The notes beneath the pieces were generated by a model. The model was not told the DNA's origin, made no database searches, and saw only the letters and a list, made by a program, of their open reading frames with translations. A stretch of DNA of 64,000 nt from Eledone cirrhosa (taxonomy: Eukaryota): the NCBI GenBank assembly GCA_964016885.1, contig OZ024741.1, positions 400,768,001 through 400,832,000 of the forward strand, given 5' to 3'. This document shows, one piece after another, positions 1-64,000 of this stretch (positions are counted from its first letter, which is position 1; every line of letters starts with the position of its first letter). The translations under genes and the position numbers were made by a program.

Positions 1-3000
1 ATATGACCAGCTAGTGAACTTGACAGTTTTAAGGTGCAAGATATGACCAGGTATTGAAGTTGACAGTTTTAGTGTGAGAGATATGAACAGCTACTGAACT
101 TGACAGTTTTAAGGTGCAAGATATGACCAGGTATTGAAGTTGACCGTTTTAGGGTGAAAGATATGACCAGCTATTACAGTTGACAGTTTTATTGTGAAAG
201 ATATGACCAGCTATTGAAATTGACAGTTTTAGGGTGCAGGATATGACCAGCTATTGAAGTTGACAATTTTAGGGTGCAAGATATGACCAGCTCTTGAAGT
301 TGACAGTTTTAGGGTGCAAAATATGACAAGCTATTGATGTTGACAGTTTTAGGGTGAACGATATGACCAGCTATTTCAGTTGACAATTTTAGGGTGAAAG
401 ATATGACCAGCTATTGAAGTTCACAGTTTTAGTCTGAAAAATATGACCTGCTATTGACGTTGACAGTTTTAGTGTGAAAGATATGACCGGCTATTGAAGT
501 TGATAGTTTTAGGGTGCAAGATATGACGAGCTATTGAAGTTGAAAGTTTTAGGGTGCAAGATATGACCAGCTATTGAAGTTTACACTTTTAGGGTTTACA
601 CTTTTAGGGTCAACTATTACAGTTGACATTTTTATTGTGAAAGATATTACCAACAATTGAAGTTAACAGGTTTAGGGTGCAAGATATGACCAGCTATTTA
701 AGTTGACAGTTTTAGGGTGCAAGATATGACCAGCTATTGAAGTTGACAGTTTTAGGGTGCAAGATATGACTAGCTATTGAAGTTGACACTTTAACGGAGA
801 AAGATATGACCAGCTATTACAGTTGACAGTTTTATCGTGAAAGATATGACCAACTATTGAAATTGACAGTTTTAGGGTGCAAGATATGACCAGCTATTGA
901 AGTTGCCAGTTTTAGGGTGCAAAATATGACAAGCTGTTACAGTTGACAGTTTAAGGGTGAAAGATATGACCAGCTATTGAAGTTGACAATTTTAGGGTGC
1001 AAGATATGACCAGCTCTTGAAGTTGGCAGTTTTAGGGTGCAAAATATGACAAGCTATTGATGTTGACAGGTTTAGGGTGAAAGATATGACCAGCTATTTC
1101 AGTTGACAGTTTTAGGGTGAAAGATATGACCAGCTATTGAAGTTCACAGTTTTAGTGTGAAAAATATGACCAGCTATTGACGTTGAAAGTTTTAGGGTGC
1201 AAGATATGACCAGCTATTGAAGTTGACAGTTTTAGTGTGAAAGATATGACCGGCTATTGAAGTTGATAGTTTTAGGGTGCAAGATATGACGAGCTATTGA
1301 AGTTGAAAATGTTAGGGTGCAAGATATGACCAGCTATTGAAGTTTACACTTTTAGGGTGAAATATATGACCAGCTATTACAGTTGACATTTTTATTGTGA
1401 AAGATATGACCAGCTATTGAAGTTGACAGTTTTAGGGTGCAAGATATGACCAGCTATTGAAGTTGACAGTTTTAGGGTGCAAAATATGACAAGCTATTAC
1501 AGTTGACAGTTTTAGGGTGAAAGATATGACCAGCTATTGAAATTCACAGTTTTAGGGTGAAAGATATGACAAACTATTGAAGTTGACAGTTTTAGTGTGA
1601 AAAATATGACCAGCTATTGACGTTCACAGTTTTAGGTTGCAATATATGACGAGCTATTGAAGTTGAAAGTTTTAGGATGCAAGATATGACCAGTTATTGA
1701 AGTTGACAGTTTTAAGGTGAAAAATATGACCAGCCATTACAGTTGACAGTTTTAGGGTGAAAGATATGACCAGCTATTGAAGTTGACAGTTTTAGGGTGC
1801 AAGATGTGACCAGCTATTGAAGTTGACAGTTTTATGGTGCAAGATATGACCAGCTATTGAAGTTGACTATTTTAGTGTGAAAGATATGACCAGCTATTGA
1901 AGTTGACAGTTTTAAGGTGCAAGATATGACCAGGTATTGAAGTTGACAGTTTTAGGGTGCAGGATATGACCATCCGTTGAAGTTGACTGTTTTAGTGTGA
2001 AAGGTATGACAAGCTATTGAACTTGACAGTTTTAAGGTGCAAGCTTTGACCAGGTATTGAAATTGACCGTTTTAGGGTGCAAGATGTGACCAGCTATTTA
2101 AGTTGACAGTTTTAGGGTGCAAGATATGACCAGCTATTGAATTTGACACTTTTAGGATGAAAGATATGACCAGCTATTACAGTTGACAGTTTTAGGTTGA
2201 AAGATATGACCAGCTATTGAAGTTGACAGTTTTAGGCTGCAAGATATGACCAGCTATTGAAGTTGACAGTTTTAGGGTGCAAAATATGACAAGCTATTAC
2301 AATTTACACTTTTAGGATGAAAGATATGACCAGCTATTACAGTTGACAATTTTAAGATGCAAGATATTACCAGGTATTTAAGTTGACCGTTTTAGAGTGC
2401 AAGATATGACCAGCTATTGAAGTTGACCGTTTTAGGGTGCAACATGTGACCAGCTATTGAAGTTGACAGTTTTAGGGTGCAAGATATGACCAGCTATTGA
2501 AGTTGACTATTTTAGTGTGAAAGATATGACCAGCTATTGAACTTGACAGTTTTAAGGTGCAAGATATGACCAGGTATTGAAGTTGACAGTTTTAGGGTGC
2601 AAGATATGACCAGCTATTGAAGTTGACTGTTTTAGTGTGAGAGATATGACCAGCTACTGAACTTGACAGTTTTAAGGTGCAAGATATGACCAGGTATTGA
2701 AGTTGACCGTTTTAGGGTACAAGATATGACCAGCTATTACAGTTGACAGTTTTATTGTGAAAGATATGACCAGCTATTGAAATTAACAGTTTTAGGGTGC
2801 AGGATATGACCAGCTATTGAAGTTGACAATTTTAGAGTGCAAGATATGACCAGCTCTTGAAGTTGACAGTTTTAGGGTGCAAAATATGACAAGCTATTGA
2901 TGTTGACAGTTTTAGGGTGAACGATATGACCAGCTATTTCAGTTGACAATTTTAGGGTGAAAGATATGACCAGCTATTGAAGTTCACAGTTTTAGTCTGA

Positions 3001-6000
3001 AAAATATGACCAGCTATTGACGTTGACAGTTTTAGCGTGAAAGATATGACCGGCTATTGAAGTTGATAGTTTTAGGGTGCAAGATATGACGAGCTATTGA
3101 AGTTGAAAGTTTTAGGGTGCAAGATATGACCAGCTATTGAAGTTGACAGTTTTAGTGTGAAAAATATGACCAGCTATTGACGTTCACAGTTTTAGATTGC
3201 AAGATATGACGAGCTATTGAAGTTGAAAGTTTTAGGATGCAAGATATGACCAGCTATTGAAGTTGACAGTTTTAAGGTGAAAAATATGACCAGCCATTAC
3301 AGTTGACAGTTTTAGGGTGAAAGATATGACCAGCTATTGAAGTTGACAGTTTTAGGGTGCAAGATGTGACCAGCTATTGAAGTTGACAGTTTTAGGGTGC
3401 AAGATATGACCAGCTATTGAAGTTGACTATTTTAGTGTGAAGGATATGACCAGCTATTGAAGTTGACAATTTTAAGGTGCAAGATATGACCAGGTATTGA
3501 AGTTGACAGTTTTAGGGTGCAGGATATGACCAGCCATTGAAGTTGACTGTTTTAGTGTGAAAGATATGACAAGCTATTGAACTTGACAGTTTTAAGGTGC
3601 AAGCTTTGACCAGGTATTGAAATTGACCGTTTTAGGGTGCAAGATGTGACCAGCTGTTTAAGTTGACAGTTTTAGTGTGCAAGATATGACTAGCTATTGA
3701 AGTTGACACTTTTAGAGAGAAAGATATGACCAGCTATTACAGTTGACAGTTTTAGGTTGAAAGATATGACCAGCTATTGAAGTTGACAGTTTTAGGGTGC
3801 AAGATATGACCAGCTATTGAAGTTGACAGTTTTAGGGTGCAAAATATGACAAGCTGTTACAGTTGACAGTTTTAGGGTGAAAGATATGACCAGCTATTGA
3901 AGTTGACAGTGTAAGGGTGAAAGATATGACACGTTATTGACGTTGACAGTTTTAGGGTGCACGATATGACCATCTATTGAAGTTGACAGTTTTAGGGTGC
4001 AAGATATGACCAGCTATTGAAGTTGACAGTTTTAGGGGGAAAGTTATGACCAGCTATTGAATTTGATAGTTTTAGGGTGCAAGATATGACCAGCTATTGA
4101 AGTTGACAGTTTTAGGGTGCAAGATATGACCAGCTATTGAAGTTGACTGTTTTAGTGTGAAAGATATGACCAGCTATTGAACTTGACAGTTTTAAGGTAC
4201 AAGATATGACCAGGTATTGAATTTGACCGTTTTAGAGTGCAAGATATGACCTGCTATTGAAGTTGACCGTTGTAGGGTGCAAGATGTGACCAGCTATTGA
4301 AGTTGACAGTTTTAGGGTGCAAGATATGACAAGCTATTGAAGTTGACACTTTTAGGGTGAAAGATATGACCAGCTATTACAGTTGACAGTTTTAGGGTGA
4401 AAGATATGACCAGCTACTGAAGTTGATAATTTTAGGGTGCAAGATATGACGAGCTATTGAAGTTGAAAGTTTTAGGGTGCAAAATATGACAAGCTATTAC
4501 ATTTGACAGTTTTAGGGTGAAAGATATGACCAGCTATTGAAGTTGACAATTTTACCGTGAAAGATATGACCAGCTATTACAGTTGAGAGTTTTAGGGTGA
4601 AATATATGACCAGCTATTGAAGTTGACAGTTTTAGGGTGCAAGATATGACCAGCTATTGAAGTTGACAGTTTTAGGGTGCAAAATATGACAAACTATTAC
4701 AGTTGACAGTTTTAGGTTGAAAGATATGACCAGCTATTGAAGTTGACAGTTTTAGGGTGCAAGATATGACCAGCTATTGAAGTTGACAGTTTTAGGGTGC
4801 AAAATATGACTAGGTATTGAAGTTGACAGTTTTAGGGTGCAAGATATGATCAGCCATTGAAGTTGACAGTTTTAGGTTGAAATATATGACAAGCTATTTC
4901 AGTTGACAGTTTTAGGGTGAAAGATATGACCAGCTATTGAAGTTGATAATTTTAGGGTGAAAGATATGACCAGCTATTGAAGTTGAAAGTTTTAGGGTGC
5001 AAAATATGACAAGCTATTACATTTGACAGTTTTAGGGTGAAAGATATGACCAGCTATTGAAGTTGACAATTTTACTGTGAAAGATATGACCAGCTATTAC
5101 AGTTGACAGTTTTAGGGTGAAATATATGACCAGCTATTGAAGTTGACCGTTTTAGTGTGCAAGATATGACCAGCTATTGAAGTTGACAGTTTTAGGGTGC
5201 AAAATATGACAAGCTATTACAGTTGACAGTTTTAGGTTGAAAGATATGAACAGCTATTGAAGTTGACAGTTTTAGGGTGCAAGATGTGACCAGCTATTGA
5301 AGTTGACAGTTTTAGGGTGCAAAATATGACAAGCTATTGAAGTTGACAGTTTTAGGTTGAAATATATGACCAGCTATTTCAGTTGACAGTTTTAGGGTGA
5401 AAGATATGACCAGCTATTGAAGTTGACAGTTTGAGTGTGCAAAATATGACCAGCTATTGACGTTCACAGTTTTAGGTTGCAAGATATGACGAGCTATTGA
5501 AGTTGAAAGTTTTAGGATGCAAGATATGACCAGCTATTGAAGTTGACAGTTTTAGGGTGAAAAATATGACCAGCCATTACAGTTGACAGTTTTAGGGTGA
5601 AAGATATGACCAGCTATATAAGTTGACAGTTTTAGGGTGCAAGATATGACCAGCTATTGAAGTTGACAGTTTTAGGGTGCAAGATATGACCAGCTATTGA
5701 AGTTGACTGTTTTAGCGTGAAAGATATGACCAGCTATTGAACTTGACAGTTTTAAGATGCAAGATATGACCAGTTATTGAAGTTGACCGTTTTAGAGTGC
5801 AAGATATGACCAGCTATTGGAGTTGACCGTTTGAGGGTGCAAAATATGACAAGCTATTGATGTTGACACTTTTAGGGTAGAATATATGACCAGCTATTGA
5901 AGTTGACAGTTTTAGTGTGAAAAATATGACCAGCTATTGACGTTGACAGTTTTAGGGTGCAAGATATATCCAGCTATTGAAGTTGACAGTTTTAGTGTGA

Positions 6001-9000
6001 AAGATATGACCAGCTATTGAAGTTCATAGTTTTAGGGTGCAAGATATGACGAGCTATTGAGGTTGAAAGTTTTAGGGTGCAAGATATGACCAGCTATTTA
6101 AGTTGACAGTTTTAGGGTGCATGATATGACCAGCTATTGAAGTTGACAGTTTTAGGGTGCAAAATATGACAAGCTATTGAAGTTGACAGTTTTAGGGTGA
6201 AAGATATGACCAGCTATTGAATTTGACAGTTTTAGGGTACAAAATATGACAAGCTATTGAAGTTGACAGTTTTAGGGTGAAAGATATGACCAGCTATTTC
6301 AGTTGACAGATTTAGGGTGAAAGATATGACGAGCTATTGAAGTTGAAAGTTTTAGGATGCAAGATATGACCATCTATTGAAGTTGACAGTTTTAGGGTGA
6401 AAAATATGACCAGCCATTACAGCTGACAGTTTTAGGGTGAAAGATATGACCAGCTATTGAAGTTGACACTTTTAGTGTGAAAAATATGACCAGCTATTGA
6501 CGTTCACAGTTTTAGGTTGCAAGATATGACCAGCTATTGAAGTTGACAGTTTTAGGGTGCAAGATATGACCAGCTATTGAAGTTGACAATTTTAGGGTGC
6601 AATATATGACAAGCTATTACAGTTGACAGTTTTTGTGTGAAAGATATGACCAGCTATTGAACTTGACAGTTTTAAGGTGCAAGATATGACCAGTTATTGA
6701 AGTTGACCGTTTTAGAATTCAAGATATGGCCAGCTATTGAAGTTGACCGTTTTAGGGTGCAAGATGTGACCAGCTATTGAAGTTGACAGTTTTAGGGTGC
6801 AAGATATGACCCGCTATTGAAGTTGACAGTTTTAGGGTGCAAGATATGACCAGCTATTGATGTTGACACATTTAGCATGAAAGATATGACCAACTATTAC
6901 AGTTGACAGTTTTAGGGTGAAAGATATGACTAGCTATTGAAGTTGACAGTTTTAGGGTGCAAGATATGACCAGCTATTGAAGTTGACAGTTTTAGGGTGC
7001 AAAATATGACAAGCTATTGAAGTTGACAGTTTTAGGGTGAAAGGTATGACCAGCTATTGAAGTTGACAGTTTTAGGGTGAAAAATATGATCAACTATTAC
7101 AGTTGACAGTTTTAGGGTGAAAGATATGACCAGCTATTGACGTTGAATGTTTTTGAGTGCAAGATATGACCAGCTATTGAAGTTGACAGTTTTAGTGAGA
7201 AAGATATGACCAGCTATTGAAGTTGACAGTTTTAGGGTGCAAGATATGACCAGCTATTGAACTTGACAGTTTTAGTGTGAAAGATATGACCTGCTATTTA
7301 GGTTGACAGATTTAGGCTGCAAGATATGACCAGCTATTGAAGTTGACATTTTTAGTGTGCAAGATATGACCAGCTATTGAAGTTGACAGTGTTAGGGTGA
7401 AAGATATGACACGTTATTGACGTTGATAGTTTTAGGGTGCACGATATGACCATCTATTGAATTTGACAGTTTTAGGGTGCAAGATATGACCAGCTATTGA
7501 GGTTGACAGTTTTAGGGTGAAAGTTATGACCAGCTATTGAATTTCATAGTTTTAGGGTGCAAGATATGACCAGCTATTGAAGTTGACAGTTTTAGTGTGA
7601 AAGATATAACCAGCTATTGAAGTTGACAGATTTAGTGTGAAAGATATGACCTGCTATTGAAGTTGAACGTTTTAGGGTGCAAGATGTGACTAGCTATTGA
7701 AGTTGACACTTTTAGGGTGAAAGATATGACCATCTATTACAGTTGACAGTTTTAGGGTGAAAGATATGACCAGCTATTGAAGTTGACAGTTTTAGGGTGC
7801 AAGATATGACTAGCTATTGAAGTTGACAGTTTTAGGGTGCAAAATATGACAAGCTGTTACAGTTGACAGTTTTAGGGTGAAAGATATGACCAGCTATTGA
7901 AGTTGACAGTTATAGGGTGCAAGATATGACCAGCTATTGACGTTCACAGTTTTAGGTTGCAAGATATGACCAGCTATTTCAGTTGACAGTTTTAGGGTGA
8001 AAGATATGACCGGCTATTGTAGTTGACAGTTTTAGTGTGAAAGATATGACCAGCTATTGATGTTGATAATTTTAGGGTGCAAGATATGACGAGCTATTGA
8101 AGTTGAAAGTTTTAGGGTGCAAAATATGACAAGCTATTACATTTGACAGTTTTAGGGTGAAAGATATGTCCAGCTATTGAAGTTGACAATTTTAGGGTGA
8201 AAAATATGACCAGCCATTACAGCTGACAGTTTTAGGGTGAAAGATATGACCAGCTATTGAAGTTGACACTTTTAGTGTGAAAAATATGACCAGCTATTGA
8301 CGTTCACAGTTTTAGGTTGCAAGATATGACCAGCTATTGAAGTTGACAGTTTTAGGGTGCAAGATATGACCAGCTATTGAAGTTGACAATTTTAGGGTGC
8401 AATATATGACAAGCTATTACAGTTGACAGTTTTTGTGTGAAAGATATGACCAGCTATTGAACTTGACAGTTTTAAGGTGCAAGATATGACCAGTTATTGA
8501 AGTTGACCGTTTTAGAATTCAAGATATAACCAGCTATTGAAGTTGACCGTTTTAGGGTGCAAGATGTGACCAGCTATTGAAGTTGACAGTTTTAGGGTGC
8601 AAGATATGACCAGCTATTGAGGTTGACAGTTTTAGGGTGAAAGTTATGACCAGCTATTGAATTTGATAGTTTTAGGGTGCAAGATATGACCAGCTATTGA
8701 AGTTGACAGTTTTAGTGTGAAAGATATAACCAGCTATTGAAGTTGACAGATTTAGTGTGAAAGATATGACCTGCTATTGAAGTTGAACGTTTTAGGGTGC
8801 AAGATGTGACTAGCTATTGAAGTTGACACTTTTAGGGTGAAAGATATGACCATCTATTACAGTTGACAGTTTTAGGGTGAAAGATATGACCAGCTATTGA
8901 AGTTGACAGTTTTAGGGTGCAAGATATGACTAGCTATTGAAGTTGACAGTTTTAGGGTGCAAAATATGACAGGCTGTTACAGTTGACAGTTTTAGGGTGA

Positions 9001-12000
9001 AAGATATGACCAGCTATTGAAGTTGACAGTTATAGGGTGCAAGATATGACCAGCTATTGACGTTCACAGTTTTAGGTTGCAAGATATGACCAGCTATTTC
9101 AGTTGACAGTTTTAGGGTGAAAGATATGACCGGCTATTGTAGTTGACAGTTTTAGTGTGAAAGATATGACCAGCTATTGATGTTGATAATTTTAGGGTGC
9201 AAGATATGACGAGCTATTGAAGTTGAAAGTTTTAGGGTGCAAAATATGACAAGCTATTACATTTGACAGTTTTAGGGTGAAAGATATGTCCAGCTATTGA
9301 AGTTGACCGTTTTAGGGTGCAAGATGTGACCAGCTATTGAAGTTGACAGTTTTAGGGTGCAAGATATGACCCGCTATTGAAGTTGACAGTTTTAGGGTGC
9401 AAGATATGACCAGCTATTGATGTTGACACATTTAGCATGAAAGATATGACCAACTATTACAGTTGACAGTTTTAGGGTGAAAGATATGACTAGCTATTGA
9501 AGTTGACAGTTTTAGGGTGCAAGATATGACCAGCTATTGAAGTTGACAGTTTTAGGGTGCAAAATATGACAAGCTATTGAAGTTGACAGTTTTAGGGTGA
9601 AAGGTATGACCAGCTATTGAAGTTGACAGTTTTAGGGTGAAAAATATGATCAACTATTACAGTTGACAGTTTTAGGGTGAAAGATATGACCAGCTATTGA
9701 CGTTGAATGTTTTTGAGTGTAAGATATGACCAGCTATTGAAGTTGACAGTTTTAGTGAGAAAGATATGACCAGCTATTGAAGTTGACAATTTTAGGGTGC
9801 AGGATATGACCAGCTATTGAACTTGACAGTTTTAGTGTGAAAGATATGACCTGCTATTTAGGTTGACAGTTTTAGGCTGCAAGATATGACCATCTATTGA
9901 AGTTGACATTTTTAGTGTGCAAGATATGACCAGCTCTTGAAGTTGACTGTGTTAGGGTGAAAGATATGACACGTTATTGACGTTGATAGTTTTAGGGTGC
10001 ACGATATGACCATCTATTGAAGTTGACAGTTTTAGGGTGCAAGATATGACCAGCTATTGAGGTTGACAGTTTTAGGGTGAAAGTTATGACCAGCTATTGA
10101 ATTTGATAGTTTTAGGGTGCAAGATATGACCAGCTATTGAAGTTGACAGTTTTAGTGTGAAAGATATAACCAGCTATTGAAGTTGACAGATTTAGTGTGA
10201 AAGATATGACCTGCTATTGAAGTTGAACGTTTTAGGGTGCAAGATGTGACTAGCTATTGAAGTTGACACTTTTAGGGTGAAAGATATGACCATCTATTAC
10301 AGTTGACAGTTTTAGGGTGAAAGATATGACCAGCTATTGAAGTTGACAGTTTCAGGGTGCAAGATATGACTAGCTATTGAAGTTGACAGTTTTAGGGTGC
10401 AAAATATGACAAGCTGTTACAGTTGACAGTTTTAGGGTGAAAGATATGACCAGCTATTGAAGTTGACAGTTATAGGGTGCAAGATATGACCAGCTATTGA
10501 CGTTCACAGTTTTAGGTTGCAAGATATGACCAGCTATTTCAGTTGACAGTTTTAGGGTGAAAGATATGACCGGCTATTGTAGTTGACAGTTTTAGTGTGA
10601 AAGATATGACCAGCTATTGATGTTGATAATTTTAGGGTGCAAGATATGACGAGCTATTGAAGTTGAAAGTTTTAGGGTGCAAAATATGACAAGCTATTAC
10701 ATTTGACAGTTTTAGGGTGAAAGATATGTCCAGCTATTGAAGTTGACAATTTTAGGGTGAAAAATATGACCAGCCATTACAGCTGACAGTTTTAGGGTGA
10801 AAGATATGACCAGCTATTGAAGTTGACACTTTTAGTGTGAAATATATGACCAGCTATTGACGTTCACAGTTTTAGGTTGCAAGATATGACCAGCTATTGA
10901 AGTTGACAGTTTTAGGGTGCAAGATATGACCAGCTATTGAAGTTGACAATTTTAGGGTGCAATATATGACAAGCTATTACAGTTGACAGTTTTTGTGTGA
11001 AAGATATGACCAGCTATTGAACTTGACAGTTTTAAGGTGCAAGATATGACCAGTTATTGAAGTTGACCGTTTTAGAATTCAAGATATAACCAGCTATTGA
11101 AGTTGACCGTTTTAGGGTGCAAGATGTGACCAGCTATTGAAGTTGACAGTTTTAGGGTGCAAGATATGACCAGCTATTGAGGTTGACAGTTTTAGGGTGA
11201 AAGTTATGACCAGCTATTGAATTTGATAGTTTTAGGGTGCAAGATATGACCAGCTATTGAAGTTGACAGTTTTAGTGTGAAAGATATAACCAGCTATTGA
11301 AGTTGACAGATTTAGTGTGAAAGATATGACCTGCTATTGAAGTTGAACGTTTTAGGGTGCAAGATGTGACTAGCTATTGAAGTTGACACTTTTAGGGTGA
11401 AAGATATGACCATCTATTACAGTTGACAGTTTTAGGGTGAAAGATATGACCAGCTATTGAAGTTGACAGTTTTAGGGTGCAAGATATGACTAGCTATTGA
11501 AGTTGACAGTTTTAGGGTGCAAAATATGACAAGCTGTTACAGTTGACAGTTTTAGGGTGAAATATATGACCAGCTATTGAAGTTGACAGTTATAGGGTGC
11601 AAGATATGACCAGCTATTGACGTTCTCAGTTTTAGGTTGCAAGATATGACCAGCTATTTCAGTTGACAGTTTTAGGGTGAAAGATATGACCGGCTATTGT
11701 AGTTGACAGTTTTAGTGTGAAAGATATGACCAGCTATTGATGTTGATAATTTTAGGGTGCAAGATATGACGAGCTATTGAAGTTGAAAGTTTTAGGGTGC
11801 AAAATATGACAAGCTATTACATTTGACAGTTTTAGGGTGAAAGATATTTCCAGCTATTGAAGTTGACAATTTTAGGGTGAAAAATATGACCAGCCATTAC
11901 AGCTGACAGTTTTAGGGTGAAAGATATGACCAGCTATTGAAGTTGACACTTTTAGTGTGAAAAATATGACCAGCTATTGACGTTCACAGTTTTAGGTTGC

Positions 12001-15000
12001 AAGATATGACCAGCTATTGAAGTTGACAGTTTTAGGGTGCAAGATATGACCAGCTATTGAAGTTGACAATTTTAGGGTGCAATATATGACAAGCTATTAC
12101 AGTTGACAGTTTTTGTGTGAAAGATATGACCAGCTATTGAACTTGACAGTTTTAAGGTGCAAGATATGACCAGTTATTGAAGTTGACCGTTTTAGAATTC
12201 AAGTTATGACCAGCTATTGAAGTTGACCGTTTTAGGGTGCAAGATGTGACCAGCTATTGAAGTTGACAGTTTTAGGGTGCAAGATATGACCCGCTATTGA
12301 AGTTGACAGTTTTAGGGTGCAAGATATGACCAGCTATTGATGTTGACACATTTAGCATGAAAGATATGACCAACTATTACAGTTGAAAGTTTTAGGGTGA
12401 AAGATATGACTAGCTATTGAAGTTGACAGTTTTAGGGTGCAAGATATGACCAGCTATTGAAGTTGACAGTTTTAGGGTGCAAAATATGACAAGCTATTGA
12501 AGTTGACAGTTTTAGGGTGAAAGGTATGACCAGCTATTGAAGTTGACAGTTTTAGGGTGAAAAATATGATCAACTATTACAGTTGACAGTTTTAGGGTGA
12601 AAGATATGACCAGCTATTGAAGTTGACAGTTTTTGGTTGCAAGATGTGATCAGCTATTGAAGCTGACAGTTTTAGGGTGAAAATATGACCAGCTATTGAC
12701 GTTGAATGTTTTTGAGTGCAAGATATGACCAGCTATTGAAGTTGACAGTTTTAGTGAGAAAGATATGACCAGCTATTGAAGTTGACAGTTTTAGGGTGCA
12801 AGATATGACCAGCTATTGAACTTGACAGTTTTAGTGTGAAAGATATGACCTGCTATTTAGGTTGACAGTTTTAGGCTGCAAGATATGACCAGCTATTGAA
12901 GTTGACATTTTTAGTGTGCAAGATATGACCAGCTATTGAAGTTGACAGTGTTAGGGTGAAAGATATGACACGTTATTGACGTTGATAGTTTTAGGGTGCA
13001 CGATATGACCATCTATTGAAGTTGACAGTTTTAGGGTGCAAGATATGACCAGCTATTGAAGTTGACAGTTTTAGGGTGAAAGTTATGACCAGCTATTGAA
13101 TTTGATAGTTTTAGGGTGCAAGATATGACCAGCTATTGAAGTTGACAGTTTTAGTGTGAAAGATATAACCAGCTATTGAAGTTGACAGATTTAGTGTGAA
13201 AGATATGACCTGCTATTGATGTTGAACGTTTTAGGGTGCAAGATGTGACTAGCTATTGAAGTTGACACTTTTAGGGTGAAAGATATGACCATCTATTACA
13301 GTTGACAGTTTTAGGGTGAAAGATATGACCAGCTATTGAAGTTGACAGTTTCAGGGTGCAAGATATGACTAGCTATTGAAGTTGACAGTTTTAGGGTGCA
13401 AAATATGACAAGCTGTTACAGTTGACAGTTTTAGGGTGAAAGATATGACCAGCTATTGAAGTTGACAGTTATAGGGTGCAAGATATGACCAGCTATTGAC
13501 GTTCACAGTTTTAGGTTGCAAGATATGACCAGCTATTTCAGTTGACAGTTTTAGGGTGAAAGATATGACCGGCTATTGTAGTTGACAGTTTTAGTGTGAA
13601 AGATATGACCAGCTATTGATGTTGATAATTTTAGGGTGCAAGATATGACGAGCTATTGAAGTTGAAAGTTTTAGGGTGCAAAATATGACAAGCTATTACA
13701 TTTGACAGTTTTAGGGTGAAAGATATGTCCAGCTATTGAAGTTGACAATTTTAGGGTGAAAAATATGACCAGCCATTACAGCTGACAGTTTTAGGGTGAA
13801 AGATATGACCAGCTATTGAAGTTGACACTTTTAGTGTGAAAAATATGACCAGCTATTGACGTTCACAGTTTTAGGTTGCAAGATATGACCAGCTATTGAA
13901 GTTGACAGTTTTAGGGTGCAAGATATGACCAGCTATTGAAGTTGACAATTTTAGGGTGCAATATATGACAAGCTATTACAGTTGACAGTTTTTGTGTGAA
14001 AGATATGACCAGCTATTGAACTTGACAGTTTTAAGGTGCAAGATATGACCAGTTATTGAAGTTGACCGTTTTAGAATTCAAGATATAACCAGCTATTGAA
14101 GTTGACCGTTTTAGGGTGCAAGATGTGACCAGCTATTGAAGTTGACAGTTTTAGGGTGCAAGATATGACCAGCTATTGAGGTTGACAGTTTTAGGGTGAA
14201 AGTTATGACCAGCTATTGAATTTGATAGTTTTAGGGTGCAAGATATGACCAGCTATTGAAGTTGACAGTTTTAGTGTGAAAGATATAACCAGCTATTGAA
14301 GTTGACAGATTTAGTGTGAAAGATATGACCTGCTATTGAAGTTGAACGTTTTAGGGTGCAAGATGTGACTAGCTATTGAAGTTGACACTTTTAGGGTGAA
14401 AGATATGACCATCTATTACAGTTGACAGTTTTAGGGTGAAAGATATGACCAGCTATTGAAGTTGACAGTTTTAGGGTGCAAGATATGACTAGCTATTGAA
14501 GTTGACAGTTTTAGGGTGCAAAATATGACAAGCTGTTACAGTTGACAGTTTTAGGGTGAAAGATAGGACCAGCTATTGAAGTTGACAGTTATAGGGTGCA
14601 AGATATGACCAGCTATTGACGTTCTCAGTTTTAGGTTGCAAGATATGACCAGCTATTTCAGTTGACAGTTTTAGGGTGAAAGATATGACCGGCTATTGTA
14701 GTTGACAGTTTTAGTGTGAAAGATATGACCAGCTATTGATGTTGATAATTTTAGGGTGCAAGATATGACGAGCTATTGAAGTTGAAAGTTTTAGGGTGCA
14801 AAATATGACAAGCTATTACATTTGACAGTTTTAGGGTGAAAGATATTTCCAGCTATTGAAGTTGACAATTTTAGGGTGAAAAATATGACCAGCCATTACA
14901 GCTGACAGTTTTAGGGTGAAAGATATGACCAGCTATTGAAGTTGACACTTTTAGTGTGAAAAATATGACCAGCCATTGACGTTCACAGTTTTAGGTTGCA

Positions 15001-18000
15001 AGATATGACCAGCTATTGAAGTTGACAGTTTTAGGGTGCAAGATATGACCAGCTATTGAAGTTGACAATTTTAGGGTGCAATATATGACAAGCTATTACA
15101 GTTGACAGTTTTTGTGTGAAAGATATGACCAGCTATTGAACTTGACAGTTTTAAGGTGCAAGATATGACCAGTTATTGAAGTTGACCGTTTTAGAATTCA
15201 AGTTATGACCAGCTATTGAAGTTGACCGTTTTAGGGTGCAAGATGTGACCAGCTATTGAAGTTGACAGTTTTAGGGTGCAAGATATGACCCGCTATTGAA
15301 GTTGACAGTTTTAGGGTGCAAGATATGACCAGCTATTGATGTTGACACATTTAGCATGAAAGATATGACCAACTATTACAGTTGAAAGTTTTAGGGTGAA
15401 AGATATGACTAGCTATTGAAGTTGACAGTTTTAGGGTGCAAGATATGACCAGCTATTGAAGTTGACAGTTTTAGGGTGCAAAATATGACAAGCTATTGAA
15501 GTTGACAGTTTTAGGGTGAAAGGTATGACCAGCTATTGAAGTTGACAGTTTTAGGGTGAAAAATATGATCAACTATTACAGTTGACAGTTTTAGGGTGAA
15601 AGATATGACCAGCTATTGAAGTTGACAGTTTTTGGTTGCAAGATGTGATCAGCTATTGAAGCTGACAGTTTTAGGGTGAAAATATGACCAGCTATTGACG
15701 TTGAATGTTTTTGAGTGCAAGATATGACCAGCTATTGAAGTTGACAGTTTTAGTGAGAAAGATATGACCAGCTATTGAAGTTGACAGTTTTAGGGTGCAA
15801 GATATGACGAGCTATTGAACTTGACAGTTTTAGTGTGAAAGATATGACCTGCTATTTAGGTTGACAGTTTTAGGCTGCAAGATATGACCAGCTATTGAAG
15901 TTGACATTTTTAGTGTGCAAGATATGACCAGCTATTGAAGTTGACAGTGTTAGGGTGAAAGATATGACACGTTATTGACGTTGATAGTTTTAGGGTGCAC
16001 GATATGACCATCTATTGAAGTTGACAGTTTTAGGGTGCAAGATATGACCAGCTATTGAAGTTGACAGTTTTAGGGTGAAAGTTATGACCAGCTATTGAAT
16101 TTGATAGTTTTAGGGTGCAAGATATGACCAGCTATTGAAGTTGACAGTTTTAGTGTGAAAGATATAACCAGCTATTGAAGTTGACAGATTTAGTGTGAAA
16201 GATATGACCTGCTATTGAAGTTGAACGTTTTAGGGTGCAAGATGTGACTAGCTATTGAAGTTGACACTTTTAGGGTGAAAGATATGACCAGCTATTACAG
16301 TTGACAGTTTTAGGGTGAAAGATATGACCAGCTATTGAAGTTGACAGTTTTAGGGTGCAAGATATGACTAGCTATTGAAGTTGACAGTTTTAGGGTGCAA
16401 AATATGACAAGCTGTTACAGTTGACAGTTTTAGGGTGAAAGATATGACCAGCTATTGAAGTTGACAGTTATAGGGTGCAAGATATGACCAGCTATTGACG
16501 TTCACAGTTTTAGGTTGCAAGATATGACCAGCTATTTCAGTTGACAGTTTTAGGGTGAAAGATATGACCGGCTATTGTAGTTGACAGTTTTAGTGTGAAA
16601 GATATGACCAGCTATTGATGTTGATAATTTTAGGGTGCAAGATATGACGAGCTATTGAAGTTGAAAGTTTTAGGGTGCAAAATATGACAAGCTATTACAT
16701 TTGACAGTTTTAGGGTGAAAGATATGTCCAGCTATTGAAGTTGACAATTTTACTGTGAAAGATATGACCAGCTATTACAGTTGACAGTTTTAGGGTGAAA
16801 GATATGACCAGCTATTGAAGTTGACAGTTTTAGGGTGCAAGATATGACCAGCTATTGAAGTTGACAGTTTTAGGGTGCAAAATATGACAAGCTATTACAG
16901 TTGACAGTTTGAGGGTGAAAGATATGACCAGCTATTGAAGTTGACAGTTTTAGGGTGCAAGATATGACCAGCTATTGAAGTTGACAGTTTTAGGGTGCAA
17001 AATATGACCAGCTATTGAAGTTGACAATTTTAGGGTGAAAGATATGACCAGCTATTGAAGTTGACAGTTTTAGTGTGAAAAATATGACCAGCTATTGACG
17101 TTGACAGTTTTAGGGTGAAAGATATGACCAGCTATTGAAGTTGACAGTTTGAGTGTGAAAAATATGACCAGCTATTGACGTTCACAGTTTTAGGTTGCAA
17201 GATATGACGAGCTATTGAAGTTGAAAGTTTTAGGATGCAAGATATCACCAGCTATTGAAGTTGACAGTTTTAGGGTGAAAAATATGACCAGCCATTACAG
17301 TTGACAGTTTTAGTGTGAAAGATATAACCAGCTATTGAAGTTGACAGATTTAGTGTGAAAGATATGACCTGCTATTGAAGTTGACCGTTTTAGGGTGCAA
17401 GATGTGACTAGCTATTGAAGTTGACACTTTTAGGGTGAAAGATATGACCAGCTATTACAGTTGACAGTTTTAGGGTGAAAGATATGACCAGCTATTGAAG
17501 TTGACAGTTTTAGGGTGCAAGATATGACTAGCTATTGAAGTTGACAGTTTTAGGGTGCAAAATATGACAAGCTGTTACAGTTGACAGTTTTAGGGTGAAA
17601 GATATGACCAGCTATTGAAGTTGACAGTTACAGGGTGCAAGATATGACCAGCTATTGACGTTCACAGTTTTAGGTTGCAAGATATGACCAGCTATTTCAG
17701 TTGACAGTTTTAGGGTGAAAGATATGACCAGCTATTGTAGTTGACAGTTTTAGTGTGAAAGATATGACCAGCTATTGATGTTGATAATTTTAGGGTGCAA
17801 GATATGACGAGCTATTGAAGTTGAAAGTTTTAGGGTGCAAAATATGACAAGCTATTACATTTGACAGTTTTAGGGTGAAAGATATGTCCAGCTATTGAAG
17901 TTGACAATTTTACTGTGAAAGATATGACCAGCTATTACAGTTGACAGTTTTAGGGTGAAAGATATGACCAGCTATTGAATTTGACAGTTTTAGGGTGCAA

Positions 18001-20445
18001 GATATGACCAGCTATTGAAGTTGACAGTTTTAGGGTGCAAAATATGACAAGCTATTACAGTTGACAGTTTGAGGGTGAAAGATATGACCATCTATTGAAG
18101 TTGACAGTTTTAGGGTGCAAGATATGACCAGCTATTGAAGTTGACAGTTTTAGGGTGCAAAATATGACCAGCTATTGAAGTTGACAATTTTAGGGTGAAA
18201 GATATGACCAGCTATTGAAGTTGACAGTTTTAGTGTGAAAAATATTACCAGCTATTGACGTTGACAGTTTTAGGGTGAAAGATATGACCAGCTATTGAAG
18301 TTGACAGTTTGAGTGTGAAAAATATGACCAGCTATTGACGTTCACAGTTTTAGGTTGCAAGATATGACGAGCTATTGAAGTTGAAAGTTTTAGGATGCAA
18401 GATATCACCAGCTATTGAAGTTGACAGTTTTAGAGTGAAAAATATGACCAGCCATTACAGTTGACAGTTTTAGGGTGAAAGATATAACCAGCTATATAAG
18501 TTGACAGTTTTAGGGTGCAAGATATGACCAGCTATTGAAGTCGACAGTTTTAGGGTGCAAGATATGACCTGCTATTGAAGTTGACTGTTTTAGCGTGAAA
18601 GATATGACCAGCTATTGAACTTGACAGTTTTAAGATGCAAGATATGACCAGTTATTGAAGTTGACCGTTTTAGAGTGCAAGATATGACCAGCTATTGAAG
18701 TTGACCGTTTGAGGGTGCAAAATATGACAAGCTATTGATGTTGACAGTTTTAGGGTAAAATATATGACCAGCTATATCAGTTGACAGTTTTAGGGTGAAA
18801 GATATGACCAGCTATTGAAGTTGACAGTTTTAGTGTGAAAGATATGACCAGCTATTGAAGTTGATAGTTTTAGGGTGCAAGATATGACGAGCTATTGAAG
18901 TTGAAAGTTTTAGGGTGCAAGATATGACCAGCTATTTAAGTTGACAATTTTAGGGTGCATGATATGACCAGCTATTGAAGTTGTCAGTTTTAGGGTGCAA
19001 AATATGACAAGCTATTACAGTTGACAGTTTTAGGGTGAAAGATATGACCAGCTATTGAAGTTGACAGTTTTAGGGTACAAAATATGACAAGCTATTGAAG
19101 TTGACAGTTTTAGGGTGAAAGATATGACCAGCTATTTCAGTTGACAGATTTAGGGTGAAAGATATGACCAGCTATTGAAGTTGACAGTTTTAGTGTGAAA
19201 AATATGACCAGCTATTAACGTTCACAGTTTTAGGTTGCAAGATATGACGAGCTATTGAAGTTGAAAGTTTTAGGATGCAAGATATGACCAGCTATTGAAG
19301 TTGACAGTTTTAGGGTGAAAAATATGACCAGCCATTATAGTTGACAGTTTTAGGGTGAAAGATATGACCAGCTATTGAAGTTGACAATTTTAGTGTGAAA
19401 AATATGACCAGCTATTGACGTTCACAGTTTTAGGTTGCAAGATATGACCAGCTATTGAAGTTGACAGTTTTAGGATGCAAGATATGACCAGCTATTGAAG
19501 TTGACAGTTTTAGGGTGCAATATATGACCAGCTATTGAAGTTGACTGTTTTTGTGTGAAAGATATGACCAGCTATTGAACTTGACAGTTTTAAGATGCAA
19601 GTTATGACCAGTTATTGAAGTTGACCGTTTTAGAATTCAAGATATGACCAGCTATTGAAGTTGACCGTTTTAGGGTGCAAGATATGACCAGCTATTGAAG
19701 TTGACAGTTTTAGGGTGAAAAATATGACCAGCCATTACAGTTGACAGTTTTCGGGTGAAAGATATGACCAGCTATTGAAGTTGACAGTTTTAGGGTGCAA
19801 GATATGACCAGCTATTGAAGTTGAGAGTTTTAGGGTGCAAGATATGACCAGCTATTGAAGTTGACTGTTTTAGTGTGAAAGATATGACCAGCTATTCAAC
19901 TTGACAGTTTTAAGGTGCAAGATATGACCAGGTATTGAAGTTGACCGTTTTAGGGTGCAAGATCTGACCAGCTATTGAAGTTGACAGTTTTAGGGTGCAA
20001 GATATGACCAGCTATTGAAGTTAACAGTTTTAGGGTGCAAGATATGACCAGCTATTGAAGTTGACACTTTGAGGGTGAAAGATATGACCAGCTATTACAG
20101 TTGACAGTTTTTGGGTGAAAGATATGACCAGCTATTGAAGTTGACAGTTTTAGGGTGCAAGATATGACCAGCTATTGAAGTTGACAGTTTTAGGGTGAAA
20201 GATATGACCAGCTATTTCAGTTGACAGTTTTAGGGTGAAAGATATGACCAGCTATTGAAGTTGACAGTTTTAGTGTGAAAGATATGACCAGCTATTGACG
20301 TTGACAGTTTTAGGGAGCAAGATATGACCAGCTATTGAAGTTGACAGTTTTAGGGAGCAAGATATGACCAGCTATTGAAGTTGACAGTTTTATGGTGCAA
20401 GATATGACTTGCTATTGAAGTTGACAATTTTAGGTTGAAAGATAT
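1..20445. repeat. 40-bp tandem satellite array (~510 monomers in window, open at left edge); consensus AAGATATGACCAGCTATTGAAGTTGACAGTTTTAGGGTG(C/A)
   Basis: Continuous 40-bp periodicity with scattered substitutions; register shifts at ~590-620, ~12681 and ~15680; abrupt end at ~20445. Confidence 0.99.
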
Positions 20446-20684
20446 ATATCAGGATTAAACCAGGATTAGAGTGGTAAGACTATTATTCAACAGAGTACTC
20501 GATACTTGGGGTAGTAGAGTGTGACTATATTAGAAAGCGTTTGGGCCAACAGCTGAGCTCTTGCTATTGCAACAGCTAATTTCAAACTGAAACTGCAAGA
20601 GCTCCGCTGTCGGGATCCAATGCTTTTAGATCTTCAGCCATAAACATAGATCCACATACCACAGACAAATACATTGTTTTATTT

Positions 20685-20858
20685 CTATCTCTCTCCTCCC
20701 ATCTCTCTTTCCTCTCCTTTCACCTCTCTCCTCTCCTCCCTTTCTCCTCTCTCCTCTCCTCCCTTTCCTCTCTCTCCTCTCCTCCCTTTCTCCTCTCTCC
20801 TCTCCTCCCTTTCTCCTCTCCTCCCTTTCTCCTCTCCTCTCTCTCCCTCTCTTTCTCC
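20685..20858. repeat. CT-rich polypyrimidine low-complexity tract
   Basis: Repeated ctcctccctttctcctct units; accounts for the spurious R/E/G-rich ORFs. Confidence 0.9.
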
Positions 20859-21196
20859 ATGCACACTTCAACTGTTAAATAATAAATAATAATTAAAATT
20901 CTTTGCAAAAATCCCCTATAATTATGACAATATATTTACCATAATCCTCAACATTAAATGTGTATATATATGTATATATATATATGTGTGATTAATCAAA
21001 CTTGTGTGGAACACATATATGGGCCAAGGGTGGCTATCAGCTGAATAGCTAGAAATTCATATTTACTTCTTCAGCCCCACCCAGTGTCTGTGACTAAGGC
21101 AGTTAATACTAGCTGTATATAAATACCGTGTGATAGAAGGGCTAAGATTAATGTATGATTCAACTATTAATATTGTGTACCATGTGAAACTGCATT

Positions 21197-21385
21197 ATAG
21201 TGAATTGGCAGTATCGGTAGAGGGTTGGACGCCATGCTTTCTAGCATAGTTACGTCCCTTTACAGTCTGAGTTCAAATCCCGCCGAGGTTAACTTTGCCT
21301 TTCATCCTTACGGGGTCGATAAAATAAAGTACCAGTAATGTACTGGGTAGTTGCTGGCCTTGTGCCTAAAGTAGAAACAATTATT
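21197..21385 (+). mobile_element. tRNA-derived SINE (family A), first copy of a tandem pair
   Basis: A-box-like TGGCAGTATCGG, B-box GAGTTCAAATCC, central aactttgcctttcatccttacggggtcgataaaataaagtaccag (resembles the Meta/MESC SINE domain, from memory), AT-rich tail; multiple copies in the window. Confidence 0.85.
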
Positions 21386-21396
21386 TATTTATTAAT

Positions 21397-21592
21397 GGCG
21401 GTGGATTGGCAGTTTCGGTAGAGGGTTGGACGCCATGCTTTGCAGCAAAGAGTTATGGCCTTTTATGGTCTGAGTTCGAATCCCGCCGAGGTTAACTTTG
21501 CCTTTCATCCTTACGGGGTCGATAAAATAAAGTACCAGTAATGTATTGGGTAATTGCTGGCCTTGTGCCAAAAGTAAAAACAATTATTTATT
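21397..21592 (+). mobile_element. tRNA-derived SINE (family A), second copy of tandem pair
   Basis: Near-identical to 21197-21385; B-box GAGTTCGAATCC. Confidence 0.85.
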
Positions 21593-21960
21593 TATTTATT
21601 TAGTTGCATTCCAGCCAAGGGGCTGAGACCATGCTGGGGCACTGCCACCGATGCTCTACTTTGTATAGCCAGCCTTCCCTGGTTGGCCATTGACTGCAAA
21701 AAGGGAGTTTGTTGCTGCTGCTCTTATTTGTACTTCCCCTCGTGTTGTGGATTCATCTGGGATCTTGGTCAGTAAACTGTCGAGATGTCTCTTGAAATCA
21801 TCTACATGTGCACCATGTAGATCTCTCAGACTCTTTGGCAGCTTATTAAAAATCTGGGGTCTCTTGAACCCCTTACTATTGCAGTATGTGGTCCTTTCTG
21901 TGGTCCCTTGAACACCTGGCTATTGCAGATTGTGGTCAATGGATGACCCTACACAGTAAC
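21593..21960 (-). mobile_element. 3' fragment of a CR1-group LINE
   Basis: Minus strand translates to ...GFKRPQIFNKLPKSLRDLHGAHVDDFKRHLDSLLTKIPDE..., resembling CR1-group ORF2 C-termini, followed by a (TAAA)n tail. Confidence 0.65.
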
Positions 21961-21966
21961 GTCCTG

Positions 21967-22146
21967 TTTACTATCTAAGCGGTCTTTGGTGAAGAAATAA
22001 GATAAAAATCAAAGTATAAAACAAAGTTAATAAGTGTTTAATAAGTGTTTAATGAGTGTAAAAAAAAAAATTAAATACTCATTAACTTTGTTTTATACTT
22101 TGATTTTTATCTTATTTCTTCACCAAAGACCACTTAGACAGTAAAT
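21967..22146. repeat. Inverted repeat, ~65-bp arms (21967-22031 / 22081-22146)
   Basis: ggtctttggtgaagaaataagataaaaatcaaagtataaaacaaagttaat and its reverse complement. Confidence 0.85.
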
Positions 22147-22501
22147 CTGACCATCACCACATCTCCCTCACCCCAACACCTCCCTACTCTACACTCAATC
22201 AATCATCTTGATTTTTCTCTTTGTTTTCTCTTTATTTGTTTTATTTTCACCAAAAGATCACATATATTTACACCTCATTAACACTTCCCCAGACACTCAC
22301 TCAAATCCTTTATATATACACCAACACATTACAACTTTAGAATAGTTTCACAATCGACACCAATGAATGCAAGACAGTTCTCCAGGAAGTTAACCAGGAT
22401 TTTTTAAAAAACTTTCTATCAAAGTTAACAAGTCACTTATTAGATCTACAAAGCAAAATTATAAAATCATAAAATTGTTATAGAATACAAACTTTTTTCA
22501 A

Positions 22502-22502
<1 letters not shown>

Positions 22503-22590
<88 letters not shown>
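22503..22590. repeat. (TA)n microsatellite
   Basis: Direct. Confidence 0.95.
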
Positions 22591-22593
<3 letters not shown>

Positions 22594-22965
22594 TAATAAA
22601 AACAATGAAATAAAAACAAAGAACAAGTTCCTTATATTAAAAAATTCATCATTTTACGATCGTATCTAGGAAGTATATGTGTATTGGTATGTATATCATA
22701 TAGATCTATGTAAAAATATTACAAATTATCAGAGGAAATATACATACCTTCACATATACATGCTGTCTTCAGAAATGATCTTTAATATAAGGAACTTGTT
22801 CTTTGTTTTTATTTCATTGTTTTTATTAATTTATCTTGACTCTGTTTTCCTATGATTTTCATCGAAAATTTTTGAATGCATCTTCTCTTTTCATAATATT
22901 TGGATTACATTGAGTTCTTCATATGGATTGGACACTACCGTATATTTTGGTAGATTTATCTACAT
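22590..22965. mobile_element. Penelope-type terminal-repeat remnant with internal inversion, homologous to 58233-58560
   Basis: 22590-22642 is inverted relative to 22781-22832; 22781-22965 is the reverse complement of ~58233-58415; contains a hammerhead-like motif. Confidence 0.65.
22648..22779 (-). ncRNA. Type I hammerhead-like motif with ~99-nt stem II (GAAA mutated to GAUA, probably inactive)
   Basis: Minus strand: AUCAUUU-CUGAAGA-[99 nt]-GAUA-CGAUCG-UA-AAAUGAU; stem I pairs perfectly; palindromic stem III. Confidence 0.6.
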
Positions 22966-23389
22966 ATATATATAGGAAAAAGTATGACCCCGACGGCAGA
23001 GCTCAAGCCGTTTCAACGGCTATTTCCCACTCTACTACTCTACTACCCTAAGTATTGAGTACTCTGGTGCGTTATGCTCCTTACCACAATTCCTTTGTTA
23101 TATCATCATCATCATCATCATCGTTTAACGTCCATCTTCCACGCTAGCAGGATATAAATATTTGTAAAATTGGAGTATTCTCAGCACGAGGAGTATCTGT
23201 AAACAGATGAACACTATTTGCATAGTAAAGATTTTTGGGGTTAAGATATAACTACAAATGGAATGGAGAGAGGGAGAAAGAGAGTCTAAAGTATGACAGG
23301 AGAAATGAGAGGGGAAGAGGAGGAGAGGAGAAAAATGGGGACGAAAACGATGGAGCAGTATATATGGAGAAAGATATATGTATGTATAT

Positions 23390-23745
23390 ATCATCATCAT
23401 CATCATCGTTTAATGTCTATCTTCCACGCTAGCATGGGCTTAGACGGGAGTTGTCCTACTTGAGACAAAATTGGTCGGGTGACCGTGTCTCGCTCGTATA
23501 GGACTGTCTGGCAGGTTTTCTACGGCTGGATGCCCTTCCTAACACCAACCACATTTACAGTGTGGACTAGGAGGTTTTTACCATGTTACCTACAAGGCCA
23601 CATTACAGCGTGGACTGTGGGGTTTTTGTTGTGACACCTACACGACCTCATTTATTTAGGACTGGATGTTGTGGTACCAACATAACTTTACAGAGAAAGG
23701 GGTGGTGTTGGTGGGAGTGGGAGGATGGAGTAGGGGTAGTGGGTT
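23390..23745 (-). mobile_element. Short non-autonomous RTE-related retroposon (family B) with (GAT)n tail
   Basis: Homologous to 46396-46752 and 50782-51113; 3' end matches the RTE 3' end. Confidence 0.75.
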
Positions 23746-23789
23746 GGCGTGTATATTTGGTTAAGAGGTGCCTACTGACTGTAGGTTTC

Positions 23790-25255
23790 ACTTTGTACTT
23801 AGGCAAGGTGGGTCTTCTGTATTACTGCATAGCGCCAAAGATCTCGGTCCAGCGACATTGCCTTAGAGAGGTGCAAGTGTGTAAGGTCGGAATTTATCAA
23901 ATCATCCCAGGTTTTTCTGGGTCTACCTACTCTGTAACTTCCATCAATTTTGATCGCCCTGCACTTTTTTATGCAGCTGTTGTCTTTCATGCGCATCACG
24001 TGACCATACTAACGTAGTCTTCTCTCAAGTAAACAGCATCTGATCCCTCTTATTCCTAATTTCTCACTTAGTTCATTTATGTTTTGCCGTCCACATATAT
24101 TACTATTACACATCCAATAGAGCATGCTTCGTTCCTTTCCAGTCTGTGCAGGTCCTCTGCACACAATGCCCATGTCTCACTGCCATGTAGCATGCTGTTC
24201 GTATACAGGTATCATACAATCTGCCTTTCATTTTTAGAGAGAAACCTTTAGTGGCCAACAGCGGTATAAGCTCTCTGAACTTTTTCCATCCCGCTCTGAC
24301 TCTGGCTACTGTACTTTCAGAGCACCCTCCACCACTGCTGAATTTGTCACACAGGTAACGGAAAGTATCCACTATTTCTAATGAACCATCTGGCCAATAG
24401 AAGGAGCTAGTATCCTGTGGGCTACTTATTGCCCCTGAGCATTGGCCACATATAAAATCTACGTTCTTAGATAGCTTACCTGTGATCCCACTACATCTTT
24501 TATGTACCCATACTTTGCATTTGGGACATAAAATGGAATTTCTACCTACTTCTTTTCTACAAACTGAGCATGCCTATTTCCCAGAGGGCACCTGTGCCCT
24601 ATTTTCCTTTCTACATACTAGAACTTTAGTCTTAGACAAGTTAACTTTAAGGCCTTTTGATTCTAGGCCATGCTTCCATGTTTGGAATTTCTTCTCTAGT
24701 TCAGCCATAGATTCAGCCATGAGAGTTAGATCATCTGTGTATAGAAGTTCCCATGGGCAGCCGGTCTTAAACTCCTCTGTTATAGCCTGAAGGGCAATAA
24801 TAAATAGGAGGGGGCTAAGGACAGGGCCTTGATGAACACCAACTTTTACGCTAAATTCTTCACTATATTCATTGTTAATTCTAACCTTGCTGACTGTTTT
24901 TTTATACATGGCTTGTATAACTCTAACAAGCCATTCATCAACTCCTACTTTTCTAAGAGCCCACCAGATAATGGAGCAGGGTTCTCTGTCAAAGGCTTTC
25001 TCCAAGTCAACAAAAGCTAAGTAGAGGGGTTTACTTTTAGCTAGGTACTTCTCCTGTAGTTGTCGTACAAGGAAAAGAGCGTCTGTAGTACTTTTACCTG
25101 ACACAAACCCAAACTGCATTTCATCTAGATCAATTTGATCTCTGATTAGTTGCGCTATAACTCTTTCTGTGACCTTCATGACCTGGTCAACTAACTTAAT
25201 GCCTCTATAGTTTCCCTTATCTAGAGCATCTCCTTTACCCTTGTAGCAGTTAATG
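23790..25255 (-). mobile_element. 5'-truncated, decayed RTE-clade LINE (RT, PHD finger, C-terminus)
   Basis: ORFs 24574-25320 (AFVDLEKAFD, GVHQG, LYTDD), 24106-24372 and 23799-23999; premature stop at 24574-24576. Confidence 0.9.
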
Positions 25256-25387
25256 ATGATGTATATATATGTTGTTTGCTGAAAATTGAAGTAAGTGATA
25301 CTGTTGCTACTTTGAAACAATAGCGTAAGGTCTTCAAAATGCTTTTAATTAAGCATACAGTGTATTACAAAATACACTGTATATACG

Positions 25388-25390
<3 letters not shown>

Positions 25391-25470
<80 letters not shown>
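25391..25470. repeat. (TA)n(TG)n compound microsatellite
   Basis: Direct. Confidence 0.95.
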
Positions 25471-25475
<5 letters not shown>

Positions 25476-25795
25476 AGTTGAGAGAGAAACTGGGTATAAG
25501 AGGGATAAGTTGTGGTGTGCAGGAGAGAAGACTGAGATGGTATGGACATGTGATGTGCATGGAGAATGACTGCTGGGTAAAGGAGTGCCAAGAAATCCCA
25601 ATAGAAGGAAGACGCAGTAGAAGAAGACCACGAAAAACACGGGCGGAGGTGGTGAGAGCAGACCTCAGATCACTGAAGCTCACGGAGGAGATGATGAAGG
25701 ACTGTGACAAGTGGAGAGATGCTGTGCTGAATAGAGCCCGTCCTACTCTTGCAAGCAGGGAAAAGCGGACGTAAAATGATGACAATGATGATGAT
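25471..25795 (+). mobile_element. 3' end fragment of RTE LINE with (GAT)n tail
   Basis: RRLRWYGHV...GRRSRRRPRKT; closely similar to 57880-58190. Confidence 0.85.
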
Positions 25796-25868
25796 ATATA
25801 TGTATGTATATATATATTTATATATGTCTTTGTATATATACGAAGACTTAGATGGCGTGCCTTCCTTG

Positions 25869-25906
<38 letters not shown>

Positions 25907-26487
25907 TAAAAGAGAAAACACAGGTAAGCATTAAGAGAAGGATTTTATCCAGGTATTTACGACCGTTTCATTGGTAAGTGCAACCTTATATTGCTATACT
26001 GCAAATAGCAGCCACTCAATTATAATTGTTGTTCACAGTCCAAATTTTCAAAATAGTAAGTTACTCTTGAAATAGTTCTTAATATATAGAGAAAAACAGT
26101 TATTTGGAATTGTATTTACTAGTATAGAGAGAGAGGAATCAGGAGGTGAGGGGACAGACGGCATAGTATATAGAGAGAGGAAGGGGGAAGAGGTAGGAAG
26201 TAGAATGACAAACTGAGATGGAGGGAGGGGTAGAGGTGGAAGGATTCTTTGGTCAGTTTTGATAACAGACATCATGTCGTGGAGTGTAGTGAGTTAAAGA
26301 GAATTAAATAGATAATAGTGGGAGGGATGGATAGAGAGGGAGAGAGAGGGGGGGGGGGGATATAAAGAGATAAATATATATATATATATATATATGCAAA
26401 AGTTTTATTTAAAATTGTTGGGTTACAACGAGTAAATATTTTATAACTGATATAAAAGCACTCAACAGTTTTTGGAGTAGGTTTACG

Positions 26488-27566
26488 ATATTAAACAAAT
26501 GGAAACTATATTTATAAAACCATATTTATTTCGTCATATATATTTCTGGGATATCATATTAAAAATATGGTATGCCTTCCTCAGACAAAATACAATATAT
26601 AAGCTGTTTTATAAATAATTTTGACATACCTTAGAATAATGCAACTTCCATTTAAAAAGTTGATTTGGTAGTGAAACAGTTAAGGACAGTTATATAGAAA
26701 GAAAGACGAAGAAAAACGAAGATAAAAAATAATGTATATTTTATGTCTATATATATATATGTATGTACATATATGTATGGTGGAATCTTTTGTAACGCAA
26801 TGAAGATTTTCATGAAAAATAAGAATCTGCGGAGCATATCACGTAAGTTCACATGTGTGTCTATAATTATCAACTTGAATTTGAGATAACATTCTCTTTT
26901 CTCTTTTTTCATGAGAATGCATATATACTTATGTTTGAAGTTTTGTCTCAGATTTTGCTTATAGACCTAAGAATTTTTAAACTAAGCATGGGGTCATTTT
27001 TTTCACATATTATGGATATGTGTCTCATTAATGAATACTGATATTTACATTATAATACCTAATTCATAAAAATTGATAATTCAAATGGATCAGACATAAT
27101 ATATTTTTAATATATTTTAAATATATCATCTTTCTTTCTTTTTCTCCTCTACACTGGACGTGATTTATGTGTCGGCTATTTTAACCTCTCACTTGTACGC
27201 TGATCATCTGTCCCCAAGCTGCCTACTATTTTTTCACTTCCTCAATATATTTCTCTCTCCCATATCTCCTTCTCTCTCTATCTCGCTATGTTGTTTTTCT
27301 TTACATACATCTCTTCATCTTCTTCTTTTTATCTTCGTTTTTCTTCGTCTTTCTTTCTATATAACTGTCCTTAACTGTTTCACTACCAAATCAACTTTAT
27401 AAATGGAAGTTGCATTATTCTGAGGTATGTCAAAATTATTTATAAAACAGCTTATATATTGTATTTTGTCTGAGGAAGGCATACCATATTTTTAATATGA
27501 TATCCCAGAAATATATATAACGAAATAAATATGGTTTTATAAATATAGTTTCCATTTGTTTAATAT
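26488..27566. mobile_element. Nested element with 241-bp inverted repeats (26488-26728 / 27326-27566), Penelope terminal-repeat-like
   Basis: Arms near-identical in reverse complement; each arm has a hammerhead-like motif; (TA)n runs nearby on both sides. Confidence 0.6.
27462..27527 (+). ncRNA. Atypical type I hammerhead-like motif (mirror copy 26527-26592, minus strand)
   Basis: UAUUUUGU-CUGAGGA-AGGCAUACCAUAUUUUUAAUAUGAUAUCCCA-GAAA-UAUAUAUA-ACGAAAUA; stems I and II pair, but there are extra core nucleotides. Confidence 0.4.
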
Positions 27567-28606
27567 TGTATATATATATATATATATATAAAATAAAAAT
27601 AAAGATAAAGATAATAATGACAAAAATAAAAGCAAAGAAGGGGGTGAGAAAGAAGAAAAGAAAAGATAGCCAAGAAGGGGGAAGGAAGGAAGAAAACGAA
27701 GAAATAGAAGAGGAATGAGGGAGGAGAGGGGGATATATGTATTGGTTTTGTGGGTAATTAAAGGGTCTAGATATAAGAGGGTATAAAGTCTAAGTATATG
27801 CAGTTTGTCAGTTGGTAGTAAGAGGTTAAGGGTTCGATTTGTAGTGCGAAAACTTATCTTTGAGTCTATGGTTACAATAAATTGATCTCTCGATTTTATT
27901 GTTGAGTAACTTATTCTTCGAACTTAAGATGTGGAACAGCTCAAGGTCGCATAATCGACAGCTTCTCATACCACTCCGATATGGGGGCGCGTTCGATAAT
28001 TTTTTCCACTTCAGGGTGTATTGATGGTTACTTTCTCTCAGTTGCCAGGTCTTGTTTGCATCCCTCCCACTATTATCTATTTAATTCTCTTTAACTCACT
28101 ACACTCCACGACATGATGTCTGTTATCAAAACTGACCAAAGAATCCTTCCACCTCTACCCCTCCCTCCATCTCAGTTTGTCATTCTACTTCCTACCTCTT
28201 CCCCCTTCCTCTCTCTCTATACTATGCCGTCTGTCCCCTCACCTCCTGATTCCTCTCTCTCTATACTAGTAAATACAATTCCAAATAACTGTTTTTCTCT
28301 ATATATTAAGAATTATTTCAAGAGTAACTTACTATTTTGAAAATTTGGACTGTGAACAACAATTATAATTGAGTGGCTGCTATTTGCAGTATAGCAATAT
28401 AAGGTTGCACTTACCAATGAAACAGTCGTAAATACCTGGATAAAATCCTTCTCTTAATGCTTACCTGTGTTTTCTCTTTTATACTTTATACTCCAAGATT
28501 GAACGGAATTAACTTGTGGAGTTACCCCTAACCGTACGCTGAAACCATCCATGAAACTGGCTTTCTTAACCAAAAACTGGATCACAATAAGCAACTTTTT
28601 GCTTCT

Positions 28607-28611
<5 letters not shown>

Positions 28612-28671
<60 letters not shown>
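28612..28671. repeat. (TA)n microsatellite
   Basis: Direct. Confidence 0.95.
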
Positions 28672-28675
<4 letters not shown>

Positions 28676-28762
28676 CACTCACATATACATATTAGTAATA
28701 TTTATAACTTTATGCAATATATGAAGACATTTTTCTCTAACTTGTCATATTCTGTTTTTTAG

Positions 28763-29181
28763 ACAAATCCAAATACATAAGTGTATGTTATTATACTAAT
28801 TGGTCACCGGTGAAACATGAAGCACAAGCTCGGTTATTTCCTCAAGATTTACCTGGCAACTTATGTACCCATCTAGTTTATGCTTTTGTGAAAATCAAGG
28901 ATGATTTATCTATATATACATCAGAAGAAAAAGACCTTCAAGGCAACTATGAGAAGTTTAATAATCTTCGAACCCGCTACAACTGCGTTACGATGTTATC
29001 AGTTGGTGGAGAGTCAGCTAAAGCTAGACATTTTGAAATGGCTTCTGGATCTGCTGAAAATAGAACAAAATTTGCTGAAAACATTGTTAATTATGTACGG
29101 AAATATAAATTTGATGGAATTGATATTGACTGGGAGTACCCTAACTCTGAGACTAGACATGACTTCACCTTACTATTAAAG
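28763..29181 (+). CDS. GH18 chitinase, first identified coding exon (catalytic motif)
   Basis: ttttttAG acceptor; KSKYISVCYYTNWS...LCTHLVYAF...SVGG...FDGIDIDWEYP...LLLK; AAG|GTAAGA donor (phase 0); needs an upstream phase-1 exon. Confidence 0.95.
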
Positions 29182-29460
29182 GTAAGACAACATATGCTTT
29201 CTTCTTAATTGCTTTACAAGAGTAGGCAGAAAAGTTTATAGGTTGACTATGAAGGAGTGATGCTAGAGCTGTGAAATCTTACATGCATTAATTTTAACTC
29301 ATTAATAACTGCATTGTTTCTTTCTAGGGACTATGTTGAAAAATAAACCTCATTTGGTCATTCACTGAGAGTATCTTGGCCAGCCTATGAACTTCTCAGC
29401 CAACTCTTGTGTGTATGCATATGTATATATATATATATATTTCTTTATTTACCATAAAGG

Positions 29461-30922
29461 TGTAGCAGTGGCCTCCCTTGTTGTGACTCACAACCCCAAT
29501 AGATTAACAACATCTAGACGGGAAGTAGAACCCTTTCTGTAACTTCCGGTCAGAACCCTATAAAACTAACAACTTTAAGTTCTCTGCTTCTCATTTGCCC
29601 TTCCGGCACCTGGCCTTCGCCAGGCGTCTCGCGTTTGCCTGGCAATCAAAACGGTAACTACTAACTTTGCTACATTCTATCATCTATTACTTTGACATGT
29701 CAATAAAATAGATGAAAGAATGTAGCAAAGTTAGTAGTTACCTCGATGTTGAGAATGCGTTGACCTGGAAGGGTCAAGAGGCTAGCGACCAAAGAAATAA
29801 GCATTCTGAATAAATGCGCAGTTTTCAACGGCAAATTTACGTGGTGAATTTTTAAACCGGCAAATAGGAGAATATAGCTTAAGGCTGAAGAATCCTTGGC
29901 GAGAAACGTTATCTCTGGCGTGCGGCTATCTCTGTGAGTCGAGAATTTGTGCTGCCTACACGTGCCAAGTTAGGTTTAAAAAAATAATATTTCTAACGCG
30001 CGAGAAAATGATAGTGCAAGTGTGAAAGTGACACTGATGAAAAAAAAAGGCTTCACTTAGCATAATTATTGGTGTGAACTTTGGAAAAAAAAACTTGAAC
30101 GATGAAGAAAACGATGAAAAAAAAAAGGCAATGGTTCATCGAAAATAAATGTTCCTGTTGAAATGTTTTTTAAAGAATATCAAATTTCTTTTTTTTTGTT
30201 TTTTGTTTTTTTTTGTTTTGAAAGTGCTCGTTGTAAGAAACGAGAAACATATATATATATCGTGAAATGCGACAGTTAGTTGATGCGTGAGAGAAAAAGT
30301 CTGTCTGAACGCGAATTTCACATGTGCGTGTGTGCTTTTCTTTGAGTATTTTCAGTTTGTCAATAAATTTGCTGTGTATTCGTAATGTTACTCACACAAC
30401 ACCAGATTCTGCTATTTTTTTTTTTTTCGGGGTGACCACTTATAGCGATGAATGGCTGCGTGTTCGTATCACGTCAGGGTTACCAATATAGAAAATAAAT
30501 AGCGGTGTACATGCAACATAATATAAAAGACAGTAAATACTGGTGTGTGTGTGTGCGTAATAAAGTTTTTACTTCATAGAAGTCAAAAGGCATATAATAT
30601 AAGGGTTTGTTACCCGATGGTAATAATACAATTCTGAAGTTGGTAGAAACATCTTAGGCTCTCATCTCAGGCTGCAAGCTGCATTGTGCTTGGTAACGAA
30701 AGGGTCGTCCAGAAGGAATCACAAGCTATGGTCGAAGGGGTTACCACTTCAGGAATCAGGAGGCGAGAGAGAGATTTCGCGGTAAACCGCTCCTTTTATA
30801 TCTGTTGACCGGAAGTGACCACCAGGGAGTCTGGTCAATCCCAAAGGGAAGCAACTCCACCTACTTCCTGTCTAGAGAGCAGTGATTAGATTGTCGTGGC
30901 AGGGGAGGCAACTCTTACTACA
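29461..30922. mobile_element. 1462-bp non-coding TGT...ACA element with imperfect terminal inverted repeats and 4-bp TSD (AAGG); non-autonomous Ginger-like transposon or unusual solo LTR
   Basis: AAGG at 29457-29460 and 30923-30926; ends TGTAGCAGTGGCCTCCCTTG and (reverse complement) TGTAGTAAGAGTTGCCTCCCCTG; removing it restores a Tx1 3' end that aligns with copy 2. Confidence 0.85.
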
Positions 30923-31119
30923 AAGGCATAAAAAGAGGGGACAAATACAAAGGGGGAGTTTACATACAATCGAGTAAAAGGGTATAAAATGAAAATAATC
31001 GAAAACAACCTCAAAAGGGAGGGAACGTGATGGGGGTTACACACACCCCCGAAAAAGTGTGTAATCCTTTGCCCGGGGAGCACATGGAGAATGTGCGCCC
31101 CTCTCCTTCACTTCTTTAC

Positions 31120-34100
31120 CTACAGGATGGTATACAGAGAAGGCCCATTTACACGAGCCATTCTCGCCACTATCACCCACCTTTCATAAAACTGGCTGTG
31201 GTCAAGCACCTCTCTCTCCATTCTTATCCTTCTTCCGAAGTGATATCGGAAGAAGTAGACCAGACTATGGCCAGAGAGGAAGTTGCCTGACCTCAGACCT
31301 TTCAATCGTGTCCACCAAACAACCTCTTTCAACATGGCTATTACGCACAGAAAAACCGCCTTTGCTTCCTTTGTGAAGAGGGGAGGCGGTTTGATTGTCA
31401 TCACAGACTCGGCGGTCAATTGAATCGGCGCCACCCGCGACAGCAGTCGTTCGGCGTAGCCCCACAGATCAGCCACGCCCGGACATTGCACCAATGCGTG
31501 CGCAACGGTTTCTTCGTGACGCACGCATCTAGGGCAAATCTTTTTCGAGGGATCCCTGCCCGGGCGCCCGTGTCTGTAGAGCCTCTCTCGAACGGGTAGA
31601 GTCCCCGGTAGCACTGCCAGGCTAGTGACTTCTGGAAGTTGTCCAGTGGTCCCGGGCCGAAAGTCCTACCGAACAGGCTGGCCAGTTCGTCCTCTTCCAT
31701 GTCCAGCGACTCTCCAAGGGTGTCATCGCCCCTGCTAGCCACCAGCCCTCTATAGAATAATGAGGTGGATTCTCCACCGATGGCCTGGCCCGCTTGCCAG
31801 AGAGCCCTGAGCGCCTGAGCACACTCAGTGTACCAGTCTCCCAGTTTTCCGGATCTTTGCTTGACCCAGGACTGCAGCTCGGTGAGCGAGACGAGTCTCG
31901 GAAAGGCTCGTTTCACGAACGGAGCCCACACCGGTTGACCAGTGAGGAATACCTGTAGGTGCCGTAGCCTTAATGCGTGCCTACGCATCATCAACCACGG
32001 CATCCCCAGCCCTCCTTTCGAAGGTTGTTGGCAGCAGATGGATCTTCTCAACATAGGAGGGCGCTTCTTCCAAAGAAATTGGAAGAGCATGCGTTCCATG
32101 GTGGTGAGTGTTTCCTTAGGGCAAGGCACGACAGTCAGGCTGTAGTAAGTGACGGACGCTATGTAAATTTTCGCCCCCTCCGTCCGGCCTTTTAGGGACA
32201 GCTTACACTTGGCCCATTTCTGGGTTAGTGCAAACACCTTGTTCGTAACCTCGTCCCAGTTCTTTTCCACCTGGAAGTCCGGTCCAAACCAGACTCCAAG
32301 CAACTTTACCGGGCCCTCCGTCCAGTGTCCGACGACACCGTCGGGAGGCATCGGTCTGCCTCTCCACGTTCCGAGTTGCAGCCCGATGGATTTTTCCCGG
32401 TTCAGTTTCGCTCCTGACAACCTTTCGTAATCCTCCAGTAAGGTACCGATCGCCTCGACCTCCGAGTCGGTCGATACCATTACTGTTACGTCATCGGCGT
32501 AGGCCGACACCGCTTTGCTCAATCCTGGTTCCAAGGGGATACCCTGCAACAACTCCAACTTCCTCAGTAAAGGCTCGAGAGTCAATACGTACAGAAGGGA
32601 GGAGAGAGGGCACCCCTGTCGAATGGATCGTGTGATTTCGAACGGCTTCGAAAGGTGGCCGTTCACCTTGATCCTAGAACAGATGTGGTTGCTATGTAAG
32701 GCAGTGATCCAACCTCTGAAAACAGGACCGAACCCAGCCGCCGCTAGCACCGCATCCAGGTAACCATGGTCGACCCTATCGAAGGCCTTAGACTGATCCA
32801 AGTTGATCAGGGCCCCACCGAAGCCGGGTTTGTTGCCAACCCTCTCTATGATGTATCGCATGAGGTGGAGGTTATCGTGAATGGACCTGGATGGGATAGC
32901 ACATGTCTGCGCATCTCCCACCAGGCCACCCACGACAAGCGCCAACCTCTTTGCTAACACCTTGGCCAAAATCTTTAACTCTGTGTTTAGCAGGGTTATG
33001 GGCCGAAAATTATTTATGCTATCCCCCTTGTTCTCGCCCTTCCTCACCAGCGAGAATACGCCCTTGGCTACAGAACAAGGAATTCTCCCGTTCTGCTGCC
33101 AATTGCAGTAGACCGCTTCGAGGAGTTCGGAGAAGAAGACCGGCATTGCTAAATAAAGTTCGTAAGGTATACCATCGAGACCTGGAGATTTGCATCTGCT
33201 GCATTGGCTCAGCGCATCCCCGATCTCATCAGCCGAGATTGGTCCCTCGCAGGACTCTGCCTCTTCGCTCGAGAGACGCGGCAGGCCGTCGAGGTATGGA
33301 CCGAAATCCACGTCCCCGCCCGGACCCTCGCCTTCCCCGAATAATCGGGCAAAGTGCCTTTGAAAGGCCTCGCACATCTGCTTAGGCTCCCGGATCACCC
33401 GTCCATCCTCGTCTTGCAACGACCGGATGGTGGATCGATTTCCACTCTTAGCTTCTGTCACGCGGGCCCAGCCAACGGCTTTGGCCCCCTCATTACCTAG
33501 AGCACGTATTTTACTTCGAATGACGCAGCCTTCGTGCTTTGCATCGAAAAACTGGTTCAAGGCCGTCCTCGATGCCAGCACTCTGGCCACATCTTCGCTC
33601 TTGATTGCCTCTTTTAATTTACCTGTTAATTCTTTCTCGTTTCTATTCCTATCGGCAGCTAACATCTTGCTATAACTTATTGATTCTGTTCTAATCTCTC
33701 TTTTGAGAGATGCCCACCATCGGTTGTTGACGATTGCACCCGTCAACCTCTCCTTAACTAATCTGCTAATCCGGTTTCTGTAAGTCTCTTTTGCCGGTAA
33801 AGACAAATTAAGTTTCCAGTAACCGGGACCCTGTTTATGTGTTTTCTCGAGATTGACTACGCAGGTCACTAATTTGTGATCCGTATAGCCAACCGTGCGC
33901 ATTTCTGGACAGCTTAATATGTCCCTATCCTTACTTCTAACTAAGAATCTATCTAAGTACGATCTAGATTGACCACTGTGGTTTCTCCAAGTCCAGGTAG
34001 GCACAGTTGGAAAATCTAGTCGATATCTATCGACCAAGTTAAAACGGTCGAGTAATCCCTTGAGGCTGTTGCACCCCCCTCTATTAGGACATGCTCCTGC

Positions 34101-34556
34101 ATAGTCCCAACGTGCATCTAGGATGTCATTCCAATCCCCCGCTAGAAGCAGGGAACGCGATGTTCCCAGAAAAGTCTCCAAACGCTGGAAGAAGTCGGGC
34201 CGTTCAGCTCCGAAAGGGGAGTAGACGGCGACCAGTCTCAAGGCCGCACCTTCACTACTGCCAACCTCTAGCACCAACAAACGACCCTCCGGGTCCGAGT
34301 GAACAACCTGTACGGCAAGACCCAGGTGTTTTTGCAGCAGTATGACAACCACACTCCCACCTCCAGGTTGACAGAGAGATGCATGCACCTCAAAGTCATT
34401 GAAGGTAGGGGCCAGCTGCCGCACGACGCTGATCCGAGTCTCACAGATAACCATTACATTTATACCACATGACCTGAGGTCATTTAGAAGCTTTGCATGC
34501 TTCCAAGTTGAGCCCAGGCCACGTGCATTCAAACATCCTACTCTTAACACATCCAT
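31120..34556 (-). pseudogene. Tx1 copy 1 ORF2 (APE endonuclease + RT + C-terminal zinc finger) with one frameshift at ~31603-31606
   Basis: LNARGL, ICET, GDWN, SYLDRF, TDH; DQSKAFD, RQGCPLS, YADD; C-terminal CPRC...H...C continues in ORF 31120-31614. Confidence 0.92.
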
Positions 34557-34589
34557 GTGGGCGGCAGAGCCAAAGGAGAGTGTAGAGAC

Positions 34590-36407
34590 CTACCTTTCTG
34601 CTTCCCGGGGTTCGGGTCGTACGACTTCCATGGCGTCGGGGGTGTTGGGTGAAGGGGTGTCATGTGGTGGTGTGGGGTCGTCAGTGTGTGGTGAGGTTGG
34701 GGTGTTTGGAGTTGTGTTGGGGAGGGGAAGGGGAGGGGGAAAGCTTTTTAGTAGGACGCGGTTTATGGGTTTGACAGAGGGTGGTCCTACGTCCTCCTTA
34801 AAATCCTTTTTAAGTTTTTGGTAGAGGTTCATTGGGATCTTTATTAGTTTTAAATGTGGGTAGTTTTCTGAAGAAACAAAGTTTACACCTTCGGTTTGTA
34901 CCGAAGGATTATTGTTTATGAGTTCATTTAATTTATTATTGTTTCTGTTGATGTAAGTATAGTGTAATGTCTTTTTTTCGGATGGTGTGAGTGTTTCGAA
35001 GAGGGGAGGGGCAGGTTTGGTTTTGTTTGTTGCTGGAGGGGCGTTTTGTGTTTTGTTGGATTGTGTTGACATTTGGGTGTGGGTTGTTTGGCCTTGTGTG
35101 TTTTGCACATGTTTTCTTTTTTTCCTTTTAATCTGTCTGAAGGACTCCGTTTCTTCCTCCGAATTCGTTGGGTTATCTTCAGTGTTGGAGGGAAGAGGTA
35201 TGTTTGCTGGTAATGTTTCCGTGTTGGTTTTCTTTGTGGGGGAGATGGATGTCACTATGTTAGACTGTGTTGTGTGTTGTGGCTGCGGTGGTTGTGTTGT
35301 TTTATTGAGTGAGGGGTTGGGTGGGCCTGTATTTTGTTTTGGGGTAATGTGTTGTGACTGTTTGTGTTGTGGTGGTGGTGTAGTTTTACTGAGGGACGGG
35401 TTGGGTGGGACTGAGTTTTGTTGTTTGTTTATCTGTTGTGGTGGTGGTGGTGGTGGAGCTGGTGTTGGTAGCAGGGTTTTCTTTTTGTTGAGTTGGGGAC
35501 AAGCCGCCTTCAGGTGCCCTCTGCCTGCACAGATATGACAGGACGGCCTTCTCCTCTCCACGCTTATGTTTATATACCCGTAGCCCTCTAATAGGATTCT
35601 GTCGGGTATTTGGGCGATGCGTTCAGGCTTCATTTGCACTACAAGTTCTATACCTGTTCCACTGAACGCATTGCCTGTGGTTTTCCCAATGGAAATCACG
35701 TTGTCATTCGCTGGATCGATGAAGCCAGCTATGAGCCAGCAGTAGTCCACATCTGGCATCATTGCATCCAGCCATATGCGTTGAGTTCTTTTACCCATAT
35801 AAGATGGATAAAAGGTAAAATTTTTCGAACGAATCGGTGACAAAGCACATTTTTTTGCCGCCGATTCGTTCTTCATAATAATCGCTAGGCTTCCATACAG
35901 TCTGTCTTTTCTTATGAAAGTGGTTTCATTAAGTACTTCTGTAAGTACTGTTTTGATTTCTGTTTGAGTTGGCTGTTCAGGTTTTTTAGAAATATTGTTG
36001 ATGGTGCGGAAAACGACCGTTCGACTTTCAATGTCTTTGGTGAGTTCTTGAGGCATTTTTACCGATAAAATACCATTTTCTCCTTCAGTTATGTATTGTT
36101 TGGCGTCTGTAATTCTTTCTGCCACATCTGAAATATTTTCAGGTATACATGTCAAAGATTTCTTTGTTGTTTGTGCAAATGAAATATTATTGGTGTTGAC
36201 TTTGCCGTCTGCTTTGCTTTCTGTTATGATGTTGTTTTCAAATGTTATTTTTGTGTTTGTCGTGTCTTTGTTTGTGGTATTAATATTGTCATGCAATTTT
36301 TCGAACTTTTTTTTTTCGTTGTTGCAATCAATGTCCAGATTTGTGTTTTCGTCATTTTTCTCCGCAGATTCGTCTGTTTTTATTTTATTTTTTCTTTCCT
36401 TCTCCAT
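34590..36407 (-). CDS. Tx1 copy 1 ORF1 (gag-like nucleic-acid-binding protein)
   Basis: 605-aa ORF with CHICAGRGHLKAAC zinc knuckle, Pro/Thr/Gln-rich tail and KRKKRK basic patch, directly upstream of ORF2. Confidence 0.88.
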   Translation of the reverse strand: MEKERKNKIKTDESAEKNDENTNLDIDCNNEKKKFEKLHDNINTTNKDTTNTKITFENNIITESKADGKVNTNNISFAQTTKKSLTCIPENISDVAERITDAKQYITEGENGILSVKMPQELTKDIESRTVVFRTINNISKKPEQPTQTEIKTVLTEVLNETTFIRKDRLYGSLAIIMKNESAAKKCALSPIRSKNFTFYPSYMGKRTQRIWLDAMMPDVDYCWLIAGFIDPANDNVISIGKTTGNAFSGTGIELVVQMKPERIAQIPDRILLEGYGYINISVERRRPSCHICAGRGHLKAACPQLNKKKTLLPTPAPPPPPPQQINKQQNSVPPNPSLSKTTPPPQHKQSQHITPKQNTGPPNPSLNKTTQPPQPQHTTQSNIVTSISPTKKTNTETLPANIPLPSNTEDNPTNSEEETESFRQIKRKKRKHVQNTQGQTTHTQMSTQSNKTQNAPPATNKTKPAPPLFETLTPSEKKTLHYTYINRNNNKLNELINNNPSVQTEGVNFVSSENYPHLKLIKIPMNLYQKLKKDFKEDVGPPSVKPINRVLLKSFPPPLPLPNTTPNTPTSPHTDDPTPPHDTPSPNTPDAMEVVRPEPREAER

Positions 36408-37020
36408 GACGTTAGTTGGGAAGGAAGGGGAGACTAAAGCGTGCGAGCTTACAACTCTTACCGCTGTCCCCCCACCACTATTTCGTTAGCTTCGTTTAAC
36501 ATTTCTGTCAGACGATTGAAATTTTTTTGCCACAAAATTTTTAAAAACAGGTTTTTCACCCCTAGGAGGGGTAAAGATGAGCTGACCCACCGCCTGACAG
36601 TTCAGACGGGGGGGGGGGTCAAGCTACACAATAGTATCAAAATTAAAATTGAACTTACAAAATTTCCGCAATAAATTTGAACAAAACTTCTGCGCGAAGT
36701 GAATTACATCCACACTGTAGAACAGACGACAGCTAGATCTCTATGTATATATATATATATATGTTTCTTTTATTTGCCACCAGGGCATCAAAAGTGGGAC
36801 AAGTACAAGGGGGGAGTTTACACAAAAAGGCGTCCTCAATAAGGAGGAGGCAATAACAATATATAAAAATAATATATAACAAAAAAATAAAATTTATAAC
36901 AAAATCCTCAATAGAGAGGAGGCGCCTTGGGGGGTCGCACACACCCCCGAAAAAAGTGTGCAACCCTTTTCCTCAGCAGCTCAGAGAGGGGGTGCTCCCT
37001 CGTTCCTTCCTCTTTTCCCC

Positions 37021-40000
37021 CTACAGGCTTATGTAAAGAGAAGGCCCATTCACACGGGCCATTCTCGCCACTTTCACCCACCTTTCATAGAAACGGCTGG
37101 GGTGCAGCACCTCTCTCTCCATCCTGATCCTTCTTCCGAAATGATATCGGAAGAAACGGACCAGTTGTTGGCCAGAGAGAAAGGTGCCTGACCTCAGTCC
37201 TTTCAGACGCGTCCACCATACAACCTCTTTCGCCATGGCTATTACGCACAGAAACACCGCCTCTGCTTCATCTTTGAAGTGGGGAGGCGGCTTGATCATT
37301 ACAATAGACTCGGTGATCAACCGGATCGGTCCCACCCTTGACAGCAGTTGTTCGACATAGCCCCACAGATCGGCTACGCCCGAGCAGTGTACCAATGCGT
37401 GTGCAACGGTTTCCTCGTCGCACACGCATCTGGGACAGATCTTTTTGGCGGTGTCCCTACCCGGGCGCCCGTGTCTGTAGAGCTTTTCTCGAACGGGTAG
37501 AGCCCCTCGGTAGCACTGCCAGGCCAGGGACTTCTGGAAGTTGTCCATAGGTCCCGGGCTGAATGTCCTACCGAACAGGCTGGCCAGTTCGTCCTCCTCC
37601 ATGTCTAGGGCTTCTCCGAGGGCGTCGTCGCACCTGCTGCGTATCAGCCCTCTATAGAATGTTGCAGTGGAGTCTCCACTGATAATCGGATCCGCCTGCC
37701 AGAGGGCGGTGAGCGCCTGGGCACACTCAGTGTGCCAGGCGCCCAGTTTTCTCGGTCTTTGCTTGACCCAGGATTGCAGCTCGGTGAGTGAGACGAGTCT
37801 GGGAAAGGTTCGTCTCACAAACGAGGCCCACACCGGTTGACCGGTGAGGAATACGTAGAGGTGCCGTAGCCTTAATGCGTGTTTACGCATCATTAGCCAC
37901 GGCATCCCCAGCCCTCCTTTCGAAGGGTGTTGACAGCAGATGGATCTCCTCACCATAGGAGCCCGCTTCTTCCAAAGGAATTGGAAGAGCGCGCGCTCCA
38001 TCTTGGTGAGGGTTTCCCTTGGGCAGCGCACTACGGACAGGCGGTAGTAGATGACGGACGCTATAAAGGTGTTCGCCACCTCCGCCCGACCTTTCAGGGA
38101 TAGTTTGCAACTGGCCCACTTCTGGGTCAGTGCAAACACCCTGTTCGTAACCTCCGCCCAGTTTTTCTCCACCTGGAGGTCCGGTTCGAACCAGACCCCG
38201 AGCAACTTCACCGGGCCCTCCGTCCAGCGTCCGACGACGCCATCGGAGGGCATCGGTCTGCCCCTCCACGTGCCGAGTTGCAAACCGATCGACTTGTCCC
38301 GGTTCAGCTTAGCCCCTGTGAACCTTTCGTACTCCTCCAGTAAGGTGCCGACCGCCTCGATTTCGGAGGCCGTCGACACCATTACTGTCACGTCATCGGC
38401 GTAGGCCGACACCGCTTTCCGCAATCCCGGTTCCAAAGGGATGCCCTGCAACAACTCCAACTTCCGCAGTAGTGGCTCGAGAGTCAACACATACAGAAGG
38501 GAGGAGAGAGGGCACCCTTGTCGGATGGACCGCGCGATTTTGAACGGCTCCGAGAGGTAGCCGTTCACCTTGACCCTAGAGAAGATGCGGTCGCTGTGCA
38601 TAGCAGTGATCCAGCCCCTGAAACCGGGTCCGAAGCCTGCCGCCGCTAGCACCGCATCCAGGTAACCATGGTCGGCCCTATCGAACGCCTTAGATTGATC
38701 CAAGTTGATCAGAGCCCCACCAAAGCCGGGTTCGTTCCCAACCCTCTCTATGATGTATCGCATGAGGTGGAGGTTGTCATGGATGGACCTGGACGGGATA
38801 GCGCATGTCTGCGCATCTCCCACCAGGTTGCCCACGACAAGCGCCAACCTCTTTGCTAGCACCTTGGCCAAAATCTGAAACTCTGTATTTAGCAGAGTTA
38901 TGGGCCTGAAGTTACTTATTTCGTCCCCCTTGTTCTCGTCCTTCCTCACTAGCGTGACTACGCCCTTGGTCACAGTACAGGGAATTCTCCCGTTCTGTTG
39001 CCAGTTGCAGTAGACCGCCTCGAGGAGATCGGGGAACAAGTCCGGCATAGCTAGATATAATTCGTAAGGAAGACCATCGAGACCCGGGGATTTGCGTTTG
39101 CCGCATTGGCTCAGCACGTCCTCTATCTCAGCGGCCGAAATCGGCTCCTCGCAGGACTTCGCCTCCCTGTCCGAGAGACGCGGCAGGCCGTCGAGGTATG
39201 GACCGAAGTCCACGTTCCCAACCGGCTCCCCGCCCCTCCCGAACAGTCGGGCAAAGTGCCTTTGAAAGGCCTCACACATCTGCTTAGGCTCAAGAATCGC
39301 CCGTCCATCCAGGTCTCGCAAAGACCGGATGGTGGATTTAGTTCCACTCTTGGTCTCTGTCACGCGGGCCCAGCTAACAGCTTTGGTCCCCTCGTTCCCT
39401 AGAGCACGTATTTTACTTCGGACAACGCAGCCTTCGTGCTTCGCGTCGAAAAACTGGCTCAAAGCCGTTCTCGACGCTAGCATTCTGGCCACGTCGCCGC
39501 TTCTAATTGCCTCTTCTACTCTATCTATTAACTCCCTTTCCTTCCTATTCCTATCCGCAGCTAGAACCTTACTAAATTCTATCGAGACTACTCTAATCTC
39601 TCTCTTTAGAGATACCCACCACCTGCTGTTGACGATCGCTCCAGTCAACCGTTCCTTAACTAACGTACTAATCCGATCCCTGTAAGCTCTACTTGCCGGC
39701 AAGGACAAGTTGAGCTTCCAGTAACCGGGGCCCTGTCTATGCGTTCTATCAAGGTTGACCATGCAGGTCACCAACTTGTGGTCTGAATAGCCAACCATGA
39801 GCATTTCTGGACAACTTAAAAAGTCCCTGTCCTTATTTCTAACTAAAAATCTATCTAGGTACGACCTAGATGATCCGCTGCGATTTGACCAAGACCAGGT
39901 TGGCACCGTCGGAAAATCTAGTCGAAATCTATCGGCCAGGTCAAATCAGCCGAGTAACCCCTCGAGGCTGTTGCACCCCTCTCTATCGGGACATGCCCCT

Positions 40001-40458
40001 GCATAGTCCCAACGTGCATCCAGGATACCATTCCAATCCCCCACTAAAAGCAGGGAACGGGACGTCCCTAGAAAAGACTCCAGACGCTGGAAAAAGTCGG
40101 GCCGCTCTGTCCCAAAAGGGGCATATGCGGCTACCAGCCTAAAGGCTCTACCTTCACCACTGCCAAGGTCCAGCACCACCAGTCGACTCCCTGGGTCCAA
40201 GTGAACTATCTGTGTTGCAAGGCCCAGATGTTTTTGCAGCAGAACGACAACCCCACCCCCACCTCCGGGCTGACAGAGAGATGCGTGCATCTCAAAGTCG
40301 TCAAAGGTGGGGGCTAGCTGCCGCATGTTGCTGATCCGGGCCTCGCAGATAACCATCACATTTATAGATTGTGACCTGAGGTCATTTAGAAGCATTGCTT
40401 GCTTCCAAGATGAGCCCAGGCCACGCGCATTTAGACACCCTACTCTTAGCACAGCCAT
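37021..40458 (-). pseudogene. Tx1 copy 2 ORF2 with one in-frame TGA at 39946-39948
   Basis: ORFs 39946-40482 and 37021-39906 share a frame; the TGA aligns with an Arg codon in copy 1. Confidence 0.92.
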
Positions 40459-40482
40459 GTTGGTGGAAAGGAGAAAAGGCAC

Positions 40483-42209
40483 TTACCTCTCTGCGTCCCG
40501 GGAAACGGGCCGCTCAATTTCCATGCTGGTTGGGGATGGGTTGTTGGGTGGGGTGGTGATTTGTGGAAGTGAAGGGGCATCGGTGTGTTGTGGGGTTGGG
40601 GTGTTTGTGGTTGAGTGGGTGTCTGGGGGGGGGGGTTTAGGAGGACGCGGTTGATTGGTTTGGCGCAGGGGGGGCCCACGTCCTCCGTGAAATTTATTTT
40701 CAGTGTTTTGTACAAGTTCATTGGGACTTTAATCATTTTTAAATGAGGTAGTCCCACAGCAGTTATAAAGTTAGGCCCTTCAGTTTGGACCGAAGGGTTT
40801 GCTGAAATTGTTTTCCGTAATTCTTTGTTGTCTGTGTTCATGTATGTATATTGTAAGGTCTTTTTTTGTGTAGCAGTTAGTGTTGTGTGACAGGGAGGGG
40901 TGGTTTGTGTGTAGTTTGTGTTCTCTTGGGGGGGGGGGGGGTTAAAGTTAACATGTGTGTCTGTGGTGCGTCTCCTCTTCTTTCTTTTTACTTGTTGGAA
41001 GGGATCTTTTTCGTCTTGCGACGAAAGGGGTTCGTCTTCCTTGTTGGGTGGGAGGGGTATGTTTTCTGGTAGTGTTTGCGGTGTGTATGTTTTTGTATTT
41101 GTTTTGGGTAAGGAGGGATTGGGTGGGACAGTATTCTGTGTTATTTTTTCACGTGTTTGTTGTTGTTGTTGTGGTGGTGGTGGTGGTGGTGTTGTTGGTT
41201 TTTGTTGTTGTTGTTGTTGTGGTTGTTTTTGTTGTTGTTGTTGGGGTGGTGTTGGTGTTGGTAGCAGTGTTTTTTTCTGTGTGAGCTGGGGACAGGCAGC
41301 CCTCAGGTGACCTCTATTGCCACAGAGGTAACAGGAGGGACGCCTACCCTCCACAATAATGTTGAGGTGGGTATGGTCATCCAGCATGACGCGCTCAGGG
41401 ATTTGGGCGATGCGTTCTGGCCTTATTTGGGTCAGAACTTCGATGCTCGTTCCACTGAACGCGTGGCCGGATGCCTTTCCTATTGAAATGAGGTTGTCCT
41501 CGTCTAAATTGAGGAAACCGGTTAGTAACCACCAGTAGCTTATGTTTGGGGTGATGGTGGTTATCCATATCCTCTGGGTTTTTTTACCCATGTAGGTGGG
41601 GAAGAAGGTGTAGTGTGTGGAACGAATTGGCGACACAGAGTATTTTTTCGCCGCCAATTCGTCTTTCATCAATATGGATAAACTCCCATAGAGTTTATCC
41701 TTTTGTATAAAAGTGATGTCTCTCATCGCTTCTTTCAGTACTAACTGAATTTCAGCTTGAGATGGTTGTGCTGGTTTTTTTGTTTTATTTAAAATTGTCC
41801 GGAATACGACAGTTCGTAATTCCGTCTGTTTTTTTAGTTCTGGGGGTGAATGTATAGAAAACGAACCGTTTTCGCCAAAAGATACATATTTCTTGGCTTT
41901 TTCCAGCATTTCTTTTGCTTTTGAAATATCTTCCAGCACATACGCGACTGATAATTTAGCCGTTTGTGCAAAAGATATTTTGTTTTCGTTGTTGGTGTTT
42001 GTATTGTTTTGTTTCTCGTCGTTTGAGTTGTTTTCATCTTTGTTGTTGTTGTTGTCTTTCTCGTTTGGTGTGTGGATGCTTGTGACGTTTGTGTTGTTGT
42101 TGTTTTTGTTGTCTTTATTGTTGCTGTTGTTGTCGTTGTTGTTGTTGTTGTTTTCAATTTTTTGTATAGTTGTGGCTACATCTAGTGGTCGGTCAACAGG
42201 TGAAGACAA
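40483..42209 (-). CDS. Tx1 copy 2 ORF1; apparent frameshift in the G11 run at 40625-40635; start uncertain
   Basis: CYLCGNRGHLRAAC knuckle; alternative frame ends MEIERPVSRDAER*, matching copy 1 MEVVRPEPREAER*. Confidence 0.82.
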
Positions 42210-43148
42210 TTATTCCTCTCTCTGACCTCTGCTGCTGTGACAGTGGCAAGCTGTGAGTATGACTTCCCCTTTCCTGCTTTGATTGATGGTGAAGATGCTT
42301 CAGCCATTTTTCTCAAAATAGGGTTTTTCGAAGTTTTTCGAAAGATAAAATGTTTACAATACTATATCGCCCAAAGGCGCAGAATATTTTGAGAGACTGA
42401 CCAGATCAAAGTTTGACCTGGCAGCCCCTCTACAAAATGGTACAAAAATGAAAGTTAACAGTTTACAATTTCCGGATGAATTTAAACAAAACTTACCGAG
42501 CGAGCTCAGCACATGTGTCCATCGTATAGATAGATAAATATACACGGGTGTGTATGATTGTGTATAGAAGATTATATTAATAAGAGGAATTCCAACTTTG
42601 TCTGATTTATTCGTTTTATTTACAATCCTTTTCAGCCAACTTTTCAGCCTTCCTGCATATAGTATTTCAACTTTCACTTGGTTAATGTGAAAAAAGCTTA
42701 GGGTTCCACAAAATAAGGGAACTTTTAATAATATTTGATATAAAATTATAGCATGTCTTTTTTATTACATTGATACACACTCTCTCTCTCTCTCTCACTC
42801 TCTCTCACTCTCTCTCTCTCAATTTAGTCCAATAGTTTTATTCTAACCACATGGCTGTAATATCGGAGCTGTGATCTCTCAATTCAGAGAAGTAGCAGCT
42901 CTACCTGGTGTGACTCCAGCTATTCTTTCCTGAGACATTCTAACCACATGTCCTTATCATTAGTATGATCAGCCGGTTTGAAGAGAGAGAGGTGAAAGAA
43001 TTCTGACCAGATACGGCTGGTTTAAATGCTAAAGGGTTAATGTGTATCATCCATTTTTTTATTCTTCCTGATTTTGAAATATGTTTCTTTTAGCTTTTTT
43101 TATAAGAACATTTTTTTTTTTTTTAAGTTTTATTCTAATCTTTTTTAG

Positions 43149-43273
43149 GAGTTAAGAAGTGTTATTGAGAAAGAATCAGAAAAATCCACGAGGGATAAGT
43201 TGATATTCTCAGCTGCTGTTGGTGTTGGTAAGCATCGTATTACACATGGTTATGAAGTGAGCGAAATATCCAA
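43149..43273 (+). CDS. GH18 chitinase exon
   Basis: ttttttAG | ELRSVIEKESEKSTRDKLIFSAAVGVGKHRITHGYEVSEIS(K) | GTAAGT; phase 0 to 2. Confidence 0.92.
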
Positions 43274-43541
43274 GTAAGTCTTTTTATATATCCATTTAAA
43301 TTTATTGATATACTTGGGGAGGGTCAGATTGTTGTAATATTGGCAGAAATAATAACAGAACACACTCACTGTTTGGTTGGTTTGCACTTCTGTATCTTTT
43401 ATATCTCCACGGTTAAAAATACAGATATAAATATATATATATATATATATATAGTCTAGCAAAGTTCTTTCGTTGCACATCTGCAACATCATCAGTCATA
43501 CTATTATGTTTCCTCCCATTGTATTGTCAATTAAATTTAAA

Positions 43542-43768
43542 TTAACCCTTTAGTTACCAACCTGTTCAAAACTGACTTTGGTTTTATGAAATAAAATCAC
43601 CCATTTTGAAAGTTTCCAGTTTATATTAAAATTTTCCAACATAATTTTATATAAGAACCTTACATTAAGTTACTATCTTAGTAATGAAATAATTAATAAT
43701 TTTAATATCTTCATTAATTAATTAAAATAGAGTGAACCTCTCTAGAAATGTGGTCTTGAAAAGGTTAA
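43542..43768. mobile_element. Possible MITE with TTAA-CCCTTT...AAAGG-TTAA ends; similar right ends at ~43040 and ~44261
   Basis: ttaaccctttag...gaaaaggttaa; 42970-43040 and 44185-44261 share gtttaaatgctaaagggttaa. Confidence 0.4.
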
Positions 43769-44383
43769 ACATGTCAGTAATATATATTTTAAGGATAGAA
43801 AAACCGTGAACTTTGCAAGACCCTTCCCCAAGACTGGTCTAATTGGTGTGGTCAGTATTTGACAGTGAGAGTGACTTTTGCAAGGTCCTTTCCCATTACT
43901 GGCTGGTCTGAATGATGTGGTAATATTTGATGGTTGACTATGAAAACTCTTAAGCAGTCATTTAACTAACTCAATGTAGTGGCCAAATCTCCATCATTAA
44001 ATTTATTTATCATCTTTAAAATAGGTGCAAAATTGTTATAGCATACCAAGTTCTTTTATTTCTTTTAACCCTATATTTAATATTGTATTTTCATGGTAAA
44101 TACTTTATCTCACATAATATCAAATCTATGAGATTTTGATATTATCTATCTTGAGAACAATACCTTAATATAAGTATGAGCAGCTGGTTATGGCCAGTTT
44201 GAACAGAAAGAGGTGAGAGAATTCTGGCTGGATACAGCCAGTTTAAATGCTAAAGGGTTAAAATATAAAGGATTGACTTAATAGATATATATATCACCTT
44301 TATACTGTAGACTTGTTTACCAAGATACTATTTTGTTAATATTTTTTTCACAGTTAAAGAATGGTTATTAAAACAAATCTTTC

Positions 44384-44903
44384 TAAATATCTATATAATT
44401 GAATATAAAAGAGAGATAAACACAAATATAAACATACATGTGTTCAAATCATAAGGGACCAGCTTCGCTAGGGTAAAAAGAATACTAACTATTAACAATA
44501 GGGTTTGCCAGACTCAATTTAAAACAATAAATCAAGAAAAGAAATACAAACCTATATTGGGCAACTGCCGGAACACCCAGACAGCTTATGGTAGGCTGTT
44601 TCGCAATTTTTAGTGAAGAGAATTACTAATTCTTTGCTCATCAGTGGGTGTAAAATTAGTAAACCCTTCACTTCTAAGTATCTCAGAAGACTGAATAGTG
44701 TGCAATATAAAATAACGCACATGGCATCAGAACCTAAACGTACGTATGATACATGAACACATATATGTTTATATCTGTGTTTATCTCTCTTTTATATTCA
44801 ATTATATTACACGGTTCAGAAAAACCTTTCTTAGAGCTGTTTAATTGTAAGGGACTATTTTAAGTTTCTAACTCAATATATACCTTTGATAAATATCTAT
44901 ATA
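44384..44903 (-). mobile_element. ~500-bp non-coding hammerhead-carrying insertion with internal inversion and putative 14-bp TSD
   Basis: TAAATATCTATATA at 44384-44397 and 44890-44903; 44393-44446 inverted relative to 44754-44806. Confidence 0.65.
44573..44651 (-). ncRNA. Canonical type I hammerhead ribozyme
   Basis: ACACCCA-CUGAUGA-GCAA...UUGC-GAAA-CAGCCUACCAUAAGCUG-UC-UGGGUGU: complete core, three stems, GUC cleavage triplet. Confidence 0.85.
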
Positions 44904-45829
44904 TTAATTTGAGCAACTTCTGTCTGTCTGTCACACAATGTGTGTCTGTGAATGTATGTGTGTGTAAAAAGGAAGGAAGAGGATGGTGAACAAACAGAGG
45001 CTGGCATTCCATTTGCTATGCTGTGTTTGAGTGTATGTGTATGTGTGTGCTTAAATGAATGTATGTGTGTTTGTGTGAATGTATGTGTGTGTTTGTGTGA
45101 ATGTATGTCTAAGTGTGTATTTTTGTAAGTATGTCTGTGTTTGCATGTTTCTCATACATATCAATGAATGCATATGCGCAACCACACATATACACAAACA
45201 CACATGCACACACACATATGTATCAGCATGTTGAAAAAACTCCTAGTTTACAAAAATTCTGGTCATACAGTACAAAATTATAAATACATCAAACAAAAAG
45301 AAGTTTAAATAAAGAAATAATAAACAGATGAAATAATGAGTAACTCCATGGATGACTATTAAATAATTAGAAAAACTGAAAGGAAGGGAAAAACAAGGGC
45401 TCTAGGTTCACAGAAGAATGGGAGGGGAAAACAGGAGGGTGATGGGTTGTAGGCCTAGGGCTCAGCGGTGTTGCAGCTGCACCCTGCAGCCAAGACTGCA
45501 AAAGCATTTTCTTTTTTTTTAAATGACCGATATGTTTTAGAAAGTCAGTATAATGTGGTAGAAATATATAAAGGGCAAAAGATGATAAATAAATATAAAA
45601 TAAGTAATGTTTTACTCAATATATTTCAACATGATATTTCGGGGCTATAACCCTCTTTTCAAATGTGAAACAAATGGTTCAAAAGAAAAACTTATCAGTC
45701 ATTTATTACATAGCTCACATCATCATCATCATCATTACTGTTTAACGTCCATTTTTCCACATTAGCATTGGTTAGACGAGATATCCCTTTGTGAGACAAG
45801 CCAAGTCAGATGATAATATATAATAAAGG

Positions 45830-46046
45830 ATCGATCGACTTTCGTCAAATAGGACCAAGCAAAAAATGTTTTTGTTGATCTTTCCAGTTGCTAGTACTAT
45901 CTATCAGTCACAACTCCAGGTAGAAGAAGCAACGTGAAATAAAGTGTCTTGCTCAAGGAAATAACACATCGCCTGGTCCAGGAATCGAACTCACAACCTC
46001 AAGATTGTGAATCCAATTCTCTAACCACTCAGCCACATGCCTTCAC
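45830..46046 (-). mobile_element. tRNA-derived CORE-type SINE
   Basis: Minus strand GTGGCTGAGTGGTTAG (A box), GAGTTCGATTCC (B box), CCTTGAGCAAGACACTTTA (CORE-like). Confidence 0.7.
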
Positions 46047-46247
46047 ATGATGATATATATATATATATATATATAGGTATTAAGGTGCAAATTAATTGTG
46101 TCCACAGGCGGTATGCCTAATGAGCACTCGATGCTCTTGGGGAGCAGAGTATTAATAGTATTAATATATAAGGAACAAGGAATCATATACATATTTAATT
46201 ACATATTATATATGCTTCACGTCTGAGATGCAAGTCTACATGTTAGA

Positions 46248-46339
46248 ACATATCTGAGGAGCTTCTGATTCCAGAGTCAGGTTCGATCGTAAATAGATCG
46301 TTCCTTGAGCTGATCGACAGTGAAACATATGTAATATGT
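46248..46339 (+). ncRNA. Type I hammerhead motif with ~61-nt stem II and palindromic stem III
   Basis: ACAUAU-CUGAGGA-GCU...AGU-GAAA-CAUAUG-UA-AUAUGU. Confidence 0.7.
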
Positions 46340-46395
46340 AATTATATATGTATGTGATGCAAACACTGATTGTTTGTAATAATATATATATATAT

Positions 46396-46752
46396 CATCA
46401 TCATCATCATCATCATTGTTTAACATCCATCTTCCATGCTAGCATGAGTTAGACGGGATTGTCCCACTTAGAGCAAGATTAGCCGGGTGACCGTGTACTC
46501 GCTCATACAGAACTGTATCTGGCAGGTTTTCTATGGCTGGATGCCCTTCCTAACACCAACCACATTTTCAGTTGTGGACTGGGAGCCTTTTTACCGTGTT
46601 TCCTACATGACCACTTTACAGCATGGACTGGGTGCTTTTTATCGTGACACCTACACGACCTCATTTAGTTTGGTCTGGATGGTGTGGTACCAACATAACT
46701 TTACAGAGAAAGGGTGGTGTGGATGGAAGTGGGAGTAGGGGTAGTGGTGTAG
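46396..46752 (-). mobile_element. Family B non-autonomous RTE-related retroposon; shorter relatives at 45720-45812 and 46770-46920
   Basis: Homology to 23390-23745; (GAT)n tail. Confidence 0.75.
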
Positions 46753-46956
46753 GGTGTATATATGGTTCATCAACATCATCATCACTGTTTAACCACCATT
46801 TTTGCACACTAGCATGGATTAGACGAGTTGCCACCATTGTAAGACAAACCATGGCTATGTCTCGCTGATACAGGCTTAGTTTCTGGATGCCCTTCTTATC
46901 ACCAACCACATTTACAATGCATTCTATTAAATATACTTCATTATTTTTTATTCCAG

Positions 46957-47080
46957 ATATGTTGACTTTCTGAATGTTATGGCTTATGATTACCATGGCA
47001 GCTGGAACAAAATAACAGGATTTAAAAGTCCTCTCTATGCACGCAAACATGACTTAAGATATGAAAACGAATTGAGTCAG
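46957..47080 (+). CDS. GH18 chitinase exon
   Basis: ttccAG | (K)YVDFLNVMAYDYHGSWNKITGFKSPLYARKHDLRYENELSQ | GTGGGA; phase 2 to 0. Confidence 0.95.
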
Positions 47081-47092
47081 GTGGGAGCTTTG

Positions 47093-47183
47093 TCTTCTTC
47101 TTCTTCTTCTCCTTCTCCTTCTTCTCCTTCTCCTTCTTCTTCTTCTCCTTCTCCTTCTTCTCCTTCTTCTTCTTCTTCTTCTT
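47093..47183. repeat. (TTC/TCC)n microsatellite; second (TTC)n tract at 47559-47600
   Basis: Direct. Confidence 0.9.
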
Positions 47184-48181
47184 GACAGACACTCTCTGAC
47201 TGGTTTGCTGTCTAGCCCGTAACAGTGGAGATTTCTGGTGTCCTTGGCCTCCCTACTCATCACCATCGGCTACCCTCTGGAGCGAGCCCCACAAGTTGTA
47301 ATGGCTATTCCAACATGTCTCCCTCACCATCCTCTGGGGAACGTTCTCTCCATTTTGTCCACGAGGTCATCCTACAGATGTGCTCCCCCACACACAAGGG
47401 AACTCTGCCCCAGCCTGGGCCCACATCACAGCATATGCAGCTCTTAGGTTTGGGTTATGACCATTCAGCCGAGACCATCTATTTAATATTTTATGCGGTG
47501 GTGGTGGTGGTGCGGAATGGGAGAGGAATCTAGGACTACATTATCCAATATTCTTTTGTCTTCTTCTTCTTCTTCTTCTTCTTCTTCTTCTTCTTCTTCT
47601 ATAAGATATCTAATCCAATTCAACTCAAGACGGTCTCACTCCTTTTGGAGGAACCCTTCCCTAGTTAACCTCCATTGCTTTCTGTTTGGTACATGTCAGG
47701 GGTGTAGCCATACTCACCATGCTTGGCCAGTTGTGGGTTGATGAGCCTATTTAACCCATAGTTGGGCTAGATGGCTGTTGATCTGAGGAGTTCATCTGCC
47801 CTTTTAACAGTTCTATGTTTTTTGTTTTTTTTTGTGCTGCTGGGGTTCCACTTACCACTTATCCCCCTCTCCAGACCTATGTCTGGTGGGGAGCCGGTTT
47901 AGTTACCGAGCACACAACCATTTATACTGAGTTACATGGTACCTCTAGCAGTCAGAAGCCTGGTCTAACAAGTCTGGATGTGGTAAGATAGCTGAATTAG
48001 TTGCTGACCACTTGACCATGAAGCAGGTTTTAATGGGTTACATGGTACCAGTAGCAAGCAAAATCCTGACCTGACCAGACCAGCATCTGGTGGGGGAGCC
48101 ATGAAGCAGGTTGTACTGGGTTACATGTTACCTGTAGCAGACAGAAGCCTGATCTGACCACTATTATTATTATTACTCTGA

Positions 48182-48572
48182 CGGCGGTGGATTGGCAGTA
48201 TCGGTAGAGAGTCGGACACCATGCTTTGAAGCATAGAGTTACGTCCCTTTATGATCTGAGTTCAAATCCCGCCGAGGTTAACTTTGCCTTTCATCCTTAC
48301 GGGGTCGATAAAATAAAGTACCAGTAATGTACTGGGTAATTGCTGGCCTTGTGCCTAGAATAGAAACAATTATTATTATTACTCTGGGGTTGTGACTTGG
48401 CAATACCGGTAGAGAGTCAGACGCCATGCTTTCTAGCATAGTTACGTCCTTTTACAGTCTGAGTTCAAATCCCATTGAGGTTAACTTTGCCTTTCATCCT
48501 TACTGGGGGGTCGATAAAATAAAGTACCAGTAATGCACTGGGTTATTGCTGGCCTTGTGCCAAAAGTTCAAA
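48182..48572 (+). mobile_element. Two tandem family A SINEs (48182-48378, 48385-48572)
   Basis: Homology to 21197-21592. Confidence 0.85.
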
Positions 48573-48594
48573 TTACTTAGAACATTTTGAGTGG

Positions 48595-49040
48595 TCATCC
48601 TAAATCCCCACATAATTTTTGCTCACCCTAATACCCAACACAATTTTTGCTCACCCAAATACCCAACACAAGCTTTGATCATCCTAAATCCCCATACAAT
48701 ATTTGCTCACCCTAATACCCAACACAATTTTTGCTCACCCAAATACCCAACACAATTTTTGCTCATCCTAAATCCCCACACAATATTTGCTCACCCTAAT
48801 ACCCAACACAATATTTGCTCACCCTAATACCCAACACAATATTTGCTCACCCTAATACCCAACACAATTTTTGCTCACCCAAATACCCAACACAATTTTT
48901 GCTCATCCTAAATCCCCACACAATTTTTGCTCACCCTAATACCCAACACAAGCTTTGATCATTCTAAATCCCCATACAATTTTTGCTCACCCTAATACCC
49001 AACACAAGCTTTGATCATTCTAATATCCCACACAATTTTT
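48595..49040. repeat. ~27-bp minisatellite (ttgctcaccctaatacccaacacaatt)
   Basis: About 16 variant units. Confidence 0.9.
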
Positions 49041-49324
49041 TGACCTTGTTCTTGTTGGTAGAGTCAAGATTTCAAGGAACTTATTTCAGGACATTTTTTT
49101 AATTATAAATTCTATGTTCAAAATATGAGGGTGTATCATAGAAAAATAGAGGGGGCTGAAGGCAATGCCATCCATGCCTCTTTCCCCATGGCAACAGGCC
49201 TTGTGAGAAGAGTCATATGAATAACCAATTTCAGCATCCCTTTCTTTAAAAATGGAGAAGGGATCTTCAATGCCTTCCTCTCACAGACAAAACTGTTATG
49301 TTACTGGAACCTGCCAAGCACAAC

Positions 49325-49730
49325 ATGGTGTGTCATAGAAAAACTGCTGTTACTGGAATCAGTGAAGCCAATGTGGTGTGTCATAGAAAAACTGCATAGA
49401 AAACTGTTATATTACTAGAACTAGTCAGCCACTGTATAGTGTGTCATAGAAAAACTGCATAGAAAACTGTTATATTACTAGAACTAGTCAGCCACTGTAT
49501 AGTGTGTCATAGAAAAACTGCATAGAAAACTGTTATATTACTAGAACTAGTCAGCCATTGTATAGTGTGTCATAGCAAAACTGCATAGAAAACTGTTATA
49601 TTACTAGAACTAGTCAGCCACTGTATAGTGTGTCATAGCAAAACTGCATAGAAAACTGTTATATTACTAGAACCAGTCAGCCACTTATGGTGTGTCATAG
49701 AAAAACTGTTATGTTACTGGAACTAGCCAA
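49325..49730. repeat. ~62-bp minisatellite (gtgtcatagaaaaactgcatagaaaactgttatattactagaactagtcagccactgtatagt)
   Basis: About 5 full units plus degenerate flanks. Confidence 0.9.
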
Positions 49731-49834
49731 GCACAGTTTAGTGTGCAGTAGGGCATGGGACTTTGAGATAAAGAACACTTCCAGAATCTAAATACTTGAC
49801 TGGAGAACTTCAAACTTTCTTTTTTATTTTGCAG

Positions 49835-50020
49835 GAATGGTCAATAGAATATTGGCTTAAGTTGGGAGCACCAAAAGATAAACTTGTTTTAGGAATGACA
49901 GCAGCTGGTAATACATATACCTTAAAAAATAAAGCAGAGCATGGATTAGGGGCAGCAGTAGAAAAACCTGGAGAGAGTGGACCCTATACAAAACGGGAGG
50001 GATTTCTGTCATATTATGAG
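49835..50020 (+). CDS. GH18 chitinase exon (chitinase insertion domain)
   Basis: tttgcAG | EWSIEYWLKLGAPKDKLVLGM...GPYTKREGFLSYYE | GTAATG; 186 bp, phase 0/0. Confidence 0.95.
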
Positions 50021-50296
50021 GTAATGTTAGACTTTGCTTCTCTCTTTTTTTGTTTTACTATGATGTACATGGCTGAACATTCACCTGCTGAGGCCTTAAG
50101 CTATATGAAATTTGAGGTCGGGCATTACAACAATGAAGGGTGACACCTTTTCTGTTTGTTAATGATGGGCGTTGTAGCTGCAAAGTCAGTGTTGAACAAA
50201 AGGGCAACGATGGTTGCCAAACACTGTACGGCTTAATTCGGGCTGTTTGTTTACAAACAAACCGAACATTATAATAAATGTTCGGTAAACCCATAC

Positions 50297-50779
<483 letters not shown>

Positions 50780-50781
50780 CA

Positions 50782-51113
50782 CTAACCCCACCCCATCCAC
50801 ACCACCCCCTTTCGATGTAAAGTTATGTTGGTACCACAACATCCAGTCCTAAATAAATGAGGTTGTGTAGGTGTCACAACAATAAAACACACTGTCCACG
50901 CTGTAATGTGGCCGTGTAGGCAACACGGTAAAAACCTCCCAGTCCACACTGTAAACGTGGTTGGTGTTAGGAAAGGCATCCAGCCATAGAAACCTGCCAG
51001 ACAATCCTATACGAGCAAGACAACCAATCTTGCCTCAAGTGGGAAAACTCCCGTCCAAACCCATGCTAGTGTGGAAGATGGACGTTAAATGATGATGATG
51101 ATGATGATGATGA
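50782..51113 (+). mobile_element. Family B non-autonomous RTE-related retroposon
   Basis: Reverse complement of 23390-23745; ends ggacgttaaa(tga)n. Confidence 0.75.
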
Positions 51114-51152
51114 TATGAAAAATAGCGTGCTGCGTGGCTGCAAATGGGTTAC

Positions 51153-51677
51153 ATATGAATAAAATTAGTCCTTCATCAGTGATCTTCCAACCTTCATGGT
51201 ATTTCTTCGCTTTAAAGATCATATACCTCTAGTTGGTGCGAGCAATAACTAAAGAAAGTTATTGGGACACGTAAAATAGGGTGAAGCGAGTGAGACATGT
51301 AAACAAACATAGATGGTCATGACACGGAAAGAGAGGAAGAGAAGAGACAAGTCCATGATATCTATGAACTTAAGTTCCGTGAAATCATAGACGAGAGATA
51401 AAGACCATCCATCCAGGTCGAATGGTCTTTATCTCTCGTCTATGATTTCACGGAACTTAAGTTCATAGATATCATGGACTTGTCTCTTCTCTTCCTCTCT
51501 TTCCGTGTCATGACCATCTATGTTTGTTTACATGTCTCACTCGCTTCACCCTATTTTACGTGTCCCAATAACTGTATTTAGTTATTACTTGCACCAACCA
51601 GAGGTATATGATCTTGAAAGCGAAGAAATACCATGAAGGTTGGAAGATCACTGATGAAGGACTAATTTTATTCATAT
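51153..51677. repeat. Foldback hairpin, 256-bp arms (51153-51408 / 51422-51677), 13-nt loop
   Basis: Arms are reverse complements with few mismatches; the inner ~140 bp look perfect. Confidence 0.95.
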
Positions 51678-51736
51678 ATATATATATATGTGTGTGTGTA
51701 TATATATATATATATTTATATATGTATATATATATA

Positions 51737-54601
51737 GTTATACTTTGGGAGGGTCATGTTGCCAATAAGAAACACACGCACCAGTAGCTTTCACTTCAAT
51801 TTATTATAAATTAAATTTATAAATTTAGGAATTTATAAATTTCCGGTTGGTTGGTTGGTTCCACAACCAGATGATTGTTCATATATTGTCAAAGTTCTTT
51901 CGTCACACATTATGTGACCTCTTCAGTGACTGGGATTCTTTTCTTTGTTTTTGTGCCTCTCCTTTGTTCTGTCCTACGCCATCTTGTTTTTGTGTGTGCT
52001 GTGTGCTTAGTTTGCGCATGTGTTACATCCGGGTGTCTGTGTGTGTTTATATTTGTTTATTTATTTGTTTATTTACATGTTACTGGTTGGTTGTTTGTTC
52101 TATGTGTGTGTGTGTTTTCATTTTGTCCTTAATTGTAAGTTGTGATGTTGCTGTTCCACTCATGTTTTCTATTTAATTTTGGTTGGAGTTCATTTATGTT
52201 TATTGCCTCTGTGATTTGTCTAAACATTGCGTCTTTTCTGTGTGTAGATTCTATTTTTATTTCTATGTTCTCTAATTTACTCTTATGTTCTATTTTAGCA
52301 TGTTGGTAGAGTACAGATGATTCTTTACTATCTTGAAGCTCTCGCCAGTGTTCATTTATCCGTTCTCCTATACTACGAGCTGTCTCACCTATGTACACTA
52401 TATTCTTATCTCTACATTGTCCTTCAGTACATCTTATGCTATATACTACATTTCTAGTTTTACAGTTAATATGGGGGCTTAATTTACAGATTATACATTT
52501 CTTATCTATACTGGGAGCTCTTTGAAAAGGGTATTATTGCTAATAAGTGTTTTTATGCAGGTACCTGGTCTTTCTACTATCTTAATATTGAGTTTATGTT
52601 TATCTAGGGCCCTTCTAAATTTGTAAGCTAATTCACCTCTAGGGGTTGTATCGATGAACATTACACTCTGGTATTTATTGTTATCATACCATGAGTTTAT
52701 TCTATTAACCTTATTCCTAGTTCTTTCAATTCTATTCCAAAATTTGCTCCAATACAAGGGACAGGTCCCATTTGTATCATTATTTACCATTTTTTCCCAT
52801 TTAGTTCTGGCTTCTCTATATACTCTGATTTTATCTCTCTGATTGTAACCAGAGAACTGCATACGGTGGATGAGGTGTTGTATGTGTCTCTCTAGTTCTT
52901 TGGGGTTGCACATGCGGGACACGTTTCTCATCACCCGTACCAAATCCGCAATCAGTATGTTGATTTTGGTATGGTCCGAAACAATTGAGTTTTGGTGGAT
53001 CAGATATTTGGAAGTCATGGGTTTGGCATAATGGGAATGGAGGATTTGTTTTTTGTTATTAATGGTATCTAACCAGAGCTGTGTGTCTAGTACAGGTAAT
53101 CGATGGTTGGGGTGTTTGCTTGGGTAGTCTATAGTAACTCTAATACTCTGGTGGATGGAGTTAGCTATTTGCTGGATGCTTTCCTTGGTGTTTTTCTCTA
53201 ATTCCTAACTGTTCTCTAGTAGGGGTGTTTTTACTACGATGTTTATATCATCAACGTAGAGGGAGTACATTATCAGGGTTAAGGGGTTGTTGTCTTCTAA
53301 TTGTTCTTTAAGTTTAAGTTTATTGTCCCACCATACCATGAATAGGTTAGCTATGTCACCTGCAATGCTAACACCAATGGCTGCTCCCTCCTCTTGGGCA
53401 TATCTTTTTCCATTAAATTTGAAAATATGTTCCTTAAGGGTTAATTTTATACTGGCCCCCACCGCATGTGCAATCATTTTCTTTAGTTCATCGTGGTTTT
53501 TGGGGGTCCGTATGGCTCTGGTCCACCCGTTCCATCTATCTGTGTGGGTTTTCTTGGCCATTGAGGTAATGGTAGGTGGTCTGCCTCTTGCTGCTCTTGT
53601 AGGGCACAGGTTGCTAAGGCCATATGTATCTAGATAATCATTACTATAGGTAAGTTTAAGTAGGAGTCCCAGCTCACTGGTATCAATCCCACGGAATTCA
53701 ACATTGCTCTCACTGATCATTTCTACGCATTTCTCCACAGCAAAATCCACGTCAATAGATGGATACAGGGACACAACATCCATACTACCTATTATGCAGT
53801 TTGTTAGGTCCCTAGATCGGTTACTCTCGCCGATTCTGCTGAGGAAGTCCTCCGTGCTGTCACATATATCTGGGGACATTTCAATGATGGGGCGTATGAT
53901 CAGGGAGAGGAAGTAGGAAAGTCTGTAGTTACTAGCAATGTTAGCTCCACAGACTGGCCATGTTGGTGGTCCTGTGACAGGATCACTGCTCATTTTATGG
54001 TCTTTTCGAAGCCCATACAATGCTGGCACATCATTGTTCCAGGCCTGGAAGTTGTTGGCAGTCCTTTTGTTGGGCTGCATTATATTTGTCCACATCATCA
54101 TATGGGCATTGAGGGCTTTTTCTCTATCCTCATGCTCTTGTGGTGTTACTTCTCTTGTGTTAGTGATGTGGGGTTGCATTGCCTGGATGTAGTTTGACAG
54201 ACTGTCAACCGACATTCTGCCAGACTTGTCTGTTGGAAAGCATGCAATTTCTCCATTATGCGAGCACTGCATGAGCTTACGCAAGCCATTTGCAGATTTT
54301 CTCCCAGTTGCTGGGCCTCCATTCTATTTTGCTTCTTGCTATACACAAGATGGCGTAGGACAGAACAAACGAGAGGCACAAAAACAGAAAAGAATCCCCA
54401 GTCACTGAAGAGGTCACATAATGTGTGACGAAAGAACTTTGACAATATATGAACAATCATCTGGTTGTGGAACCAACCAACCAACCAACCAGAAATTTAT
54501 AAATTCCTAAATTTATAAATTTAATTTATTATAATAAATTGAAGTGAAAGCAACTGGTGCGTGTGTTTCTTATTGGCAACATGACCCTCCCAAAGTATAA
54601 C
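51737..54601 (-). mobile_element. 5'-truncated Penelope-like retroelement (possibly Naiad-like) with inverted pseudo-LTRs 51737-51987 / 54345-54601
   Basis: RT (TDKSG, GLRKDHK, SMDVVSLYPSID, QEEGAAIG, YVDD) at 53205-54284; thumb 52506-53018; GIY-YIG (NVVYSIRC...C...VYIGET...RINEH...E...LN) at 52129-52500; disrupted reading frame. Confidence 0.9.
54401..54443 (+). ncRNA. Minimal type I hammerhead-like motif in the Penelope pLTR (sense-oriented copy 51888-51930, minus)
   Basis: GUCA-CUGAAGA-G-GUCACAU AAU GUGUGAC-GAAA-GAAC-UU-UGAC. Confidence 0.6.
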
Positions 54602-54779
54602 AATATCGGTTTCAACACATGTTTTCAGATAAAGAATCTTGCTAAACAAATTCAGAAACGAAATATATATATATGTATATGTATATATACAATTATTATT
54701 GTTATTATATAAAAACTGAACTGGACTGGGAAAAGTCAACGGTTGACATGATTTTGATTTTGTATCACTACTGCCGGTA

Positions 54780-54812
<33 letters not shown>

Positions 54813-54959
54813 AGTGGTGTGTGTGTTTGTATGCATGAATGAGTGTTGGTGTGTGAGTGGCGTGTGTGTTTGTAGTTTGTATGCATGAGTGTTGGTGTGT
54901 CAGTGTGTGTGTGTGTGCGTGTCGTGTCAATAAGTGTTTTTTTTTTTTATGACCATGCT

Positions 54960-57900
54960 GTAAAATGGAGGGGTAGAGAGGGCCCTTGAGTCTAGTAAGA
55001 CATCCTCTCTAGTGCTGGTGGCACAAATAAAAGCATCCAGTCCATGCTGTAAAGTGGTGCTGGTGTTAGGAAGGGCATCCAACCAGTGTATCAATGCCAA
55101 AACGCTTATCAGCACAGCAACAAATAGGAACAACAACAAAATATGAAGACGTCGCATCTCAGAGTTGCAACACTTAATGTTGGCACTCTCAGCGGTAGAT
55201 CTGCTGAAATAGCAGAGATGCTGGAGAGAAGGCATGTGGATGTGTGCTGCATGCAAGAGGTGAGATGGGGAGGTGCCTCTGCGAGACTAGTCATAGGCAA
55301 ACATCTTAGCTATAAGCTTTTCTGGGTAGGTAAGGATGATGGGTTAGGGGGAGTAAGCATTTTCCTGGCTGAGAGATGGATCAATAAGAAAAATAGAGGT
55401 AGTTCGAGTTAGTAATCGAATAATTAAGCTTAGATTAGTTGTAGGCAGGAGACTACTGACAATCATCTCTGCCTATGCTCCCCAAGCAGGCCTAGGCAAA
55501 GATGAGAAAGACTGCTTTTATGAGCAACTTTTGCAAACAACCGCAATGACAGAGGACGGAAAGATCGTTATGCTAGCAGGGGACTTCAATGGTCATGTTG
55601 GACAGCTCCAGGATGGTTACACTGGGGTACATGGTGGGTATGGTTACGGCTCAAGAAATGAAGGAGTGAGACTTCTTGAATTTTGTGATGCAAGTACACT
55701 GACTATTTGCAACACAAACTTCCAGAAACCTGCCAATCACCTTATAACCTACAAATCTGGCGAGCACATAAGCCAGATTGACTTCCTGCTAGTTAGGCAG
55801 CGGGACAGGCAGATAGTGTCTAATACCAAGGCATACCCTGGGGAAGAATGTACCCCACAGCATAGGTTAGTCGTTAGTGATATCTCAGTAAGCATGAGAT
55901 GGAATGAGACATACAGGAAGGTGTGGAGAAGAAAGGTCTGGAAGCTAAGAGACCTTTCACTAAAATACAAATTTAGGAAAGCCCTTCAAGATGTATATGA
56001 TGAAAAAGAAGATGATTTAGAGACATATGACATAGATAATAACTGGAATTTCTTACGTGACAACTTGCTGCAGGCTACTAATGAAACTACAGACAGAGAG
56101 TGACCTGGTGGTGGAACAGCACAATAGATAAGGCCATTAGAGACAAAAGACTAGCATGGAAGGCTTGGAAAAAGGGTGGGAGTAGGGAAGAATATACAGC
56201 CACTAAGAGAGAAGCTAGACGTAAGGTGTACTTAGCACGCAGGGAGGCTGAGAGTAGGAGGTTTGCCAATGTTCTGCGACAGGAAGATCAGAGGCATGCG
56301 GTGTTCCACATTGCAAGGCAGTGTGTCAATGCAAATCAGGATGTTGTTGGAGATAAATGTGTCCGAATAAATGTGTCACGAATGATCAGAAAAAAAAAAG
56401 GAGGCCTGGAAATGTCATTATGAGAGACTGATGAATGTGGAGAACGAATGGGAGAGAGAGAAATTACCCTTAGTAGATCCGACAGAGGGACCAGCTATTG
56501 AGATTGGCGAATATAGGGCCCAAGATGCGATTAAGGAAATGAAAAATGGTAAGGCTGCAGGACCATCATGGATAGTAGCTGAGATGCTGAAGGCATCAGG
56601 GGATGTAGGCACTAAACTGGTTGCACGCATCATCAATCAGGCTATACATGGTGGTGTCATACCCAAAGACTGGTGCAGCAGTATTCTCATAAATTGCTAC
56701 AAAGGTAAAGAGATACTCTGGAGAGGAGCAATTATAGGGGTATAAAACTGATGGATCAGGTTATGAAAGTGGCAGAAAGGATATTAGCACAACTAATTAG
56801 AGAAAGGGTCAAACTAGATGAGATGCAGTTTGGTTTTGTGCCTGGGAAGAGTACAACAGATGCCCTCTTCTTGGTGAGACAATTGCAAGAGAGGTTCTTA
56901 GAGAAAAATAAGCCACTATATTTAGCCTTTGTTGACCTAGAGAAGGCCTTTGATAGGGTACCCCGATCTGTCATCTGGTGGTCCCTAAGGAAACTAGGTT
57001 TTGAGGAATGGCTTGTGAGGACAGTGCAAACTTTGTACAGAAATACTCTCAGTAAAGTCAGGGTAGGAATGGAGTTTAGTGAGGAATTCCAGATACAAGT
57101 AGGAATACATCAAGGTTCGGTCCTCAGCCCGCTCTTGTTCATTATAGTCCTCCAAGCCATAACAGAGGAGTTTAAGACTGGCTGTCCCTGGGAACTTTTC
57201 TATGCTGACGATCTGGTTCTTATAGCAGAATGAGTAGAGGAGCTAGAGAAGAAATTCTGGCTATGGAAACAGCAGTTGGAAGCAAGAGGACTGAAAGTGA
57301 ACCTAGCTAAGACAAAAGTGTTGATGAGTAGAAAAGAGGACAAAACTCTGATTCCGTCAGGGAAATGGCCATGTTCGATATGCAGAAAAGGAACTGGCAT
57401 ACATTCTATAAAATGCACACAATGCAGATCCTGGGTACACAAGAGATGTAGCGGGATAGCAGGCAAACTAACAGGTAGGGAGAAATATGTATGCAGTAGA
57501 TGTACAGGGAAATTAGACAGTAGAAGTCGCATTGATAGACACATTTTTCAAATGCAGGTCGGTGCTATAGAAGTGGTGGATAGCTTCCGGTACCTAGGAG
57601 ATCAGATTAGCATGGGGGGAGGGTGTTCCGAGGCCATAGTATCTAGAATAAGGACGGGTTGGAAGAAGTTTAGGGAGCTGCTGACGAAGAAGGGTTTTTC
57701 CCTGCATACGAAAGGCCGGTTGTATGATGCCTATGTGAGGAGTGTGATGCTGCATGGTAGTGAGACATGGGCAGCAACTGCAGAGGATATGCAACGGCTA
57801 GAGAGAAATGAGGCAAGCATGCTCTGTTGGATGAGCAGTGCAAATGTGCGTGAACGACCCAGCATGAATGTGTTGGGAGAGAAACTGCGTGTGAGAGGGA

Positions 57901-58189
57901 TAGAATGTAGTGCACGGGAGAGGAGACTGAGGTGGTATTTACATGTGATGCGCATGGAGGATGACCGATGGGTGAAGAAGTGCCAGGAAATGCTAGTTGA
58001 AGGAAGACGTGGTAGAGGTAGACCACGAAAAAGATGGGCAGAGGTGGTGAGAACAGACCTCAGATCATTGAAGCTCACGGTGGAGATGACGAAGGACCGT
58101 GATGAGAGGAGAGATGCTGTGCTGAATAAGACCCGTCCCACCCTTGCGAGCAGGGAAGAGCGGAAGTCAGATGATGATGATGATGATGA

Positions 58190-58192
<3 letters not shown>
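54960..58192 (+). mobile_element. Near full-length decayed RTE-clade LINE (APE, RT, internal PHD finger), (GAT)n tail; ORF starts at 55143
   Basis: ATLNVGTL, CCMQEVRW, AYAPQ, AGDFNGHVG, SQIDF, QH; DLEKAFD, GIHQGSVLSP, YADD; several frameshifts and a stop at 57231-57233. Confidence 0.92.
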
Positions 58193-58232
<40 letters not shown>

Positions 58233-58234
<2 letters not shown>

Positions 58235-59023
58235 GATAAATCTACCAAAAGTTTGCGGTAGTGTCCAATCCGTATGAAGAACTCAATGTAATCCGGATAT
58301 CATGAAAAGAGAAGATGCATTCAAAAACTATTTTCGGTGAAAAATAAACGGAAAACAGAGTCAAGATAAATTAATAAAATAATGAATAAACAAAGAAACA
58401 GTTCCTTATATTAAAAAAAACTCATCATTTTACGATCGTTTCTAGGATATATATGTGTTAGAGTTGGTATGCATATTCTATAGATCTATGTACAATATTT
58501 ATACAAACTATCAGAGGTAATATACATACCTACACATATATATGCTGTCTTCAGAAATAATGATATTTGTTTATTGAAAAAAACAAAGATTCAATACAAT
58601 AGGTCTGTTTGGGAACAGGTTTTGAATTGACCAATAGAGAGATAGTGAGGGTCAAGATAGTAATATAGTAGTAGAATAACCTTAAATTATGGGTAGAGGA
58701 AGGTAGATTTCAGTTTTGGATGGAAAAGAATATTATGAATGAAGGATTATTTTAGGGAAGAAAATAGATTGTATGCTGACCTCAGAAATAATTTTATTTG
58801 TTCATTGAATAAAACTAACAAAGATCTAATATATTCTGTCTGTTTGGTAAGAGGTTTAGAATTAACCAATAGAAAGTTAATAATTGGCCAAATGGTAAAA
58901 TAGTAGTAATTGAAGCTTATTTTAGGGGTGAAAATAGGTCAGGTGGTCAGTAAAAGGTATACAAGCAGTTGCTGTTATAAAATAGTAATGTCAATGCAAA
59001 TATCTAAGGAGACTAAAGTGTTA

Positions 59024-59025
<2 letters not shown>
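58233..59025 (-). mobile_element. Penelope-type terminal repeat plus adjacent non-coding body, between (TA)n tracts
   Basis: 58233-58560 homologous to 22590-22965; internal degenerate direct repeat (~58548-58700 vs ~58780-58930). Confidence 0.55.
58424..58561 (-). ncRNA. Type I hammerhead motif with ~105-nt stem II
   Basis: AUUAUUU-CUGAAGA-[105 nt]-GAAA-CGAUCG-UA-AAAUGAU; palindromic ACGAUCGU stem III. Confidence 0.65.
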
Positions 59026-59060
<35 letters not shown>

Positions 59061-59077
59061 TATATATATATATATAT

Positions 59078-59269
59078 TAATAATTGTTTCTACTTTAGGC
59101 ACAAGGCCAGCAATTACCCAGTACATTACTGGAACTTTATTTCATCGACCCCGTAAGGATGAAAGGCAAAGTTAACCTCGGCGGGATTTGAACTCAGAAT
59201 GTAAAGGGACATAACTATGCTAGAAAGCATGGCGTCCAACCCTCTACCGATACTGCCAATTCACCGCCC
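59078..59269 (-). mobile_element. Family A SINE; partial + copy at 59612-59745, diverged copies at ~61650-61810 and ~63100-63230
   Basis: Reverse complement of 21197-21385. Confidence 0.85.
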
Positions 59270-59279
59270 TATATATACT

Positions 59280-59575
59280 AGCAGACTGGCTGATCAGTCA
59301 CTGTGTATTTTTGAAAATAGCGTATATTTTCACTAGCTCTGACAGTTTGGCAGGTGAACAGAGAGCTGTACTGATGAAGGGTAATACCCAGAAACATTTG
59401 TGTCTGCAGTTCTGTTTACATGCCAACATAAGAGCAAGAATGAAGTGTTCATTCTACTGACATGGCTATAAAATTGAAGCTTGTTTGCAAAATTGCAAAC
59501 GAATCGAATGTTATTATTAATATTAAAAAAACTCAGATTACATTTATTGTATTCAGCCATGTAGAGCAAAATTTT
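59280..59575. repeat. ~290-bp dispersed repeat; direct copy 61180-61500, inverted copy 60935-61147
   Basis: Shared ctagctctgacagtt...cagattacatttattgtattcagccatgtagagc. Confidence 0.85.
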
Positions 59576-60008
59576 CTTTTTTATATATATATATATATAT
59601 ACATATATATATGAGTTATGGTCCTTTGTATTCTGAGTTCAAATCCACCGAGGTTAACTTTGCCTTTCATCCTTACAGGGTCGATAAAATAAAGTACCAG
59701 TGATGCACTGGGGTAATCGCTGGCCTTGTGCCAAAAGTAGAAACTATATATCTATATGAACTAATTAACCACCTAACTCCGACTTTTGTTTTATTTCCAT
59801 TGTTCAATACGCATACACATATATATATATATATGTATGTGTGTGTGTATATATATATATATTTATTTAAATGTGAATGTATGTGTGTGTGAAGATATAT
59901 ATATATATGAATGTGTGTGTGTTTATATATATATGTGTGTGTGTGTTGTCACATTACATATTTTCTATGTACCTTACTCTGAATCTTCTACCTGGATATC
60001 TTCCATAG

Positions 60009-60131
60009 ATTTGTAATAAATTAAAGAAAGAGAATTATACCTATGAATGGGATGACGTCCAGAAGGTTCCATTTGCTTTCAAAGATAAACAATGGATTGG
60101 TTTTGATGATTACAGGAGCATACAGCTAAAG
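60009..60131 (+). CDS. GH18 chitinase exon
   Basis: ttccatAG | ICNKLKKENYTYEWDDVQKVPFAFKDKQWIGFDDYRSIQLK | GTAAAA; 123 bp, phase 0/0. Confidence 0.93.
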
Positions 60132-60162
60132 GTAAAAAACTACTAAATTAAACAGGTGCAAC

Positions 60163-60612
60163 TGTTGTTGTTGTATGGTGTTGTAATGAGTTGTAACTCC
60201 TGATGGAGTTGTTGTATGGTGTTGTAACAACTGATGGAGTTGCTGTATGGTGTTGTAACAAGTGATGGAGTTGTTGTATGGTGTTGTAACAACTGATGGA
60301 GTTGCTGTATGGTGTTTTAAGGAGTTGTAACTCCTGATGGAGTTGTTGTATGGTGTTGTAACAACTGATGGAGTTGTTGTATGGTGTTGTAACAACTGAT
60401 GGAGTTGTTGTATGGTGTTGAAAGGAGTTGTAACTCCTGATGGAGTTGTTGTATGGTGTTGTAACAAGTGATGGAGTTGTTGTATGGTGTTGTAACAACT
60501 GATGGAGTTTCTGTATGGTGTTGAAAGGAGTTGTAACAAGTGATGGAGTTTTTGTATGGTGTTGTAAAGAGTTGTTGTATGGTGTTGTAACAACTGATGG
60601 AGTTGTTGTATG
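60163..60612. repeat. ~31-bp minisatellite (gttgttgtatggtgttgtaacaactgatgga)
   Basis: Tandem variant units. Confidence 0.9.
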
Positions 60613-61921
60613 GGTCCTGTAGTGACATCTTGGATATTTAAAACCCTGATGAAGCCCATCTTTTTCCAGCAGATTTCTTGCAGAGAGAGATAAATAGACA
60701 GATAGATAGACAGGCTATGGGTGTTGTAGTGATATCTAGAGCATTTAAAAACCTGGGGGGGGGGGAGATAGACTGAGAGAGAGAGAGAGAGACTGAGGAA
60801 GAATCAACCTCAGTACTGAATTGGCACAATTTCTTCAACCTCAAAAATATGAAAAGCCAAATTAATCTCTCATATTTCATCTAAAGACACATCTCATCAT
60901 ATTTTCTGATATAAAATATCTAGAAGTCCATTATTTAATAAATGTAATCTGAGTTTTTCGAATATTAATAATAACAGTCGATTCGTTTGCAATTATGCAA
61001 ACAACCCTCATTTTTAAAGCCATGTCAGTAGAATGAACCCTTCATTGTTGCTCTTGTGTTGGCATGTAAACAAAACTGCAGACACTAATGTTTCTGGGTA
61101 TCACTCTTCATCAGTACAGCTCACTGTTCACTTGCCAACTGTCAGAGATAGTGATCAGTGGATCTGCTAATATGAAGACCTGACTGATCAGCCAGTCTGC
61201 TAATATGCAAATTAGACAAATCAGTCACTGTATATTTTAGAAAATAGCATATATTTTCACTAGCTCTGACAGTTGGCAGGTGAACAGTAAGCTGTACTGA
61301 TGAAGCGTGATATCCAGAAACATTAGTGTCTGCAGTTCTGATCACATGCCAACACACAAGTAAGAATGAAGGGTTCATTCTACTGACATTAGCTTTAAAA
61401 ATGAGGCTTGTTTGCATAATTTTGCAAATGAATCGAATGTTATTATTAATATTCGAAAAACTCAGATTACATTTATTGTATTCAGCCATGTAGAGCGAAA
61501 TAACATTTTTTTTTTTATTTATTTAATAAATACTTACTTTATTAAAGACAGTAGTAGGATTTGCAGGAAATGGTGGCTATTTAATCAACTTTCCCCTCCC
61601 CTCAAATTCTTGATCTTGTGCCTATATCAGAAACATATTATTATAAAAATGTGGTTAAGTAGCAAAACTGGTTGAGCGTTGGACATTATGCTTTGTGATA
61701 TAGAGTTACGTACCTTTACATTCTCAGTTCAAATCCTATTCAAGGTTAGTTTTGTCATTCATCCGTACAGAGTCAATAAAATAAATACCAGTAATTTGCT
61801 GGGGTTGGTTCAAGGCACTCCTAAATCAGAAACCATTATTAATGAGTCCTGTCTAGGTTTGTTTGAATTGTTTCTAATCCCACAACACTTCAGTTTTTGT
61901 TGTTTGTTTTATTTTTCACAG

Positions 61922-62209
61922 ACAAAATGGCTAATTTCTCAACAGTTAGCTGGAGCAATGCTGTGGTCCTTGGACTTAGATGATTTCAGCAAGATGTGTG
62001 GGATTGATTATTTTCCTTTAACCAAAGCTATCCGGTATACTCTTGACCATGGTACAGGACTTGTAACAAGTCCTACACCAGTAACAAAACTTCCAACAAA
62101 ACCTCCAGAAAAACCAAGGACAACCACTGCAGGAGCCACTTTTGTTTATACCTCAAACTATATTGCAGCATGCATCCTTACAGCTTATATCTTCTATTAT
62201 AATATCTGA
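61922..62209 (+). CDS. GH18 chitinase terminal coding exon: end of catalytic barrel, Thr/Pro stalk, hydrophobic tail
   Basis: ttttcacAG | TKWLISQQLAGAMLWSLDLDDF...FPLTKAI...TSPTPVTKLPTKPPEKPRTTTAGATFVYTSNYIAACILTAYIFYYNI*. Confidence 0.9.
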   Translation, partial: TKWLISQQLAGAMLWSLDLDDFSKMCGIDYFPLTKAIRYTLDHGTGLVTSPTPVTKLPTKPPEKPRTTTAGATFVYTSNYIAACILTAYIFYYNI

Positions 62210-62222
62210 AAGAATCTTCTAG

Positions 62223-62228
62223 AATAAA
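62223..62228 (+). terminator. Candidate polyadenylation signal of the chitinase
   Basis: AATAAA shortly after the stop codon; further AATAAA motifs lie downstream. Confidence 0.35.
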
Positions 62229-62557
62229 AGAACAAGAACATAGAGGACCGCACAATTCTAGAGTACCTATTTATTTATAATAACCATATTGGTACTTCAT
62301 TGTGATTGGATTTCCAGCAACTTTCAAATTGGTATTTTGAGATTTTTTAATATAAATATTTAAATCAAATTTGGTATTTGAATTCTTTTTTTTAAATTGT
62401 ACTATTTAAAAATGTCATTTGGAAGTTTGTACAGCTAAAGCTAAGGTTTTGGTTTTATGTTTTGGAAACAGTTATCTTATAGCTAAAGATACTCTTCAAG
62501 GTTGATAAAAAAATGACCAGGGAAGAATTGAGGTTGATCCAGTGTCGTAGTTAGAGT

Positions 62558-63090
62558 TTGTCACCCAGAGAAGTCCCCTGTATCACCTAGGGAAGTCATG
62601 TGTTGCCCAGGGCAGTCTCCTGTGTCACTCAGGACAGTCGTGTGTCACCTTGGGTAGTCCTAGGTCACACCCACTCAGGGCAGTCGTGTGTCACCTAGGG
62701 CAGTCTCCTGTGTCACCCAGGGCAGTCATGTGTCACCCAAAGTAGTCTTTTGTCACCCAGTGCAGTTCTATGTTGCCCAGGGCAGTCATGTGTCACCCAG
62801 GGCAGTCATGTGTCACCCAGGGCAGTCATGTGTCATCCAGAGCAGTCATGTGTCACCCAAGGTAGTCTTGTGTCACCCAGTGCAGTTCTATGTTGCCCAG
62901 GGCAGTCATGTGTCACCCCACCCAGGGCAGTCATGTGTCACCCAGGGTAGTCTTGTGTCACCCAGTGCAGTCCTATGTGCCCAGGGCAGTTCTGTGTCAC
63001 CCAAGGTAGTCTTGTGTCACCCAGTGCAGTCCTACTTTTCCCAGAGCAGTCTTGTATCACTCAGGACAGTTCCCTGTATTACCCAGGGCA
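62558..63090. repeat. 20-bp minisatellite (tgtgtcacccagggcagtca)
   Basis: About 25 variant units. Confidence 0.9.
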
Positions 63091-64000
63091 ATCCCCTAAA
63101 GAATTAGTAGAGTTATTATGGAGTTGGAAAAATACTTTGTGGTATTCCAGCTGTGTTCTGAGTTAAAATCAGATCATAGTCAACTTTTGTTTTTTGTTGT
63201 TTTGGGAGTTGATAAAATAAAGTAGCAGAGCTGGAGGTAAGGAGTTGTAAGAAGCCTTCACTTAACGCCATGCAATGTTTTCCTGTGGGGCTGGGTAAAC
63301 CTCTGACTCAATTGGAGGAACACATTCATCATATACTGACCAACATAGCACCTGAGTTGTTGAGGAAGTACCCAGACCAGAGGTGAGGAACCTGTTCATG
63401 TTAAAAGCTCACTTCAATAGATATGTTTGCTAATGTTTCACAGGGAAATCTGATATTTCTTTCTTTTCTCTGACATTAGAATGTGTCTTTTAATAAACAA
63501 TGCAAAGCTTCAAAAATATAAACTTATCTTCAGCCATAGCAAGTGTTGCTATGGCTGAAGATGTTTATCTACAATCAGTCAGATGTTTTTAGACATCACT
63601 TTGCACACTGCATCTGATTATTCTTATGTCCAGTTTTTCACTCAGCTCTCCCGTGCTTCATTGTTCCTGCACATTAGCATTACACGTTACTTATAATATA
63701 ATATGGTCACATTCAAGAAACCATAATTATATATTCTTATAAACAACATTATTTTGTAAATATCTAATTACTGTGTACTAATTATCTAAAAAAATACGAA
63801 ACAAATGTAATTTTAAATCTAACATCCTTTTAATGACTTTGTTGTGATTGGTTGTTGTAGGAAAACATTTTAATATTTGGTTGCCACATGGAGGTTTGAA
63901 GTTTCAAAAGATGGTGATACACCATTTGTGATGCGAAGGGTGTCTTGATTTAGGGTTAGGCGAATGTAGATTCACAACAATAAGTGGTTTAAATTAAAAT

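What the first reader, a model, noticed from the sequence alone, without database searches (positions are those of the whole stretch)
29461..30922. TGT...ACA element with mirror-image ETS + TATA promoter-like modules facing inward from both ends
Seen: a precise insertion with AAGG TSD. Beyond the ~20-bp TIR the two ends diverge except for ordered blocks: TCTAGAC(G/A)GGAAGTAG (29513-29528 / 30861-30876), ACTTCCGGTCA (29542-29552 / 30806-30816) and TATAAAA (29559-29565 / 30794-30800). No credible internal ORF. Established: CCGGAAGT is the ETS consensus; TGT termini with 4-bp TSD fit Ginger DNA transposons or gypsy LTRs. Inference: selective retention of these motifs suggests two convergent Pol II promoters in a non-coding mobile unit, which could make dsRNA or represent inverted LTR-like ends. 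I do not recognise this architecture.
Basis: partly seen in the sequence, partly recalled or inferred. Interest (0 to 1): 0.75.

Follow-up and report, generated by a model that had tools for sequence, protein, structure and literature searches.

The report
Chimeric retrotransposon with inward-facing LTRs
This 1.5-kb insertion is one broken retrotransposon copy that joins the promoter-bearing start ends of two sister jumping-gene families, both facing inward; it likely arose as a copying accident and likely cannot move again, though look-alike accidents recur elsewhere in this genome.

Summary
Empty sites prove the AAGG duplication (14 of 14 host-repeat copies). The left end is the first 243 bp of the LTR of a 2-kb non-coding LTR family (A). 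The right end is the whole LTR of a 5.9-kb Gypsy family (B) with CsRn1-clade marks, inverted, followed by a primer site and about 740 bp of A's interior. The mirror blocks are ordinary U3 promoter motifs of these LTRs (1,861 hits genome-wide). The strand turn lies on a 12-bp palindrome native to LTR-A, and the two hairpin arms match two different standing LTR-A variants. All three joints are single-copy and there is no polypurine tract. Best reading: one integrase-inserted cDNA, assembled by template and polarity switching in a mixed A/B particle (about 0.7); joint integration of two cDNAs is the main rival. Four other insertions with two inward-facing U3 ends turned up. The scan has noted such inverted elements before on other DNA of this genome. 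TGT...ACA ends with a 4-bp duplication mimic Ginger transposons and bear on their proposed Gypsy origin. Transcription is untested.

The parts
29457..29460 (+). Left target-site duplication AAGG
   Evidence: empty sites in 14 of 14 host-repeat copies
29461..29703 (+). First 243 bp (U3 and, inferred, part of R) of LTR-A, the ~340-bp LTR of a ~2-kb non-coding LTR family; lacks the LTR's last ~100 bp with the candidate poly(A) signal
   Evidence: 99% to the LTR of L029; nearest copies 0.9-1.7% substitutions
29513..29565 (+). U3 promoter blocks of LTR-A: two opposed GGAAGT (ETS-like, consensus recalled) and TATAAAA; start predicted near 29590
   Evidence: in 67, 44 and 69 of 74 LTR-A contexts; function not tested
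29692..29703 (.). 12-bp palindrome TTGACATGTCAA, native to LTR-A; the point where polarity turns
   Evidence: the fold-back joint pattern occurs at 1 locus genome-wide
29698..29742 (-). Second hairpin arm = LTR-A positions 193-243 of another standing LTR-A variant
   Evidence: 4 of 51 positions differ from arm 1; one difference from the LTR in L131
29743..30467 (-). 5' part of family A's interior; the last ~540 bp, the polypurine tract and LTR positions 1-192 are missing at the joint 29742/29743. 29745-29882 and 30221-30269 are shared with the 3' interior of family B (93%, 85%)
   Evidence: joint single-copy with up to 1 mismatch
30468..30485 (-). Primer-binding site of tRNA-Trp type, in the variant seen in family A
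   Evidence: compared with the site published in PMC2582038
30487..30922 (-). Complete LTR of the 5.9-kb Gypsy family B; the last ~17 nt of U5 carry A-like bases, so the B/A crossover lies just before the primer site
   Evidence: nearest copies 1.6-1.9% substitutions; joint pattern single-copy
30794..30876 (-). U3 promoter blocks of LTR-B; start inferred near 30769
   Evidence: in 34, 33 and 36 of 37 LTR-B contexts; joints at LTR-B position 154 in L118 and L123
30923..30926 (+). Right target-site duplication AAGG
29430..36485 (-). Host: a multi-copy LINE-like element (endonuclease + RT frame 31419-34589), interrupted about 30 bp from its 3' tail; it lies behind a GH18 chitinase-like exon (open frame through 28801-29181, +), apparently in an intron

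Best explanation
The unit is a single insertion that joins, inside one 4-bp duplication, the start (U3) ends of two sister LTR families in opposite orientation, and it was likely made as a faulty cDNA in a particle that held RNA of both families and then likely pasted in by family B's integrase. Shown: the parts list, the single insertion, and that the two hairpin arms match different LTR-A variants. Inferred steps: (1) a minus strand begun on family-A RNA left R at LTR position 193 and resumed ~740 nt downstream of the primer site, skipping the polypurine tract; (2) plus-strand strong-stop DNA of family B was transferred to it at the U5/primer-site boundary, giving LTR-B + A interior; (3) the growing plus strand reached the self-complementary 12-mer, paired with the same 12-mer in a second plus-sense LTR-A template (a spare strong-stop DNA or the uncopied 3' end of an A RNA) and copied it backwards to its first base; (4) both ends were now TGT...ACA U3 ends that integrase could use. 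With no polypurine tract and no 3' R, the copy would be a dead end for retrotransposition. Its two intact U3 promoters would drive convergent RNA, a by-product that could feed silencing of both families.
For: One insertion event: empty sites 14 of 14; both families make 4-bp duplications of varied sequence (25 of 30 A and 7 of 11 B elements found automatically). Both ends stop exactly at LTR base 1. 29 of 29 fetched relatives of the interior carry LTR-A on both sides in direct orientation. A and B recombine often before integration: the 40 best LTR-B hits (of 918 candidates) make 29 insertions, of which 7 are direct A/B chimeras (6 with an exact 4-bp duplication) and 5, this one included, are A/B with an inversion (exact duplications in L132, L134, L120; 3 of 4 bases in L119). 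Joints in other copies fall on natural ends of copying intermediates: LTR-B 154 (L118, L123) and the primer site (L132). Arm 1 is the commonest LTR-A variant (21 of 61 contexts differ only at 211); arm 2 carries three linked states of another variant (3 of 61, plus L131). [quoted passage not shown]
Against: Both arms share a rare base at LTR-A position 211 (0 of 61 other contexts; 1 other locus genome-wide), which two independent templates do not explain without later conversion between the arms. The joint at 29742/29743 shows no clear microhomology. The model needs three switches and probably three template molecules, or an A parent with unlike LTRs. The sequence alone cannot tell switching during reverse transcription from joining of two cDNAs at integration. 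The LTR-B census is biased to copies most like this LTR. L120's right end is truncated and its duplication ambiguous.
Confidence: 0.7

Rival explanations
1. Two separate cDNAs from one particle were integrated together, each giving its U3 end to the same integrase complex; the host then trimmed the two free inner ends and joined them at the shared 12-bp palindrome.
For: Fits the single 4-bp duplication, the arms from two variants and the mix of U3-U3, U5-U5 and direct A/B products. Two-donor integration by retroviral integrases in vitro is recalled, from no call.
Against: Joints in L118, L123 and L132 sit on the ends of reverse-transcription intermediates, which random trimming would not favour. 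L134 and L153 have normal outer ends with an inverted piece inside, which needs two polarity switches in one molecule. The LTR-B + A-interior half still needs a strand transfer between families.
Confidence: 0.18
2. Two independent insertions (an A element, and a B/A chimera in the other orientation) landed at or inside one another and a later deletion removed the middle.
For: Nested A-in-B and A-in-A insertions exist (L022, L151). Inverted tandem LTR elements from double insertion are reported in Drosophila (PMC5932611, passages).
Against: Double insertion leaves the target duplication at the joint (same paper); no AAGG lies at either internal joint. Target sites are not specific (29 different 4-mers among 32), so a second hit on the same base, or a deletion ending exactly at the far duplication, is very unlikely, and would have to have happened at each of the other units too.
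Confidence: 0.05
3. A non-autonomous Ginger-like or MITE-like DNA transposon, or a selected two-way promoter cassette, that moves as a unit through its TGT...ACA ends.
For: TGT...ACA ends, a short inverted terminal match, 4-bp duplication, no coding frame.
Against: Every base is accounted for by LTR families A and B. Three joints are single-copy. The inverted match is 19 nt at 79%, against 40-270 bp (Ginger1) or 50-180 bp (Ginger2); AAGG is neither CCGG/CCGT nor the core of RTATAY (PMC2836005). The other U3-U3 units differ from each other in make-up.
Confidence: 0.04
4. Assembly or long-read fold-back artefact at the hairpin.
For: Zero-spacer hairpins are a known chimera type in long reads (recalled).
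Against: An artefact would copy one arm exactly; here the arms differ by standing family variants. The whole unit is bounded by a duplication proven by empty sites, and other inverted units have their own duplications.
Confidence: 0.03

Closest known systems
CsRn1 clade of Ty3/Gypsy LTR retrotransposons (CsRn1, PwRn1, AgCR; PMC2582038, passages and one section read)
   Same: Parent family B has the CX2HX9CX3C Gag motif, tRNA-Trp-type primer site, 4-bp unspecific duplication and TGT...AAA LTR ends; family A has TGT...ATA ends and the same primer type.
   Different: The unit itself has no direct LTRs, no polypurine tract and no coding frame, and both of its ends are U3 ends, from two families.
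Template-switch recombinants of LTR elements: complex insertions (PMC1950507, first half read), inter-family recombination (PMC6894440, passages), asymmetric-LTR HIV-1 proviruses (PMC9278108, passages)
   Same: One insertion with one duplication built from two co-packaged RNAs; an intact 5' LTR and a deletion running from the interior into the 3' LTR.
   Different: Those products keep one polarity and end U3...U5 (the HIV paper counts rare internal inversions only); here polarity turns and the product ends U3...U3.
Ginger1/Ginger2 DNA transposons (PMC2836005, passages and Discussion read)
   Same: TGT...ACA termini and a 4-bp duplication. The paper proposes that Ginger1 terminal repeats came from two LTRs in opposite orientation.
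   Different: No long inverted repeat, no Ginger target preference, no transposase, single copy. The paper invokes two separate insertions; here inverted ends arise in one insertion.
DIRS retrotransposons (PMC3950715, search listing only; rest recalled)
   Same: Inverted terminal repeats on a retro-element.
   Different: DIRS use a tyrosine recombinase and, as recalled, make no target duplication; this unit has one, and its partner family encodes an rve integrase.

Membership tests
CsRn1 clade (parent families A and B) | Gag CHCC motif CX2HX9CX3C | tested here: met
   9 of 10 family-B copies; Gag matches DUF7041. Family A is non-coding.
CsRn1 clade (parent families A and B) | Primer-binding site for tRNA-Trp | tested here: met
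   Sites after LTR-B and LTR-A fit the site printed in PMC2582038; no tRNA gene of this genome was fetched.
CsRn1 clade (parent families A and B) | 4-bp target duplication without sequence preference | tested here: met
   25 of 30 A and 7 of 11 B elements; 29 different 4-mers among 32.
CsRn1 clade (parent families A and B) | LTR termini TGT...AAA or TGT...ATA | tested here: met
   LTR-B ends in AAA, LTR-A in ATA.
CsRn1 clade (parent families A and B) | Gypsy domain order RT-RNase H-integrase | tested here: met
   Pfam RVT_1, RT_RNaseH, Integrase_H2C2, rve in this order in one natural frame of L072.
CsRn1 clade (parent families A and B) | Placement with CsRn1 in an RT/Pol tree | not tested
   No reference Pol sequences were fetched; the clade call rests on the features above.
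Canonical LTR retrotransposon or TRIM (the unit itself) | Two like LTRs in direct orientation | tested here: not met
   LTR-A 1-243 on +, LTR-B on -.
Canonical LTR retrotransposon or TRIM (the unit itself) | Polypurine tract before a 3' LTR | tested here: not met
   The part of A's interior that holds it is missing.
Ginger1/Ginger2 DNA transposon | TGTNR termini | tested here: met
   Both ends begin TGTAG.
Ginger1/Ginger2 DNA transposon | Terminal inverted repeats of 40-270 bp (Ginger1) or 50-180 bp (Ginger2) | tested here: not met
   19 nt at 79%; further in, only short blocks agree.
Ginger1/Ginger2 DNA transposon | Target CCGG/CCGT (Ginger1) or RTATAY (Ginger2) | tested here: not met
   Duplication AAGG.
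Ginger1/Ginger2 DNA transposon | Dispersed copies of the unit with the same two ends, or a transposase inside | tested here: not met
   Joints single-copy; no frame over 89 codons.
DIRS | No target duplication (recalled); tyrosine recombinase | tested here: not met
   4-bp duplication proven; partner family has rve integrase.
Convergent promoter cassette | Transcription from both ends and dsRNA or small RNA | not testable with these tools
   Needs stranded, locus-resolved RNA data.

The most novel reading that the evidence does not exclude
In this CsRn1-like lineage polarity switching is a routine output of replication, perhaps because the unusual CHCC nucleocapsid motif suppresses mis-priming poorly. 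It yields, in one step, TGT...ACA-bounded units with 4-bp duplications: the terminal layout of Ginger DNA transposons. Such units are a living model of the proposed Gypsy-to-Ginger1 transition (one that enclosed an integrase frame would be a proto-DNA transposon), and their convergent promoters make them self-made silencing loci against both parent families.
Probability: 0.17. Interest if true: 0.75.

Novelty: new variant of a known kind. Interest (0 to 1): 0.4.

Why it matters
As a single copy it is a dead by-product. As a class it shows that this integrase likely accepts two U3 ends, even from different families, and that inverted products are not rare here: 3 units among 170 motif hits in a position-ordered sample, about 33 genome-wide if that stretch is typical (range 7-96). 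This gives a one-step route to inverted terminal repeats, where the Ginger paper calls the chain of events from LTR element to DNA transposon unclear. It also predicts loci that make double-stranded RNA against active retrotransposons, and warns that such units will be mis-annotated as MITEs or Ginger elements. The 11 A/B chimeras among 28 other LTR-B insertions point to co-packaging of a non-autonomous family with its helper.

Tried and rejected
Sequencing runs: no RNA holder listed. Contigs of four runs (one study, at most two samples) laid on the unit and on the joint at 29742/29743 gave no piece bridging a joint (table cut); the samples may be other individuals, so this is no evidence either way. 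Simple self-copying fold-back as origin of the hairpin: rejected because the arms match different standing variants. An LTR-B/A-interior subfamily as parent: only 1 other of 40 scored loci (of 953 candidates) spanned that joint at length (L084 = L118) and the exact joint pattern is single-copy. Helenus/Ajax TRIMs with small-RNA promoters (PMC10886601, passages): no tRNA- or 5S-like part was seen in these LTRs by eye; no Rfam or tRNA scan was run. A genome-wide count of inward-facing pairs could not be made in one search; a position-ordered sample was used instead. Of 6 inward-facing pairs in it, 3 were not U3-U3 units (L153, L154 internal inversions; L156 two separate insertions). Multiple alignment of whole LTR-A with LTR-B was uninformative. 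Literature searches listed no paper on insertions with two inward-facing U3 ends; two searches returned nothing; subscription papers and supplements were not seen, so older retroviral work may hold precedents. The two GGAAGT blocks are also inverted repeats of each other and could pair; no compensatory change shows in four LTR types (by eye), so this was left open.

Full report
Observation. The two ends are homologous beyond chance (score 74.5, shuffles 32.5 +/- 7.1, 0 of 2000). The sequence right of the unit is a multi-copy LINE-like repeat; 14 of 14 other fetched copies run on from the left-flank sequence through a single AAGG, so the 1,462 bp are one precise insertion with a 4-bp duplication. 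The host repeat lies behind a GH18 chitinase-like exon in a 3.0-Gb genome.

What the parts are. A search of the genome (40 of 2633 candidates scored) shows that 29743-30491 is the 5' interior of a ~2-kb non-coding element, family A. In 29 of 29 fetched copies it lies between two ~340-bp LTRs in direct orientation (some partly deleted). Window 29461-29703 is the first 243 bp of that LTR, but on the opposite strand to the interior. Window 30487-30922 is the whole LTR of another family, B, whose full copies are 5.9 kb and encode Gag, RT, RNase H and integrase. B has the CX2HX9CX3C motif in 9 of 10 copies. LTR-B ends in AAA and LTR-A in ATA, both are followed by a tRNA-Trp-type site, and both families make varied 4-bp duplications (25 of 30 and 7 of 11 found automatically). 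These are the marks of the CsRn1 clade in PMC2582038 (passages and one section read); no tree was built. A shares pieces of B's 3' interior at 80-93% and is likely mobilised by B. Read on the minus strand the unit is: LTR-B, primer site, ~740 bp of A interior, a jump to LTR-A position 193, 51 nt up to the palindrome TTGACATGTCAA, a turn, and LTR-A backwards to base 1. Both ends are U3 ends, hence TGT...ACA, whereas normal copies end TGT...ATA or TGT...AAA.

The mirror blocks. They are the conserved U3 motifs of sister LTRs: 67, 44 and 69 of 74 LTR-A contexts and 34, 33 and 36 of 37 LTR-B contexts carry them (one LTR may count twice where loci overlap), a third LTR type has close variants, and the first block has 1,861 exact hits in the genome against 7 for the reversed control. 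That they are ETS sites and a TATA box is recalled consensus, not tested.

Is the unit mobile? The fold-back joint, the deletion joint (1 mismatch allowed) and the LTR-B/primer-site joint each match only this locus. It has no polypurine tract and no 3' R. Its parts differ from their nearest fetched relatives by 0.9-1.6% substitutions, so it is fairly young.

How it formed. The two hairpin arms differ at 4 of 51 positions. Arm 1 is the commonest LTR-A variant (21 of 61 contexts, but for position 211). Arm 2 has three linked states of another variant seen in 3 of 61 contexts, and differs by one base from the LTR in L131. So two LTR-A templates contributed, and plain self-copying is unlikely. Against a clean two-template story, both arms share a rare base at 211, found at one other locus genome-wide; conversion between the arms is my guess. 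The B/A crossover lies in the last ~17 nt of U5 and the primer site is of the A variant. This fits a plus-strand transfer between molecules, as proposed for HIV-1 proviruses with an intact 5' LTR and a deletion into the 3' LTR (PMC9278108, passages), and the Ty1/Ty3 scheme in which spare plus-strand strong-stop DNAs accumulate and the primer site is not inherited from the tRNA (PMC5371799, section 2.2). A plus strand ending in a self-complementary 12-mer can pair with another plus-sense copy and turn back; that step is my inference. The deletion joint shows no clear microhomology. Joint integration of two cDNAs with repair at the palindrome gives the same product and is the main rival.

Context in the genome. 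The 40 best LTR-B hits (of 918 candidates; biased to this LTR variant) make 29 insertions: 10 full B, 4 solo LTRs, 3 deleted B, 7 direct A/B chimeras (6 with exact duplications, L138 none found) and 5 A/B with an inversion: this unit, L132 (U5-U5, exact), L134 (normal ends, inverted A piece inside, exact), L119 (U5-U5, 3 of 4 bases) and L120 (one end truncated, ambiguous) (classes assigned by eye). L118 is a further U5-U5 unit with an exact duplication. In a position-ordered sample, the first 205.2 Mb of contig C1, the motif has 170 hits (counted by hand) and 6 inward-facing pairs within 2.5 kb. Three are U3-U3 units: L149 and L152 with exact 4-bp duplications, L148 in a TA run where the duplication says little. 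Two are internal inversions or complexes (L153, L154) and one is two separate insertions (L156). L155, just beyond the interval, is a fourth U3-U3 unit with an exact duplication. Scaled up, about 33 such units (7-96). Those four join two LTRs of one type; the window's unit is the only one seen with ends from two families, which is why its ends look like diverged terminal repeats with islands of identity. Earlier notes of this scan describe inverted CsRn1-like elements on other DNA of this genome; I did not see their loci, and a look-up by this sequence found none.

Comparison with what is known. It works like a template-switch recombinant of co-packaged LTR RNAs (PMC1950507, first half read; PMC6894440, passages) with an added polarity turn. 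It is not a Ginger: the inverted match is too short, the target is wrong, there is no transposase and no second copy (PMC2836005). That paper calls the path from LTR element to DNA transposon unclear and suggests two LTRs in opposite orientation from separate insertions; the units here show inverted U3 ends arising within one insertion. Double insertion would leave the duplication at the joint (PMC5932611, passages); none is there. HIV-1 nucleocapsid suppresses self-priming of strong-stop DNA (PMC6088434, passages); that the CHCC variant does so less well is speculation. Nine searches listed no report of U3-U3 insertions; the library lacks most subscription papers and I read no supplements.

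Verdict. A real, single, likely dead chimeric insertion made of known parts by a variant of a known process; not a new mobile unit. The recurring class is of moderate interest. Convergent transcription is untested. Interest 0.4.

Noticed in passing
L118 (G000:C2:26311500-26320000), 2640-4825: Unit with two U5 ends and an exact 4-bp duplication; the inversion joint lies at LTR-B position 154, the inferred end of minus-strand strong-stop DNA, with a few bases of microhomology.
   Followed up: partly
L132/L143 (G000:C2:47284384-47291100): ~6.7-kb U5-U5 unit: most of a B element joined in opposite orientation to an A element that starts inside its primer site; exact duplication. It encloses B's pol region.
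   Followed up: partly
L148, L149, L152, L155 (contig C1): Four U3-U3 units of 650-790 bp made of two LTRs of one type, near-palindromic over most of their length.
   Followed up: partly
L153 2040-2530; L154 4170-4660: An inverted LTR-B with its primer site inserted so that two primer-site regions face each other behind an LTR-A.
   Followed up: no
L126 (G000:C4:174094000-174103500), 3490-7911: Three-LTR complex (A, A, B) inside one 4-bp duplication, like the Triticeae complexes.
   Followed up: partly
L123 3426-3825; L144 817-988: Mosaic LTRs with U3 of one family and R-U5 of the other.
   Followed up: partly
window 30425-30486 (-): Family A's primer site seems to run on for about 36 nt in likeness to the tRNA 3' half (recalled comparison, not tested) and is followed by a second U5-end/primer-site-like stretch.
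   Followed up: no
L022 1487-1500: Another A element deleted from almost the same interior position (about 763 against 759 here) into the 3' LTR; a possible hot spot.
   Followed up: partly
L009, L025: A elements whose two LTRs differ at 27 and 22 of 323 positions, while most differ at 0-10; likely born with unlike LTRs, which would inflate LTR-based ages.
   Followed up: no
window 1-20000: Very even composition with strong GC skew (about 0.35), likely a long tandem array.
   Followed up: no
window 31419-42209 (-): Two diverged LINE-like copies in tandem (about 80% alike), with long open frames.
   Followed up: partly
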